Part shown: piece by piece, positions 1 to 64,000 of the stretch
Layout of the letters: the number at the start of each line of letters is the position of its first letter
How positions within the stretch are numbered: position 1 is the stretch's first letter
Source of the DNA: Mytilus trossulus
Lineage: Eukaryota
DNA: 64,000 nt
Assembly (NCBI RefSeq): GCF_036588685.1
Contig: NC_086386.1
Location: forward strand, 57,350,001-57,414,000
Direction: 5' to 3'
The notes under the pieces: model-generated
Told to the model about the DNA's origin: nothing
Seen by the model: only the letters and a program-made list of their open reading frames with translations
Database searches by the model: none
Made by a program: the position numbers and the translations under genes

Positions 1-102
1 ACCGACAGATGATCTCGTTAAATGTAGCTCATTGGAATATTACTTCAAGAAAATATTTTGATTCTAACGTTACCCTTAAGTTTCTTGAAGTCTTATACCT
101 TA

Positions 103-255
103 CAGGGGAGGATCCAGCCATTTTTAAAAGGGGGTACCTACCTTACCCAGGGCCAAACAATGGGAAGGGGGTTCCAACTACACGTCCCCATTTCAAATGC
201 ATTGATTGTCAAAAAAGGGGATCAAACCCTCGGATCCCCCCTGGATCCGCTACTG
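103..255. mobile_element. MITE, hAT5-like (5-bp TSD)
   Basis: Termini CAGGGGAGGATCCAG / CTGGATCCGCTACTG are inverted repeats; CCTTA lies on both flanks (98-102, 256-260). Confidence 0.75.
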
Positions 256-3200
256 CCTTAACAAAAACTAGTTGAACATTGTTATTTACTTTTAATACAA
301 GTTTTCTTCTTCTATTTTGAAGGAAATATAATTCCTAGTAAATGTTTTAGTGTTAGTGGTGCATTTTACTATATATATGTCATACATGTATTTACACCAA
401 CATATATATGAACTAATAATCAAGATATTTACTCAGTGACGTCAAGTTTAGGTATTTTACATCTTTCAAAGCATTTAAGAATTTGTAGATTCCAGAAATT
501 TATTATTCAATATATACAGTGCATCTGTTAAAAATCGATATGATACTAGTAGTTAAAAGCGCCATATTACAAATGTTGTAAAACCGTCTAGTCTTAAGTA
601 TCTGCATAAAACCAGATTATCGATTTCAATATTTTGCTAGAAATCTACATTTTCTGCGTTTTGCTGTCAAATAAAACTCACCTTGGCACCAATTTGGTTT
701 CCGCACTGTCCGGCTTGTAAATGTACGATTTCCCTCATTTTCGGTTATAAAATTCACGTCTACTACCAACAGTGGTTGCGGTTTTAAATGATGATGTTTT
801 ATTGAAAACGAAAATTTAATATCATATGATAGCAAGGGGTCCCGGGTATTAGTTTACTAGCAACGGGCAGACGACCGTTTTCATTGGTTGATTACATTTA
901 AAGATGTTTTCCGTTGCCGAGTGAAATATGGTACAAACAGGTTAAAACTCATAAAATTTCAATAACTGTTATTAACGGCTCAAAAAGTCACCTTATTATC
1001 ATATTATGAAAAGAACATTTCTGTTGGGGGATAAATACTCATTAAAATTCCATTGATAGATGAATATGTAAAACGTGATTAAATATACTATTTTTTATAT
1101 ATTTTTTCAATACGTACTTACTAAATTGTGAATTATCTAACGGTAAAAAAAAAAGAAGTATTTGTTACGCTTTAAATGCTGTTTGAAACATTTTTAGTAA
1201 TAGCAATTATATACAATTAAAAAAAAAACACGGTAAAATACAAAAAACATTTTTTTAATATTATAAGTAGAGAGATTCGTTTTCTATGGCCATACAATTT
1301 AAGAATACAGAAATACAGGATCCCACATCCACATCCCAGAGTATCTGCTTATTTTTTTTCAGGGCCTGCTTGGTTTAACTGGAGGATGCCTCTGGTTCCT
1401 CAGCCTTGATCCACGTTAACTGGACTGTGACCTGGTCAGTAATCGCCGAAAATTTCAAGGCAGATTCCTTTGCAGACACGTTCAAGACAGCCAATAAAGC
1501 GTTCCATTCATTTAGGAATTCCATTATAATTTGTCTTAGAAACTCAGTGTTCAGTGTACATGTATGTGTTACATTAAATTATGGCACAGTATATGGATGT
1601 TAGTTTTTTTATTGAATTTCTGTTGGCAAATATTGAAATTTATTAATTTGTGAAAAGTCATCATAGAGTCTCACGATTCTAGATTATTTTGCAAGCTTTT
1701 GATATAATTTTGAAGTGTCAAGTATGCTAATTTAATTAATTTCAAACTACGCATATTTGTTTACCCAGTATGACATTTGATTCTGGATTGAATGCTTATA
1801 TACATGTAGATAGTTCAAACATTTTCGTCATATAGATTTTTTGTTAATTCAAAAGATGTAATTTCCTATGCATTCCACTCACTAAAATTTTAAACTTAAA
1901 TACAACACCCTGTTCAAAATGTATAATTGTTTGTTTACCTAACAACATTATAGAAACATACATCGATCATGTCTATATTATATACAATATATTACTTTAC
2001 CCTTGTGAAAGACCAAAAATTAAGATAAAAGGCTTATTGAAATTTCAAACTGTTAGTATATATCAATTAAATTTACATTTTAAATCTTAGTCTTTTCAGA
2101 ATGTCAATCGAAAAAAGTAATAAAAACGTCGTGGAGAACGATAAGACCTCAAAGATGTTTAATTCCGCTAGCTTACGTTTTTTGCATATAATTTACCGTT
2201 AACTTTACACAAGGATAAAGGCGGGATTCAAGTTTGAAACTTGTGTAAAATTTGGCGGTTTAAATCTGTAATTTATTTTGAAAATGACTTCTCTTTGCCA
2301 TATTAAGTTTGTACAAAGTAAATGTAAATAAAAAAGTGTTTATTATACACATTTCACAATTTACAAAGCGATAACTGAAATGGACAGTTATGAAATATTT
2401 CTATACGCTGGTACTTAACTTTACAAGAGGCTTTAAAATTGGATAATTTATATTGTCCTCTAAAATAAGTATTGTGAGAAATTCAAGTTTTGTGTTCTTA
2501 TCAAGATGTTGCCTCACTATTTAGCTTTTTAGCATGACGTGACCCAAACTTGTAAATTAACATTTTTTTTATTTTCAGGTGCGGATCCAGGATGTTTGGT
2601 GCGTAATTCTATAATTTGCAAATGTTTGGAGAACTTTAGTCACACCAAATACAGCTCTTCTCACTAGTATTATGGATAGATTCGGTACCTTCTTTGATTT
2701 ATATTCCACAGAAGTGATGTTATAGTTTATGTCTCTTATCCAAGTTCTCCAAAAATCAAACTTAATTAATCAGTATATATATACATGTACATTTGTACTA
2801 ATCTGTGTCACAAAACTAGTATAGTGTAGTTTCCTAAATTTCACCCATTTAGTTGAAACTAGTATGGGGTAAATTGTCGAAAGTAACGTGATTTCATAGT
2901 TTTCTTCCTGTTTTCAGATTCGGATATGATTATGCTCCCGTTTCTTCTTTAAAACTTTGAAATTAATCTACATGTTTTAAATCTTTTCAAATTATTTTCT
3001 ATCAATTTATATATAATCATTACGCCAAACTGTGGGTTTTTTCTTTACATCGCGTTTTATGAGGGTATAGTTGAGGATCCTTTATTTCTAATTTCTTCAT
3101 TCTTTTATATTTTAGTTGTCTATTTATTTTGGTAATTATTCTCTATTCTTTAAATTTTAGCACCACATTATTCCGTTCTGTTTATTTTTAAGCCTATTTA

Positions 3201-3814
3201 CCCCTTTTTGGGGGGGTACGGGGACACTTTTGTCCATTATCCTCTATCCTGTCAACCCCCGTCCAGACCCCCTTATATGGCAGTATTTGCCAAACACAGG
3301 AAAATACCCGTATACATTTAATTAAGATAAAGTTCACGATAAAACATATCATTTAATATAAATCACTACTAAATAATACATTAAACTATTTGAAATATGA
3401 CCATTTCTTTAAATGTTATCGATATATAATTTGATTCTATTCCATACTGAAATTTTACAAAGAATTTGTCAAAGCAAATATATTTCAAATGTCGAAACTT
3501 AAATTTCATCACGTCTTAAATTTAAATAACTTTTCAAAAGTTAAGAATAGCACGCATTCACGACTATAAGTAAATTATTAAATTTCGTTTATTGATCATT
3601 ATTCAAATACATATAAGTAGACGTTCTTGACTGAGATTCAACAAATAGTGAATATTTATGTACTAGATAAAAATGTACTCTAGATTTGAAAGTTAAATGA
3701 AGACTACAATGTACATAAACGATTGTCGATGAATAGGGGTTGAAATAAAAAACTAAATAGCTTTACTTATTTGTTTAATTATATAAGTAACAGTACCAAA
3801 AGTATGAAAAAAAA

Positions 3815-4075
3815 TGAGGGACGAAACATACCCGAGGGACGAAACCTACCCGAGGGACATACAAACTGATATATTGAAAATAATCAGAGAACACCATGGC
3901 TAAAAAGGGAAAAAAAAAAAAAAAATAGACAAACAATACTTATGCAAAACACAATATAGAAACTAAATTAGACTGAGCAACACGTATTTCACCGAAAAAC
4001 TGGGAGTGATCTCAAGTGTTCTGGAAGGGTAAGCAGATCCTGCTCCACATGTGTCACCCGTCGTGTTGCCCATGT
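3815..4075 (-). mobile_element. 3' fragment of a Penelope-like retroelement
   Basis: Reverse-complement match to 57280-57515 (GAGCAACACGAC...CAGGATCTGCTTAC...), the tail that follows the PLE RT remnant; a shorter piece lies at ~18363-18460. Confidence 0.6.
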
Positions 4076-4084
4076 TATAACATT

Positions 4085-5035
4085 TTAGGCTTAATGAAAA
4101 ACATAGGCTTAGGAGCATAGGATATACCTTATATCTGATAGGCTTTAAGACATTGGATAAGCTTACATATATAGGATAGACTTAATGACATCGGATTGAC
4201 TTATAGACATTAGATAGGCTTTACAGACATATGATAGCCTTATCGCCATCGGAAAGGCTTAGAGACATAGGATAGACTTATAGATATAGAATAGGCCTAT
4301 ATCCATCGGAAAGGATTATAGACATAAGATGGACTTATAAACAGGATAAGACGTATTGATATTTCATAGACTTATAAACATCGGATAGGCTTATAGACAT
4401 AGGATAGGCTTATAGACAAAGGATAGGTTTGTGAACAAGAAATATTCTTATAGTCATCCAATAGGCTTTTAAATATTAAATATGCTTATAGACATCGGAT
4501 ATATATAGCAAAGCATAGGCTTATATACATATGATAGGCTTGTATACATGTGAAAGGCTTATAATAGACATAGGAAATATAATTTACTTATAGACATTCG
4601 AATATGAATACAGACATCTGGTAAGCTATGAGCATAGCATATGCTTATAGACATCGGATAGGCTTATGGGCATCGAATAGACTTATAGACATCGAAAAGG
4701 CTTATGGGCATCGAATAGGCTTATAGACATCTGGTAGACTATGAGCATATAAAAGGCTTATATACATCGGGTAGGCTTATATACATCGTATAGACTTAAG
4801 GGCATCACATAGGCTTATAGACATCAGATAGGCTTATGGGTATCACATAGGCTTATAGACATCGTATAGGCTTCTCGAGATAGGCTTATGGGCATCAAAT
4901 AGGGTTATAGTTATAGGACATGCAGGCTTATGGACACATGATATGCATAAAAACATACATTAGTCTGATATATAGACATTAAAATCCATACATAAATATG
5001 ATAGGCCTATAGACATTTGATAGATAAGTTCTTAG
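4085..5035. repeat. Degenerate ~19-bp minisatellite (ATAGGCTTATAGACATCGG)n
   Basis: Dozens of diverged tandem units, e.g. 4386-4430 ATAGGCTTATAGACATAGG ATAGGCTTATAGACAAAGG. Confidence 0.9.
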
Positions 5036-5558
5036 ACATTGTGACTTCTACCAGAACGTAGCCCATAAAAAACCATGAAGTTGGTAATACTTGCATGGCT
5101 TCTGTAACGAAATCCTTTCAGACATACAATAAAAAGTAGGAACATACAAAATGCAACTCCATATTCATTATTTATTCACATATAGTATGGAAAACATGAA
5201 ATCTTTAATTCAATATTTGGATCGCCTATTTTTAGCGACGTACTTTCACTTTCATTTTAAAACTGTGGTATTTTACTCAAGATGATCCAGTTATTGTATA
5301 AATTTGAGCAAGTTTAATAAGTGCGCGATTCAATAAAGTCAGTTTACTGGCTGGGAAAGCAAGATATTGCAATGGGTTTCAAAATAAAAATCTCGAATGT
5401 CGGTTTATAAATACCAATCAAAACAAAACAGCAACAATGAAACAATTCAAAACCAAAACACACTAAAAGATTAAACATTAACATGAGTATTAAACTATTA
5501 TAACAACCATAACAAAGTTTAGCAAAATTAGTCTTATTGGTTAACCAGCTTATGGAAG

Positions 5559-6020
5559 TACACCACTAATTCATGGTCCCATTGCTTTCTATGCTAAATT
5601 CCTCCGTTTCAAGCAGGCACACCTCTTTTATTTTAAGTTCAAATAAAGTGGCAATCATTGCATGTCAAAGCAACACCTTCTGGTGTCCTGTACTGAAAAA
5701 ATCAACATACCTTACATTGCATATAAGAAAGAACTGGTTCCCAGAACTTCGGATGTACCAAAACAGGTACTTCCGATCTGACAAAAAGGCAAAATGTACC
5801 CTCCTTTTTAAATTTCATGCCATTTTTTTATTATTCAAATTTATCAGTCAAAAATTTATCTACAATGATCACCAGTCATGCAGCTTTCATTTGATACCAA
5901 AATTAATAAAATATTCTAAATATTTTGAAAGTTATGTCCATGCGTAGGAACTATTTTGTGTTAAATATGTACTACTTTCTGGTATGTGCTTTCTGGCCGG
6001 GCCCGAATTAGTGGTGTTAC
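5559..6020. mobile_element. MITE-like TIR element
   Basis: TACACCACTAATTC at the left end and GAATTAGTGGTGTTA at the right end; no credible coding content. Confidence 0.5.
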
Positions 6021-6351
6021 ACCTTATTTTACTAATCAGATTAAGTGAATTGCTGATTCATTTCATTGCATTGTATTGTTTATACTAGAAATTTTATCGG
6101 TCAGGCATTAAGTTCAATCAATTACTTGAATGCAAATTATACCAAGTTGACACATTACAAGCCAGTTGTATTCAATTTCTATACCAGTTAAAAGTACAGT
6201 TTCTGTCGAAGTCATTTTCCTTTTTTTTAAACTCTCATTTTCTATGATCTCCAGCATTCTGTCATTCGAGTGTATTCTGCATTAATATGTTATAGTGAAA
6301 TCGACACTGTCAGTAAGGTTACAAAAGAAGTTTGAAAACATGCTCAATCTA

Positions 6352-8860
6352 AGAGGGGGGGGGGGGGGGGGGGGGGGCAAGGGGTTTAACTGTTATGCTG
6401 TTATGGGGCATTTTAATTCTTTGTTTTCTGTTATTCTGAAAATATATTTACTGTTAGCTGTTATTGTCTTATTCTTTGTTAGCTGTTATAGGACTATTAT
6501 CTATATTGTTATCTGTTATTGTGAGAATCTATTTGCTGTTAACTGTTATTGAAAATTGGAATGTTAGCACTTAGACAGCCAATCTTCCGTAGAAATTGAA
6601 ATAATTGAAAATTGTGATTTGAATGGATAATAGTCTCATTGGCAGGCTTACCGCATCTTCTTACAATGTATATATATTGTGGTCTTTCTACTGGTAATAT
6701 CGGATGGCCCTGTATTTGCAGAAGAATTTCAGTAACATACATCACATAAACATATTAAAATCAAATGGACCCAGGACCATTCCAGTATATATTATTATTA
6801 TCCTTTGTAATAAATTCCGTTGTCTGTGAACATGTAGCTTTTGTACAAAATATAATTTACTTATTACTTGTACAATAACTTATAGTATGGATTTTTTTTT
6901 TTTTTAAACATTGGTACACCCTATAGATTTTTTTTATTCAATGACCAAATAATAATCTTTATGTTGTACTATTATAACACTGTCCCTGATTAGGGGAGGA
7001 TTGGACACCAACTAGCATGCTTAAGTTGACGCAGTCACATTCTGTATGTGCCTATTTCCAAGTCAGGTGCCTGGATTCAGTGGTTGTAGTTTGTTACTGT
7101 GTTTCTTAGTTTTTGTTCACTATTTTGTGGATAAATAAAGGCAACAGTAGTATACCGCTGTTCAAAACTCATAAATTCATGGACAAAAAACAAAATCGGG
7201 GTAACAGACTAAAACCCGAGGGAAACGCATTAAATATAAGAGGGGAACAACGACATAACACTAAAATGTAACACACACAGAAATGGACCGAGCATCAGAC
7301 AAAATCCCACGAGAATAACAAATATAACATGGAAACCAAATACATGAACTTAGGATAGACAAGTACAGTGACACGTCTTATCGAAATTTGAATTTACACT
7401 AAAAAATAAGAGAAAACAAACGACACAACGTTAAAATGTAACACACAAACACACAGAAACGAACTCTAATATCACAATGGCCATATTCCTGACTTGGTAC
7501 AGGTCATTTTTAAAGGAAAAAAGGGTTTTGTGGCATGCTAAACCTCACACTTTTATGGCCATGTGAAATATAACATCAAAATGACAACACAACACCACAG
7601 GACTACAATATAAATAAATTAGAGAACACAATTGACAAGGAATCACACGAACAACAGCCAACAAAAGGCAACAAGTTAAAGTAAAATTTTAATACGCCAG
7701 AAGAGCATTTTGTCCACACAAAACCTACTAGTGACGCCCAGATACAAAAGTTTGAAAGCCGAAACAAGTACAAAGTTGAACAGCATCGAGAACCACAAGG
7801 CACTAAATTAGGCAGTTAGTTTTCTCCTTTCAATTGTTTTACATTACTAAGTGGTTTGAATTATGGCTTTGGGAGTTATACAACATCTTTTTCTTGTAGC
7901 ATTTATATTATAAGTGCTACTCCCTCTCTTTTCAGTTACATGAAAGAGAACCCTGACAACCATATTTTTAAAAGCTTTCTAACTGCTGGCGAAAATTGAA
8001 GCTCAGAAATAATTGATGCAAATAAAGATTTGTCTTCAGTTTAATTTTTTGACAAATACCCTTTTAAAAATCCTACAACTTCTCAATGCTGTACTCAAAT
8101 TTTCCATATTCAATAATTTCATACAAATGTAAGATGCATGATTGGTGTTTCACTTGGTGTCATCCAAATTTTCACTAGGTCCAATTTTTATTATACTATC
8201 AGAATTGTCACTTGAGTCAATTTCTATTATCAGAATAACCATAACTGGCATGCGTGTTTCAGTTACATGTCCTGTCTCCACTGATCTTGGTATTTTTGTA
8301 TTTTATAAGTAAGTTTTATCGTGAGGTCATTAAATAAAAAAAATATATTGTGCATCAATGTTTTTTTTATTACTTGTAAAGTTTTTATATTGCTTTTTAG
8401 AAATAAAAAATAAATAAAATCAAATTGATAATAAAGTGTCACTGGCTGCACTATTTTCCAAAATTAAATTAAAAAAATTAAATCATTAAAAATTGATCCC
8501 TTAAATGCCATAGATTAAAAATATCCCTATATCAAAAACAGAAACTAGAAATTTTGTTCAGAAAAATTCAACATCCATATTATAACTTATTGTACAAGTA
8601 ACGGGAAAAAAATCAACCAAGGCAGAACTGCCTCAACAGCTGAAACGTCTTGTTTACACAAATTACAATTTTCTAGGTCCATACCACAAGTTATATACTA
8701 AGATCTACGAGTCATCTACTGGATTGGTCCTGGACAGATTTATTTTCTTATTTCATTTACTGTTATCTGTTATTGTCCCTTTTCAATTCCTTGTTATCTG
8801 TTTTTCACCAAATCAATTCACTGTTTTGCTGTTATGGGGACCCCCCTTGCCCCCCCTCAT
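6352..8860. mobile_element. G-rich-TIR MITE split by ~2.2 kb of nested insertions
   Basis: Left end GAG(G)nCAAGGGG followed by (CTGTTAT)-type repeats to ~6555; the same repeats resume at ~8758 and end in CCCCTTGCCCCCCCTC. Confidence 0.55.
7131..7800 (-). mobile_element. Non-autonomous PLE-related interspersed repeat
   Basis: Starts ATAAATAAAGGCAACAGTAGTATACCGCTGTTCAA (again at ~57750); the minus strand near 7695-7742 resembles a decayed PLE hammerhead cassette. Confidence 0.5.
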
Positions 8861-9048
8861 CTAAGTTCAATTAAGGAAACCAATTGGGCATAACTACTCG
8901 GTGTCCACGCTCACTAAATTGGCAACGAAGGATGTTTCGTCAGCTTCTAAAGAAAACCACTAGCAAAAGTGGTAGGTTACTGATGGTACACATACAGTTG
9001 TATCAGTGTATGCTCAATTTCTTAGAGAATAATTGGCCCCGACTCTTT

Positions 9049-9645
9049 ATAATAAAATTGAGAATGGAAATGGGGAATGTGTCAAAGAGACAACAACCCG
9101 ACCAAAATAAAAAAATACAACAGCAGAAGGTCACCAACAGGTCTTCAATGTAGCGAGAAATTCCCGCACCCGGAGGCGTCCTTCAGCTGGCCCCTAAACA
9201 AATATATACTAGTTCAGTGATAATGAACGCCATACTAATTTCCAAATTGTACACAAGAAACTAAAATTTAAATAATACAAGACTAACAAAGGCCAGAGGC
9301 TCCTGACTTGGGACAGGCGCAAAAATGCGGCGGGGTTAAACATGTTTGTGAGATCTCAACCCTCCCCCATATACCTCTAACCAGTGTAGAAAAGTAAAAG
9401 CATAACAATACGCACATTAAAATTCAGTTCAAGAGAAGTCCGAGTCTGATGTCAGAAGATGTAACCAAAGAAAATAAACAAAATGACAATAATACATAAA
9501 TAACAACAGACTACTAGCAGTTAACTGACATGCCAGCTCCAGACTTCAATTAAACTGACTGAAAGATTATGATTTCATCATATGAACATCAGGCACAATC
9601 CTTCCCGTAAGGGGTTTAGTATCATACCATCATAACATATATGTA
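9049..9645. repeat. Abundant interspersed repeat (AATAAAATTGAGAATGGAAATGGGGAATGTGTCAAAGAGACAAC family), long copy
   Basis: Its first ~125 bp recur inverted at 28211-28337, 33355-33478 and 53280-53400; related families lie at 34798-35130, 49385-49700, 51175-51480 and 63205-63800. Confidence 0.8.
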
Positions 9646-10344
9646 TGTATGTTTTATGCATGAAATGTATTGAATTGGAAACGTCTGTATGTAATAAAAC
9701 AATAGTTGTTTGTATGTTAAAGTTTGTGATTATGTTTACTTTGTTTAAGGGGAAGCGCTGGTGGTAAGTCAATTAGAATTGGTATCCAGTTGTAAATACG
9801 TATATAACTTAAAAGCATTACTACATCTCATTCACATATCAGTTGGCACCATCCCGTCATTCATACCGTATACGTACTGACTTTGAATCATTCCATTGTT
9901 TATATTTGGATGTCTGTGATTAAGTCAGTGTAAGAAGAACGTGTAGTGGTAGGTTATAATGATATTTGGTATGTTGGTTACACATTTGCATGTATACTTT
10001 ACATGGAAATTACATGGCCGCGCCATCTCACCATGGTTTATTTACTCAATGCACAGCTCACATGTTAACTTTGTTTTTATTTAAGGGAACCACAGACCAA
10101 CGCATAAATAAATGTTTATGGTACTATACTATAAGAATAACATGAAGGCAATGGACATATCTGTGTCAACAGTTTATTTATAAACTCGCCTTTTTTTTCT
10201 TTTTAAAAAAACGTTGTTTTTTTTTTTGCTAATTTAACAACAGTTTTGACTATCACATATAACAAGCACATTTTTTTTTATATGAAATCCGCCATCTTGA
10301 GTATTTAATGTGAACCTTCAATGTGCAACTGCAATGCAAAATTT

Positions 10345-13300
10345 TCAGAAACATGGCGGAGGTTCGAAGTTTTTCAGGTGTATTAAAGTACACAAATCAT
10401 CAAACAATGAAAAATCACGATAGTCTCCATTTCCGTTTGTCCTCCTAATCATTGAAACGAACAGAATAAACAGTGCACTAGCAATTAGAAGACATTTCCA
10501 TAAGCGAAAATGCTGTACCGATACCTCAACTTTTATACAATTCGATGGAATCGCGTCTAAATCGTCCTTGCGCAAAAGACTTGACCTGATATGATGAACG
10601 CACAAATTGGAATCTGAACTAGAACACACTACAGTATATTTCTTAGGAGATGCAAAGGATATTTTTACATTTCCTTGTTGCATTTTGTCAGATTTTTGTA
10701 TTCTGTTCTCTGGGGTTTCTGGAATATTCACCAGAATAACATTGTCAGGCTGCGCTCGTTTAGAAACTGTCGATTTGGAAACAGCTTGTTGTTTGGAGTT
10801 TATTTGTCCATTTGGTTTATTCGTTTTTTGACATTCTAAACATACGCTGTTACACTGTACATAACTATATGACCTATCGTGTAATTTACCTTTTATACTT
10901 TGGTCAATTTGATTTCCTGTTAAATTTACCAATACGTTTTGGTTTTGTGCGATGGCATTTTTGTCTCCCTCGTGGAAGTTGTCTTTGACAGTGCTGTAAT
11001 AAACTTTTCCAGAAGAATCTCGAAAAGTTTCAATATGACTTTCACAAACATTTGTGTTGATTTGTATTATTTGTTCCGTGCCATATGATGTGACGTCACT
11101 GCCACAGTTCCTACAGATACCATTGTAATAGGGTATTGAGTGGTCTAACGGTATGCTTGCAGTCTTTCCAAATTTTGTTGCTTCAACAGAAGTATTCGGT
11201 TTGTTGCGATCACCTGTTTCATAAATGTCAGTTTGATATTGTGCGAGTTCTCCGCCGAATTTCGTATCCATCGATAACATATCGTCTGCTACAACATATT
11301 CAGACGAAGAACCATAACTCTTGTTGTATTCGTCAGCAGTGGTGTATGAAGGTATCGAAACTTTTTCTTCATGAGATTTTGTTTCAAAGTAAAGATCATC
11401 TTTTGTAATTCTATTCTTATCTTTTTCGTTATCTGCTGTAAGATCCTCAATTGTATTTTCTTCTTTTAAAGTATTAAGATATTGTGGCCGCTGCATTCCC
11501 GGAGTCTTTGGAAGAGACAGCAATGTTGTTGATAACATAGGACTTTCGGGATGGTCTGAAAAATATTGTTCCAATTCATCAGCTATTGATTTCCTCCGAG
11601 GTGATGCCTTCCTAGAATACATTGTCTTTTCCAATTCACTAAAAGATAAGTCTTCATCTGAATCTTCTTCAGAGTCAGGTGTTGTCAGTAATAACATGCC
11701 ATCTCCATCTGGACACCAACTTTTAGTCGGTTTCAGCGCCACCTGCACGCCATCATCAGGATTAGGTAAGTCAAAAATACTTTGTTGTCTATCAATGCCT
11801 TTCTCCGTACCATCTGTACTTTTTGAATAAGATTCCATTCGTTCATCTTTGATAGTTTCATGATATCGTAGGTCTTCTGGTACTACGGTTTTTCTCACTT
11901 GTTTGTTTCTATCAGTACTTTCTGTTGGTTTATATTTATTCTGTTCTTTTACTGTATTTAAATTACTAGCTGGCTTACGTCTTTCATCGTCTGTATTTAA
12001 AATATCTTCTTGTGTATCTCTGTGATGTTTTACATAATTTATTTCTTTTGGCGTATATCTGTTATCAAATATATTTCGATTATCTTTTGGTGTGTGTCTT
12101 TGTTCAGTAAAAGCCGGGATTTCGTTTGGTTGATATTTCTCTGCAAATGTCTTTTGTCCTTGGCTTTGGTTTATTAGAGTTTTTTGAGGTTTGTTTTGTT
12201 CTTTGCCTGTCCTGCGACTTTCTGTTGGCTTATATTGTTCTTCAACTGTTTTCGGACCAATTGTTTCAATGTTTCTTGGTACTTCTTTAGTTTCCCTGAT
12301 AGTGGGCTGATTTGTTCGTTCATTAATATATGCTTCAAATATTTCTTTGCCTCTTCTGTCTTTTGTAACTGGAGTATTTGTAACTTGCTTGGATCTTTCT
12401 TTCACCTCTCGTCGACTGATCATTGGTATGTTAAGCTGATCTTCTAGAACATGGTTATCGTTTTGCGTATACTTTTTATCCAATGTACTTTTAATAGCCT
12501 CAGGTTCGTGTCTCTGTTTCTCTTTAAATATCCTGTCTTTTTCTTCGTCAAGTATAGGGATATCTGCTAATTTATCTGTCGTTTTATATCTTCTTTCATT
12601 TGTAAAAATACTATGCATTGTTTCAGGTTTTTGTTCTTTTGTTGTATCAAGATTAGCCCGTCCTTGTTCTTGTTCTTTTGAGGCAAAAATACTGTTTGAG
12701 CCAGTTGTAATATGGCTGTTTACTGGCTTGTATTGGTCGATAGTTTGGCTACTGGTAAAAGTTTGCTTTGGTATGTGTTCTTTTTTAAAAGGAATATCTT
12801 CTGGCTTATGTATTTTATCCGACACACTAGAATCTACATTGGAGATCCGTTCTTGTTTTGATGTTACAGGTCTATCTGTTGGGGTATTCATATCGTCATT
12901 GGTAACATGATTCAGATTTAGTTCCATAGTAACAGGTGTATCTGTTTGCTTATATATTTTCTCATCTGTCCTCTTGTTTTCTGTGGGCTTAATTGAAAGT
13001 TCGTTAACTTCAAAACTATCTGTCTGCTGGAAACCGTCTGCAACAGTACCCGGTCGATTGTCGACCGTTCGTTTTTTTTTACCCTCACTTTCCATCTGAT
13101 CTCGGACATTCTGATGTATGACATCATATGGAGGGTACGTATGCTGAAAAGAATCTTTTTCGTTTGGTATAACGTAGCTTTCTTGTTGAAGGCCTTTTTG
13201 TCTCTTTTGTAACATATCCTGCTTGACTTCTGATTTTATAGGGAAATTTACTGCACCTTGAACACCTTCATCTTCTGTTAATTCTTTAACTGGTCCACTT

Positions 13301-16300
13301 TTCCTCTCTATCGCATGAAGCCATTTTTCTGCTGTTCTCTGACTAGCTGTTGGTTTGTATTTTTCTTCTCTTGTTACAATATTATCTGACAGCTTATAAG
13401 CTTCTTCAACTGTACTTCTGCTAGCTATTGGCTTGTATCCCTCTTCTTCTGTTACAGAAGTATCCTTACGCCTATATCTTTCGTCCAAAGTATTCCGACT
13501 AGCTCCTGGTGTATAGTTTATCCCTGATGGATCATTTGATTGCTTTGTTGTGACAGAGGTATTATTGGGTCTGTATTGGTCTTCATATAAATCAGATCTT
13601 AACGCAGGGTTTTGTCTTTGTACTTTAGTATCATCTTGTTTGTAGATGTCGTCAGTTTTATCAGGGTAAAGTATAATTTTTTGGTTTTGTTTGTCGTCGA
13701 TTGTTTGTTTATGTACTGGCTCCCCACGAAGAACATTTTTTTGCGGGGAAGTAAGCATAATATCACGACTCGGATCTTTTGGTACAATATCGCGTCTTTG
13801 TTCTTTACTTTTTTGCGCCTGTCGTAACCTATCCCAGGCTGCATCGGACTTTAAGTGGACGTTTACTGCACCTTGACTTCCTTTCTCGTCTGTTAATTCT
13901 TTAGTTGGTCCACTGTTCCTCTCTATCGCATGAAGCCATTTTTCTGCTGTTCTCTGACTAGCTGTTGGTTTGTATTTTTCTTCTCTTGTTACAATACTAT
14001 CTGGCAGCTTATAAGCTTCTTCAACTTTACTCCTGCTAGCTATTGGCTTGTATCTCTCTCCTTCTGTTACAGAAGTATCCTTACGTTTATATCTTTCGTC
14101 TAAAGTATTCCGACTAGCTCCTGGTGTGTAATTAATCCCTGATGGATCATTTGTTTGCTTTGTTGTGACAGAGGTATTATTGGGTCTGTATTGGTCTTCA
14201 TATAAATCAGATCTTAAAGCAGGGTTTTGTCTACGTTCTTTAGTATCATCTTGTTTGTAGATGTCGTCAGTTTTATCAGGGTAAAGTATCATTTTGTTTT
14301 GTCTGTCGTCGGTTGTTTGTTTATGTACTGGCTCCCCACGAAGAACATCTTTTTGCGGGGAAGTAAGCATAATATCACGACTCGGATCTTTTGGTACAAT
14401 ATCGCGTCTTTGTTCTTTACTTTTTTGCGCCTGTCGTAACCTATCCCAGGCTGCATCTGACTTTAAAGGGACGTTTACTGCACCTTGACGACCTTCCTCT
14501 TCTGTTAATTCTTTAGTTGGTCCACTGTTCCTCTCTATCGACTGAAGCCATTTGTCTGCTGATCTCTGACTAGCTGTTGGTTTGTATTTTTCTTCTCTTG
14601 TAACTATATTGTCTGCCAGCTGATAAGCTTCTTCAACTGTACTTCTGCTAACTATTGGCTTGTATCTATCTTCTTCTGTTACAGAAGTATCCGTACTCCT
14701 ATTTCTTTCGTCTAAAGAACTCCGACTAGGTCCTGGTTTGTTATTAACCCCTGTTGGATGACTTGTTTGTTTTGTTGTGGCATATGTTTTTGCTGGCTTA
14801 TATTTGTCTTTTTGTGAATCAGATCTAAATTCAGGGTTTTGTCTTTGTACTGTTGTATCTTTTCGTTTGTAGATGTCATCAGTTTTACCAGGGTACAAAT
14901 TCCCTTTTAGGTTCTGTCTGTCGTCGGTTGTTTGTTTATTTATTGGGTCCCCATGAAATACATTATATGGCGGGTTTGAAAGCACCATATCACGAGTCTG
15001 ACCTTTTGGTAACATATCGCTTCTTGGGCTTCTTGGTTCTTTTATTTTTTGCTCCTGGGGTAATCTATCTTGTTTTGTTTCTTTTTTAAGATCGGCGTCT
15101 AAGATTTTTTGAACAATTTCTTCTTCTGTTAGATCCCGATCAATAATGGTTTGCTTCGGTTTTTCTTGTTGTAAGGTAGTAAGTTCATCTTCTTTGAATA
15201 TTGGCGAACGGGTTGTGTCTTTTTGTCGGAACGTATCGACTGGGTACTCACGTGAATTTATCACTGAACTTTTTCGAATCTGGTTATCTGCTGGCATTAA
15301 TGACTTCATTTGATAGCTGTCTTCATGCCTGTCAATTTTCGATGGCTTTGTTAAGGAACTGTTTTTCTGAGACGTTGGATAGTCTAACTGTTTTCTGTCC
15401 TTTGTGCTGCTTTTCTGAAACATTTTGTCACTTGGGGCGTAACCGATGTTTTCATCCTGTCGTGTAAACTGATCATCTCTTGGTTTATTTTTTATTAGAT
15501 CATATGCTTTTGATACTTTATCGATAGGATTGGAATAGGTGTATTCTCCATTATCGGACAGTTTTCGCTGTTTGTCGATAGGATTGGAATAGGTGTATTC
15601 TCCATTATCGGACAGTTTTCGCTGACCTTTTGGTATTATAGTGCTTCTTTGGTCATTCATGTTTGTCTCTTGTGGTAATCTTGTACTTTTCAATTCTTTT
15701 TTGTATGCCGCATCTAAGATATTTTGAACAATTTCGTCCTCTGTTGGTTCATTATCAACGATATTTTGCTTCGGTTTTTCTCGGGAGGTAGCTAATTTAT
15801 CGTCTTTGAATAACTGCGAACGGTTAATTTCTTTACGAGAGAACGAATCGACTGGTTGAGCACGTGCATTGATAACTGATCGTTCTCGAAACTGGTTATT
15901 TCCTGGTATTGATGACGTCATGTCTTTATAGCTGTCTTTATATCTATCAATTCCCGATGGCTTTGTCGTTGAACTATATTTCTCAGACGTCAGATCGTCT
16001 ACTGGTTTTCTGTCTTTCATAGTGTATTTCTGAAACATTCTTTCACTTGGTTCGTAATCTGATAGTTCCTTCTGTCGTGTTAACAGATCATCTCTAGGTT
16101 TACTTTTTATTAAATCATATTTTTGTGATATTCTTTCCAGTGGATCAGAATAAGGTTTCTCACCATATACTGATAGTTTTCTTTGACGAGAAGTCTTGGA
16201 ATCATACTGTTCATATGCACTGCTACTCGGAATAGGATTATACCGTTTGTTGTACCGATCAGCTTCGGGATTAGACAGTTGTTTAGAAGACGTTTGGTTT

Positions 16301-16645
16301 TGTGGTTGTCGTGTTAACAGATCGTCTCTTGGTTTACTTTTTATTAAATCATATTTTTGTGATATTCTTTCCAGTGGATCAGAATAAGGGTTCTCTCCAT
16401 ATTCTGACAGTTTTCTTTGCCGAGAAGCCTTGGAATCATACTGTTCATATGCACTGCTACTCGGAATAGGATTATAACGTTTGTTTTGTCGACCAGCTTC
16501 AGGGTAAGACAGTTTGGAAGTTTGTATTTGTGGATGGTCATTTGTTAATTGCGCTGAAGCTTTTTTGTCCCGATCACTGCTTAGATACTTTCCTTGCTTT
16601 GAAGTTTCTGGTGACTCGTATTTCTTCATATATTGGGAAAATTGA
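10345..16645 (-). CDS. Terminal 6.3-kb exon of a ~2363-aa repetitive, disordered protein with a Cys/His region, C-terminal TM helix and KASH-like tail
   Basis: 2094-codon ORF in AT-rich DNA. Acceptor TTATCGTTATAG|T at 16645 completes the phase-2 codon (AG+T = Ser) in frame. The four exons sum to 7092 nt (2364 codons). TM CLLIASALFILFVSMI, then 33 aa ending PPPCF. Minus-strand AATAAA at 10173-10178. The gene is well supported; the KASH label is tentative. Confidence 0.9.
13215..15065 (-). repeat. Three coding tandem repeats of 612-615 nt (204-205 aa)
   Basis: CTATTGGCTTGTAT at 13425, 14040 and 14652; LRQAQKSKEQRRDIVPKDPSRDIMLTSPQK is identical in two units. Confidence 0.9.
15100..16520 (-). 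repeat. Further coding repeats: 234-nt pair, 54-nt exact tandem, diverged ~615-nt pair
   Basis: RYNPIPSSSAYEQYDSK...KPRDDLLTRQ x2 (period 234); QRKLSDNGEYTYSNPIDK x2; EEEIVQKILDA / EDEIVQNILDA at 15151 vs 15766. Confidence 0.85.
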
Positions 16646-16757
16646 CTATAACGATAATTAAAGTCATGAACGAAATTTTAAAAATTACAATGAATACTTA
16701 AGTTTTCTAAAGGCATTAGAATGACAAAAACAAAGAGAAATAAAAGGACGCCATAAC

Positions 16758-17083
16758 TATGGTGGACGGATGCGGCCATTTCGCGTTTTCGCGTTTTCTC
16801 CTTTCACTTCAACGAAATCGAGAAATCGGGAAATCGAGAAATCAAGAAATCGAGAAATCATAATCGAGGAATCGAAATATCGTGAATTGCAGGATTCTGA
16901 ATACCAGGAAATTAAAAAAAGCAAGAAAGCAAGAAAACGGGAAAATTTGATATCTCGATTTTGATGACTCCATTTCGATTTCACGTTTTCCCGATTTTTC
17001 GATTTCTCGATTTCGCTTTTGCAAAGTGAAAGGAGAAATCACGAAATCGCAAAAAGGTGAAATTGCCGCATCCGGCCAACATA
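16758..17083. mobile_element. Intronic MITE, IS3EU-like
   Basis: TIR TATGGTGGACGGATGCGGCCATTTC / GAAATTGCCGCATCCGGCCAACATA; near-perfect 6-bp TSD CATAAC/CATGAC; internal GAAATC(G) repeats. Confidence 0.65.
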
Positions 17084-17671
17084 CATGACCGATTTCTAGC
17101 TATAGAGAATAGGCATAACACTCCTTGCTTATGTTTTATAAAATATAAATGCTACTATTATATAACGAGCAAAAAAATAATAAGAAAAAATAAGCACACA
17201 ACACCAAACGTATATAATGAAAACTGTATTCAATTCGTTATTTATAAATCAAGATTAAGTTAGGAGCTTTATTTATAATAATTCATTCAAATATTGAATA
17301 AGAAATGATACGCCATTAAAAGATTAAAAGGAATTGCTCATGATAAAGAAGACTAGATCAGGACTAGTGTACACTAATAGACATGCAATGTACTTGTTGA
17401 ACCGTCTTGAATTCCAGCCTTTATTATACACTTTCAGTCATAGATATGGAGAAATTCCTAATAGACTTTCTGTATATACTATCAGACATATTAATAATTT
17501 GCTTTTTTTTGTAATTTTTATTTAGGTTTTTCTTCTGGTAAAAGGGAGGTAACCCAATCATGTTTCATCAACCTAAAAAATCCCGAAGAATGTAGGCGAA
17601 TGATTTTTAATAGATCGGCTTCTACGTGTATGTCCACTGACCGTTTCGGAAAATAGAGAGAGACAACTGAC

Positions 17672-17805
17672 CTGTTATCTTTTTGAGTGTTATATTTTCT
17701 GTCGCTTTCTTTTAGATTTGAGCTGTCGTACTTCCTTGCAGCTTGAGTTAAACTCCTTGGGCTTAATTTGTCTGCAGACCACATGTTCTCGCCAGAACTT
17801 ATAAC
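17672..17805 (-). CDS. Exon 3 of giant KASH-like protein
   Basis: Acceptor GCGTTTCAG|GTT, donor AACAG|GTCAGT; 134 nt, phase 0->2. Confidence 0.75.
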
Positions 17806-18760
17806 CTGAAACGCATACATTTAATTGTGTTCATTATTGAGGTAAATAATCTTATAAGAGTATACCATTTTTAATCTAAATAGTACAGAGACAGTTGGAA
17901 ATAATGTATCCCCTGGTACACTGCTAAAGATCACTGAGCTTATTTACAAAACATCCATTACATAATAAACAGTGCCATAAACATGTAAAAGTCTGTTAAC
18001 ATTTTATGCGGCATTTACATTCTTTACGATAAACGTTGCGATAACGGAAGATCTGGTTGGGATTTCAAAATAAAGAATAGTGGATTGGATCAAGGATGAA
18101 GAAAACGAAAGGTAAAACAAATAACGAAAGGCGAAAAATTGAATGCGCATTAATTTGGCTACTCGATACAAAAAAGACCTAACAGTTACCAGTTACGTTT
18201 AAGAACGGTCAATGCAGTGAGGTTCACATTACGCAATGTAATCTAATATGTTGTTTCCGTTTATTTTTTTGACAGAAATCAGATAGATTGTTTTCTTGTT
18301 TAAATTGTTTCCATTTATATGTCATGTCGTGTCGATGCCTTTTAAAGGAGACTATACAGTATAAAAGAGGGACGGAAGATCTATACCAAAGGGACAGTCA
18401 AACAACAAACTGACAACGCCATGGCTAAAAATGAAAAAAGACAAACAGAAAAAACAATATATATAAGTGTTGTTTATTATAAAAGTCCGTATGGAGACCT
18501 ACAGTTGACTCTAGTATGTAAGTCATTTGGACACTGTTTGATAGTTGTCTCATTGGGTTCATACCACATGTACATCTCTTTATTTTTTTATATAATGTAA
18601 ACGGAGAGCATGATTAAACATAAAACAATCCTTTTTGTCTCACCCCGGCGGCAATCGAACACCAGACCTCTCAGTTTACGCGAAAACCGGTTGAGCTAAA
18701 AAGGGACTTCCTGATTGAATATCTACTTATGAAGGGAAGCAATCCTGTCACCATATTTAC

Positions 18761-18915
18761 CCGAACGTTATATCTGTCAATAATATTTTGAATTATTTCA
18801 GAGAGCTCATCTTGTTTGCCATGAATCAAGCGTTCTTTGTCTTCTTCTGTTAATCCGATATCTTCAGCGTGTTCCGATAGTGTTCGGTACCAGTGCTGTA
18901 AATTTTCTTCTAGAT
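18761..18915 (-). CDS. Exon 2 of giant KASH-like protein (helical)
   Basis: Acceptor TTCTTTGATAG|AT, donor CGG|GTAAAT; 155 nt, phase 1->0; DLEENLQHWYRTLSEHAEDIGLTEEDKERLIHGKQDELSEIIQNIIDRYNVR. Confidence 0.8.
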
Positions 18916-19726
18916 CTATCAAAGAAATTAACGAAAGATTGTACGGCATGCTTATATTATTCTTATATACAAGTAGATATTTTATCATTTTGAATTTTTC
19001 TGTCAATCGTATAAGATAAGATAAGATTTATTTTATTTAAGTGTCACCATCCATTACAATATCAATATAAATATACACATAAAGTCATAAGAACCTAACA
19101 TTTAAGTAAAAGGACCGTCCAGCCGAAAACGACTTATGAGACACTATCATTAAAACAAACATATAATACATGATACATAAAAGGACAGATATACAATCAT
19201 TTACCTTTCGCCGAACGACAAACATGCTTGCCTATTTGCTATGTCCATATACTGTTGGTTATATGCTTTTTATTTGTTCTTTCCCTAAATATGCATGCAA
19301 TATTTGACACGTGTAAACAATTTTGATAACAGCTCTTAAGGAAGCTCGAGGATACAAAAAAAAACAGCAAAAAATAAAACTTTTTTTTATATTTCAAATT
19401 TTATTTACGACACTATTAGTTGTTACTTTATAATAGACATATTTGAATTAAAGAAGATGCAGGAGGATTTGACATGGGTTGCGCATTTCCCAAATCCTTT
19501 TTTTCGTAAAATATTTCGCACTTCCCATTTTTTTCTTCTTTTCCCCAGATCCCAATTTTTTATCCCTTATATCCTAAATCTTTTTTTCAACCCCTGTATC
19601 CCACAAACCACATATATACCAAAAGTGTGTCACACTCGTGTGGGTTACCGTATATGTCAACAACCACCAGTCATGCAGTAACTAAACAATACAGAAAAGA
19701 CAGCTCGTTTATCATTTTAAAAGTAC

Positions 19727-20228
19727 CTGTTATATCGTCTGCCTGGATCTTCTCACTAATTAACTCACGCAATGCTTTTACATATGTACAAATGGCAGAC
19801 AGAGATTTATTTTCCACATATGTTGTTTGCGTCGAATCCTCCGTGAAGCATTTTCTTTCTGGGAATTCTGGATCAAATTGTTCCCGTCTCAATCGCGAAA
19901 TTTGTTGTTCTAAAATCCCGCCAAATTTTTCTCGATTTTCCCTCTGATATTGGAAAAACTGCTCTATCTGTGATTCAATACTTGAAAAAGAATCAACACT
20001 GTCTGAATCTGAATTTGAAATGGTATCAGAATAAGATTGAACAGTTTCTGTGGTACTTTCTTCAACTATATCTGTAGAAACAATCGAAGCTGTCTCTCTA
20101 TCTTCCTCCGTTCTAGGAGTTCTAGGAGAACTATTATAAATGCTATCCTCTTCCCTGGAGTTAAAACCTTCGTCTTCCGTTGTTAAATCTTCTGTAACAC
20201 TATAGTTTGTGAAAATATATTGACTCAT
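19727..20228 (-). CDS. Exon 1 of giant tail-anchored KASH-like protein (acidic Ser/Thr-rich N-terminus plus helical segment)
   Basis: ATG at 20228; donor ACAG|GTACTT; 502 nt, phase 1, joining exon 2 as GAT (…DDIT-D-LEENLQ). Confidence 0.8.
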
Positions 20229-20303
20229 TTGGAGTGATGTTCATGTTCGGCGACATTGGTCCAAAAACAAGATATCGCCGGTATCGTCATTTGTCGATTT
20301 GGC

Positions 20304-20317
20304 GACGTCAGTGACGT
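20304..20317. promoter_or_regulatory. Paired CRE-like (TGACGT) sites ~80 bp upstream of the gene 1 ATG
   Basis: GACGTCAGTGACGT in a locally CpG-rich patch. Confidence 0.35.
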
Positions 20318-21975
20318 TATGCGATTATGACCATAAGGTCATCTGAAACGTTATCTTAGCTAGGCAAGGGAACTTACAGTCTTGCCCCCTCCTCATGCTC
20401 CTCAAGAGGTGGTTACTGGATCATATTTCTTCAGTGATAAGCGAAGATGCTGAAAAGTATGCAAACATGAATACAGCTTTTTTTACTGCTTTGGGTGAAA
20501 AAATATCCATTGTTTAATATCTTCTTTTTACAAAAAAATAAAAATAAAATAAAAAAACGTTTATAAAACACGACCATGAAATAAACTTGACAAACAAGAA
20601 TATTATATTTTTACTCTTTAACGATTTATATGTAAGCTTAGATAAAAAATGAATTTGACTTTATTGTATATTTGATCTATTTTTTTCAATTATCATGTAC
20701 AACCAGAGACATATAATACATGTCATGAAAGCTGAAACAAATAATTCAAATATTTAAACAGTACACTAGTAACCCCAATTTAACTTGATCGGACAAAAAC
20801 GTGTTAACGCTGTTTAAATGAAATTAATCGTCATTTGATAAAGATTGACAAAAATTAAAAATCATTTTTAATTTATTTCAATGCATATCAAATCATTTTA
20901 ATGCCAGTCAAATAACTTCGCTTGCGGTCGTTCAATTTAATTCAAGTTGGTGGTAAGTTACGTCAAACAAATAGGCCACGCCCCCGTTAAACTATTTCAA
21001 ACTGGTATCAATTCGTTTTAAACCGAGTTGCGACCCGAGCTTTTAACAGGTAAATCACTCAAGCAAAACAACATCGATGTATCTTTCGTTTATTTGTTTC
21101 AAACTTTATCGACTTATATATATAAATGCGTGTATTCTTATTAAAGTAATATACTTCACAACTTAAACAAATGAATGATCAATACACGTAACATATAAGG
21201 AATTTAAATAAAAACAATAAAATATTGGTGCACGGTTTAAAAAATTCAAAACTTGTGAATCTGTTAAAAATAAAATAGTTAGATGTTTAACATATTTTTA
21301 ATTTGCCCGAATGCAGTAGATCTTTATCTCACATATTCGTTTCAAAACTTTCTGAGTGCTATGAAAACTTGTGAATGTAAGTAACGTATGGTCCATTGCA
21401 ATGACTTACAAACTTGAGGTATTCCTGTATATTTCCGTTTCTCATTTTCTGTCTTACTATAGTGTACTCGTTAATTAAATATAGACACGGAAATTAAAGT
21501 ATCTTACAAAAATTATTTATTTTTCACATAGTTTAAATCGATGTATCTTATAGTTTCGGTCAACAACAAATATTCCCTAGCTGTATATTGATATATGAAG
21601 TAGCTTGTAATAAAAACAATGTTGTGTTAAATAATAAAATGAATGAACATAATGTTAACATTTGTTGAATTTAATAAACAGTTAAGTCTTGTACAACATT
21701 GCAAATAAAGGAACAGCTCAAAAAAATTTAAAACTGTGTCAAATTGTAATATCGGTCACTGACGCGAAACGGCCGTTAATTGCGGACAAGCATTACATTA
21801 CGGTATTTGTGAATTGTGGTTCCGATTCTGTAAAGCGATTATTGTGCTGTCATTCACCGTGACGTACAAAAAGTCTTGCTATAAATAAAAATATATTCGG
21901 TATATATGAGATAAATTTTAGTCTGCGATAACGATGGGTTGGTTGATTTAAGTTTTACGACCTTGACTTGCTCTA

Positions 21976-22108
21976 AGCTGAGACTACTATAACTGCTAAC
22001 GGTAAAATACGAAACTACGTTAAATTAACGCAGCTAGCTTTTTTGAGTGTAGCCGGTTTAATAGGGAAATCGAGAGTGACCAATCTCTGTGTTATAGTAG
22101 TCTCAGCT
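21976..22108. mobile_element. ~130-bp MITE (possibly Harbinger-like) inserted in the left arm only
   Basis: TIR AGCTGAGACTACTATAAC / GTTATAGTAGTCTCAGCT; the right arm has the empty site (GTCGACTTAGAGCAAG, ~29666); TSD readable as 3, 5 or 7 bp. Confidence 0.85.
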
Positions 22109-22329
22109 CTAAGTCGACATTCTCTTACGTCTAATGTATTTTATTTTCGTTTAGGGCATATTATATAAGTCTACCTACCAAATTGAAATCAACATCAACA
22201 TTATTAAAATAAACAAGAATGGAAAAGAAACAATTATGCACTGTTGCTCTGATATAATTTTTATTAACTATATTTTAGCGGTAATGTCCAAATTAAAAAC
22301 TAATTGTCGTACAAAAAAATAATTTATCG

Positions 22330-22571
22330 AGGTGCTTTCGTTGAAGTTCGCGTTACATATCAAAATGAATGATATTGGTCGGAACGTTTGCAAACTTTCA
22401 ATCCAGGTGTTCTCATCGAGGTCCGCGTTCATTTTTCAATTCAATACACCATATTTCATCTAGGTGCTTTCGTTGAAGTTCGCGTTACATAGTAAAACGA
22501 ATTTCATTGGTCGGAACAATTGCAAACTTTCAATCCAGGTGTTCTTATCGAGGTCCGCGTTCGTGTTTCAA
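22330..22571. repeat. 132-bp tandem modules at the inner end of the foldback arms
   Basis: AGGTGCTTTCGTTGAAGTTCGCGTTACAT at 22330 and 22462; inverted pair at ~29190-29445; diverged copy at 26201-26315. Confidence 0.85.
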
Positions 22572-22901
22572 ATGGCATTAAATAAGTTTGGTTACATGTA
22601 GTAATTTTTTTTTATCAGATTATTTAACCACTTTGTGATTGCAGAACCTGCTGCATTGGCTTGTATGTGTGAACGTTATTCGATAACGTCAGGAACGATA
22701 ACTCGTGGCGTAATGTCAACTTACTGTCAAGACAGACGCTTTTATAGAAAATAAAGGAATATGGAGTAAACGTATACGGAACCAGTAATCGCACACAAAG
22801 TCAATGCTTAACAAAAATACAAATAATTAATGGTCAGCGTTTTTATTCCTATTCATCTTTATATTCCCTAAAGGGTCTTCAACAATGAAAGATTCACTTG
22901 T

Positions 22902-23134
22902 TTAGGGATGACATCAAAAGATCGATGTAGGATAAAAAAAAACTTAAATCAAATAGTTTGGGGGGGGGATCAACTTTGCTGCAAGTTTTGTTAATCTAAA
23001 ATCGATTTTACATATATCCCTATTGGTCAATCAATTTTTACCAAATTAAGTTAAGAGGGGGGGTGTGGAGGTCAGTAAAAAACCTATGTGAATTCAGTTT
23101 TGTATTCTTCATTGAACGTTCGATGTCGTCCCTT
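22902..23134. mobile_element. MITE with GGG termini (PIF/Zator-like) within the foldback cargo
   Basis: TTAGGGATGACATCAAAAGATCGATG / CATTGAACGTTCGATGTCGTCCCTTA imperfect TIRs. Confidence 0.5.
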
Positions 23135-26100
23135 ACCAGAACAACAAAAAAAACACTAGCTAAGAGTACTTAAGTTACTGCCAGCTATAGTTCACACTCC
23201 TACGTTTGAAGTCTTCCTGTCCATCATCCCGCAATCGTTATTTTTGAAGATCATATAAGTGAATGAATAATTCAATTTTCTGCCTCAGGACCTGCGCATA
23301 TATGAAATACTTAACACTGAACATTGAACCTGGTTGTAATTTGCAATTTTTATTTGTAATTTTTCCTCACTAGGTAGGTGAAATTATGTATAACATCAAA
23401 TGTATTGTAAATTGCGAAAATGCATTACGAGCATATTCTATAATTTTAAGTTTGAATTATAAAGAGTTTATTTTTTTTCAAATATTGAATACGCAACAAA
23501 ATCTCTGTAATGTTACCCATGTATTATTTATGTTTATGTTAAAGGCGTTTGATTGGATATTAGTTAAAGGTAGGCGTGGTTTTCGGTAACTTTCCTCCAA
23601 TCAACTGGCCTATTCGACAAACATATGTGCGCTGATGCGTGCAAACTGGCTATTGTAACGGCACATGTCTTACATCAGAATCTATCGTGCGTGACCAATG
23701 TTTATTGTGAAATTTCTTGTCATGTGAGCAAATTATCAGACATACAAGTTCTAAAGGTTACAACTTGAATTTGCTTTTTCAAAGATTATTTTCGGCAGTG
23801 CCCCTGATAAACGATGTAAAGTGTTTAAGAAAAACAAGACTTTAAATGAAGGATGCATATTACCAGAGAATATAATCTGGGACTTTGCCAGATATAATGT
23901 ATGTATTTTATGGCTCGGATATTAACAATAAAATGTTCTGAAAAAATTAAGTGTCCGATAATTTGAATTATCTGATAAAGTTATCTCGATCACTTTCGAC
24001 AAAATATTATTGCATGGATGGTAAACTGCTGATTTTTATTTCTAGACATGGTTTGTGACTGTTATAAGTATAGACAACTATATGCATTCTGGTTTACGTT
24101 TACAAAGAACACACTATACATTTTTCTGAAATATCAATCCTTTTTGGACAGACTTGCTTTTTCCTTGTATTTGTAAAAAATATAAGACGTTTCATTTGAT
24201 TTGAATACTTCAAAAATTGCTTCAAAATACTATAGGCCTGTATTGTTGTTATTTTTTTAGGGTCAATGACTTCCCCCCCCCAAAAAAAAAAAGTAGTAAA
24301 ATAATTGTATATTTGATTTGAATAATTGTTTTAAAACGTAATAGAAATAAAGGTCAGCCAAACCCAAATTCAGCAATAAGGAGTGTCATTCACCGGGTTT
24401 AATTTCTTTTACCGGTTTTGAACTTCTTGTTTTGTTCAATAAATAATAGTAATCTTCTTATCTTGTTCAATAAAAAATAGTAAAATTTACTTTCCATACA
24501 CATGTTTGACTTCCTAAATAACACTAGGAAATAAAATTTGTCACACTTTCGCTTTTGTCGTCTGCTCAAGTTAGTTTAATTTGGTATTGTAATATGCACA
24601 TGATATACTTGTCACTGAACGTTGAACAAACAGTAGCTATCCACCAATCCATCAGTGATTGCGATACTTCTGTTACATACCCGTCATTTTGTCACATATT
24701 TGGTACTATTTTTTGAACAAAGTTCGTGTTGTAAGCCGAATTTGTCCTACATTTGTATTGTTCTTGTCAAGTAATACATTCCTTGAACTGGTTTAAATGT
24801 TTAACTAAATCCTATGATATAAATTTTGTGCATTGGTTTTTTGAAACACAATTTTGTTAATTTGAGCGTGTCAACACTTAGTCTAGTAGTGATTTCGGTT
24901 TGTATGACCATACAACATATTTATATATTAGTATTACAGTAAGTTATTGTTTCATTTTACATGTTTACCATTGATAACATCAAATAAAACGTGTTGCAGG
25001 TTGAACTAAACCATAAAGGAAGGATCTAAAATTTTAACTATGTATGTTTAAACTATTATGAATGCGGAGTGGGGGTATTGCACGATAGCCTCAGTAGTAG
25101 TATGATACTTTGATATCAAATGGACTACAGACTCAGTTAAAAAGTTGCATTTACTACCAATCCATGCACAATAGTAAGATGTATGCTCCTGAGCGTATTA
25201 TGGACAAAGAAAAGGGTTGTGGTGTACTTTTAAATTTTGAACTAAGTATGGTAGAATGGTTGCCATACGCCTTCATATTACAGAAACCACCAGCGTACAC
25301 TACAGCATAATTACGATTTCAGTTGTTATAGTTCACACACAAATCAATTGGGCTAGTTTAATCTCCTGCATGGTTTATTCCATTGACAATCATATTCAAG
25401 AAAATTCATATTCTGTATGAAGCTTGATTGAGCCGTAGATTCACAAAGATACCGATCATAGTTATCTTTTCTTCATTTACATAAATGAATGTCGGGAATT
25501 CGGAATAAGGCAATTATACATGATCCTCAGTTTATATTTATTTTGAAGCATTATCGAACTAATACGACTTACATTTCTCTTTAAAATTTACTTTGAACTA
25601 AATATCTAGTAAATGACTTTACATGGGAATAACTTGGGGTGTATTCATGTATACTAGTATGTAATGATAATAAAAAGAAACCAACAGCACTATTTGACGA
25701 AGACGAAATTAAGGATTGAATTTTAACGTCCAGTGACATATATTACAATGATGTCGAAACAGAACTTGAAATTGACAATAGGTATTCCGTCGCTTTTCCA
25801 AAGAATTCACGCTTAGTTGCGATTTCAAGTGCTATTTTGAAGAGACATGTTTTGTCGAAATGCACATCTGGTGCAAGAAAATTGGTACCGTTAATTGTAT
25901 TACAACTTCGGGTTCGCATTATAGTTATATTTGTACAAAATAACTAACAATTAACAAATTGTGATGATTTCTTTAACTGTTCTTGAACGTTCTAGTTTTA
26001 ATATAAATCTGTGATTTTTCTATATTCGTACTTTCGACGAAGCAAAGCAAGTTCGATCTAGACCTGGACAATTTGATGCATTTAGCAATATTCAATCGTT

Positions 26101-27620
26101 GTACAAATTTATTGTAGAACATGTAGAAAATCCGTCTTTTTCGGATAAAAAAATCTACTTTGTTAACTCGGATCGAAAACTTACAATATAGTTTATCCTA
26201 TTGAAACATGAACGCGGACTACATTGAGAACATCTTGGATTGAAAGATTGCAAATCTACTGACCAATGAAATGCTTTAGATTTAGAACGCAGACCTCAAC
26301 GAGAACACCTAGATGGATAACACACTGTAATCTTTAGACCGTCGAACAGATAGCGATAATTCCAGACTTCTTCTTCTTCTTTTTCTTTTAGTTCAAATAA
26401 GGTGACCATATAGAAGAATACAAAGTCATACTGCCAAGGAATTGTATATTAGGAATTGTATATTACAATCCCTTGATGCTGCTGTACATGCCTGATCGAC
26501 AAAGATTTAATAAAATTGAATTATTCATAAAAATGTGAATACAATTTAAGTGTTTCTATATTAAGATTGTGATTAAAAATATGCATTTTATGTACTTGTT
26601 TTGGTTTGGATTTGTTTATTCAAAGCTCGCGAGAACAGCTGATCTCTTAAGGCCGTAACAGTGGTGGTAGATATTCACAGATTTTTTTACATAAAAACAC
26701 ACTATTACATATTCATGTGACAATAATAATGTGTCTGTTTTTTAAACCAATTTAGAATTGGTGTATATATGTCTCAGCAGATAATAATTCTATGTTAGAT
26801 AAACATAATTATTTGGAATTAAAAGTTGTATAGTTACAATAAGTACATTTTCAAAATCATTTATTTATTTAGGCTTGATGAAGATCTACATGATTTAACG
26901 AATAAATGTAAGAAGATGTGGTGTACTTGCCAATGGATTAGATCACCGTACAGCCTTCAACAACGAGCAAAAACCTAACCGCATAAACGTTTATATCATT
27001 TCCCAAAATTACAAATATGAATTCAAACAATTCAAACAAGAAAACTATCGGCCTGATTGATGTACAGCACTTATAGAAAAATATATACAAAAACGACAAC
27101 CACTGGTCACTGGGGATTCAAACCATGTGTCCCAATCGAAAAATAATTTCGTCAAACAAACGGGAGTTCTTATCTACAGAACAAAACCTGGATCCGCCAT
27201 TGTACAGTCTCCTGGCTAGTATACCTGTAGGATAGTCAAAGATAATGGCGTTAAACAAATAATTTCTTTATTTATGTTTTTATTCCATTCAGATCTTCAA
27301 TTTATCGATTGATTAATAAAAAAACGAAGCAAATATTTTAGTTAATCTACCAGTAATTAAATGTCAGTACGATCTTCTGATAAGATTGTAAGACTATATA
27401 TTGCTATTTGGCTGTGAAATTTGGAGATTTAGTTTTATTGATGCATTAGAAAGCTAAACTTGAAAAAAATCAACCCTAGCTTTATGGAGAGCTAGGCGCT
27501 TATCCTATGTCAGTATATGTGGAACACCGTATGGTATATTTTTTGGTCTAACATTGTAAACAGTTCTGATAGTGAACTATATAGATATATTTATAAACTC
27601 AACGTAGATGGTGGATTTAC

Positions 27621-28015
27621 TTAGCTATAGAAAGTGGAAGAGTTTATGGTATAGCAAGAAATAATAGAATATGTACTTTTTGTAAAAATGATATAGAGGA
27701 TGAGTTTCATTTCATCCTCAAATGTCCACGTTTTCAAGGTTTTAGAACAATTTATATGAAGCAATTTAATTGGAAAAAACCGTCAATGTACAAACTTATT
27801 AAACTGATGAGTACTAATAATGTAAAAGAATTGTGTAATTTAGGTAAATTTACATTTAGATCTTTTGAGCTTAGATCCGAAATGTTAAAATAATGTTTGT
27901 TTATTCTACAACACCTTCTGCTGTCACATAGTCTGTGTTTATGTATGTATTATATGTATTATTGCTGTTGATATAATTGTATACCTATAGTTTATATAGA
28001 CTTTGGTAATAAAGA
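27621..28015 (+). mobile_element. 3' end of a non-LTR retrotransposon (RTEX-like C-terminal CCHC zinc knuckle)
   Basis: Translates as LAIESGRVYGIARNNRICTFCKNDIEDEFHFILKCPRF...LCNLGKF...* (stop ~27893), followed by an AT-rich tail with AATAAA. Confidence 0.8.
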
Positions 28016-30872
28016 TATATACTTTCGATTGGTTGATTTGTATAAAAAATATCTTAAAAAAATATGGATTTTAAAATATTTGGTTAAATCAGAGTAACTA
28101 TAGTTTTAATCCAAACGATTAAACAGATTGTTTTATCATTTTCAGCAGACTTGGAAATCAGAAATGGAATATTCTCCAGAAGTATTATGTTTAAAACTGT
28201 TTAAAGAAAACGCCTCCGGGTGCGGGAATTTCTCGCTACATTGAAGACCTGTTGGTGACCTTCTGCTGTTGTGTTTTTTTATTTTGGTCGGGTTGTTGTC
28301 TCTTTGACACATTCCCTATTTCCATTCTCAATTTTATTTGAATTTAAAGAATATTTAGACGTATTACGTTATAAAGATAAGATAACGTTATGAAGGTTTA
28401 GAACTGAAAATCATCGGTTACCTATAGAAACCGGTAGATGGCGTAGAATTATGAGACAGGAAAGGTACTATGTACTTTGTAACTCTCAAGAGATTGGTTG
28501 ATATATTTCACTATATTCTAAACTGCACAACTCTAACAGAAAGTAGAAGACCTTTTCTTAAACCTAACTATGTAAGCAGAGTAAATGTTTCGAAATTGGG
28601 CACTTTATTTATTTAAAAAAATATTGTGTTTTGAAAATTTTGTGTAAATTAATTTGAATCATATATAAATAAAAGTATGTTCTCAAATCTGATCACCAAT
28701 CGCTCATTCTTGTTGCTCGTTTCAAGTTGTGCAAATTGTCATACGCAAAATCTGTATGTTAATATTAAATGTAAAAATATCTTTCTTTTTACCGTTAACT
28801 TGATTTTATAAGAAAAAAAGAATCTAAATTAAATAATACAATTAATTTTATTTAGTTTTTTGGATTAAATTACCTTAAATTATAGGATGTGAAAAGGTAT
28901 GTAAGTGTAACTTTTTCAAAGTTCAAGTTGATCAATTATTGATTTAAGTGAATAAATCAAATTTATTTTCTCGAGGAATAAATCAAATCAGGAACATATA
29001 TATTGTAAGGTATACTGTTCCCAAATTGAATAGTATACAAATCATAGTAATAATTATTCATCAGCGAAAAGGATAGTATTTGTATTGTGTTTGAAGAATC
29101 GTAAAAGTGTTTTATTTTCTAAATTCTATTTATTCACTCGGACTTCGTAGAGTTTAAAATTATTTTTTTTACCATATCGGACTTCATATTGTGTATTGAA
29201 TTGAATCACGAACGCGGACCTCGATGAGAACACCTGGATTGAAAGTGTTCAAATGTTCCGACCAATGAAATTCATTTTACTATGTAACGCGAACCTCAAC
29301 GAAAGCACCTAGATGAAATATTGTGTATTGAATTGAAAAATGAACGCGGACCTCGATGAGAACACCAGGATTGAAAGTTTGCAAAAGTTCCGACCAATGA
29401 CATTCATTTTGATATGTAACGCGAACTTCAACGAAAGCACCTAAATGAAATATTTTATTTGTACGACAATTAGTTTTTTTAGACATTACCCCTTAAATAT
29501 AGTTAATAAAAAATATATCAAAGCAACAGTGCATGATTGTTTCTTTTCCATTCTTGTTTATTTTAATAATGTTGATGTTGATTTTAATTTTGTAGGTAGA
29601 CTTATATTATATGCCCTGAACGTAAATATACGGTTTTTTTTTAAATGCATTAGACGTAAGAGAATGTCGACTTAGAGCAAGTCAAGGTCGTAAAACTTAA
29701 ATCAACCAACCATTCGTTATCGCAGACTAAAATTGATCTCAAATAAACAGAATATATGTTCATTTATAGCAAGACTTGTTGTAAGTCACGGTGCATGACA
29801 GCACAATAATCCCGCGTCAGCGACCGATATTACAATTTGACACAGTTTTAAAAGTTTATTGAGCTGTTCCTTCATTTACAATGTTGTGTGCAAGACTCAA
29901 CAAATGTCAACATTATGTTCATTAATTTTATTATTTAACACATCATTGTTTTTATTACATATATCAATATGCATCTAGGGAATATTTGTTGTTGACCGAA
30001 ACTATAAGATACATCGATTTAAACTATGTGAAAAATAAATAATTTTTGTAAGTTACTTTAATTTCCGTGTCTATATTTAATCAACGAGTACACTATAGTA
30101 AGACAGAAAATGAGAAAAGGAAATATACAGGAATACCTAAAGTTTCGTAAGACATTGCAATGGACCATACGTTACTTACATGTCACAAGTTTTCATAGCA
30201 CTCAGCGAGTTTTGAAACGAATATGTGAGATAAAGATCTACTGCATTTGGGCAAATCAAAAATATGTTAAACATCTAACTATTTTATTTTTAACAGATTC
30301 ATAAGTTTTGATTTTTTTAAACCGTGCATCAATATTTTATAATTTTTTTATTTACATTCCTTGTATGTTACGTGTATTGGTCATTCATTTGTTTAAATTG
30401 TGAAGTATATTACTTTAATAAGAATACACGCATTTATATATATAATTTTAAGTCGATAAAGTTTGAAACAAATAAACGAAAGATACATCGATGTTGTTTT
30501 GCTTGAGTGATTTACCTGTTAAAAGCTCGGGTCGCAACACGGTTTAAAACGAATTGATACCAGTTTGAAATAGTTTAACGGGGGCGTGGCCTATTTGTTT
30601 GACGTAACTTACCACCAACTTGATTTAAATTGAACGACTGCAAGCGAAGCTATTTGACTGGCATTAAAATGATTTGATATACATTGAAATAAATTAAAAA
30701 TGATTTTTAATTTTTGTCAATCTTTATCAAATGACGATTAATTTCATTTAAACAGCGTTAACACGTTTTTGTCCGATCAAGTTAAATTCGGGTTACTAGT
30801 GGTAATACATGAAAATGCAGTGCTTATTTGTTTTCAAAAGGGGGGTCATCCGAACCCCCTAGCTACGGGTAT

Positions 30873-31030
30873 CAGTGGCGGATCCAGAAGGGGGGTTCCG
30901 GGGTTGCGCACCCCCCCTTTATTTTGGCCGATCAATGCATTTGAATCGGGACATATGTTTTGCACACACACACCCCCCCCTTTGCCCTGGGCTAGCACCC
31001 CCCTTTCGAAAATTCCTGCATCCGCCACTG
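30873..31030. mobile_element. MITE, hAT5-like
   Basis: CAGTGGCGGATCCAG / CTGCATCCGCCACTG with 5-bp TSD GGTAT; same family as 103-255. Confidence 0.8.
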
Positions 31031-31680
31031 GGTATGACATAGTCATAATTAAATAGATGGAGTTTTCTGTGCTTTTGGCATGAGTCCTTTGCGTGTTTTA
31101 TAGAGTTGCTGCATTTTCATGTATCACTGTTTAAATATTTGTTTTATTTGTTTCTTGCATGACATGTTTTATATTCTGCAAAGATAATCCGAAAATATGT
31201 TTTTAATTCAGTTTTGACAATTTATCGTATCTAAATAAAGTTTGATTTACATACTTACTTCATAGTGACGAATTAGAGGCGATCGAGATAAATAGTTCCA
31301 GAGATAGACATATAACAAACGCCGGTATATATATATGTATGTACCTATCAGATCTAAAAATTAAGACCTATCAGATGTAGAGTGTCTGTTCCTATTGGAT
31401 GGATGGGCTTTCATGAGAAAAAATTACCTATCAGATTTGGGCTTTCATGGGAAAAAAAATCTGCAAAGATTGTACCCATCAGAATTTTAAATACAATACC
31501 TGATAATGCATGAAACGAAACTGTCTACATTCCAAAGCACCCCTAAGATCTGACATAGGCATTTTTGTAACCCCTAAAGTAATTATTTTTAATTATTTAC
31601 TGCTGCAAGACCCTCAGAAGATTTTGCGTATAAGTGTACGTGTCAGATGCAAGAAAAACCAAACTGATTTCGCCTCTAGC

Positions 31681-31746
31681 CTAGCCAAGGGTTACGATCC
31701 ACTCCCGCTGTGGAGAGAGTGGGAGTGGATTGTAACCCTTGGCTAG
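31681..31746. other. ~26-29-bp-stem hairpin upstream of gene 2
   Basis: CTAGCCAAGGGTTACGATCCACTCCC pairs with GGGAGTGGATTGTAACCCTTGGCTAG (one G-T pair). Confidence 0.8.
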
Positions 31747-31978
31747 CGAAAATGCTTCATATAAAGAATTGAGAAACATGTCACAAATGTTAAGAACAGA
31801 CAATCACAGGGTTACCCCGGCCGGTACTAAAAAACTAAAGAATATGATGGTAAAAGAAATCTCCTTCTAGAGCCTCTTAAATTCCCGCCAGTTTTCAGAG
31901 GAACATAGGACCATTCGTTACTCTCCCCTAATGGAACAGACCCGTTAATTAGTCATTTTGCAGTCAGACTGAATGTAA

Positions 31979-32381
31979 ATGGTTCTAATTATGCATCGCT
32001 GTTCCATATTCATAAGATATATTCCAACAAGTTTAAACCCCCAAGGATGCGGCAGACAGATTTCAAATGGGACTTTGACAGATGTACTGTTTAATAGCTA
32101 CGAAGATTTTCAATTGCGTCCATTGAGAGTCGGAGCTTTGTCTTTCGGAAAGCGTTTTGGTGGCTCCGAAGTATTTTCATACATTGAAAACAACAGTAGA
32201 CAGTTTGTTCGAGAAGAGTTTCTCACAGACCAAGATGTAAACCAGAATGCCATCAGTACTTACTCCGTTGATTTTGAGTCAATATTCAGCAAGGGATTTG
32301 ATGCCATCCATGCCTCTATTGTGGATGACAGCAGTCAAAATGATGATGTAAAATTGTTTACAAAATTCCTGGATTCGTTAG
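31979..32381 (+). CDS. Exon 1 of PD-(D/E)XK-like nuclease-fold protein (putative mitochondrial presequence)
   Basis: ATG at 31979 directly preceded by an in-frame TAA; donor TTAG|GTGGGT; 403 nt, phase 1. The start could instead be Met5. Confidence 0.7.
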
Positions 32382-32885
32382 GTGGGTTTTCATAAATCTA
32401 AAGTTATTTAAATGTGTGAAATTATCTCCGGGAGAAAAGGGGGGGGGACTTTTGTTGTTGATTGACAGGGGGTGCCACTGGTGTTCCATTAAGACTGGGA
32501 TAATTTCAGGATTGATTCTTTCAGGATGTGGAAATTCTTTTTTTCTAATTTTCCAGATGTCAGGAATTCCTTTCAGTATTCACCATGTTCACATATATTT
32601 AAGCTTGAAAAATTGACCTAGCTATTCCAACGGCACATCCTATCACCTTGTATAAAGGAAGCCCCACCTCCTGCGAAATTATCATGATTATTAACAGTAA
32701 AAAAAAGGGGAGGGTGGAGGTTGGCATAAAACATTGTTAAAATATATATATATATGTATATGCCCCCCTGGGGACCTAATTTGGAAAATAAAATTTATCT
32801 TATCTTATCTTATCTTATATATAGTTATGTATATTATTATCGTTTAAAATATATTGCATATTGATTGGTTGATGTATATCATGTA

Positions 32886-33098
32886 CTGTAAATTAAGAAA
32901 TTATTGCGAGGTTTTTGTTATTGCGAATAATGCGACAGAGTTCATTGGAGTTGTAAACGCAATAATTAAAACTGGCATTTTGTAATATTTTAACTGAATT
33001 AAGCATGACTTTTCTCAAAACCGTAAAAATTAAAATAAAAAAGTTTAAAATGACAAAATCGCAATAATAAATGCACACAATAATTTCTGAATTTACAG
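32886..33098. mobile_element. Tc1/mariner-like MITE in intron 1 of gene 2
   Basis: TA|CTGTAAATTAAGAAATTATTG ... CAATAATTTCTGAATTTACAG TIRs. Confidence 0.6.
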
Positions 33099-33488
33099 TT
33101 TATGTTTTGCAGTCTCACTATGTATGCTATAAAACAAACATGACAAAGTATATATAAGCGTATGAATGCCCTTTACTACATTTTGTATCAGGCGTCAAAC
33201 AGTCATTTTCACTCTACAGTTAGTAGCAAATTGGTTAAAATTATACAGTGATCTGTCAAAAACTTGTTGTCCTGATTCATCAGTAGTCTCGAGAGTTTGA
33301 GGGATTGTTAAAAATAAAAATGTTTGAGAAAATTAAGGGGGGATTATTTAAGCACTGCCTCAGGGTGCCGGATTTTTCTGCTGTGTAGGAGACTTATTTG
33401 TGGCCTTCAGCTGTTTTCTGCTCTAAGGAATTGGAATGTTGTCTCTGTCATATTCCCTATTTCTATTCTCAAATTTTATAGCATGTAC

Positions 33489-34215
33489 ATTTTTGTCTCG
33501 CCTTGACGGAGTCAAAAAGCGAGACATAGGTATGCTGTTTTCGGCGTCAGCGGCGTCAACAATGTATTAGTTTGTGATTAGCTCAGTTTTATGGGGATCC
33601 AATTGTGGTACGTCAATGATAATTGGTATGCAGATGTATTACCATTGCCACATCTCATTGCCATGGAGATTATTTGGCTCCGCCCCCTCAGTCATGGTCT
33701 ATTGACTTTGAATGGTTTGCTTACTTTACATGTATTAGTTTGTGATTAGGTCAGTTTATGGAGATCCACTTGTGGTACGTCAATGATAATTGGTATGCAG
33801 ATGTATTACCATTGCCACATCTCATTGCCATGGAGATTTTTTGGCTCGGCCCCGTCAGTCATGATCTATTGACTTTGAATGGTTTGCTTACTTTACATGT
33901 ATTACTTTGTGATTAGGTCAGTTTATGGAGATCCACTTGTGGTACATCAATGATAATTGGTATGCAGATGTATTAGCATTGTCACATCTCATTGCCATGG
34001 AGATTATTTGGCTCAGCCCCCTCAGCCATGGTCTATTGACTTTGATTGTTTTATTACATTACATGTACATGTATTAGTTTGTGATTAGGTCAATTTATGG
34101 GGATCCACTTGTGGTAGGTCATTGATATTTGGTTTGCAATTGTATTAGCATTAATTGGCACAATTCATTGCCAAAATTACAAAAAGGCGAGACATATCTC
34201 TGTGATAACAGTTTA
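33489..34215 (+). mobile_element. Helentron-associated non-autonomous element (HINE-like) with ~168-bp internal tandem repeats
   Basis: TTTTGTCTCGCCTT...AAGCGAGACA subterminal IR, (CGGCGT) microsatellite, ~3.5 units (33563, 33731, 33898, 34070), terminal AAGGCGAGACA. Confidence 0.75.
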
Positions 34216-34282
34216 TGGTACATATACTTTTAAAGTTACTTGTATATTATAATAATTCTTCATTTGAATAAAAATAACTTGT

Positions 34283-34619
34283 AACAGGCTATTATTTGAA
34301 CTTGGAATTATTTTTAATTATGGAATTTGCATAATTTCTTGTGCTGGAAAATTTTTAATAAATTCCATGTTTATTCTTTACTCAAATGTTCTGTGCTGCG
34401 CACAACACTTTCTATTACGAATAAGATAGTCATGTAGCACATTTTCAATAGAATGCACTGTGCCGAGCACAACACTATCTATACAAAATACATTGTATGG
34501 AAAGTGTTATGAACCGCTCAAAACATTATAATACCAAATTAAAAGGCATTTATAAAAAAAAAAGAAATTAAGCAAATTCCATAATTAAAAATAATTCCAA
34601 GTTCAAATAATAGCCTGTT
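34283..34619. mobile_element. MITE with ~48-bp perfect TIRs
   Basis: AACAGGCTATTATTTGAACTTGGAATTATTTTTAATTATGGAATTTGC and its reverse complement ending at 34619. Confidence 0.8.
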
Positions 34620-35216
34620 TTGTATAGTTTTGAAGTAGTATAACCCTGACTAGTGGTTGATTTTATTGCTGTCATGGCTGTGTTACATTTGTACATATAT
34701 AAGTTTTTGCATTTATTATTTTGTTCTTAAACAGGGACATTAGTTTACTTGATTGAATTGTTTTTCATTTGACTATTTAGGGTCTTTTATAGATATAGGA
34801 AGATGTGGTGTGAGTGCTAATGAGACAACTCTCCATCCAAGTAACAATTTAAAAACTAAACCATTATAGGTTAAAGTACGGCCTTCAACACGGAGCCTTG
34901 GCTCACACCGAACAACAAGCTATAAAGGGCCCCAAAATTACTAGTGTAAAACCATTCAAACGGGAAAACCAACGGTCTAATGCATCTGACTATGGGGTTA
35001 AATATATGGTCTTTGCTCATTGTTGAAAGCGGTATCTATGGTGACCCATAGTTGTTAATTTCTCATGTTTCTGTGTCTTGGTTTATTTTGAAGAGTTGTC
35101 TCATTGCAAACCCTACCACATCTTTTATATTAAACATGTTAAATGCAAATTATACCACATCTTTTCAGTAAATATGGTAAATGATTGCCTAAATTCAAAG
35201 GGACTACCTTTCTTAA

Positions 35217-35489
35217 GGTGGTACCCAACACTTGCACTAAAATTAATTTGGCTCGTTTAATTTTAATAAAATTTTGACAAAGTATTTACTTTGACCCTTT
35301 AACAAAAATATAAAAATTTCAAAAATTTTGAACCAACCGTTATGTCAGAAAAATTACACTGGTTATATAGCAGTTTGACAAACACTAATTTTGATCATTG
35401 AGAAGCTTTTTATTGCCTTCCCAATGCAATGTAATGAAAACATTCAGCTGATATTACAGAGTTATCTCCCTGTAGTGTTAGGTACCACC
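35217..35489. mobile_element. Kolobok-like MITE (TTAA TSD)
   Basis: TTAA|GGTGGTACCCAACACT ... AGTGTTAGGTACCACC|TTAA. Confidence 0.8.
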
Positions 35490-35872
35490 TTAATTCTCTT
35501 AAACTCACTGTGCTAGGCATTAGAGAAATTGACATCTTAATATTTGTCTGACGAAAAATCTTAAATAATGAATATATATGAATATGGAAGGGATTCAAAG
35601 TGGATATTTTTTTTTCATAAATAAAAATGTATTTGATAATCATTGGCATGATTAGAGGAACAGGTTCTCATGAAGTAAATCTTGGATAATCGGATTTATC
35701 CAATTTTGATAGTTCAATTGTGTAATTTTGATACTCTCACCCATACTCAGACTTAAAAATAAATCAATTGGATATACATGATACATGTATATGATAATCT
35801 ACTTGTACCAATGTACCAATATTAATGCATTTTGTATATTAACCAATAACAATGTATGTATTTGTCTTTCAG

Positions 35873-36094
35873 ATTACCATGAAGGGTGCCTTCTGAATTT
35901 TTTTTCTAGAGAATACCCTAACATATCAGAACCAGAAATGTCAGCAGTGTTTGTTACCCACATTTTATCACATTTAGTTCAGGAGAACAAACTTGGCAAC
36001 ACATGTACTGTTAAAGTCAACTACAAAAATAAACCTGAGCAATGCCCTTGTAATATATGTCAAAGAAAAGTGCATTATGGGAAGACAACATTTG
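35873..36094 (+). CDS. Exon 2 of PD-(D/E)XK-like protein (CPCxxC motif)
   Basis: Acceptor TTTGTCTTTCAG|AT, donor TTTG|GTAAGT; 222 nt, phase 1->1; ...NKPEQCPCNICQRKVHYGKTTFG. Confidence 0.8.
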
Positions 36095-36460
36095 GTAAGT
36101 TGTTTAGTTTGAAATAGTTTGAAATTGTGATTTTCACCAGAGTTGGCAAAGTATTACCCGTCGGGAAAACCTGGGCTGGGCAATACTCAATGAAACAGGC
36201 AATACTGGGCAATATGATTTTTTTAAGCTTATTTCAACATACAATAGTAAAGAGTTGTTGTTGTTTCATAGTATTATAGCTAAATATATACATTTTATAC
36301 AGATAACCATTGAGAGTCATTTCTAGAAGATTATAAATTCAATTTCATTCTCTTCTCCACATAAATTCTATGTAGGAAAAATACAAGATTTGCACATTTT
36401 AGGATTCCTTGTCAATTTCCAAGCATTGTTTCAATAATCTTAACACTTTATTGCAGTGTT

Positions 36461-36570
36461 TATGTGAATTGTAAATTAAATTGCTATATATGTGAATTGT
36501 AAATTAAATTGCTATATATGTGAATTGTAAATTAAATTGCTACATATGTGAATTGTAAATTAAATTGCTA
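36461..36570. repeat. 28-bp tandem repeat x4
   Basis: TATGTGAATTGTAAATTAAATTGCTA(TA) at 36461, 36489, 36517 and 36545. Confidence 0.9.
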
Positions 36571-36802
36571 AATAAACACCTTACAGGGCCTTGTCATTAA
36601 CTCTTATAGAAATGAAAAGACTGATTATTGTTATATAAACATATCCATGTTCTAATCTGAATAATTACTTATTAATTAGTTTTGTAAATTTGTACATATT
36701 TAAATTATCTTGCATGTACATTAATACATTCTTTATATTATACTATAGTTATATATATATTTGAAAAAATATTTTTTTATCAGAGTTGTTAGAATAATTC
36801 TG

Positions 36803-37065
36803 CATACCTGCCAACTGTCACTATTTGCAGGGGGAAATCCCCCATTGAGGCTCTCAAATTGAAATTTTGAAAGAGCAATTTTGTCCACAATTTTAATAAA
36901 ACAAAACAATTAATTTCACAATGACATGAGGCTTATAAAAGTATGAAGAGGCCAAAAAATAACATTTAAATGTATTTAAAGGCCCTTTCAAAGGTTTTTT
37001 AGGACTATGACAGCCATCTTAAACGCAAAACCCCCATGGGCAAATTTGAAAAGTTGGAAGGTATG
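36803..37065. mobile_element. MITE, CATA-ended (hATx/hAT6-like)
   Basis: CATACCTGCCAACT / AGTTGGAAGGTATG; flanks ATTCTG / ATTCTT. Confidence 0.6.
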
Positions 37066-37494
37066 ATTCTTTCTCAGATGTATACACTTGTACTTTTGTA
37101 CATGTATGTATCCTAAGACTCTCAAACAAGTAAACTTATTTATAAATAAAAATAGGTTTATATATTTTACACAACTGGGATGTTCTTTTAAAATCTTATT
37201 TGTTATCGTAAATGGCTATTAATCAGATTTTATATTAACAACTAATAATAATTAATTAACTACAATGTACTATGAAATATTACTACAAGCATTGTATATC
37301 ATGTATATAAGTGATATGACACTACATGTAAGTTTATTGCTGGGTGGTTGCTTTAAAAGGTGGCTAAGTAATCAGTTAAAATCAATAGAGACGAGTCCCA
37401 TTAGTATAGAAAGTCACTGTTCCATGTAATAGAAATTAGAGATTTAATTTAGGATTCTGTATTAATGAATATGCTTGTGACTTTTCGATTTTAG

Positions 37495-38156
37495 GAAATA
37501 GATATATCTGGTATAGTCGGCCCGACATCTTTCTATTCCCAGGAACAGGAGGTCATTGTCAAATATTTGTTAAAAAAAGACGATCAACTTCTTGCGAGTA
37601 CGATCCAAGTCAACTTGAGAGTCTGCTTGATAATGACAAGAGTATCCTCAGACGTGATTCCGTTGTACAACAAGCTGTCTGTCAGGCCATTACATTTGCC
37701 TTCTATCAGAGACGATACCAAATATCCAAAAACTGGAATAGTGAAGACATAGTCACAGCAATCCCTACCATTGTATTGAATCCTTTCGGTTTTGATGTGT
37801 ATATTTATGATCCACAACATGACGTACTGTTGAGAAATTTTGATCAGCCGATTCCATTTTGGCGCCAGTCCGAATCAAATCCCAAACAGAAAGTGTTAAA
37901 CAAGTCTTCACTTCTCCAATTATGGCTTATCATGAATCATTTGGTCTTTAAACCACAATTTACAAAGGATGGAATAATAGCATTAGGAGGTACGGCAGGG
38001 TTTTTGTCACAAGTGGATCCCGTAAGAATGCAGAGGTTAGAAGAAATGATGAACTTGGGTCTTCCTGCCGAAGCAAAAGATTTCAAATTGTCTGAGTTTA
38101 AGAGTACAATTCCTGCCTACCATATTTCATGTAAAGACAATCAAGAACAAAGGTAG
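37495..38156 (+). CDS. Exon 3 of PD-(D/E)XK-like protein (nuclease-fold core)
   Basis: Acceptor TTCGATTTTAG|GA; 662 nt open to TAG; GNRYIWYSRPDIF...QQAVCQAITFAFYQ...AIPTIVL...VYIYDPQHDVLL...LWLIMNH. The three exons total 1287 nt (428 aa). Confidence 0.8.
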
Positions 38157-39259
38157 GTGCAAATGATAATCACTTTACTGGGCAGTCTAACTTAAGTTAA
38201 AATGTCAGCATACATTAATCATACATGTAGTGAAACCTGCCTAAACTGAATCCTACATAAACCAAAGAACTGTAAACGAAACATGGTCTTAAGAACCATC
38301 ATATCAAAATGTATGCTTGTCATACTGATAAAACCAACACAATCTCAAGTCCTGAAGAGGTTCGTCATTGTTTATGATTATATATAGGGTGTGTGTCAAT
38401 GAGACACCAGTTAGGGTGCTAAAATCAGTTGAGGTTTATGTATAAGAACTATAATACAGTTTTATTAACACAATTGGTAATCTTGTAGAAGTATAGGAGT
38501 CTTGGTTGATACAGTTCATAGGGTTATTATGCTTGGTCTTACCAAAGACAAACTGAAAGACTTTAAAATTGGTTTTGCTGCATTTTTATATTTCATAAAG
38601 AAGACTTGTCTTCTTCTTCTTCCCGTTACGAGTCGAACTCTGTAGTAAAGTGTAATTGACTCAGGCATGTGAGGTTATGTGTCAGAAATCGAAGACATTA
38701 TCATATATATCTCTAAAAAACAATTTGTTTGATGAACTTGTATTTTCTTTAAGTATTTTATATATTTGTATATTATTTAACTGAATGCGCTCGTAGTATT
38801 TGCTTATGGATGTCCATTTGTCTTCTGTCTTGACTCTAAGATAATAAATCTGTATCTAATAAAAAATCCTCATTTTTTGCCGTGCAGGAATATTGACATC
38901 AGAATTCGAAATTCAGAGAAACCAATGGAGGAATACAAACAACAATAATAATACAAAGACTTGCTTCATACAGGATGGTAATCCATGACGACTGATTCAG
39001 TGCAGCTATTGATAGGAAGGGTAATGATACCAGCCCAATACGAATGATCAGAATGTCAACCACTTATAGTTCAGTCTTTGAGTTGAAATGAAATGAAAAA
39101 AACGAAATTCTTGTGTAACACCATGACAGTTCAACTTTACACGTACATCACCTAGTTGTTTTAGATTAACATTTGAGTAAGATATTATGTTAAAATCTTT
39201 TGAATGAACTGTTCAAATGTAGAATAGCTTTGTAATCTCTAGATACATTTAGTTATGAC

Positions 39260-39869
39260 AGTCAGGGGTACTACTTGTACAAGTTATTTTTAATTACTTG
39301 AAGAAGTAATATTAATATACCTATATAAGTAATTTTGTAGGATACTTATACAAGTGAATTTTATTTACTTGTGTAGGTAAAATAAATATTGGCAGAGTTA
39401 TGTCCCTTTGACAATCAGATTTTTTTACTTGTAGAAGTAAAAAAGTCATCCTTTCTTCTTTTCTTGAATTCTTAGAATTTCTTTGCAGATATCTTCACTA
39501 ATCATTTAAGTGTAGTTTCATGGACAATGAAAATCCCATTTGTCTTTTATCTTTAGAAGACTGCTCATTTACAAGCCCCCAAGGAGCAATTTTTGAAGGC
39601 CTTGTGATTGTTGAAATTATGATATGAAACATTGAACTGTAATAAAAAAAATTTGAGCAAACCTGGGAAAAATCATTAATAGTATGAATTTACATCTCAA
39701 AACTTGAGGACTTTTGTGGGATTGTAAGAAAAATTTACTTATACAAGTAAATTTTTGAGAAAATTAAGGGGAGATTATTAAAACATCATTTATTTACTTA
39801 TAGGTGTATATATATTTTTTTACTTCTTCAAGTAAATAAAAATAACTTGTACAAGTAGTACCCCTGACT
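39260..39869. mobile_element. MITE with ~50-bp TIRs
   Basis: AGTCAGGGGTACTACTTGTACAAGTTATTTTTA / TAAAAATAACTTGTACAAGTAGTACCCCTGACT; internal TACTT...AAGTA repeats. Confidence 0.8.
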
Positions 39870-40539
39870 ATGATATTGACTTATAGTAGATTTTATAATT
39901 GAGAGTAGCCTTTATATTGCAATTATTTATTAGTTAAGTAAATTATGGAATAAGAGAGTGCAGAGGGACGATATAGTTATCAAAAGTAGTAATATGGGAT
40001 AGAGAGAAGCTTTTTAAATGTCCCTCACATTTGGCAAGTTTTAATATTGTGAGAAAGAATTCCATAGTATTAACGGTCATTTAAACATTCCAGTAGTGTA
40101 GTAGTCATGTAGATAGTTGTTGATCAATAAATTACTGACTCAAATATAATAAGGGTATTCAAAATAATGGAGAAAAAAAATATATGACAAATAATGTCAA
40201 ATAGAAAGGTTGTTGTTACAAATTTAATAGATATATCCTATTGTACGATTTTATCCAGATATAAAACTAAAGTATCATAGTTAGTCAAACGTTATTTGTT
40301 TCATTGAATTTTTATGCTGCACAGTTATAACACCCATATGACATCCAAGTACCTAATCAAGTTTTTCTTTCAAAATTTTCTGATTTACTTTTTTCATCAA
40401 GTGATTTTTTATTGTGATAATGTACTGTTTAGTTGTTTTTGATACATGTATATATATTTTAACTTATAATGTGTATTTTTAACATGATGGTTTTATATAA
40501 ATTAGCTCATGATCATGATGATGAATGTTTTGATATTCG

Positions 40540-41048
40540 CATAGATGCCAACGATTTTTGCGTAGTTTCTCCGATTTTGCTATAAAAACTAGGCTATTAT
40601 GGTCAAAGTCGAATAGTTACGGATTACCAATCATCGCTGTTCAATTTTGTAAAATGGGATTTTTATCATTACTTTTCCGTCCTGGTCCGGTATTTAGAAA
40701 ACGCCAATGTAATGCTTCAGGTTTCTCGGGAGTTATCAACCTATTGTCGAGTAACTGTCTTCCGAAGAGGCAAACTTGCATTTTATGAGTAGCTTTCCCC
40801 CTTTCTCTACTTCTCCTTGACAAAACGAAAATGTACGAGTCGAAAACATCTGAACAATTAATTAATGGAATACATACTACAGACAACATTTTTAAACGAC
40901 AAATTTTAGTGCACATCACCTTGCAACCATTCGTCAGTAATTTTTATTGGTAAGTGCACGTTTATGAATGATTACTGAAAACTTTTCAAAAATACGGAAA
41001 ATTTCATAGTTTGTTACTGATTGTGTCAAAAGGGGGTTGGCATCTATG
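40540..41048. mobile_element. MITE with 6-bp TSD (hATx/hAT6-like)
   Basis: TATTCG|CATAGATGCCAAC ... GTTGGCATCTATG|TATTCG. Confidence 0.8.
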
Positions 41049-41835
41049 TATTCGTAAAAAAAAATCAGACATTAATTCTTGAAAAGTTTTTATACGGCCT
41101 CATTGGTATCACGTTGTCATCTTCATCGTTTGTGATGTCTGAAGACAATTGATTTCCGGACAAGAACTTTAGTATAGTGAATAGAAGTCTATGAAATTAA
41201 AATTATTTAAACACAAGGTTTATAACCACAAAAGGAGGAATATGGTCTAAACAGTTTACTTTTAAGTAAAATGTTGAATTTGGATTACCTCCCTTACACT
41301 GCTTTTAAATTATTAAATTGGTAATTATGGTTGCAAACTCCATTGAAAATTTGAATTATGACTAAATCTTGAGTTGAAGAAATTATTTTGGGTAAAAAGT
41401 GGTTGTTGGGGTCGAAAAAATATGGGGCATGGGCATGGGCATGTGGGGGACATTTTTTCTGAAGATTTTAAAAATTAAAAAGAAAATTTCTTCAAAACAT
41501 TTTTGTTTTGCCAAAAAAGGGGGGGGGGGGAATTTTAATGGCATGGGGTATTGCACACAAGCCAAAAATTAAATATAAATTCAAATCATATAAATGATTC
41601 TTAGTTCTTTGACTACAGTTATTCTGTGTCAGAAACCTATTATATTTCAAATGCTTAATTTCAATTCCAATTCAGACATGTATCAAGTGTGAAAATTGTG
41701 TCTGTTTTTGCCCCAACTGTTCAGAGCTTCATTCAGTGAACAATTTATTTTATATCATCAAGATTTTCTTGAGTAAATATTTTAGTATTCCAGTTGTTAC
41801 TGCTGTGATATGTTTTTACTTCGTTTCATGCTACA

Positions 41836-43124
41836 TTTTTAGCTCACCTGGCCCGAAGGGCCAAGTGAGCTTTTCCCATCACTTTGCGTCCGTCGTCCGT
41901 CGTCCGTCGTCGTTGTTAACTTTTACAAAAATCTTCTCCTCTGAAACTACTGGGCCAAATTGAACCAAACTTGGCCACAATCATCATTGGGGTATCTAGT
42001 TTATAAATGTGTGGCGTGACCCGGTCAACCAACCAAGATGGCTGCCACGGCTAAAAATAGAACATAGGGGTAAAATGCAGTTTTTGGCTTATAACTCAAA
42101 AACCAAAGCATTTAGAGGAAATCTGACATGGGGTAAAAATGTTTATCAGGTCAAGATCTATCTGCCCTGAAATTTTCAGATGAATCGGTCAACCCGTTGT
42201 TGGGTTGCTGCCCCTGAATTTGTAATTTTGTGGAAATTTTGCAGTTTTTGGTTATTATCTTGAATATAATTATAGTTAGAGATAAACTGTAAACAGCAAT
42301 AATGTTTAGTAAAGTAGGATTTACAAATAAGTCAACATGACCGAAATGGTCAGTTGACCCGTTTAGGAGTTATTGCCCTTTATAGTCAATTTTTAACCAT
42401 TTTTCGTAAATCTTAGTTATCTTTTACAAAAATCTTCTCCTCTGATACTACTGGGCCAAATTAATCCAGACTTGGCAATCATCATCTTTGGGGTATCTAG
42501 TTTTAAAAATGTGTCCGGTGACCCGACTATCAAATCAAGATAGCCGCCACAGCTAAAAATAGAACATAGGGGTAAAATGCAGTTTTTGGCTTATAACTTA
42601 AAAACCAAAGCATTTAGAGCAAATCCAACACGAGGTAAAATTATTAATCAGATCAAAATCTATTTGCCCTATAATTTTCAGATGAATCTGACAACCCATT
42701 GTTGGGTTGCTGCCCCTGAATCGGTAATTTTAAGGAAATTTTGCTGTTTTTGGTTATTATCTTAAATTTTATTATAGATAGAGATAAACTGTAAACAGCA
42801 ATTATGTTCAGCAAAGTAAGATTTACAAATAAGTCAACATGACCGAAAATTGTCAATTGACCCCCTAAGGAGTTATTGTCCTTTATAGTCAATTTTTAAC
42901 AATTTTCATAAAATTTGTAAATTTTTATTAACATTTTCCACTGAAACTACTGGTCCAAGTTCATTATAGATAGAGATAAATGTAAGCAGCAAGACTAGTA
43001 AAGTAAGATTTACAAACACATCACCATCACCAAAACACAATTTTGTCATGAATCCATCTGCTTCCTTTGTTTAATATTCACATAGACCAAGGTGAGCGAC
43101 ACAGGCTCTTTGGAGCCTCTAGTT
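41836..43124 (+). mobile_element. Helentron-associated HINE-like element with ~501-bp internal tandem units
   Basis: TTTTTAGCTCACCTGGCCCGAAGGGCCAAGTGAGCT start, (CGTC)n microsatellite, units at 41921 and 42422, end GGTGAGCG...AGGCTCTTTGGAGCCTCTAGTT hairpin; partial copy at 52098-52472. Confidence 0.85.
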
Positions 43125-44359
43125 GTGTTTTGTTAAATTTCTGTCATTGTTGTAGAGAGATCTGATTATAAATATTTATGCATGAATTATTAATTTTGTT
43201 TGTTCAGAATGTCAAGACTTGTTTTTGTGATCAAGAATTTTTAAGAAAATATGAATTGTGAGAATTTGATTCTCTCTTCCAAATTAAAAAAAAACACAAC
43301 TTTTACATGAACTGTTTGATAAACTATTGTACAGTCATTTAAAATCATTTAAGTTACTTTTGCATTATTGATATTTAATAAAGTAGAATTTTATACACCG
43401 ACATAAATGAATTTTTATATGAATTCAAATAAATATTTAAGAAGTAATTAATTAATGATTTTAATTTTATTTTTTGAGAAAAGGATTCAAAAATGGTTTG
43501 TTAAAGCTCACCTGTATCACAAATGTTTATCAATTTTTAGATTTTATATTCAATGATTGTAGCTTTAATGTTACAATGTCTTTCAAAATGATAAATTAGC
43601 TTTACAGACAACTTAAATCACAAATATCTTTATTATTCATGTGTCTGCCATAGGATGTCATATTAAACATCACTGTTGAAATAAGACAGTCTACCCCTTG
43701 TCTTATCAAGATGTTCCTCAACAAATTTGTTGGGATTTTATTTTTATATTTGTCTGAATTAATGCTACAGAATCTTGACCAAGGAAATCATATTTAAAAC
43801 CATTCCTTAATTTATCTCTACATATGGCATTTACTATTATCTATGATGAGTTTACCTACACAAAAATAATAGGTATCATATTATTATTTGTTTTGTAATG
43901 TAGCTGCAAAGCTATATACAGTGTTTAAATGAAATGCCTGTTTTAAAAAGGAACATGGTTTGTTCTTGTATTTTATTTACATTTTCATTTTGTAATGTAG
44001 TGTGTGCAATTTTTTAGTGTTATTGTATTTATTAAAGTTGTTATTAAAACCTCAGAATCAAAAGTTAATAGTTTTAACTTTCATTTAATATACACAAGAA
44101 GTTGGTTTTTTACCTGATTTCAAATATTTTGATTAAATTTTACCCTCATTATAGATATAAAGATATCTAATTATGTATAAAATGTCCTTCATATCTTTCT
44201 GATTTTCTGTAAAAATGATTTGAAATACATACATATGTAGAAACCTGGGGCAAATAGTATATTTCAATCAATGATATACAACTATATAAGCACCGTCAGA
44301 TAGAAATCGACCTTATGCTAGTGCATGTAAGACTTTGAATGAGTTTAAAACACAAGAGA

Positions 44360-46605
44360 AACTAGAATTGCCATTGCAAGCAATAGCGGATGTCACCCTT
44401 CCCCTATTGCCACTAAGCTGCATCCAATTGAAAACAATTTAACAGTGATTGCAGATCAACACATTGCAATATATTTTTCTATAAATTTTCAGTACATTTT
44501 GAGCATAGTCAAAAGTTTCACCTTCACTTCTTCTGTTTCCATGGCAACGGCAGCTATTTTGGAAATTCCAAAGTCAAAAGTCTCATCTATACATGCCAGT
44601 TAACACTAATATTAAGTTTCATTAAGTTTGGAGCATTTTGAAAATATTTGACATTTCTGCAGTTTCCATGGCAACCATGGCCATTTTTGAAATTCCAACT
44701 TCAAAAGTCTCATGTAGACTTGACAGTCAACAAATATATTAAGTTTCATCAATTTTGGAGCGTTTTGAAATTTTTGAAATTTGGCTGGTTTCTATGGTAA
44801 CAGATACCATTCCAAATTTCTAATGGTTGATACCACATTGGTACATGGGAGGGAACATACCATCAAAGTTTCAATAGATTTGACCTACCATTTTAAGAAA
44901 GTATATGCCACTTTAAGGTTTTTGAAGCATTTTGACCATTTTTGACTTGTTTCCATGGTAACGACAGACATTTTAGAAATTCCAACGCCAAATAGCACAT
45001 CTACCAATGTTGCTCATCGTTCCTGTGGAGTTTTATTAAATTTGTACCATTTCGATATTTTGGAAATTTTTGGTGTAGTTTCCATGGCAACATGATAGTT
45101 CCAATGATTGCCAAAATCATCCAAAACCAGTATATGCCCGGCACCTACATTGTATCAAAATATAATGATTCCAAGTTAAAGCAACTCCAAATAATTCATT
45201 AAATCCTAAAACTTTAATTTTTCACAATTGTTCCGTTTCCATGGTAACGGCAGCCATTTTTTATGGTCTTCAGGCCTACTGCAACCCGAAATTTTGTGTT
45301 CCTCATGTAAGTTAACTTTCATTACAATTGGTTCCATTGGCTCCGAGAAAACTGCCGGACAAAAAAGGTGGAAGAATAATAATAATACAGAAAAAGAAAC
45401 AGAGGAAAAGCAATATGTCACCTGACATTGTCGATCGGGTGACATAAAAAGAAAAAAAAGAAAAAGAAACGTAGAATAACAACATGTCACCCAAACTCCG
45501 TTTAGGGTGCCATAATAAGAACTAGAATTGCCATTGCAAGCAATAGCGGATGTCACCCTTCCCCTATTGCCACTAAGCTGCATCCAATTGAAAACAATTT
45601 AACAGTGATTGCAGATCAACACATTGCAATATATTTTTCTATAAATTTTCAGTACATTTTGAGCATAGTCAAAAGTTTCACCTTTCTTCTGTTTCCATGG
45701 CAACGGCAGCCATTTTGGAAATTCCAAAGTCAAAAGTCTCATCTATACATGCCAGTTAACACTAATATTAAGTTTCATTAAGTTTGGAGCATTTTGAAAA
45801 TATTTGACATTTCTGCAGTTTCCATGGCAACCATGGCCATTTTTGAAATTCCAACTTCAAAAGTCTCATGTAGACTTGACAGTCAACAAATATATTAAGT
45901 TTCATCAATTTTGGAGCGTTTTGAAATTTTTGAAATTTGGCTGGTTTCTATGGTAACAGATACCATTCCAAATTTCTAATGGTTGATACCACATTGGTAC
46001 ATGGGAGGGAACATACCATCAAAGTTTCAATAGATTTGACCTACCATTTTAAGAAAGTATATGCCACTTTAAGGTTTTTGAAGCATTTTGACCATTTTTG
46101 ACTTGTTTCCATGGTAACGACAGACATTTTAAAAATTCCAACGCCAAATAGCACATCTACCAATGTTGCTCATCGTTCCTGTGGAGTTTTATTAAATTTG
46201 GACCATTTCGATATTTTGGAAATTTTTGGTGTAGTTTCCATGGCAACATGATAGTTCCAATGATTGCCAAAATCATCCAAAACCAGTATATGCCCGGCAC
46301 CTACATTGTATCAAAATATAATGATTCCAAGTTAAAGCAACTCCAAATAATTCATTAAATCCTAAAACTTTAATTTTTCACAATTGTTCCGTTTCCATGG
46401 TAACGGCAGCCATTTTTTATGGTCTTCAGGCCTACTGCAACCCGAAATTTTGTGTTCCTCATGTAAGTTAACTTTCATTACAATTGGTTCCATTGGCTCC
46501 GAGAAAACTGCCGGACAAAAAAGGTGGAAGAATAATAATAATACAGAAAAAGAAACAGAGGAAAAGCAATATATCACCCGACATTGTCGATCGGGTGACA
46601 TAATA
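44360..46605 (-). mobile_element. Head-to-tail dimer of a ~1160-bp Helentron-type element
   Basis: AACTAGAATTGCCATTGCAAGCAATAGC at 44360 and 45520; near-identical units; terminal hairpin CACCCGACATTGTCGATCGGGTG; many CCATGG(C/T)AAC motifs. Confidence 0.85.
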
Positions 46606-46882
46606 AAAGCTGAAAGGTGGTAGTAGGGTCTTGTATCATGACAATCGCCTCAATTTTCAAACAGTTGTAGACTTTGCAAAGATAATTTTTCCACCCAAAA
46701 TAAGTAAACAGATAAACTGATATTCATTTGCATCAGGTTGATTTTTATCTGACACAGCTCACATGTAACAAACTCCTACCTTCAAAAGTAAAGATTTTGC
46801 AGTGTATGAAGAATATACCTTACCATGAAAGATATATGAAAAAATAAAAGTATAATGTGAAACTCCAAAATTCTATATTTAA

Positions 46883-47520
46883 AGAATGACTGTAATTTTC
46901 TTCTGTCTATGAAGAAATAACATAAAAAATGTGGTGCACACTGAATAACCTGCCAAGTGGGTTATTTCACAGTGTGCACCACATTATAAGTTATATGGTT
47001 CGCTACTGACCCCTTACGGATCCATAGAGGGTTAGTAAAATTCATAGGGGGTGAGGCCGGAGGCCGAGTCCCCTATGAATTTTATTCACCCTCTATGGAT
47101 CCGTAGGGGGTCAGTAGTTAACCGTATAACGAATTTATCGGACCTGCACTTTTTCTGCGGCGTTTTGTTGAAAAATAAACAATGAAACACAACAACATTA
47201 ATAGATGACGTCGCCATTAACGCGTCACGAACCCCATATGAAACTTACTAACCCCATACGGTCTCATAGGGGGTCACCACGTGACGACGTTTAACCAATC
47301 ACAACGTGATAATTTATCTGTGGTCCGATAATTCTTATGTTATTTCGAATAGACAGATAAAATATTAGTTATTTATTATAATTTAATTCTAAATTCCATT
47401 TTAAACGGGTGAAAACCATGAAAAAAATGTTGATGACGTCACAGTCACATGACAAAATTATATCTGGGCTCATAAACAAAACGACGTCAGGCAATCAGAA
47501 GACGAGTTACATCCAAAATT
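46883..47520. mobile_element. Nested palindromic non-autonomous elements
   Basis: A 140-bp near-perfect hairpin (46990-47130) plus IR TTATCGGACC/GGTCCGATAA sits inside a second palindrome (TGTGGTGCACACTG...CAGTGTGCACCACA). Confidence 0.6.
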
Positions 47521-48169
47521 CTATATTACAAAAGAATAAAATGTAAGATAGATGACTATAATGAGACCGAGACATATTTGCTGACTGCCACATGAAGATC
47601 CTGTAGAGCTCCAATTGTAGATTAGCAAACCGTCCACATAAGGGTTGAACTTGCATTGTATTCACTACATCAGATGGACATTTCCTCATAGTCTTTAGAA
47701 TTTTAACAAATAAAGGACACAGGACATTTTCTGATTGTCTAAATTGAACTGTAACATCTTTATGCTTTCCCTCTTTTTGTTAAACTAGCAACATTTGCCG
47801 CAGAATCAAGACAGCAATATATCCTACATTCTGTCGTCATTGATGGCATCAACATATACATTCATTCTCAAGTAAAGCTATCAACAGATTAATAACTATC
47901 TTATAATATATATTACCCTGGATTGTTACCCAACTAAGTATCTTAGACGGAAGCTTGATCAAGATTGCAAGAAAGTAAACATAAGCTCTTAAAGCTGTTA
48001 TAACTGACAAAAACATACGTTTACACAATAATCATAGTTTACACAATACCAATATAAACACAGAACATACATTTCATGTACATATTGGCTGAACTAATTT
48101 ATATACTTTATATTATATACATCATGAGCACTGTGATAAAAGGAACATAAAACTAAAGCTCACCATTCA

Positions 48170-48985
48170 CAAATTATAAAAAGCTAAGCACACAAATACA
48201 AAAAAGCAGCACTTTTGTGTTCCAAAGCTGTAACATAAAACATAAAACAAATACAAAGCACATGCATTGCAATGACATGAGTTGCCATTCCATGAGTTTA
48301 TTGGCCGGACTTTTGAACTGGGTAAAAGATGTTTCAGTTCTTAAGTGGTCTGGCAACTCATTATATAGCTTGGCAACAGAATATTTGAAAGATGTCAAGC
48401 CATACCTTGTTGTTCTTACAGCAGGTATTTACGCTAATTTTAGATATCTAAAAGAATATTTTGTTTCTTTAATGTTTATTAGATCGTGGAGGTATATTAT
48501 TTGCATGACTGACTATTATAAATCCCTCTATTGCCATGGTTCTTAGGCGTTTTTTATTTTAAAAGTAAATCTTCATATGTGCTATTGTAAGTCTGGAATA
48601 AAAATGCGGAGTGCTCTTGCTTGTAATTTTGCAATTTTAAAGTGTTTGCCACGCTGCTAGGACAATGAGAAACTCTTAAAGTTTAACATAATGAAGGAGT
48701 GATATGTTGGTAATTTTCCTAGTTTGTTCAAGTATTTGCCAAGTCTTTTAAAGACATTTAGTTGTCTGGATGCTTTTTTGCAGATGTTTGACATATGTGT
48801 GTTGGAAAGTAGCGCAAAGTCAACGGTGTTGCATAATAGTTTGACATATTTTTCAACTCGAACCTATTGTTTGCTGTGAGATAAGTATCCTTTAGCAGTT
48901 CTAAAGAGGAAGTTGAAATACCATAACCTTTAAGCTTAAGCAGCAGAAGATTGTGAAGAAGACAGTCAAACGCCTTAAAGAAAGA
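48170..48985 (-). mobile_element. Degraded CR1/L2-type LINE RT remnant
   Basis: Broken frames read AFDC...LLLKLKGYG, HMSNICKKASRQLNVFKRLGKYL and RTTRYGLTSFKYSVAKLYNELP. Confidence 0.75.
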
Positions 48986-49050
48986 AAAGAACCTTCTTCT
49001 GTCATAAGTACAAATTATTGCTTCATTGCTTATTTTAGAGTTTGAACCCT

Positions 49051-51902
49051 ACAGATCTTAATTTTGTTAAACATGAATGACTATATTTATTTGAAATTGA
49101 TTTTGACAATAGGAATGTTCCAGCATCGCATAATAACGAATTCGGATATGTCTGTAATATGTGCCGCTTGACATAAATCTGAATCTTTGTAACATTCTAA
49201 TACCTAGATAAGTAGAAGAATTAAAATGCGAGATTATTTATAGCTTTGGTCAACTATTATAGAGAAAAGCTATAAACTTCAAAATATATCAAAGGATTAC
49301 ACGGACAAAGCAACATACAAGGGACCTATTCTTGAAGGTTGGTGTGTCCATCATGTAGCATATGTGGCAACCTTTTGTTAAATATAAAAAAGAAGATGTG
49401 GTATGATTGCCAATGAGATAAATGTCCACAAGAGACCAAAATGTTAGACATTAACAAATAACGGTCACCGAACGGCCTTCAACAATGAGCAAAGCTTATA
49501 CTGCATAGTCAGATATAAAAGGCCCCGATATGACAATTTAAAACAATCCAAAAGAGAAAAACTAACGGCCTTATATATATATAAAAATATATGAAATATG
49601 TAATACAAAAACAAACGACAACCACTGATTTACAGGCTCCGGACTTGGGACAGGCACATACATAAATAAAGTGGCGGAGTTTAACATGTTAGCGTGATTT
49701 AAAGTCCAGTTTTAAATTAAACTTTTAGAAGTTTTTCAAGTTCCATTCATAACTTAACGTCGACACCTTATAATGTAGAATAACTTTTTTTAACATTTGC
49801 AAAATTTCTGAGAATGAATCGAACAGCCCATAATCGAATGCACCATTCACTATCTTAGTCGACATGTCTTTGACGAACACTAGTCTGAACCACTGACAGT
49901 CTTTGTTAAAACACCTCGTGCACAAATGACAAAAAATGGGTACAGAGTATTGTCCCCGCTAACCTGAAGTGAACACGTTTCAGCTCTGTGGTTCCCAGTG
50001 CATGTTTTCGGTAAAAACATTTGAGGTACTCCGCAGTCTACAAAATGAAACAAAAGTTTAAAGATGGTGCTGTCTTGGCGAATACAAAAGCATTTATTTA
50101 TTCGGAAATGCTTTGATGTCATGAAATGAAGTCACAAGACACATGCAAACAGTCGTCGCTTGAATAGGCAAAGTTGCCCTTCATGCAACTTTGACACATA
50201 GTCACACAATTCCCTATGGTCTTAAGCATAATAAAAACAAAGTTCACTATAAAATAACTAACATCACTAATACTGGAAGCAATGGATTTTTATGTGTAAA
50301 AAAACACAGTAATAAAAGTTTACATCCATAAAAATGACAGGAACTGTATTCATAGACAACCGATTATGAGCGACAAAACAGGTCTTTTTGAAAATTAAAT
50401 AATTTCGTATTTTTCTTAGTACTTCTATGAGGGTTTTTTGCATTTCTTCTTCGCTTAATTATGCATGACATACCATTTAAATTGATGTTTTAAAATATAC
50501 TTTTATGTATTGTGCATCAATATGACAATATGGGGTAAACGTCAATGAGACAGCATCCTAGCAACACGAATAACCAAAGGATATGTGCGTACATCATCTA
50601 AACGACAAAAATATCTTTAATGGACTTCGCAGTCAGCTAATTTTTTTTTTTTCTATTCTTTTAAAATCTCTTGCTATATTCAACTGAGTTTAACTCAATT
50701 ACTATGCTTGAAAGTTTCCCTGCCGAATGTCAGTGGTTCCATCCGGTGACGGTCTCTTCATCTTCTTATATAGCTACACCATAAAAACCTTGGCCGCCAT
50801 GAAATAGCTAACAAATGATAAAAGTGGCGTTAAGGACCAACACTAAATAATTTATTTCAGACGTTTTTCACACAGATGTTAATTTTGTTAAACTAGACTA
50901 TATTAATTTGAGATCAATTTTGACAATAGGAATTCCGGATATGACTGTAATATATGCCGCTGGACATAAATCTTAATTTTCCTAAAATACTAATAAGTAG
51001 AAGAATTTAAATGCAAGATTATTTATAGCTTTGGTCAACTATTATAGAGAAAAGCTATAAACTTAAAAATATATCAAAGGATTACACGGACAAAGCAACA
51101 TACAAGGGACCTATTTTTGAAGGTTGGTGTGTCCATCATGTAGCATATGTGGCAACCTTTTGTTAAATATAAAAAAAGAAGATGTGGTATGATTGCCAAC
51201 TGTCCACAAGAGACCAAAATGTCAGACATTAAAAAAATGAAGGTCACCGAACGGCCTTCAACAATGAGCAAAGCTTATACTGCATAGTCAGATATAAAAG
51301 GCCCCGATATGACAATTTAAAACAATCCGAAAGAGAAAAAACTAACGGCCTTATTTATATATAAAAACAAATATATGAAATATGTAACACAAAAACAAAC
51401 GACAACCACTGAATTACAGGCTCCGGACTTGGGACAGGCACATACATAAATAAAGTTGCGCGGAGTTTAACATATTAGCGGGATTTAAAGTCCAGTTTTA
51501 AATTAAAATTTTAAAAGTTTTTCAAGTTCCATTCATAACTTAACGTCGACACCTTATAATGTAGAATATCTTTTTTCAACATTTGCAAAATTTCTAAGAA
51601 TGAATCGAACAACCCCTATTCGAATGCAGCATTCACTATCTTAGTAGACATGTCTTTGACAAACTCTAGTCTGAACCACTGACAATCTTTGTTAAAATAC
51701 CTCATGCGAAAATGACAAAAAAGGGATACAGAGTATTTACAAAATGAAACAAAAGATTTAAAGATGGTGCTCGTCTTGGCGTTTACTCAAGAATTTACTT
51801 ATTAACGTCATTAAATGAAGTCCTAGACACATGCGAACAGTCGTTGTTTGAATAGGCAGAGTTGCCCTTCATACAACTTTGACACATAGTCCCACAATGC
51901 CC
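49051..51902. repeat. Local direct duplication of ~1.1 kb (49051-50213 vs 50872-51902)
   Basis: Collinear shared blocks (e.g. TTATAGCTTTGGTCAACTATTATAGAGAAAAGCTATAAAC); the second copy lacks ~90 bp. Confidence 0.85.
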
Positions 51903-52554
51903 ATTTTTAATATTTACATTTTCAGTCATAATGATTGACGTATCTTGTGCACTTTTAGGATTTTTTTGTCTAACAATATCTTAATATTATTGTATAAACT
52001 ATTCTTCTTATCTATTGACCTTCTCATCAACGATAAAGATGGAAATATATTAACATAATGTTCAAGTAATTATAAACAGTTGTTAAAAAAGTACTTCAAC
52101 CCGTTGTTTGATTGCTGTCCCTTAAATAGTAATGTTAAGGACATTTTTCAGTTTTTGGTAATAATCTTGTATATTATAATAGATAGAGATAAACTGTAAG
52201 AGCAAAACTGTTAATCAAAGTAAGATCTACAAATAAGTCAAATGACCAAAATTATCAATTGACCCCATAAAGAGTAATTGCCCTGTCAATTTGTCACAAT
52301 TTTTCGTAAATTTTAGTAATCTTTTACAAAAATCTTCTCCTCTGAAACTAATGGGCCAAATTAAACTAAACTTGGCCTAAATCATTCTTATTGGTATCTA
52401 GTTTAAATATTGTATCTGCTGACCCCGTACATCAACCAAGATGGTGGCCATGGCTAAAAATAGAACATAGGGTTTAGTATAGGAGTCTATGAGACAATTG
52501 TAAAAGAACAATTTCAAATGTTCACAACTTGAAAACTTATTCAAATAATGTTAA

Positions 52555-54108
52555 GGAGTCGTTGCCAATAACACTTCCCAGCGAAATTTGTTATCCAAAG
52601 GTCAGAAATATCGTGAGCCTAAATCCATCAATTTGAAATACTTGAAAACTTCAAAATACTGATGGATTCAGTCGAGGATTATGTCAGGCAATGGGCTAAA
52701 CGCGATAAAGAAGACGTAGATACCCTTTACGAGTGAATTAAGGCTGTGAGGTCGTTGATACAAATCCGAATTAGAAACTAAATGGGTCTATCAATACCCA
52801 CGCTACGTCAAATTTTAAAGAGCCAAATGTTGCAAAACACTTGCCGTACCTCCATGACAAATATGTTGTCCCTGCAGATAAAGCCCTAAACAACATTGTT
52901 TTTTTTGTGTAAATATCATTACATTAACTGCTTGATAAGTATTTGAAACTCAACATATACCCTCACGACACTTACCAAAGAGGAAATTCTTGATAATCAT
53001 TGGTCTGTTCAATTTTCCTTTGGAATTTCAACCAAAGATGAAGAACTGATCTTCCATCACTGTATTGAATACATAAACTACATAAATATCCTTACAAACA
53101 ACGGTATATTGATGGGACTTCAGAGTGCTCCACGAAACCTCTTTCTAAATTATTAACATCTATTTAATCAGCAATCAAAGCCGGGCTCCCAAGTTATTGT
53201 GAAACTGCCTTTTCTAGAGGTGGCATGAATAAGATGTGGATACTAACAAATTCCAAAGATCTTTTAGAGTACATACAATCTCCGGGTGCGGGAATTTCTC
53301 GTTACATTGAAGACTTGTTGGTGACCTTCCGCTGTTGTTTTTTCTATGGTCGGGTTGTTGTCTCTTTGATACATTCCCCATTTCCATTCTCAATTTTATT
53401 AAGACGCTCTCAACTTGCAATAGTATTAAAACATTCGACTTTTCTACACTTTACACACGAATTCCCCATTCCAAACTAAAGGCCAAATAGAAAGAGTTGG
53501 TATTACTTGGTTTCTTTAAAAATAATGGCGAACGAAGATACAAATATCTTGTCTTGGGGAGGGATAAATCATACTCTGTAAAGAATCACTCTGATTTAAA
53601 CAAAATATTCTTTGAAACTGACATTATCTAGATGCTTGTTTTCTTGATTAAAAACATATTTGTTACGTTTGATGGACGTGTTTTTTCAACAGACTATCGG
53701 ATTTCCAATGGGAATCAATTGTTCCCCTGTTCTTGTCGACTTGTTTCTTTATTAATGTGAAGCTGATTTTTATACAGGAACGTTTTAGAAAGAAAGATAC
53801 GAAGTTAGAAATATCCTTTAACCTTAGGTTCCGCTATATAGATGATGTTCTCTAACTAAATAACACAAAATTTGGTGACTACATGTATGTTAAAAGAATC
53901 TATCCCATCGAACTAGAGAAAAAGGATACAACAGATACAGTTAAGTCTGCCTCATATCTTGACTTACATCTAGAAATTGACAATGAGGGTCTGTTGAAAA
54001 CAAAACTTAACAACAAAAGAGATGATTTTAGCTTCCCAATTGTGAATTTTCCATTTCTATGGAGCAACATTCCAGCAGCGCCTGCATGCGGAGTATATAT
54101 CTCCCAAT
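52555..54108 (+). mobile_element. Degraded Penelope-like element reverse transcriptase
   Basis: Broken frames KYREP, VPADKA, GFPMG, FRYIDD and SASYLDLHLEID...KRDDFSFPIVNFPFLWSNIPAAPACGVYISQL; interrupted by a repeat at 53280-53400. Confidence 0.85.
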
Positions 54109-54739
54109 TGAAAACAGTTTGCCAACAATAGATCCTATGTTCGTACCACTCAACCAAGGATAAATGCACACGAAGAAGCAAAATGATAGTTTGATTCTTG
54201 AGGGGAATATAGTTAATTTAAGCATATTTCTAATTACTTCTCCCGAGTTCAGTTATACATACCTTTTCAGCTGTTTAAAGTTTGTCTTAGTTTTTAATTT
54301 TTTGTTTTTATTGAAAATAAATCAATTGCGCAACAAGCTCTGACTATACCAATACTGTGCCGTGCTGCGCATAACAATTTTTGTAGATTTATTTTAATGT
54401 TTAAGAACCATGCATAATTTTCCTATTTTCTATTACTAGAAATGGCAGTCATGTTTTTCATAAGCAAACACATCCAATCTGAAACAAAACAGCCAAAAAA
54501 TATTGTTGCATAGTTACGTAGTTTCAATTGACCTGGTGATTTCAAATGAGATAGTGCGTGATTACTTCATCAGATATACAGGCGAAGACGGACGACGGCG
54601 AGTTTAAAAAAAGACATAACTAAATCTTCTGTCACTTTATAAGATACGTACATTTTTCTGTAAACTGCAACATGTATAAATATAGATACTGCATGCATAC
54701 AAAAGAACGGACTGCTTTGTTTATGTTTTGAAGAAAGAA

Positions 54740-54916
54740 TGGCTTTCAATTAACGCACAGTAGTTTTTTACTTTTTACTCATACACGAGTCAGATTATAT
54801 ATTTTTACATTTCAACAGTTTTATAAAGAATTTATATTCATTGAAATGTAAAAATATATAATCTGACTCGTGTATGAGTAAAAAGTAAAAATCTACTGTT
54901 CGTTAATTGAAAGCCA
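54740..54916. repeat. Near-perfect palindrome (~76-bp arms, ~25-bp spacer)
   Basis: TGGCTTTCAATTAACG...TTTTACATTTCAA / TTGAAATGTAAAA...CGTTAATTGAAAGCCA. Confidence 0.9.
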
Positions 54917-55683
54917 GATATAGATACGGAGATAGAAAAAAAACGATTATAACTTATTGCATGCGTGTAACATAGAAACATATTGTTATATTGTTTTTCG
55001 TGTCTATTCTTATATGCAATTGTATATGTTGAAAAAGCAATTAATGATAATTTAGAATAATTGTTTGTTTTTGAAAGATTTCCTCTTAATGTTTTACGTG
55101 TGACCGGGTCACTAAAGGTCTAAATATAGGTCAAAAGAAATTGGTATTAACGTGCAATCTTCTTCCGATTTAAATAAAAAAGAAATTCCATTCAAATGTA
55201 GCAATCAAGCTTGCTTTAAACGTGATGTGTAAGATTCTAAAGTATAATACATGAAATACAAAACGACATATTTCCTGTAGTTATAATGAGGTTTAAAAAT
55301 AGCTGGGTATTTCCTTTCAATTTTGTTTAGTTTCTGTTTCCATTTAATCATCACAATTACAATTAGACCAACAATTAACTATTTGTAATCTGAAGTGCCA
55401 AAAAAACTTGATTCAGTTTAAATTTTGATTGTGGTGAAATAAAAGCTGTGTGTAATACCTAGCTATATTAAAACCTCATTCGGTCTTATATGATTTTGAC
55501 TTAAATTTGCATTACCTTTTTTTTTAAATATTACTCATCATTTATTTAAGTATTAATACATCTTCTGATTTTAAGGCTTATGAAATGTTTTCCTTATCTG
55601 CGCAATATCGTCTATGCTATGCGATCTGGTACATATCAAATTTGCTTGTAGGTACTTTTTATAGACATATATATATATACATA

Positions 55684-55794
55684 TACACTGTTTTCAAATA
55701 AAAATTCATTACTGCAATTTTCTAATCTCAGCTTAGTAAATCCAGGTTTCATATCGACTGCATCCATTGACAGATATGATATAATTGGATTCAA
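55684..55794 (-). pseudogene. 111-bp duplicated fragment of the cGLR exon
   Basis: Matches 61340-61450 with 3 mismatches, same orientation. Confidence 0.9.
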
Positions 55795-56639
55795 TTTAGA
55801 AATTCAGAAACTGATAATTGTACTTACTTGGGCTAAATAGATCTTTTATGACTTCGACTTGACTTTGCATTACCTTTTTGCAATATAACTCCTCATTTAT
55901 TTAAGCATTTGTACACCTCCGGCTTTCAACGGGCCTGGTTAAGAGCTTTCCAGGTGAGGGAATATCCAGAAAAGTGTCGAATATAAAGTTGTATTTTCTT
56001 ATCATATGATTTGAACAAACATTAAAACAGGTTATTCTAGAATTCCGTTAAGTGCGCATAACCTTATACTAATATAAGATTTATGCATCGTACATTATAT
56101 AACAAACAAAACAAACAAACAAACAAACGAATACTTTATTTGCCAATCACGGCGCCCATATACATTTGTGAGACTAAAATGAGCAAATTATTGATTGTTC
56201 CAATTAACTTGAAGGTATAATTTTTATTACATATTTAAATGGACTGGCTGCAAAATAGTTTGTATGCAAATTTTCGCAAAACAATCACCGTGGTATCAAA
56301 CTGTATTGTATGCCCTTAAATACTTAAAACAACATTATATGTAATGATAATTTTAATAGAAGCTAAGAAATAAATATATACATGTAGCTCATAACGAAAA
56401 AGGACCGGTACATGTAACGCCGAAACAGCTAATGAACAATGGTAAATGTCAGTAGCCCATTATTATACGAGAGTTTAATCTTTTGTTTTCAATTATATTT
56501 TTGTATATTCTTTACTTATTTATCTATTTATATTGTAAAACTGCAGGGTAGATTCATAGGCAAGTCAACATTGCAACTTTCCTTGTTTCCTACCACATCA
56601 AACCAGTAAAAGTGAAATGGTCAGTATTTGTGCTAGACT

Positions 56640-56905
56640 GCACTGAATTGTTCTCGACCATTCTGCATTGGTCTGACATTTACTAAATATTATTCGACTA
56701 CAGTCTGAACCATACTAAACAGTCAGAACTTGTACCCGACTTGTACTGAACCAGTTCTTAACCATTTTTCAGAAAGTCTGAATCATACGTGATCCAAGCC
56801 TGAACCATACTCGACAAGTCTGAACTATTATACTCGACCAAGTCTGAACCATACTCGACACATTTAAACTATTATACTCGACCAAGTCTGGCTATACTCG
56901 ACCAA
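56640..56905. repeat. Degenerate ~20-bp minisatellite (CTGAACCATACTCGACCAAGT)
   Basis: Repeated CTGAAC...ATACTCGAC units. Confidence 0.75.
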
Positions 56906-56945
56906 GTTCTAATATTGAACGATCTATTCTAAATATATCACTCTC

Positions 56946-57515
56946 AATTGTGAACTTTCCATTTTTATATAGCAACATTCGAGCAGCGCCTGCATGCGGA
57001 GTATATATCGCCCAACTCCAGAGCTTGCATTACCTATCATGATTTCCTTGATTGAGGATTGCTACTCACAAGGAAGTTATTCAATCCAAGAGTTCCAAGT
57101 GTTGAAGTTGAAATCATCCCTTCGTAAATTTTACCGGCGCCATGACGAGAAGGTTGACCGTTATGGAATATCCGTTTAACAGATGATAGCATATATGTTT
57201 CTAATGTCGTAATTACAATCCCGTCGCCTTTTCCCGAATGGGACCTACAGATTTAGACTTACTACCGGGTTTGTACTAGCGTGAGCAACACGACATGTGT
57301 GACATATGGAACAGGATCTGCTTACGCTTCCGTAGCACCTGAAATCAGCCCCCGTTTTTGGTGCGGTTCGTGCTGCTCAGTGTCTAGTTTTGTATGTTGT
57401 GTTTTGTGTACTATTATTTGTCTGTTTGTCTTTTTCTTTTTTTAGCAAAGGCGTAGTCAATTTATTTTCGACTTATGAGTTTGAATGTCCTTCTAGTATC
57501 TTTTGCCTTTCGTTT
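56946..57515 (+). mobile_element. PLE C-terminal/3' segment
   Basis: IVNFPF...SNI...AAPACGVYI, LKSSLRKFYRRH; overlaps the end of the 52555-54108 remnant by ~65 bp. Confidence 0.75.
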
Positions 57516-58668
57516 ATATAATTATTCAGAATTAATTATTTTTTTCCCTTTTAAATCTTAAATCAAGTTAATTAAACTATATGCTGTTATAGAAATACAA
57601 TTGTTACAACATTTGACTGTCATGTTAGTTTTGCTGAACACATAGGGAGCTTTTACTTGAATTTTGTTTTTATATTAATTATGTGAAAGTGGCTGTTTAG
57701 ATAAGAAGGGTTTTATATTTCATCATCGAACATGCTCATGATGAAGTCCATAAATAAAGGCAACAGTAATATACCGCTGTTCAATAGTCATAAATCGATA
57801 CAGCGAAAACTAATCCGGGTTATAAACACAAGGAAACACATCAGCTATAACAACAAAAGCCTGTAATTCAGTTGTCGTCGTTTGTTGTTGTAATCATTTT
57901 GTTTGTGGTTTATTGTATTGTATATAAATTGGAACGTTGATATTATTGATTGAGTTGTATTACATTTATTCAGATCGGGTACTTTTATAGGTTGATATGC
58001 GATATGGGTTTTGCTCATTGTCGAATGCCGTACCATGACCCTTAGTTGCTAAACTCTACGTCATTAGGTTTCTGGAAGGATCGTTGTGTCATTCGCATCT
58101 GAACCACATATCATAATTTGTATAAAGGAACCTTGTACAGTAATTTATTGGTAAAAAAAAGACCTCCTTTTTCGTATTAGTGGTTTCCAGATTTGCTACG
58201 TATCAGCTACGGTCAGTACGTAACTCACCTGATTGTGTTGTTTTGGTATATCATTTAAGGCAGGAGATTAAAGATTGAAGAAATCGAATTGCATATCAGC
58301 AAAATTGCCTCAACTTTTTATCTGATTTCGCCGTTTCTAGAACACTTTGAATGTGTATCTATATGATATTATTTGGTTTATGAACAAATGCATGAATCAA
58401 ACAGACCTTACAGGAACTGAGTTGATACGACTTTTTTATGCTAAATATAGTTTTGTGTTTCTGTTATTTTTAGTTATGGTTTTTGTTATGTTTATATTAA
58501 GAAAAAAAGAAAATATTATTATCTTTAAACCGAATTCGGTACAATTAAAATACCATCTATGGACGAATTTCTTAAATACGTGATACTGATGTTGATTAAA
58601 TACGTCAACATGTTAAGAATTTGTTGATTTCGCATTAGTTTTACATAAGTTATTATAAATGTATTTAA

Positions 58669-59259
58669 GGTGGTATGGGTGTCTTCATTTATCTTGGCTT
58701 GTAAAAAACAGAGAACCAAAGGTCCAGATTTTCTATCGAGTTGGCAAAATTTGATGCAGGAATGCAGATATTTAATGTACATTTTCATTTAAAAGAATCA
58801 ATTTATAGGAATATAACTTATCAATATTAATATTTTTGCAAATGTTGATTATTTAAGGTTGTTTTTAAAAATAAATAAACTGGGATTTTAAGGGGAGGTA
58901 ACTCTAAAACAGTGCATTTTCTGAAGGATTCTACATGGAATTTTCCTATTTTGTATTTTAGCCGGTAAAAACGTACTGTGACCCCATCTTTTCTTTTGAT
59001 ATTCTCAAAGCATTGTCTGAAAGCTATCTTTTCCTAAAGTATTTTACAATTCTATCATTTTGTTTAGTTTCTAATCACAAAATGGTGATTTTTCCTGTAT
59101 AACCCTTACAAAATGTATAATTTTGTCACGTCCTGTAGCTTGAGAAATGCACGGGGACCTACCATTTTTAATTTATTTTTCAACATATATCAATAGATAC
59201 TACATTTTGGCAAAGTATGAATAAATTCTATCATTTTTATTTTAGACTCCCATACTACC
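58669..59259. mobile_element. Kolobok-like MITE (TTAA TSD)
   Basis: TTAA|GGTGGTATGGGTGTCT ... AGACTCCCATACTACC|TTAA. Confidence 0.75.
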
Positions 59260-59793
59260 TTAAGAAACCTATTTTGATCATAACAGCAGAATATTTGAGC
59301 GAGAAAAGGGCACGAGTTCAGCCGATTTTTTTTTATATCTATTTCGTAGAGTACAAATACGGTTTAGACCTTCAGCATTATAAGTATATTGTATTAATTT
59401 GAAGGTTAAACTGCTTTTAAAGAAATTTTAAAAAAATGAAAATCTTATAAAACTAAATATTCTGCTACTTTTGTACTTTTATATTCGACGTTATTCTATG
59501 AAAGTTACTTTCCTATCAGTAAGATATAAAATGCATTACGTAGAGCAATACAAAAATGCTGCTATTAACCTAGTAATAATAACTGTACACATACGAATAA
59601 ACAAGCACTGCATTTTTATTGAATATAATGCATAATCTTTGAATGAAAGAGAGTAGCTATGTGCCATGAATAGCAAATTAAATCAGTCCAATTAAGGAAC
59701 ATGCCTTTTTATCTTTTACTCCTTTTAAAGGCAGAACATATACAGAAGCATCACAATATCCGTGACTCAACATGATGCACAAATATTACAATT

Positions 59794-61692
59794 AACTCAT
59801 GTAGGAAAGTCCATTCCGGCAGGATTGTCGGATCGATGTGTGTATAATTCAAGGCTCTGTGAAAACTAGCAGATCAAGTGTCACCTGATATTTGTAAAGC
59901 AACACCAAGAAGATTGTCAACGTTAAATCCATTTTTCTATTCAAATAAATTTCTTCTATGACAAGTGCCAGCTCTTGAAGGGCCTCTTGACATTGTTTGA
60001 CATTTTTAAGATGATAATGACATAGAAACTTAAGAAAATAGGCATAAGCTGAAGATGGAATCATAACCGTTCTATCATCAAATTCAATAAGAAGTTCATC
60101 TGGTATTAATACAGAGTTTCTGGTAAATTCAATACGATCGACAAGAAATAATTTCCATAAATGAACAATATTCTTCTTCTGGAGTAGTTTCAGTTTGAAA
60201 AATTCGTAATGAACGTCCGACATGCTCATGAAATTGTACATTTTTTCCGAAGTACATTTCGCTATGGAGTACAGGATAATACGTACAGCTTTGGCGTATT
60301 GTTTTGTTTTATAGAAGAACGAAGCTATCATCAACCACCCAGAAACAGCGTCATGATAAATATTCTGAAGCAGAGTACTAAGACATGATTTGTTTTGTTG
60401 GTATTGGTATTTATTATAATTACTGTTTACACTGTTAAGAGGAAAAAACTGGGCACGCCATGAACACAATATTGACATGTAGTATGTATATAAGTATTTT
60501 ATTGATGACTGTTTACATGAAACTGTCTTTTGTTTTCCTCGATCAAATTCAGAACCTTGAAAACGTTTGAGATTGATATTGAAAAGAGAATTTGCAATTT
60601 GCAATAAAAAAGAATTCGTTGTTTTCTCAACATCATTTATATACAATCGGTTTTGTTCCATGTTGAAATAATGCATTGATCCAGAAAAATTGGATACTTG
60701 ATCTGAAAATAAAATGCATCGCCAACCGTAGCTTTGCAATATATTTAGTTCTTCGGATAGTATTTTACGAGCACGGCCCTCAATTTTATTCTAAAACATA
60801 TTGTTCTCTGGTATAAAGTAATGCAAACAAACCGAATACTCAACGCAATAGATCCGTCTGCTAAAACATTGCAGGAAGCAAGGTATCAATTGGTCAGGTT
60901 TCCATATGGATTGAGGCAGTTCTTCAGAAATCCAGAAAATAATGGTTTTTATGAAATAAGAACAGAGTAATTCTTTGCATTCGGAGAAGGTAGCTATAAC
61001 ATCTTTCAAAAGAATTTTTATTTAAAGTTTTTCACCGAATGAGAACGATATTCTCCATTCTAGATCCTCTTTTGATGATCCTTTTACACCGATAGGTACA
61101 AAAAGTACTCCGTGTTTTATGACACTTTGTTTAACCTCATAGCTTGGCCATGAGTAACTAGATCTTTGTATCCAATTTACTGCAGGTGATACCCATGTTT
61201 TACAATGTAAGCAATGGGCAAAGTCAAAAATTTCCTGTTTGTCAGAAAGACACGGTCCATGAATAATATAGAAGGTGTCATCGTACAAAAACCACTGTTT
61301 CCATAATGTGCTGGATAGATAATGCTTCTCAGTGATTTGTACACTGTTTTCAAATAAAAATTCATTACTGCAATTTTCTAATCTGAGCTTTGTAAATCCA
61401 GGTTTCATATCGTCTGCATCCATTGACAGATATGATATAATTGGATTCAAACGGGGCTTTACTTCGTAAACCTCAATATTTCTATAAAGATACATAATGT
61501 CTAAATCACTACCTCTCATGTCAAGTCCTTCTCCAAAACTGCCACTTGTTATCATGATTTTCTTTCCGAAACTTGACAAATTATCTCTAACCGCGTTCAA
61601 CAACCTGATTTGTTTAACATGATCTTCCGTTCCTACTATATTTTGACACATATATCTATATAGTTCTGTTGACAAATGTTGTGTGATGTGGT
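59794..61692 (-). pseudogene. cGAS-like receptor (cGLR; Mab-21 nucleotidyltransferase plus C-terminal helical/TPR-like region) pseudogene
   Basis: Motifs SGSFGEGLDMRGSDLDIM, IHGPC...DFAHCL, WRISFS, CSYFIKTIIFW and LHYFIPENNMF. The three listed ORFs share one frame, split by TAA 61022-24 and TAG 60791-93, with a frameshift near 59925. Acceptor TTTTCTGCTTACAG|AC at 61692; the upstream exon was not located. Confidence 0.88.
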
Positions 61693-64000
61693 CTGTAAGC
61701 AGAAAAAAAAAGATTATGAAAGACACAACATATTTTAAAACTGCATTGAAGTGAGTACAACTATGTGTATATGTTTACTATTTTACTTGAAGTGAAAATC
61801 AAATCGGCGTGTATAGTGTGGCTTGTATTCAATCTAAATTAGAATTTAGATCGCAAGTCATGGAAACAATGAAAATGTAGACCTACATCTTTAAATAATT
61901 AATTAATTAACGTTTAATTAGATTACCGTTAATTATGTTTCTTAAAGATCCTGCCCCGAACTCTAATTGATTTTAGGTTTTTAGGATTAACAATAGCAAT
62001 CAATATACTGGACAATTGATCTGTCAAACTAATTACCACGACGATAATTTAAAAAAAAACATAACTAATTAATTATTTGATTTTCAACACAAACTTTTAT
62101 AAAATCTATCGAAATTGAAAAAAGTTCGGTTAACCGGTAAGCGTTTTTGGTATTCGGTATTCGGTCGTTCGACCGATTAACCGATTAACCGTTGACAACA
62201 CTACAAATAACCCATTTGCATACACACATTTGTGAAAATAGAAGCTACCATAATTCAGTTTTGAACTTAAAAAGTCTGGTGGTAAAAATACAATGAAAAA
62301 TGATAGTTAGAAAAGAACTGGTGTCATTACTTATTTATGTTAAACTAGTTTAATTCTGTGATATCATATCATCTCCCGTGGAATCTCATTAATATCAAAG
62401 TTTTAATTCACAGTTCGTCCTTTGTGTGTAAAAACTCAAGACTATTTACTTGTTTGAGACTATTGTTGCATTCGCACTTAAGAATGATAGAAAAGTTGTA
62501 AATATTGCGTACGTTGTACAGATATAATATCAAATTTCATTTCTTTAAAACAAAATATCTTTTTTTTATAGAAATATAGATCATGCATAAAACGATTAGC
62601 AATTTATCAATCAGAACGCATTTTACCATCATTTGGGCAGTTTGCCATTTTACTTTAGGAAAAATAATCGTTCAGTTGGTGCATTATTTCTTAATTAAGG
62701 AGAAGTAGTGATTGATGACATTTCAAATGATTTTTTCAAATTATCTAAGCAACTTCCATAGGTATTTTGAACACGAAAATTAAATAAAGTATCCAAATTC
62801 ACATCTCAATAATGCTTATTCTGTAAGTTATAATGGGAAAATTGTAAAACATTATTTCTGTTTTGTTTCTGTTGTGTTTCCTTATTGTTGATGACTCTTC
62901 ACCATTACTTGTTTTAAAATTGTCATCATTACTTCCGCAATCACGGGTATTGCGTTTCAAGTGAGGAATGGGTACTTCCGTAAAAAAACTTTTTTTTAAG
63001 TTCTTTTTAAAAAAAAAGTAAAAAACACATATTTAAGCAAATTCCAGATATATTTTCAAATCAATGACATGACATCTTTGATTTTGGTGGAGTTTTATTT
63101 ACCACAAAAATGAACATCTTATTGCTTTTAGTCTTAACAAAAAGGATCGTAGCATAATATTTCGTTGCTATTTCAACGTAAAGCTAAATATAACACCATA
63201 TAGGCATATAGGCAACCGTACGACTTTCAACAATGAGAAAGACTCGTACCGTATAGTCGGCTATAATACGCCCCGACATGAAAAAAACGAAACAATTCAA
63301 TTGAAAAAACTAAGGCCTAATTCTAAACAAAACAATTTACGAAAACAGAATATGAAAGATATAAACCAACGGGAACCACTGAAGTATAGGCACCTGACAT
63401 GGCACAGGCACATAAAGATTCTGGCGGGGTTAAACATGTTTGTGAGCGCTTAACCCTCCCCTAACCTTGGGCAGTAGTGTACCAGTACAGCATAATACTT
63501 AACTATAAAAATCAGTCGAGAAATGCTTAACTCATCAGATGGGTGCAACAATAAATACATCTTACAAAATCACTGAGTGGACTCAGACGGGTACTTATAT
63601 ATTCTGAATAAAAGGACACTATGAGAGAAGCAGCACTTACTGGCAGCGAGTTCAAAGCCAATAACAACTTCGTGTTTCTAAGACTAAAATATCAATCATC
63701 ATGCATCCAACATCCAATTGATTTAGTGTACACACGTCATCAATAGTCAAAGAAAAACATGACCCTGTGCAATGCCTAACTAAAGGTATCGATAGCTTGT
63801 GGTATTATGAAAGTACATATGTGTATGATTTTATTTTACTGGTAACAAAATCAATATGTAAACACTAAAACAATTTTCAAAGATTTAATTACAGTGTTGA
63901 ATAAGTATCTTTTAAGAATAATTTAATCTTAGGAGGAATTTAAGGATGGATAATTTTACCCGGATCGTATCTAAATTTCTTGGCTTGATTTACAACATCA

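What the first reader, a model, noticed from the sequence alone, without database searches (positions are those of the whole stretch)
20761..30804. 10-kb CACTA-ended foldback element with 1.6-1.8-kb inverted arms carrying 6.6 kb of captured genomic DNA
Seen: perfect CACTAG...CTAGTG termini, 3-bp GTA TSD, and long arms collinear apart from substitutions, a few indels and one MITE. The arms end internally in 132-bp tandem modules. The core has no transposase but holds unrelated debris (RTEX LINE tail, PIF-like MITE, a common repeat, a hammerhead relic). Known: CMC elements (CACTA/Chapaev3) have CAC termini and 3-bp TSDs but normally short TIRs; kb-long modular TIRs typify Foldback/Galileo elements. 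Inference: this is a Foldback-architecture, Pack-type CMC family able to move multi-kb host DNA, a candidate source of the hemizygous presence/absence variation known in mussel genomes.
Basis: partly seen in the sequence, partly recalled or inferred. Interest (0 to 1): 0.78.

Follow-up and report, generated by a model that had tools for sequence, protein, structure and literature searches.

The report
Giant non-coding long-armed DNA transposon copy
This 10-kb stretch is one shortened copy of a young, recently mobile family of very large, gene-less cut-and-paste DNA transposons with long inverted ends; its middle part belongs to the family and was not picked up from the host.

Summary
Window 20764-30801 begins CACTAG and ends CTAGTG, is flanked by GTA on both sides, and has inverted arms of 1,808 and 1,616 nt (95.3% alike) that end in about two 132-bp modules.

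It is a real mobile element.
- The 12-mer terminus occurs 325 times in the genome, against 34 for the control.
- 44 of 47 inward-facing pairs, 5.1-23.2 kb long, carry identical 3-bp duplications.
- One homologous and three paralogous empty sites read through with a single copy of the 3 bp.

The "Pack-type captured DNA" reading fails.
- All 6 other copies examined carry the same 6.6-kb core at 97-98% identity.
- A core piece lies at about 35 full-length places.
- The window copy is an internal-deletion derivative of forms up to about 19-22 kb.

No copy examined encodes anything. The longest open frame is 109 aa, and none of the 20 longest frames reaches a Pfam cut-off. A sister family shares only the terminal ~500 bp and has a wholly different interior.

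The arm sets lie 0.7-0.9% from their consensus, and near-identical copies sit at unrelated sites, so activity is very recent.

CAC...GTG ends with 3-bp duplications fit the CMC superfamily, but no transposase was linked. The Chapaev3, Foldback and Galileo hallmarks are not met.

The scan's notes held no earlier finding of this family.

The parts
20761..20763 (.). left copy of the 3-bp target-site duplication (GTA)
   Evidence: the modelled empty site aligns through the junction with the other arm of the host inverted repeat
20764..22571 (+). arm A (left long terminal inverted repeat), 1,808 nt including a nested MITE
   Evidence: All 29 other left-end loci match 20764-21977; 27 of them also match the whole of 22106-22571 and 2 match only part of it, at 95-98.5% identity
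20764..21283 (+). terminal module of about 500 bp, conserved in both arms and in both ends of the sister family; likely the cis-acting region for transposition
   Evidence: about 84% identity to the type-2 ends over the first 345-490 nt, with long invariant blocks; starts with CACTAGTAACCC
21978..22105 (.). nested 128-bp MITE private to this copy (ends CTGAGACTACTATAAC, duplication CTCTAAG)
   Evidence: absent from all other left arms; junctions shown
22322..22571 (+). 1.9 tandem copies of the 132-bp module at the inner end of arm A
22572..29185 (+). family-wide non-coding core (not private cargo). Relative to longer copies, the site right after the arm end (22571/22573) lacks about 2.1 kb, and the point 47 nt further in lacks about 6.6 kb
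26185..26315 (-). diverged (76-80%) inverted copy of the 132-bp module inside the core
   Evidence: (I12, I14)
28212..28336 (.). 125-bp insertion private to this copy, a dispersed repeat
   Evidence: absent from L032, L035, L036 and the C15 copy; similar pieces lie in the flanks of L017 and L027
29186..29454 (-). 2.0 tandem copies of the 132-bp module at the inner end of arm B
29186..30801 (-). arm B (right long terminal inverted repeat), 1,616 nt, with a private deletion of about 65 nt
   Evidence: other right ends are 98-100% identical over the last 500 nt
30802..30804 (.). right copy of the 3-bp target-site duplication (GTA)
31108..31178 (-). other arm of the small inverted-repeat host sequence into whose left arm (20706-20763 plus 30805-30821) the element inserted; serves as a built-in empty-site comparison
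   Evidence: (hit at window 31126-31174, minus strand)

Best explanation
Window 20764-30801 is one non-autonomous, internally deleted copy of a family of very large cut-and-paste (class II, TIR) DNA transposons.

Shown:
- The family ('type 1') has about 35-40 copies of 5-22 kb. Each has arm A, a shared non-coding interior and arm B.
- The two arm versions differ by about 4-5% in every copy, so that difference is older than the amplification.
- Copies differ by internal deletions and private nested MITEs.
- Type 1 belongs to a wider group of roughly 145 elements that start with the same 12 bases.
- A sister family ('type 2') shares only the terminal ~500 bp and carries a completely different non-coding interior.
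- Insertion duplicates exactly 3 bp, with no TWA rule and a modest excess of ATG/CAT.
- Empty sites read through precisely.
- Near-identical copies lie at unrelated sites on the same chromosome.

Inferred:
- A transposase supplied in trans binds the ~500-bp terminal module, cuts at CAC/GTG and integrates with a 3-bp stagger.
- That enzyme is most likely a CMC (CACTA/Chapaev-like) DDE transposase, of which the genome holds at least 46 gene pieces.
- The 1.7-kb arms arose in the type-1 founder by inverted duplication of subterminal DNA.
- The deletion derivatives, the window copy among them, arose by faulty gap repair and kept moving.
For: Copy number and ends:
- The left and right terminal 500 bp each give 378/379 candidate places. 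All 40 scored are 97-100% identical.
- CACTAGTAACCC occurs 155+170 times, against 23+11 for the reversed control.

Target duplication:
- Identical 3 bp in 17 of 17 pairs with both ends held.
- Identical 3 bp in 27 of 30 further pairs; 0 of 30 extend to 4 bp.

Empty sites:
- The flanks of the C75 copy map to C13:1942841-1944334 and C13:1944332-1945834, overlapping by 3 bp. The C13 stretch reads ...gaggttaa AGA tctattt....
- Three paralogous empty sites match the pre-insertion site of the C26 copy.
- The window's own modelled empty site aligns through the junction with the other arm of its host inverted repeat.

Shared core:
- L031, L032, L035 and L036 match 22573-29150 at 97-98%, and L033/L034 match further in.
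- The 19,455-bp C15 copy is collinear with the window copy.
- A core piece has about 35 full-length places at 96-98%.

No coding capacity:
- The longest open frames are 98 aa (window), 93 aa (C15 copy) and 109 aa (type 2).
- 20 of 20 longest frames have no Pfam match over cut-off.

Youth:
- Arms are 0.88% (A) and 0.74% (B) from their own consensus. A-A identity is 98.3%, B-B 98.6%, A-B 95.2%.
- L003/L004 are 100% identical over 2,004 nt and L012/L013 99.95% over 2,000 nt, in both cases with unrelated flanks.

Sister family: its ends match each other over about 346 nt and match the type-1 arms over about 345-490 nt at about 84%. Its interior is unrelated but shared by many paired copies.

CMC fit: a passage of PMC4079192 gives 3-4-bp duplications and invariable 5'-CAC...GTG-3' ends as Chapaev hallmarks. 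PF02992 has 46 matches in this genome, with open frames up to 1,015 aa.
Against: - No transposase was linked. None of the 46 PF02992 places lies inside any of the paired elements whose coordinates I had.
- The terminus listing stopped at contig C6 (100 of 325 places shown), so elements on C7 onward are only partly covered.
- Arm A has only one 10-mer that recurs 3 times or more, and arm B has none. So there are no plant-CACTA-style subterminal motif arrays.
- Chapaev3's TWA target is not met (2 of 44).
- 3 of 30 pairs lack matching duplications.
- The arm samples are the 40 best-scoring places, so the divergence figures are biased low.
- No empty allele of the window's own locus was seen in the contigs of 4 public runs. 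Those contigs break at the repeat, so this says little either way.
Confidence: 0.8

Rival explanations
1. One reading: a Pack-type element whose 6.6-kb core is host genomic DNA captured by this copy, in a family whose copies carry different captured cores and so shuttle host DNA.
For: Two families share the ~500-bp ends but have wholly different interiors. So the ends can mobilise unrelated DNA of 5-20 kb, and at some time each interior was acquired.
Against: Within the window's family the core is the same in 6 of 6 other copies examined and at about 35 places. Every one of those places that I could cross-check lies inside a paired element. No open frame over 98 aa and no Pfam match over cut-off exists in the window copy. 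No non-element parent locus appeared among the 40 scored places. Only two interiors were seen, not one per copy.
Confidence: 0.07
2. The same kind of non-autonomous element, but mobilised by a non-CMC transposase that also makes 3-bp duplications (PIF/Harbinger, Zator or Academ, all reported in bivalves).
For: No CMC gene is linked to the ends. Passages of PMC10294476 report Zator and Academ almost exclusively in bivalves among the molluscs studied, and only two CMC consensus sequences in its curated library.
Against: CAC...GTG ends with a 3-bp duplication are the stated Chapaev/CMC hallmark (PMC4079192 passage). The PIF/Harbinger TWA-type target (recalled) does not fit: 2 of 44. The genome holds many intact-looking PF02992 frames, including one 861-aa frame at 10 or more places with equal scores, so an active CMC source is plausible.
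Confidence: 0.2
3. A member of the Foldback or Galileo (MULE- or P-related) long-inverted-repeat elements.
For: The arms are kb-long with tandem modules at the inner ends. Galileo also shows extension of its inverted repeats and chimeric copies without matching duplications (PMC3573991 passages), as seen here in 3 of 30 pairs.
Against: The duplication is 3 bp in 44 of 47 pairs and never 4 bp in the 30 pairs tested for it. Galileo makes 7 bp (PMC3573991) and Foldback-like Tm1 makes 9 bp (PMC3169594). The arms are not built of tandem repeats (one search finds only about 2 modules per arm).
Confidence: 0.02
4. Not a mobile element: an assembly inversion artefact or a local inverted segmental duplication.
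For: None beyond the inverted symmetry itself.
Against: There are dozens of copies on many contigs with sharp common ends and matching duplications, and precise empty sites. In run X1 a 137-nt contig crosses the left junction (20655-20791) with 0 differences, though only 28 of its letters lie in the arm, under the tool's 31-letter rule for bridging.
Confidence: 0.01

Closest known systems
CMC superfamily (CACTA/En-Spm, Mirage, Chapaev), non-autonomous derivatives
   Same: 5'-CAC...GTG-3' ends (here CACTAG...CTAGTG), a 3-bp target duplication, families of internal-deletion derivatives moved in trans, and large element size. That plant CACTA elements of 10-20 kb exist is recalled, not checked.
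   Different: No CMC transposase is tied to these ends. The arms are 1.7 kb rather than short. There are no arrays of short subterminal motifs. The target is not TWA as in Chapaev3 (PMC4079192 passage).
Galileo (P superfamily, Drosophila)
   Same: Very long inverted repeats that vary by recruiting internal sequence and by tandem modules; many two-arm non-autonomous copies; some chimeric copies without matching duplications (PMC3573991 passages).
   Different: Galileo makes 7-bp duplications and has copies with a P-type transposase. Here the duplication is 3 bp and no coding copy was found.
Foldback elements and Tm1 (Mutator/Foldback)
   Same: Long inverted arms, and non-coding copies.
   Different: Foldback-type arms are built of short tandem repeats and the duplication is 9 bp (PMC3169594 passages). 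Here the arms are mostly unique sequence and the duplication is 3 bp.
Pack-MULE / Pack-CACTA type gene-capturing elements (recalled from plant literature)
   Same: Transposon ends around non-transposase DNA. Two sister families here carry unrelated interiors.
   Different: There are no host gene fragments, and the interior is constant within a family rather than differing from copy to copy.
piggyBac 'Kenshin' family
   Same: Its inverted repeat is listed as CACTAGA (Table 1 of PMC4298943, seen as a passage), almost the same first bases as here.
   Different: piggyBac inserts at TTAA with a 4-bp duplication (recalled). Here the duplications are 3 bp of varied sequence, and 0 of 30 extend to 4 bp.

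Membership tests
CMC (CACTA-Mirage-Chapaev) superfamily | Element ends 5'-CAC ... GTG-3' | tested here: met
   CACTAG...CTAGTG in the window; the same ends at all 60 loci ends and all 60 ends of 30 further pairs. Hallmark as stated in a passage of PMC4079192.
CMC (CACTA-Mirage-Chapaev) superfamily | Target-site duplication of 2-4 bp (3 bp for CACTA, 3-4 bp for Chapaev) | tested here: met
   Identical 3 bp in 17 of 17 and 27 of 30 pairs, with 0 of 30 extending to 4 bp; four empty sites show one copy.
CMC (CACTA-Mirage-Chapaev) superfamily | An autonomous relative with the same ends encodes a CMC-type DDE transposase (Pfam Transposase_21, PF02992) | tested here: inconclusive
   PF02992 gives 46 places in the genome, none inside a paired element whose coordinates were available (terminus listing complete only for C1-C6).
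Chapaev3 subgroup | TWA target duplication, inserted between A and T | tested here: not met
   TAA/TTA in 2 of 44 duplications; ATG/CAT is commonest at 8 of 44. Feature from a passage of PMC4079192.
Plant-type CACTA (En/Spm) | Arrays of short subterminal repeats (transposase-binding motifs); recalled feature | tested here: not met
   Only one 10-mer recurs 3 times or more in arm A and none in arm B. Shorter or degenerate motifs were not searched.
Foldback / Tm1 | 9-bp duplication and arms built of short tandem repeats | tested here: not met
   3-bp duplication; only about 2 copies of a 132-bp module per arm. Features from passages of PMC3169594.
Galileo (P superfamily) | 7-bp duplication; P-type transposase in complete copies | tested here: not met
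   3-bp duplication; no coding copy. Feature from passages of PMC3573991.
Pack-type (gene-capturing) elements | Interior made of captured host gene fragments that differ between copies | tested here: not met
   The core is shared by 6 of 6 other copies and lies at about 35 places. The 10 longest frames of the window copy have no Pfam match over cut-off.
PIF/Harbinger | 3-bp duplication, usually TWA (recalled) | tested here: not met
   The length fits, but TWA is 2 of 44. No search with a PIF transposase family was run.
Non-autonomous class II TIR transposon (general) | Inverted ends, target duplication, empty sites, multiple copies, no transposase | tested here: met

The most novel reading that the evidence does not exclude
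An active group of giant (10-23 kb), entirely non-coding DNA transposons needs only a ~500-bp terminal module to move and hops locally. It is driven by a CMC transposase that may itself be a dispensable gene. In this reading the group is a measurable source of the >10-kb hemizygous blocks of mussel genomes, and its ends can carry any interior. That would make it a natural large-cargo vector in a mollusc.
Probability: 0.15. Interest if true: 0.6.

Novelty: new member of a known kind. Interest (0 to 1): 0.4.

Why it matters
The role of transposons in the hemizygous presence/absence variation of mussels is stated as open (passages of PMC7653742 and of bioRxiv 10.1101/2020.09.15.298695).

What this family offers:
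- It is a concrete, very young family whose single insertions add 5-23 kb.
- One copy is present on one contig and precisely absent from the homologous site on another contig of the same assembly.
- Its sharp ends make it easy to genotype.

What limits it:
- The elements carry no genes, so they explain sequence presence/absence, not gene presence/absence.
- The whole group amounts to only about 2 Mb. That figure is my inference from about 145 elements of about 15 kb, roughly 0.17% of 1.30 Gb.

For transposon biology, the point of interest is that non-coding elements this large still move efficiently. A 1.7-kb arm evolved from a ~500-bp end module.

Tried and rejected
- Transposase in long copies. 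I assembled the 19,455-bp C15 copy and covered one 17.3-kb type-2 structure; its middle stretch was read from the collinear stretch L068 of the ~23-kb C5 copy and mapped onto it. Nothing over 109 aa was found, and Pfam found nothing over cut-off in 20 frames. A gene made of many exons under 60 aa is not strictly excluded.
- Link to CMC genes. I compared the 46 PF02992 places with the element coordinates and found no overlap.
- Hammerhead or other RNA: Rfam at E<=1 gave 0 matches.
- Empty allele of the window locus in public runs. Logan contigs of 4 runs break near the junction. No contig reading flank-GTA-flank appeared among the rows shown, and 60 loose ends were not shown. The 11 loose letters of run X2 after 20696 do not occur in the window.
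- No second copy of the window's left flank exists in the assembly, so there is no haplotig to compare for this locus.
- Relatives outside the genome: the degenerate 25-nt end pattern gave 0 matches in metagenome contigs and 0 in viral contigs.
- Literature. Searches found no description of this family. Repbase and Dfam could not be searched, and the supplements of PMC10294476 (its curated bivalve library) were not seen, so 'undescribed' is not established.
- Earlier notes of the scan: the word search found no note holding all the words, and ended in an error because the word is met in no finding. One note on a different element with a 9-bp duplication was listed.
- Two lengths printed are 10 too long because I mistyped two start coordinates. 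The true values are 22,987 and 13,983. The duplication results are unaffected.

Full report
**1. Observation**

The sequence reads ...AAACA GTA CACTAGTAACCCC... at 20756-20775 and ...GGGTTACTAGTG GTA ATACATG... at 30790-30811.

One search finds a collinear chain of inverted-repeat blocks between 20764-22571 and 29186-30801. A global alignment gives 1,808 against 1,616 nt, 95.3% identity over 1,573 aligned pairs, and 14 indels. Tandem Repeats Finder gives about two 132-bp units at the inner end of each arm. The element is AT-rich (GC 0.24-0.35).

By the notes of this scan the element lies between two gene models at 10345-20228 and 31979-38156. I did not check those notes.

**2. It is one copy of a family**

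The terminal 500 bp of each arm gives 378 or 379 candidate places in the window's own 1.30-Gb genome. The 40 scored in each search are all 97-100% identical.

The 12-nt end CACTAGTAACCC occurs 155 times forward and 170 times reverse, against 23 and 11 for the reversed control. Of the 100 places listed (contigs C1-C6), most form inward-facing pairs 5-26 kb apart.

All 29 other left-end loci match the window's arm A from exactly 20764 through 21977. 27 of them match on to the arm end at 22571 and 2 match only part of 22106-22571; all skip 21978-22105. That gap confirms a private nested MITE, whose ends and CTCTAAG duplication are shown.

**3. Target duplications and empty sites**

- Among the loci elements had both ends in hand, and 17 of 17 have identical 3 bp on both sides.
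- For 30 further pairs I fetched 22 nt at each end. 27 of 30 have identical 3 bp and 0 of 30 extend to 4 bp. Chance would give about 1 match in 64.
- The three misses may be chimeric copies or neighbouring elements. Galileo shows the same kind of exception (passage of PMC3573991).

Empty sites:

- The two 1.5-kb flanks of the 12,046-bp copy on contig C75 match C13:1942841-1944334 (96%) and C13:1944332-1945834 (98%). On C13 they therefore abut with a 3-bp overlap. The fetched 61 nt read ...gaggttaa AGA tctattt..., the exact site without the element.
- The copy on C26 lies inside another repeat. Three paralogous copies of that repeat read straight through with one AGT.
- The window's own element sits in one arm of a small inverted-repeat sequence. 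Left flank plus one GTA plus right flank aligns without a break to the other arm, 31108-31178 reversed.

These results exclude an assembly artefact and show precise insertion with a 3-bp stagger.

**4. The core is not captured DNA**

Six other copies were fetched over 10 kb.

- Four carry the window's 22573-29150 at 97-98% identity.
- In the other two the core lies further in. The fully covered 19,455-bp copy on C15 is collinear with the window copy throughout.
- A 1.2-kb core piece has about 35 full-length places at 96-98%. Every one that I could cross-check lies inside a paired element.

Compared with longer copies, the window copy lacks about 2.1 kb directly after arm A and a further 6.6 kb that C15 and L034 carry 47 nt further in. 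It has two private insertions, at 21978-22105 and 28212-28336, and a private deletion of about 65 nt in arm B.

Among the 17 type-1 elements with both ends, lengths run from 5,178 to 21,725 bp with a median of 15,987. The window copy is the second shortest.

**5. No coding capacity anywhere examined**

| Sequence | Longest stop-to-stop frame |
|---|---|
| Window copy | 98 aa |
| C15 copy | 93 aa |
| Type-2 sequences | 109 aa |

The 20 longest frames have no Pfam match over cut-off; the best E-value is 0.01. Rfam finds nothing at E<=1 in 20000-31500, so the 'hammerhead relic' is not supported.

**6. A sister family with other contents**

The ~23-kb element C5:75061252-75084238 has the duplication GTT. 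Beside its arm lie 10 kb with no likeness to the type-1 interior.

That interior is shared at 85-97% by many other paired elements. In one 17.3-kb copy the two ends match each other over only about 346 nt (88%). They match the type-1 arms over the first 345-490 nt at about 84%. The four-way alignment shows long invariant blocks across the first ~500 nt.

I infer two things from this:

- This ~500-nt module is what the transposase needs.
- The 1.7-kb arms of type 1 are a later extension by inverted duplication.

**7. Age and activity**

Over the first 1,200 nt, 30 A arms are on average 98.3% alike, 30 B arms 98.6%, and A against B 95.2%. The mean distance to the group's own consensus is 0.88% for A and 0.74% for B. 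These are the best-scoring places, so the figures are biased low.

The A/B difference is thus inherited from the founder and does not date any single copy.

Two pairs of copies on one chromosome are 100% (2,004 nt) and 99.95% (2,000 nt) identical, yet have unrelated flanks. Two type-2 copies 80 kb apart have the same length and different duplications. These patterns point to very recent, partly local transposition of already deleted derivatives.

In the contigs of four public runs labelled as three organisms and one mollusc metagenome, the arm is covered hundreds of times deeper than the flank. Many contigs begin exactly at 20762-20764 with unlike flanks. The tool warns that depth is no copy number.

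**8. The window locus in other animals**

In run X1 a 137-nt contig spans 20655-20791 without a difference. That is 28 letters into the arm, just under the tool's 31-letter rule. No contig joining the two flanks was listed. Short-read contigs end at the repeat, so presence/absence at this locus remains untested.

**9. Which superfamily**

CAC...GTG ends and 3-4-bp duplications are given as Chapaev hallmarks within the CMC group (passage of PMC4079192). The same paper reports TWA duplications for all Chapaev3 elements it examined. Here TWA is 2 of 44, and ATG/CAT is 8 of 44 against 4% background, so Chapaev3 does not fit.

The genome has 46 PF02992 (Transposase_21) places with open frames up to 1,015 aa, including an 861-aa frame at 10 or more places with equal scores. 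None lies within a paired element whose coordinates I had, and I could not read their ends.

Foldback-like Tm1 (9 bp) and Galileo (7 bp) are excluded by the duplication length (passages of PMC3169594 and PMC3573991). CMC is therefore the best inference, at about 0.6, and is not shown.

**10. Novelty and verdict**

Five literature searches found no description of such a family in mussels. A bivalve survey lists CMC among the superfamilies present in all analysed mollusc genomes and includes two CMC consensus sequences in its curated library (passages of PMC10294476). Repbase, Dfam and that paper's supplements were not seen.

I file it as a new member of a known kind: a non-autonomous TIR DNA transposon family. 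It is unusual for its size, its long arms and its recent activity.

Noticed in passing
G000 C75:708083-720128 versus C13:1944303-1944363 (L002, L053, L132): A 12,046-bp copy of the family is present on contig C75 and precisely absent from the 96-98% identical site on C13, which has one AGA. C75 may be an alternative haplotig, which would make this a hemizygous insertion, or it may be a recent duplicate.
   Followed up: partly
window 20706-20763 plus 30805-30821, and 31108-31178: The element inserted into the left arm of a small (about 420 bp without the element) inverted-repeat, MITE-like sequence. That sequence is nearly unique in the genome: the left flank has only 3 matches.
   Followed up: partly
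window 21978-22105: A private 128-bp MITE nested in arm A, with ends CTGAGACTACTATAAC and a CTCTAAG duplication. It is absent from all 29 other left arms.
   Followed up: yes
window 28212-28336: A private 125-bp insertion in the core.
   Followed up: partly
window 31342-31678: A high-copy repeat of about 320 bp in the right flank: 2,746 candidate places, with the 40 scored 82-86% alike.
   Followed up: no
G000 C1:66776238-66784265: Four copies of the element's 12-nt end on the same strand, spaced exactly 2,672 bp apart. This is a tandem array that contains an element end.
   Followed up: no
G000, for example C5:75061252-75084238 and C1:22644230-22661531 (L068, L129-L131): A sister family ('type 2') has the same first ~500 bp, inverted repeats of only about 346 bp and an unrelated non-coding interior. 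It has many copies at 85-97% identity, so it is older or more diverse than the window's family.
   Followed up: partly
G000, 46 places listed (for example C10:28475737-28476198): There are many PF02992 (CMC-type) transposase pieces with long open frames. One 861-aa frame recurs at 10 or more places with identical scores, which suggests a recently active autonomous CMC family.
   Followed up: no
G000 C1:16694912/16709641, C5:5244719/5259062, C6:16190688/16217037: Three inward-facing end pairs lack matching 3-bp duplications. They may be chimeric copies from recombination between elements, or two separate elements.
   Followed up: no
window 20833-20893: A short internal palindrome of about 61 nt (80-85% self-complementary) inside the terminal module. 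It is present in every copy scored.
   Followed up: no
L033/L067 (C15 copy), element positions 10800-11013 and 15232-15901: Two further nested short inverted-repeat elements (214 bp and 670 bp) are present in the C15 copy but not in the window copy.
   Followed up: partly

Follow-up and report, generated by a model that had tools for sequence, protein, structure and literature searches.

A four-exon Mytilus trossulus gene with a predicted PD-(D/E)XK fold, a candidate mitochondrial pseudo-nuclease from an unnamed bivalve family

Introduction

The known nucleases of animal mitochondria form a small, conserved set. Within the window analysed here, 64,000 nucleotides of Mytilus trossulus (contig NC_086386.1, positions 57,350,001 to 57,414,000), a spliced gene with a presequence-like N-terminus raises the question of what its product is, whether it still cuts nucleic acid and in which compartment it acts. 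A preliminary description had proposed a mitochondria-imported nuclease or DNA-binding protein and, should the host be a mussel whose mtDNA passes on by doubly uniparental inheritance (DUI), a candidate for selecting between mitotypes. In this one mussel genome, at least a dozen unannotated paralogues combine a predicted restriction-enzyme fold with presequence-like starts, and in some of them the catalytic motif is complete. For the question of how sperm mtDNA is retained or destroyed in bivalves, the family offers a concrete list of candidates; it may also include a living relative of the nuclease that was repurposed into mL37 and mL65. Earlier searches for bivalve inheritance factors screened annotated nucleases and therefore would have missed this family (PMC6754070).

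Gene structure

The gene is genuine and spliced, with four coding exons and a product of 447 amino acids, or 443 counted from the second Met. Its features, with positions counted from the first letter of the window and the supporting evidence in brackets, are as follows.

31894–31978, + strand: 5' UTR, extending at least from 31894 (a contig of run X10 covers 31894–31950 and continues into exon 1)
31979–32381, + strand: coding exon 1, residues 1–134, presequence-like N-terminus and N-terminal beta/alpha domain (frame, joint)
31979–32065, + strand: predicted mitochondrial presequence (no Asp or Glu, three Arg, R-3-like site R26-Q-I-S before the first folded helix)
32306–35919, + strand: hypervariable block, residues 110–150, split by intron 1 between the end of exon 1 and the beginning of exon 2 (orthologue identity)
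35873–36094, + strand: coding exon 2, residues 135–208, helix with E156, H164 and C192-x-C194-x2-C197 (joints)
37495–38152, + strand: coding exon 3, residues 209–428, PD-(D/E)XK core (joint, structural matches)
37524–37526, + strand: D219, conserved PD aspartate (present in 78 of 82 family rows)
37614–37640, + strand: segment aligned to the E-x-K of intact paralogues, absent in this copy (alignment)
38888–38948, + strand: coding exon 4, last 19 residues and stop (joint in three of four runs, RefSeq orthologues)

Exons 1 to 3 (31979–32381, 35873–36094 and from 37495) are joined through GT-AG introns into a continuous open frame, as first described; the original three-exon model of 428 amino acids had missed the fourth exon. 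Contigs of three of the four runs splice 38152 to 38888 (GT..AG), which places the stop previously assigned at 38154–38156 within the donor of intron 3. The joint 36094>37495 is backed by two of four runs and 32381>35873 is seen as loose contig ends in two of four, all of these joints coming from contigs of coded runs that carry no tissue labels and of which none is recorded as RNA. No contig of run X14 lies on exon 1. Two RefSeq orthologues of 446 amino acids share the C-terminus of the exon-4 product and are translated from the second Met, corresponding to the ATG at 31991, the start site in orthologues. Upstream of the first ATG there are two short upstream ATGs (31931 and 31973), and TGA and TAA stand in frame directly before it; because these stops occupy 31970–31978, the frame cannot be extended by an upstream coding exon, and replacement of the N-terminus by such an exon was rejected.

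Family and distribution

All of the motifs originally listed (CPCNIC, WYSRPDI, IPTIVL, YDPQHDVLL and LWLIMNH) are found in the translation. The assignment to an expanded, uncharacterised family also stands, with 22 matches in the M. trossulus genome, and the range given as marine invertebrates narrows to bivalves, to which all 24 named clusters among the 30 looked up belong. Pfam searches of three exons and 95 family members, as well as PHROGs and NCBIfam searches of 10 members, gave no real match, and a PDB sequence search with both family profiles returned no match at E 10. No published description of the family was found in a literature search with partial coverage of subscription journals, where the literal term PD-(D/E)XK is unsearchable.

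Predicted fold

Folds were compared using two AlphaFold models, of the focal gene's orthologue and of a second family member (pLDDT 85.5 and 90.0). Both contain the PD-(D/E)XK core alpha/beta fold, and among the 50 best-ranked VIA rows nucleases of this fold form the majority. The structural matches of the two models thus bear out the fold first proposed, which the focal protein almost certainly adopts. In the orthologue model, D219 precedes strand 219–221, which puts it where the second core strand begins, the position of the PD aspartate.

The best matches are mL37 (MRPL37) and mL65 (mS30/PDCD9, PF07147), with Z of 8.6–9.4 and 190–204 aligned residues that include the N-terminal domain. For the orthologue model, Z is 9.2 for mL37 (rmsd 4.5, 203 aligned), 8.6 for mL65, 7.9 for the type IIG enzyme BpuSI and 7.4 for DrdV; for the second model, the values are 9.4, 9.2, 8.5 and 8.3. 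The four top scores are nearly tied, with mL37 and mL65 at about 9 and the type IIG enzymes about 1–2 Z lower, and a Z of 7–8 is frequent among unrelated models. The mL37 and mL65 alignments span model residues 53–360 (rmsd 4.3–4.9), whereas those of the restriction enzymes begin only at about residue 130. Foldseek likewise ranks mL37 and mL65 first among named proteins, as weak matches (best E 8e-3 and 0.13), and finds no match at E 0.001 against PDB and viral structures. Language-model features put the same two proteins first among named proteins (0.83–0.84), which serves as a lead only.

Catalytic and metal-site residues

The PD aspartate is kept in 78 of 82 family rows; E-x-K survives in only 18 of the 82, at dispersed places in the tree. 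As had been suspected, the focal copy has no canonical E-x-K at the aligned segment. The two substitutes put forward, FVKK and DNDK, were rejected, as FVKK contains no acidic residue and DNDK is not conserved in orthologues. E-x-K is kept in 4 of 21 rows of the presequence clade described below; among the 17 loci aligned from the M. trossulus genome, it is in register in 3. Some clade members combine PD, E-x-K and a presequence-like start. In the model of a member with intact E-x-K, this motif follows a loop and falls in a coil segment. The residues of exon 2 are strongly conserved (His 74/74; Cys 70/73, 70/75 and 69/73), and the helix region with E156, H164 and C192-x-C194-x2-C197 is predicted to form a zinc site. 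Judging from the sequence, the focal copy is probably catalytically dead or weak; given the retained E156 and D219, a rearranged active site is possible.

Presequence and targeting

Mitochondrial presequences are basic, acid-poor and unstructured N-termini with an R-2 or R-3 site (PMC3673636). As originally noted, the first 34 residues contain three Arg, no Lys and R26-Q-I-S, and the first acidic residue is D35; in the orthologue model, residues 1–22 have pLDDT below 50 and the first helix begins at 28. The focal N-terminus shows these traits under an ad hoc rule, with Ile rather than Phe, Leu or Tyr at the site, and with no Lys, two Pro and two Gly it is among the weaker presequences of the family.

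Applied to the family, this rule (a basic, acid-poor N-terminus), which was set after the N-termini had been viewed and is applied to rows of shared ancestry, making the comparison descriptive, is passed by 19 of 22 rows of one clade versus 4 of 40 others; with an added R-x-hydrophobic-S/T/A motif, the counts are 13 of 22 versus 0 of 40. As background, 187 of 4027 internal 30-mers pass. The same 22 rows group together in a tree built from the core only (support 0.87). Of 11 exon-1 starts of M. trossulus paralogues, 9 satisfy the rule when read from the first Met, and the remaining two do so from the homologous Met. The presequence expected of paralogues is thus present in 11 paralogues of this genome; two thirds of full-length family rows are without one. 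Import of the focal copy into mitochondria is probable on these sequence features, with cleavage predicted after R26-Q-I.

Proposed role and alternatives

The reading tentatively favoured, at somewhat under even odds, is that of a mitochondria-imported pseudo-nuclease, a PD-(D/E)XK fold without E-x-K that would bind RNA or DNA of the mitochondrion but leave it uncut. That the ligand is a nucleic acid of some kind is rather likely; against it, most members of the family are net acidic, with a median charge of -11, though the focal gene's orthologue stands at +2. As E-x-K survives in scattered branches, the family would have begun as active nucleases. One clade may have acquired presequences ahead of the mussel–oyster divergence, and most copies would have lost catalysis. 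The focal copy would be a sequence- or partner-selective binder, comparable to the repurposed endonucleases mL37 and mL65, or alternatively might modulate its E-x-K-bearing mitochondrial paralogues. Specificity could be set by the variable helices of residues 110–150, a block predicted as helical in the orthologue model, where 19 of 41 residues (46%) are identical to three Mytilus orthologues versus 69/73 and 57/58 (94–98%) in the flanks.

A cell-wide defence, in which nuclear and mitochondrial branches serve as fast-evolving nucleases and decoys that counter selfish DNA, viruses or parasites living inside cells, is unlikely, yet it accommodates several observations: the family is large and dispersed over at least 12 contigs of the genome, branches are long with repeated loss of E-x-K, 22 of 40 non-clade rows carry NLS-like motifs, which are enriched outside the presequence clade, the 110–150 block is hypervariable, and the fold is close to that of type IIG restriction enzymes. 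However, no immune domain fusion and no Pfam, PHROG or NCBIfam match occurs in the family members searched, and intron positions common to paralogues indicate an old cellular family.

It is less likely still that the focal copy itself resides in the nucleus or cytosol, with a weak presequence that has decayed and a KKRR loop directing it to the nucleus. This NLS-like KKRR occupies a loop that bears such a motif in 14 of 40 non-clade rows (a motif of this kind is found in only 3 of 22 clade rows, the focal gene's orthologue among them), the focal branch is long (1.38 in a quick search tree), and one allele has a repeat-derived N-terminus in place of the presequence. Against this, five orthologous sequences, that of M. 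coruscus among them, retain an acid-poor N-terminus and an R-Q/H-I-S site, and the focal gene is placed inside the presequence clade.

A role in mitochondrial inheritance, with mitochondrial E-x-K paralogues destroying the mtDNA of one parent while inactive copies like the focal one select or shield a mitotype, whether for paternal elimination in oysters or for DUI in mussels, is similarly improbable. The co-occurrence of PD, E-x-K and presequence-like starts is in its favour, as are the hypervariable block and the 13-row subclade containing the focal gene, in which none of the rows looked up bears an oyster name. A precedent is MTI1 of Cucumis, described as a nuclear-encoded, mitochondria-targeted endonuclease that decides mtDNA inheritance; it is a functional analogue only, as the APE-family phylogeny in its methods implies another fold (PMC12062418). 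However, the presequence clade is not confined to DUI lineages: 5 of its 22 rows, in two subclades, come from Crassostrea or Saccostrea, oysters classed as non-DUI (PMC5800059; Saccostrea by family). The proposed DUI link is thereby weakened without being refuted. In addition, a comparison of clams, limited to annotated genes, is reported to have given no evidence that nucleases enforce maternal inheritance (PMC6754070, citing Punzi 2018). The fuller scheme is equally doubtful: a bivalve multi-gene, mitochondria-imported restriction-like system, structurally sister to mL37/mL65, in which active E-x-K paralogues and inactive hypervariable partners discriminate mitotypes, enforcing paternal mtDNA loss in oysters and rewired for DUI in mussels.

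Derivation of the clade from mL37/mL65, supplying alternative mitoribosome subunits or assembly factors, is very unlikely despite the top structural matches and their coverage of the N-terminal domain, since a true mL65 gene lies elsewhere in the M. trossulus genome, a mollusc mL65 profile retrieves mL37 (E 1e-9 to 1e-12) and not this family, and the family keeps E-x-K in places and conserved His/Cys, with most full-length rows free of presequences.

Comparison with known systems

The mL37 and mL65 proteins are described as rRNA-binding proteins repurposed from endonucleases (PMC8998825). Like the products predicted for the presequence clade, they are mitochondrial. However, identity is 7–11%, PF07147 is matched by none of 95 family members at E 0.1, and hhalign of the family against mL65, using a shallow 6-row profile, gave a probability of 0.3, amounting to no sequence-level link. 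When the orthologue and mussel mL65 were modelled together as a complex, with alignments left unused, the score was 0.00, a value given no weight in either direction. The bivalve family further differs in being multi-copy, fast-evolving and limited to bivalves among named matches, and in its conserved His/Cys cluster and the E-x-K of some members.

The nuclease domains of BpuSI and DrdV share the PD aspartate and align over 138–157 core residues (Z 7.4–8.5, rmsd 3.3–4.0); unlike them, the focal protein has no methyltransferase, target-recognition domain or E-x-K, its third strand is broken by a loop, and it is encoded by a spliced eukaryotic gene. The eukaryotic PD-(D/E)XK exonucleases MGME1, which has a mitochondrial role, and EXO5 are conserved, low-copy, active enzymes, and their Foldseek matches are weak and not significant (E 0.11–0.6).

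Gene structure and family membership

31979-38948, + strand: spliced PD-(D/E)XK-like gene, four exons, 447 aa
33562-34152: intron tandem repeat in this gene, 167 bp unit, 3.5 copies
36461-36574: intron tandem repeat in this gene, 28 bp unit, 4.1 copies

The three exons and GT-AG introns given in the preliminary description are present in the window sequence, and the joints 32381>35873, 36094>37495 and 38152>38888 are carried by contigs in two, two and three of four public runs, respectively. The RNA nature of these runs is a guess only, but the exact GT-AG skips in their contigs show that transcripts are spliced. The last joint places the previously proposed stop codon in an intron, giving a product of 447 aa from four exons rather than 428 aa from three. 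The resulting C-terminus is common to the 446-aa RefSeq orthologues of Mytilus edulis and M. galloprovincialis, which start at the second Met of the studied frame; the nearest proteins are all from Mytilus (91-96% identity). An upstream coding exon is ruled out by in-frame stops immediately 5' of the first ATG, and one run contig runs back to 31894.

The gene is real and belongs to a bivalve PD-(D/E)XK family that has no name. An exon 3 query of the genome gave 22 matches out of 31 candidates scored, on at least 12 contigs, and the exon boundaries 5' of the HE and WYG motifs are common to the paralogues. A whole-library search returned 102 proteins at E <= 0.001, and the family alignment holds 95 rows, with 8 short fragments left out. 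Names were available for 24 of the 30 clusters looked up, all uncharacterised bivalve proteins (mussels, oysters, pearl oyster, scallops and a venerid clam); the expanded, uncharacterised family proposed earlier is supported, and its supposed marine invertebrate range narrows to bivalves among these named clusters. The family has no match in Pfam, PHROG or NCBIfam, no published description was found in the partially covered literature searched, and the available portion of PMC3417536 does not mention it.

Elsewhere in the genome, a block of at least 35 kb that is present twice (G000:C6:50739532-50784399 and G000:C11:36443000-36487955; loci L003, L004, L010, L011, L023 and L024) contains two convergent family genes, both with E-x-K intact, and a third, distant member. 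The two copies are ~99.7% identical over the stretches compared, reflecting either recent duplication or an assembly artefact. Copies at L014 (G000:C4:81917288-81917851) and G000:C67:15051-15131 bear internal stops and are likely pseudogenes.

Predicted fold and active site

The PD-(D/E)XK fold proposed earlier is firmly supported by predicted models of the M. edulis orthologue P0001 (pLDDT 85.5, residues 1-22 disordered) and of a second family member, P0007 (pLDDT 90.0), each compared with 48,161 chains. The top rows for P0001 and P0007, respectively, were the mitoribosomal proteins mL37 (Z 9.2, rmsd 4.5, 203 aligned; Z 9.4, rmsd 4.7, 204 aligned) and mL65 (Z 8.6, rmsd 4.9, 199 aligned; Z 9.2, rmsd 4.3, 190 aligned), followed by the type IIG restriction endonucleases BpuSI (Z 7.9; 8.5) and DrdV (Z 7.4; 8.3) and, below these, many further PD-(D/E)XK nucleases.

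A review describes mL37 and mL65 as repurposed, rRNA-stabilising endonucleases (PMC8998825, in part). Unlike the other structural matches, they align over the N-terminal domain of the family as well, and they also head the weak Foldseek lists and the named language-model matches (0.83-0.84). The top Z-scores are almost tied, and profile comparison gave no match; an especially close relationship is suggestive only. The true mL65 gene of this genome lies at L048-L049 (G000:C4:9345335-9350366), and a PF07147 search scored three candidates, with no separate mL37 match.

Across the family, the PD aspartate is retained in 78/82 rows and E-x-K in 18/82. The latter are dispersed across the core tree, suggesting that the ancestor was active and that E-x-K was lost several times over. 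In intact paralogues the motif follows an acidic loop inserted after the third strand, and it falls in coil in the P0007 model. The earlier doubt about a canonical E-x-K was justified, as the studied copy has none at the aligned place. Neither candidate put forward in its stead survives: DNDK reads DNEA in orthologues, and FVKK is missing the acidic residue. The studied copy retains E156, D219, H164 and three cysteines, and the conservation of His (74/74) and Cys (69-70 of 73-75) in the family alignment suggests a putative zinc site. The studied copy is most likely a binder, putatively of nucleic acid, that would not cut its target.

Probable allelic variation

Between flanks that are 69/73 and 57/58 identical, residues 110-150 of the studied copy match three M. 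edulis/M. galloprovincialis sequences at only 19/41 positions, a further M. edulis sequence at 36/41 and M. coruscus at 23/41. Exon 1 has one match in the assembly, so these variants are probably allele classes of one locus, though gene conversion by an unassembled paralogue may have produced them. Such variability is the pattern that would be expected of a specificity surface.

In one allele (run X8, protein P0003), the end of a dispersed repeat is joined into exon 1 at 32070, providing an in-frame Met and a different basic, acid-free N-terminus. The repeat (loci L042-L047) is MITE-like, its copies sharing a CCCTG end, and its 20-base tag has 20 exact copies in the genome. In run X10, 186 other letters replace 31951-32097, possibly representing the same allele.

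Predicted N-terminal targeting and a possible role in mitochondrial inheritance

Among 62 full-length rows, the studied gene falls in a 22-row clade with support of 99 in a quick ML tree, recovered (0.87) in a tree from which 127 N-terminal positions were removed together with the loop after the third strand. A presequence rule for the first 30 aa (<=2 acidic residues, net charge >= +3, >=2 Arg), which is ad hoc, chosen after the sequences were viewed and applied to rows related by descent, was passed by 19/22 clade rows, 4/40 outside rows and 187/4027 internal windows. Adding an R-x-hydrophobic-S/T/A motif (PMC3673636, in part) left 13/22 clade rows and 0/40 outside. NLS-like motifs show the reverse trend (22/40 outside, 3/22 within), with the orthologue of the studied gene among the three. 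Exon 1 with a Met was found in 11 of 20 paralogue stretches fetched from the genome; nine pass from the first Met and two from the homologous Met, in line with presequence-like starts in these paralogues, whose absence would have counted against import. Judged from N-terminal composition, the rule supports mitochondrial import more strongly for the clade than for the studied copy, and the family likely has a mitochondrial branch. Outside the main clade, P0068 of Mercenaria mercenaria has a presequence-like N-terminus, possibly an independent gain.

Oyster proteins make up 5/22 clade rows, spread over two subclades, and one of the five retains E-x-K. Two Crassostrea species are given as lacking doubly uniparental inheritance (DUI) in the accessible part of PMC5800059, and the DUI families named in the portion of PMC3040558 consulted do not include Ostreidae. 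From these observations, the presequence clade predates mussel DUI and is not specific to it. In the 13-row subclade with the studied gene, drawn from a search seeded with a mussel protein, no oyster-named row occurs among those looked up (four were not looked up and two are unnamed). The clade may have a general part in paternal mtDNA removal; nuclease control of mtDNA inheritance has a plant precedent (PMC12062418, in part).

Other features of the window

10345-16677, - strand: low-complexity open frame of 2110 aa that has internal repeats and one hydrophobic end
59849-61774, - strand: Mab-21/cGAS-like nucleotidyltransferase gene

The 2110-aa frame has no real match in Pfam. The Mab-21/cGAS-like gene matches PF03281 (E 3e-6), and a TPR-like frame lies downstream of it.
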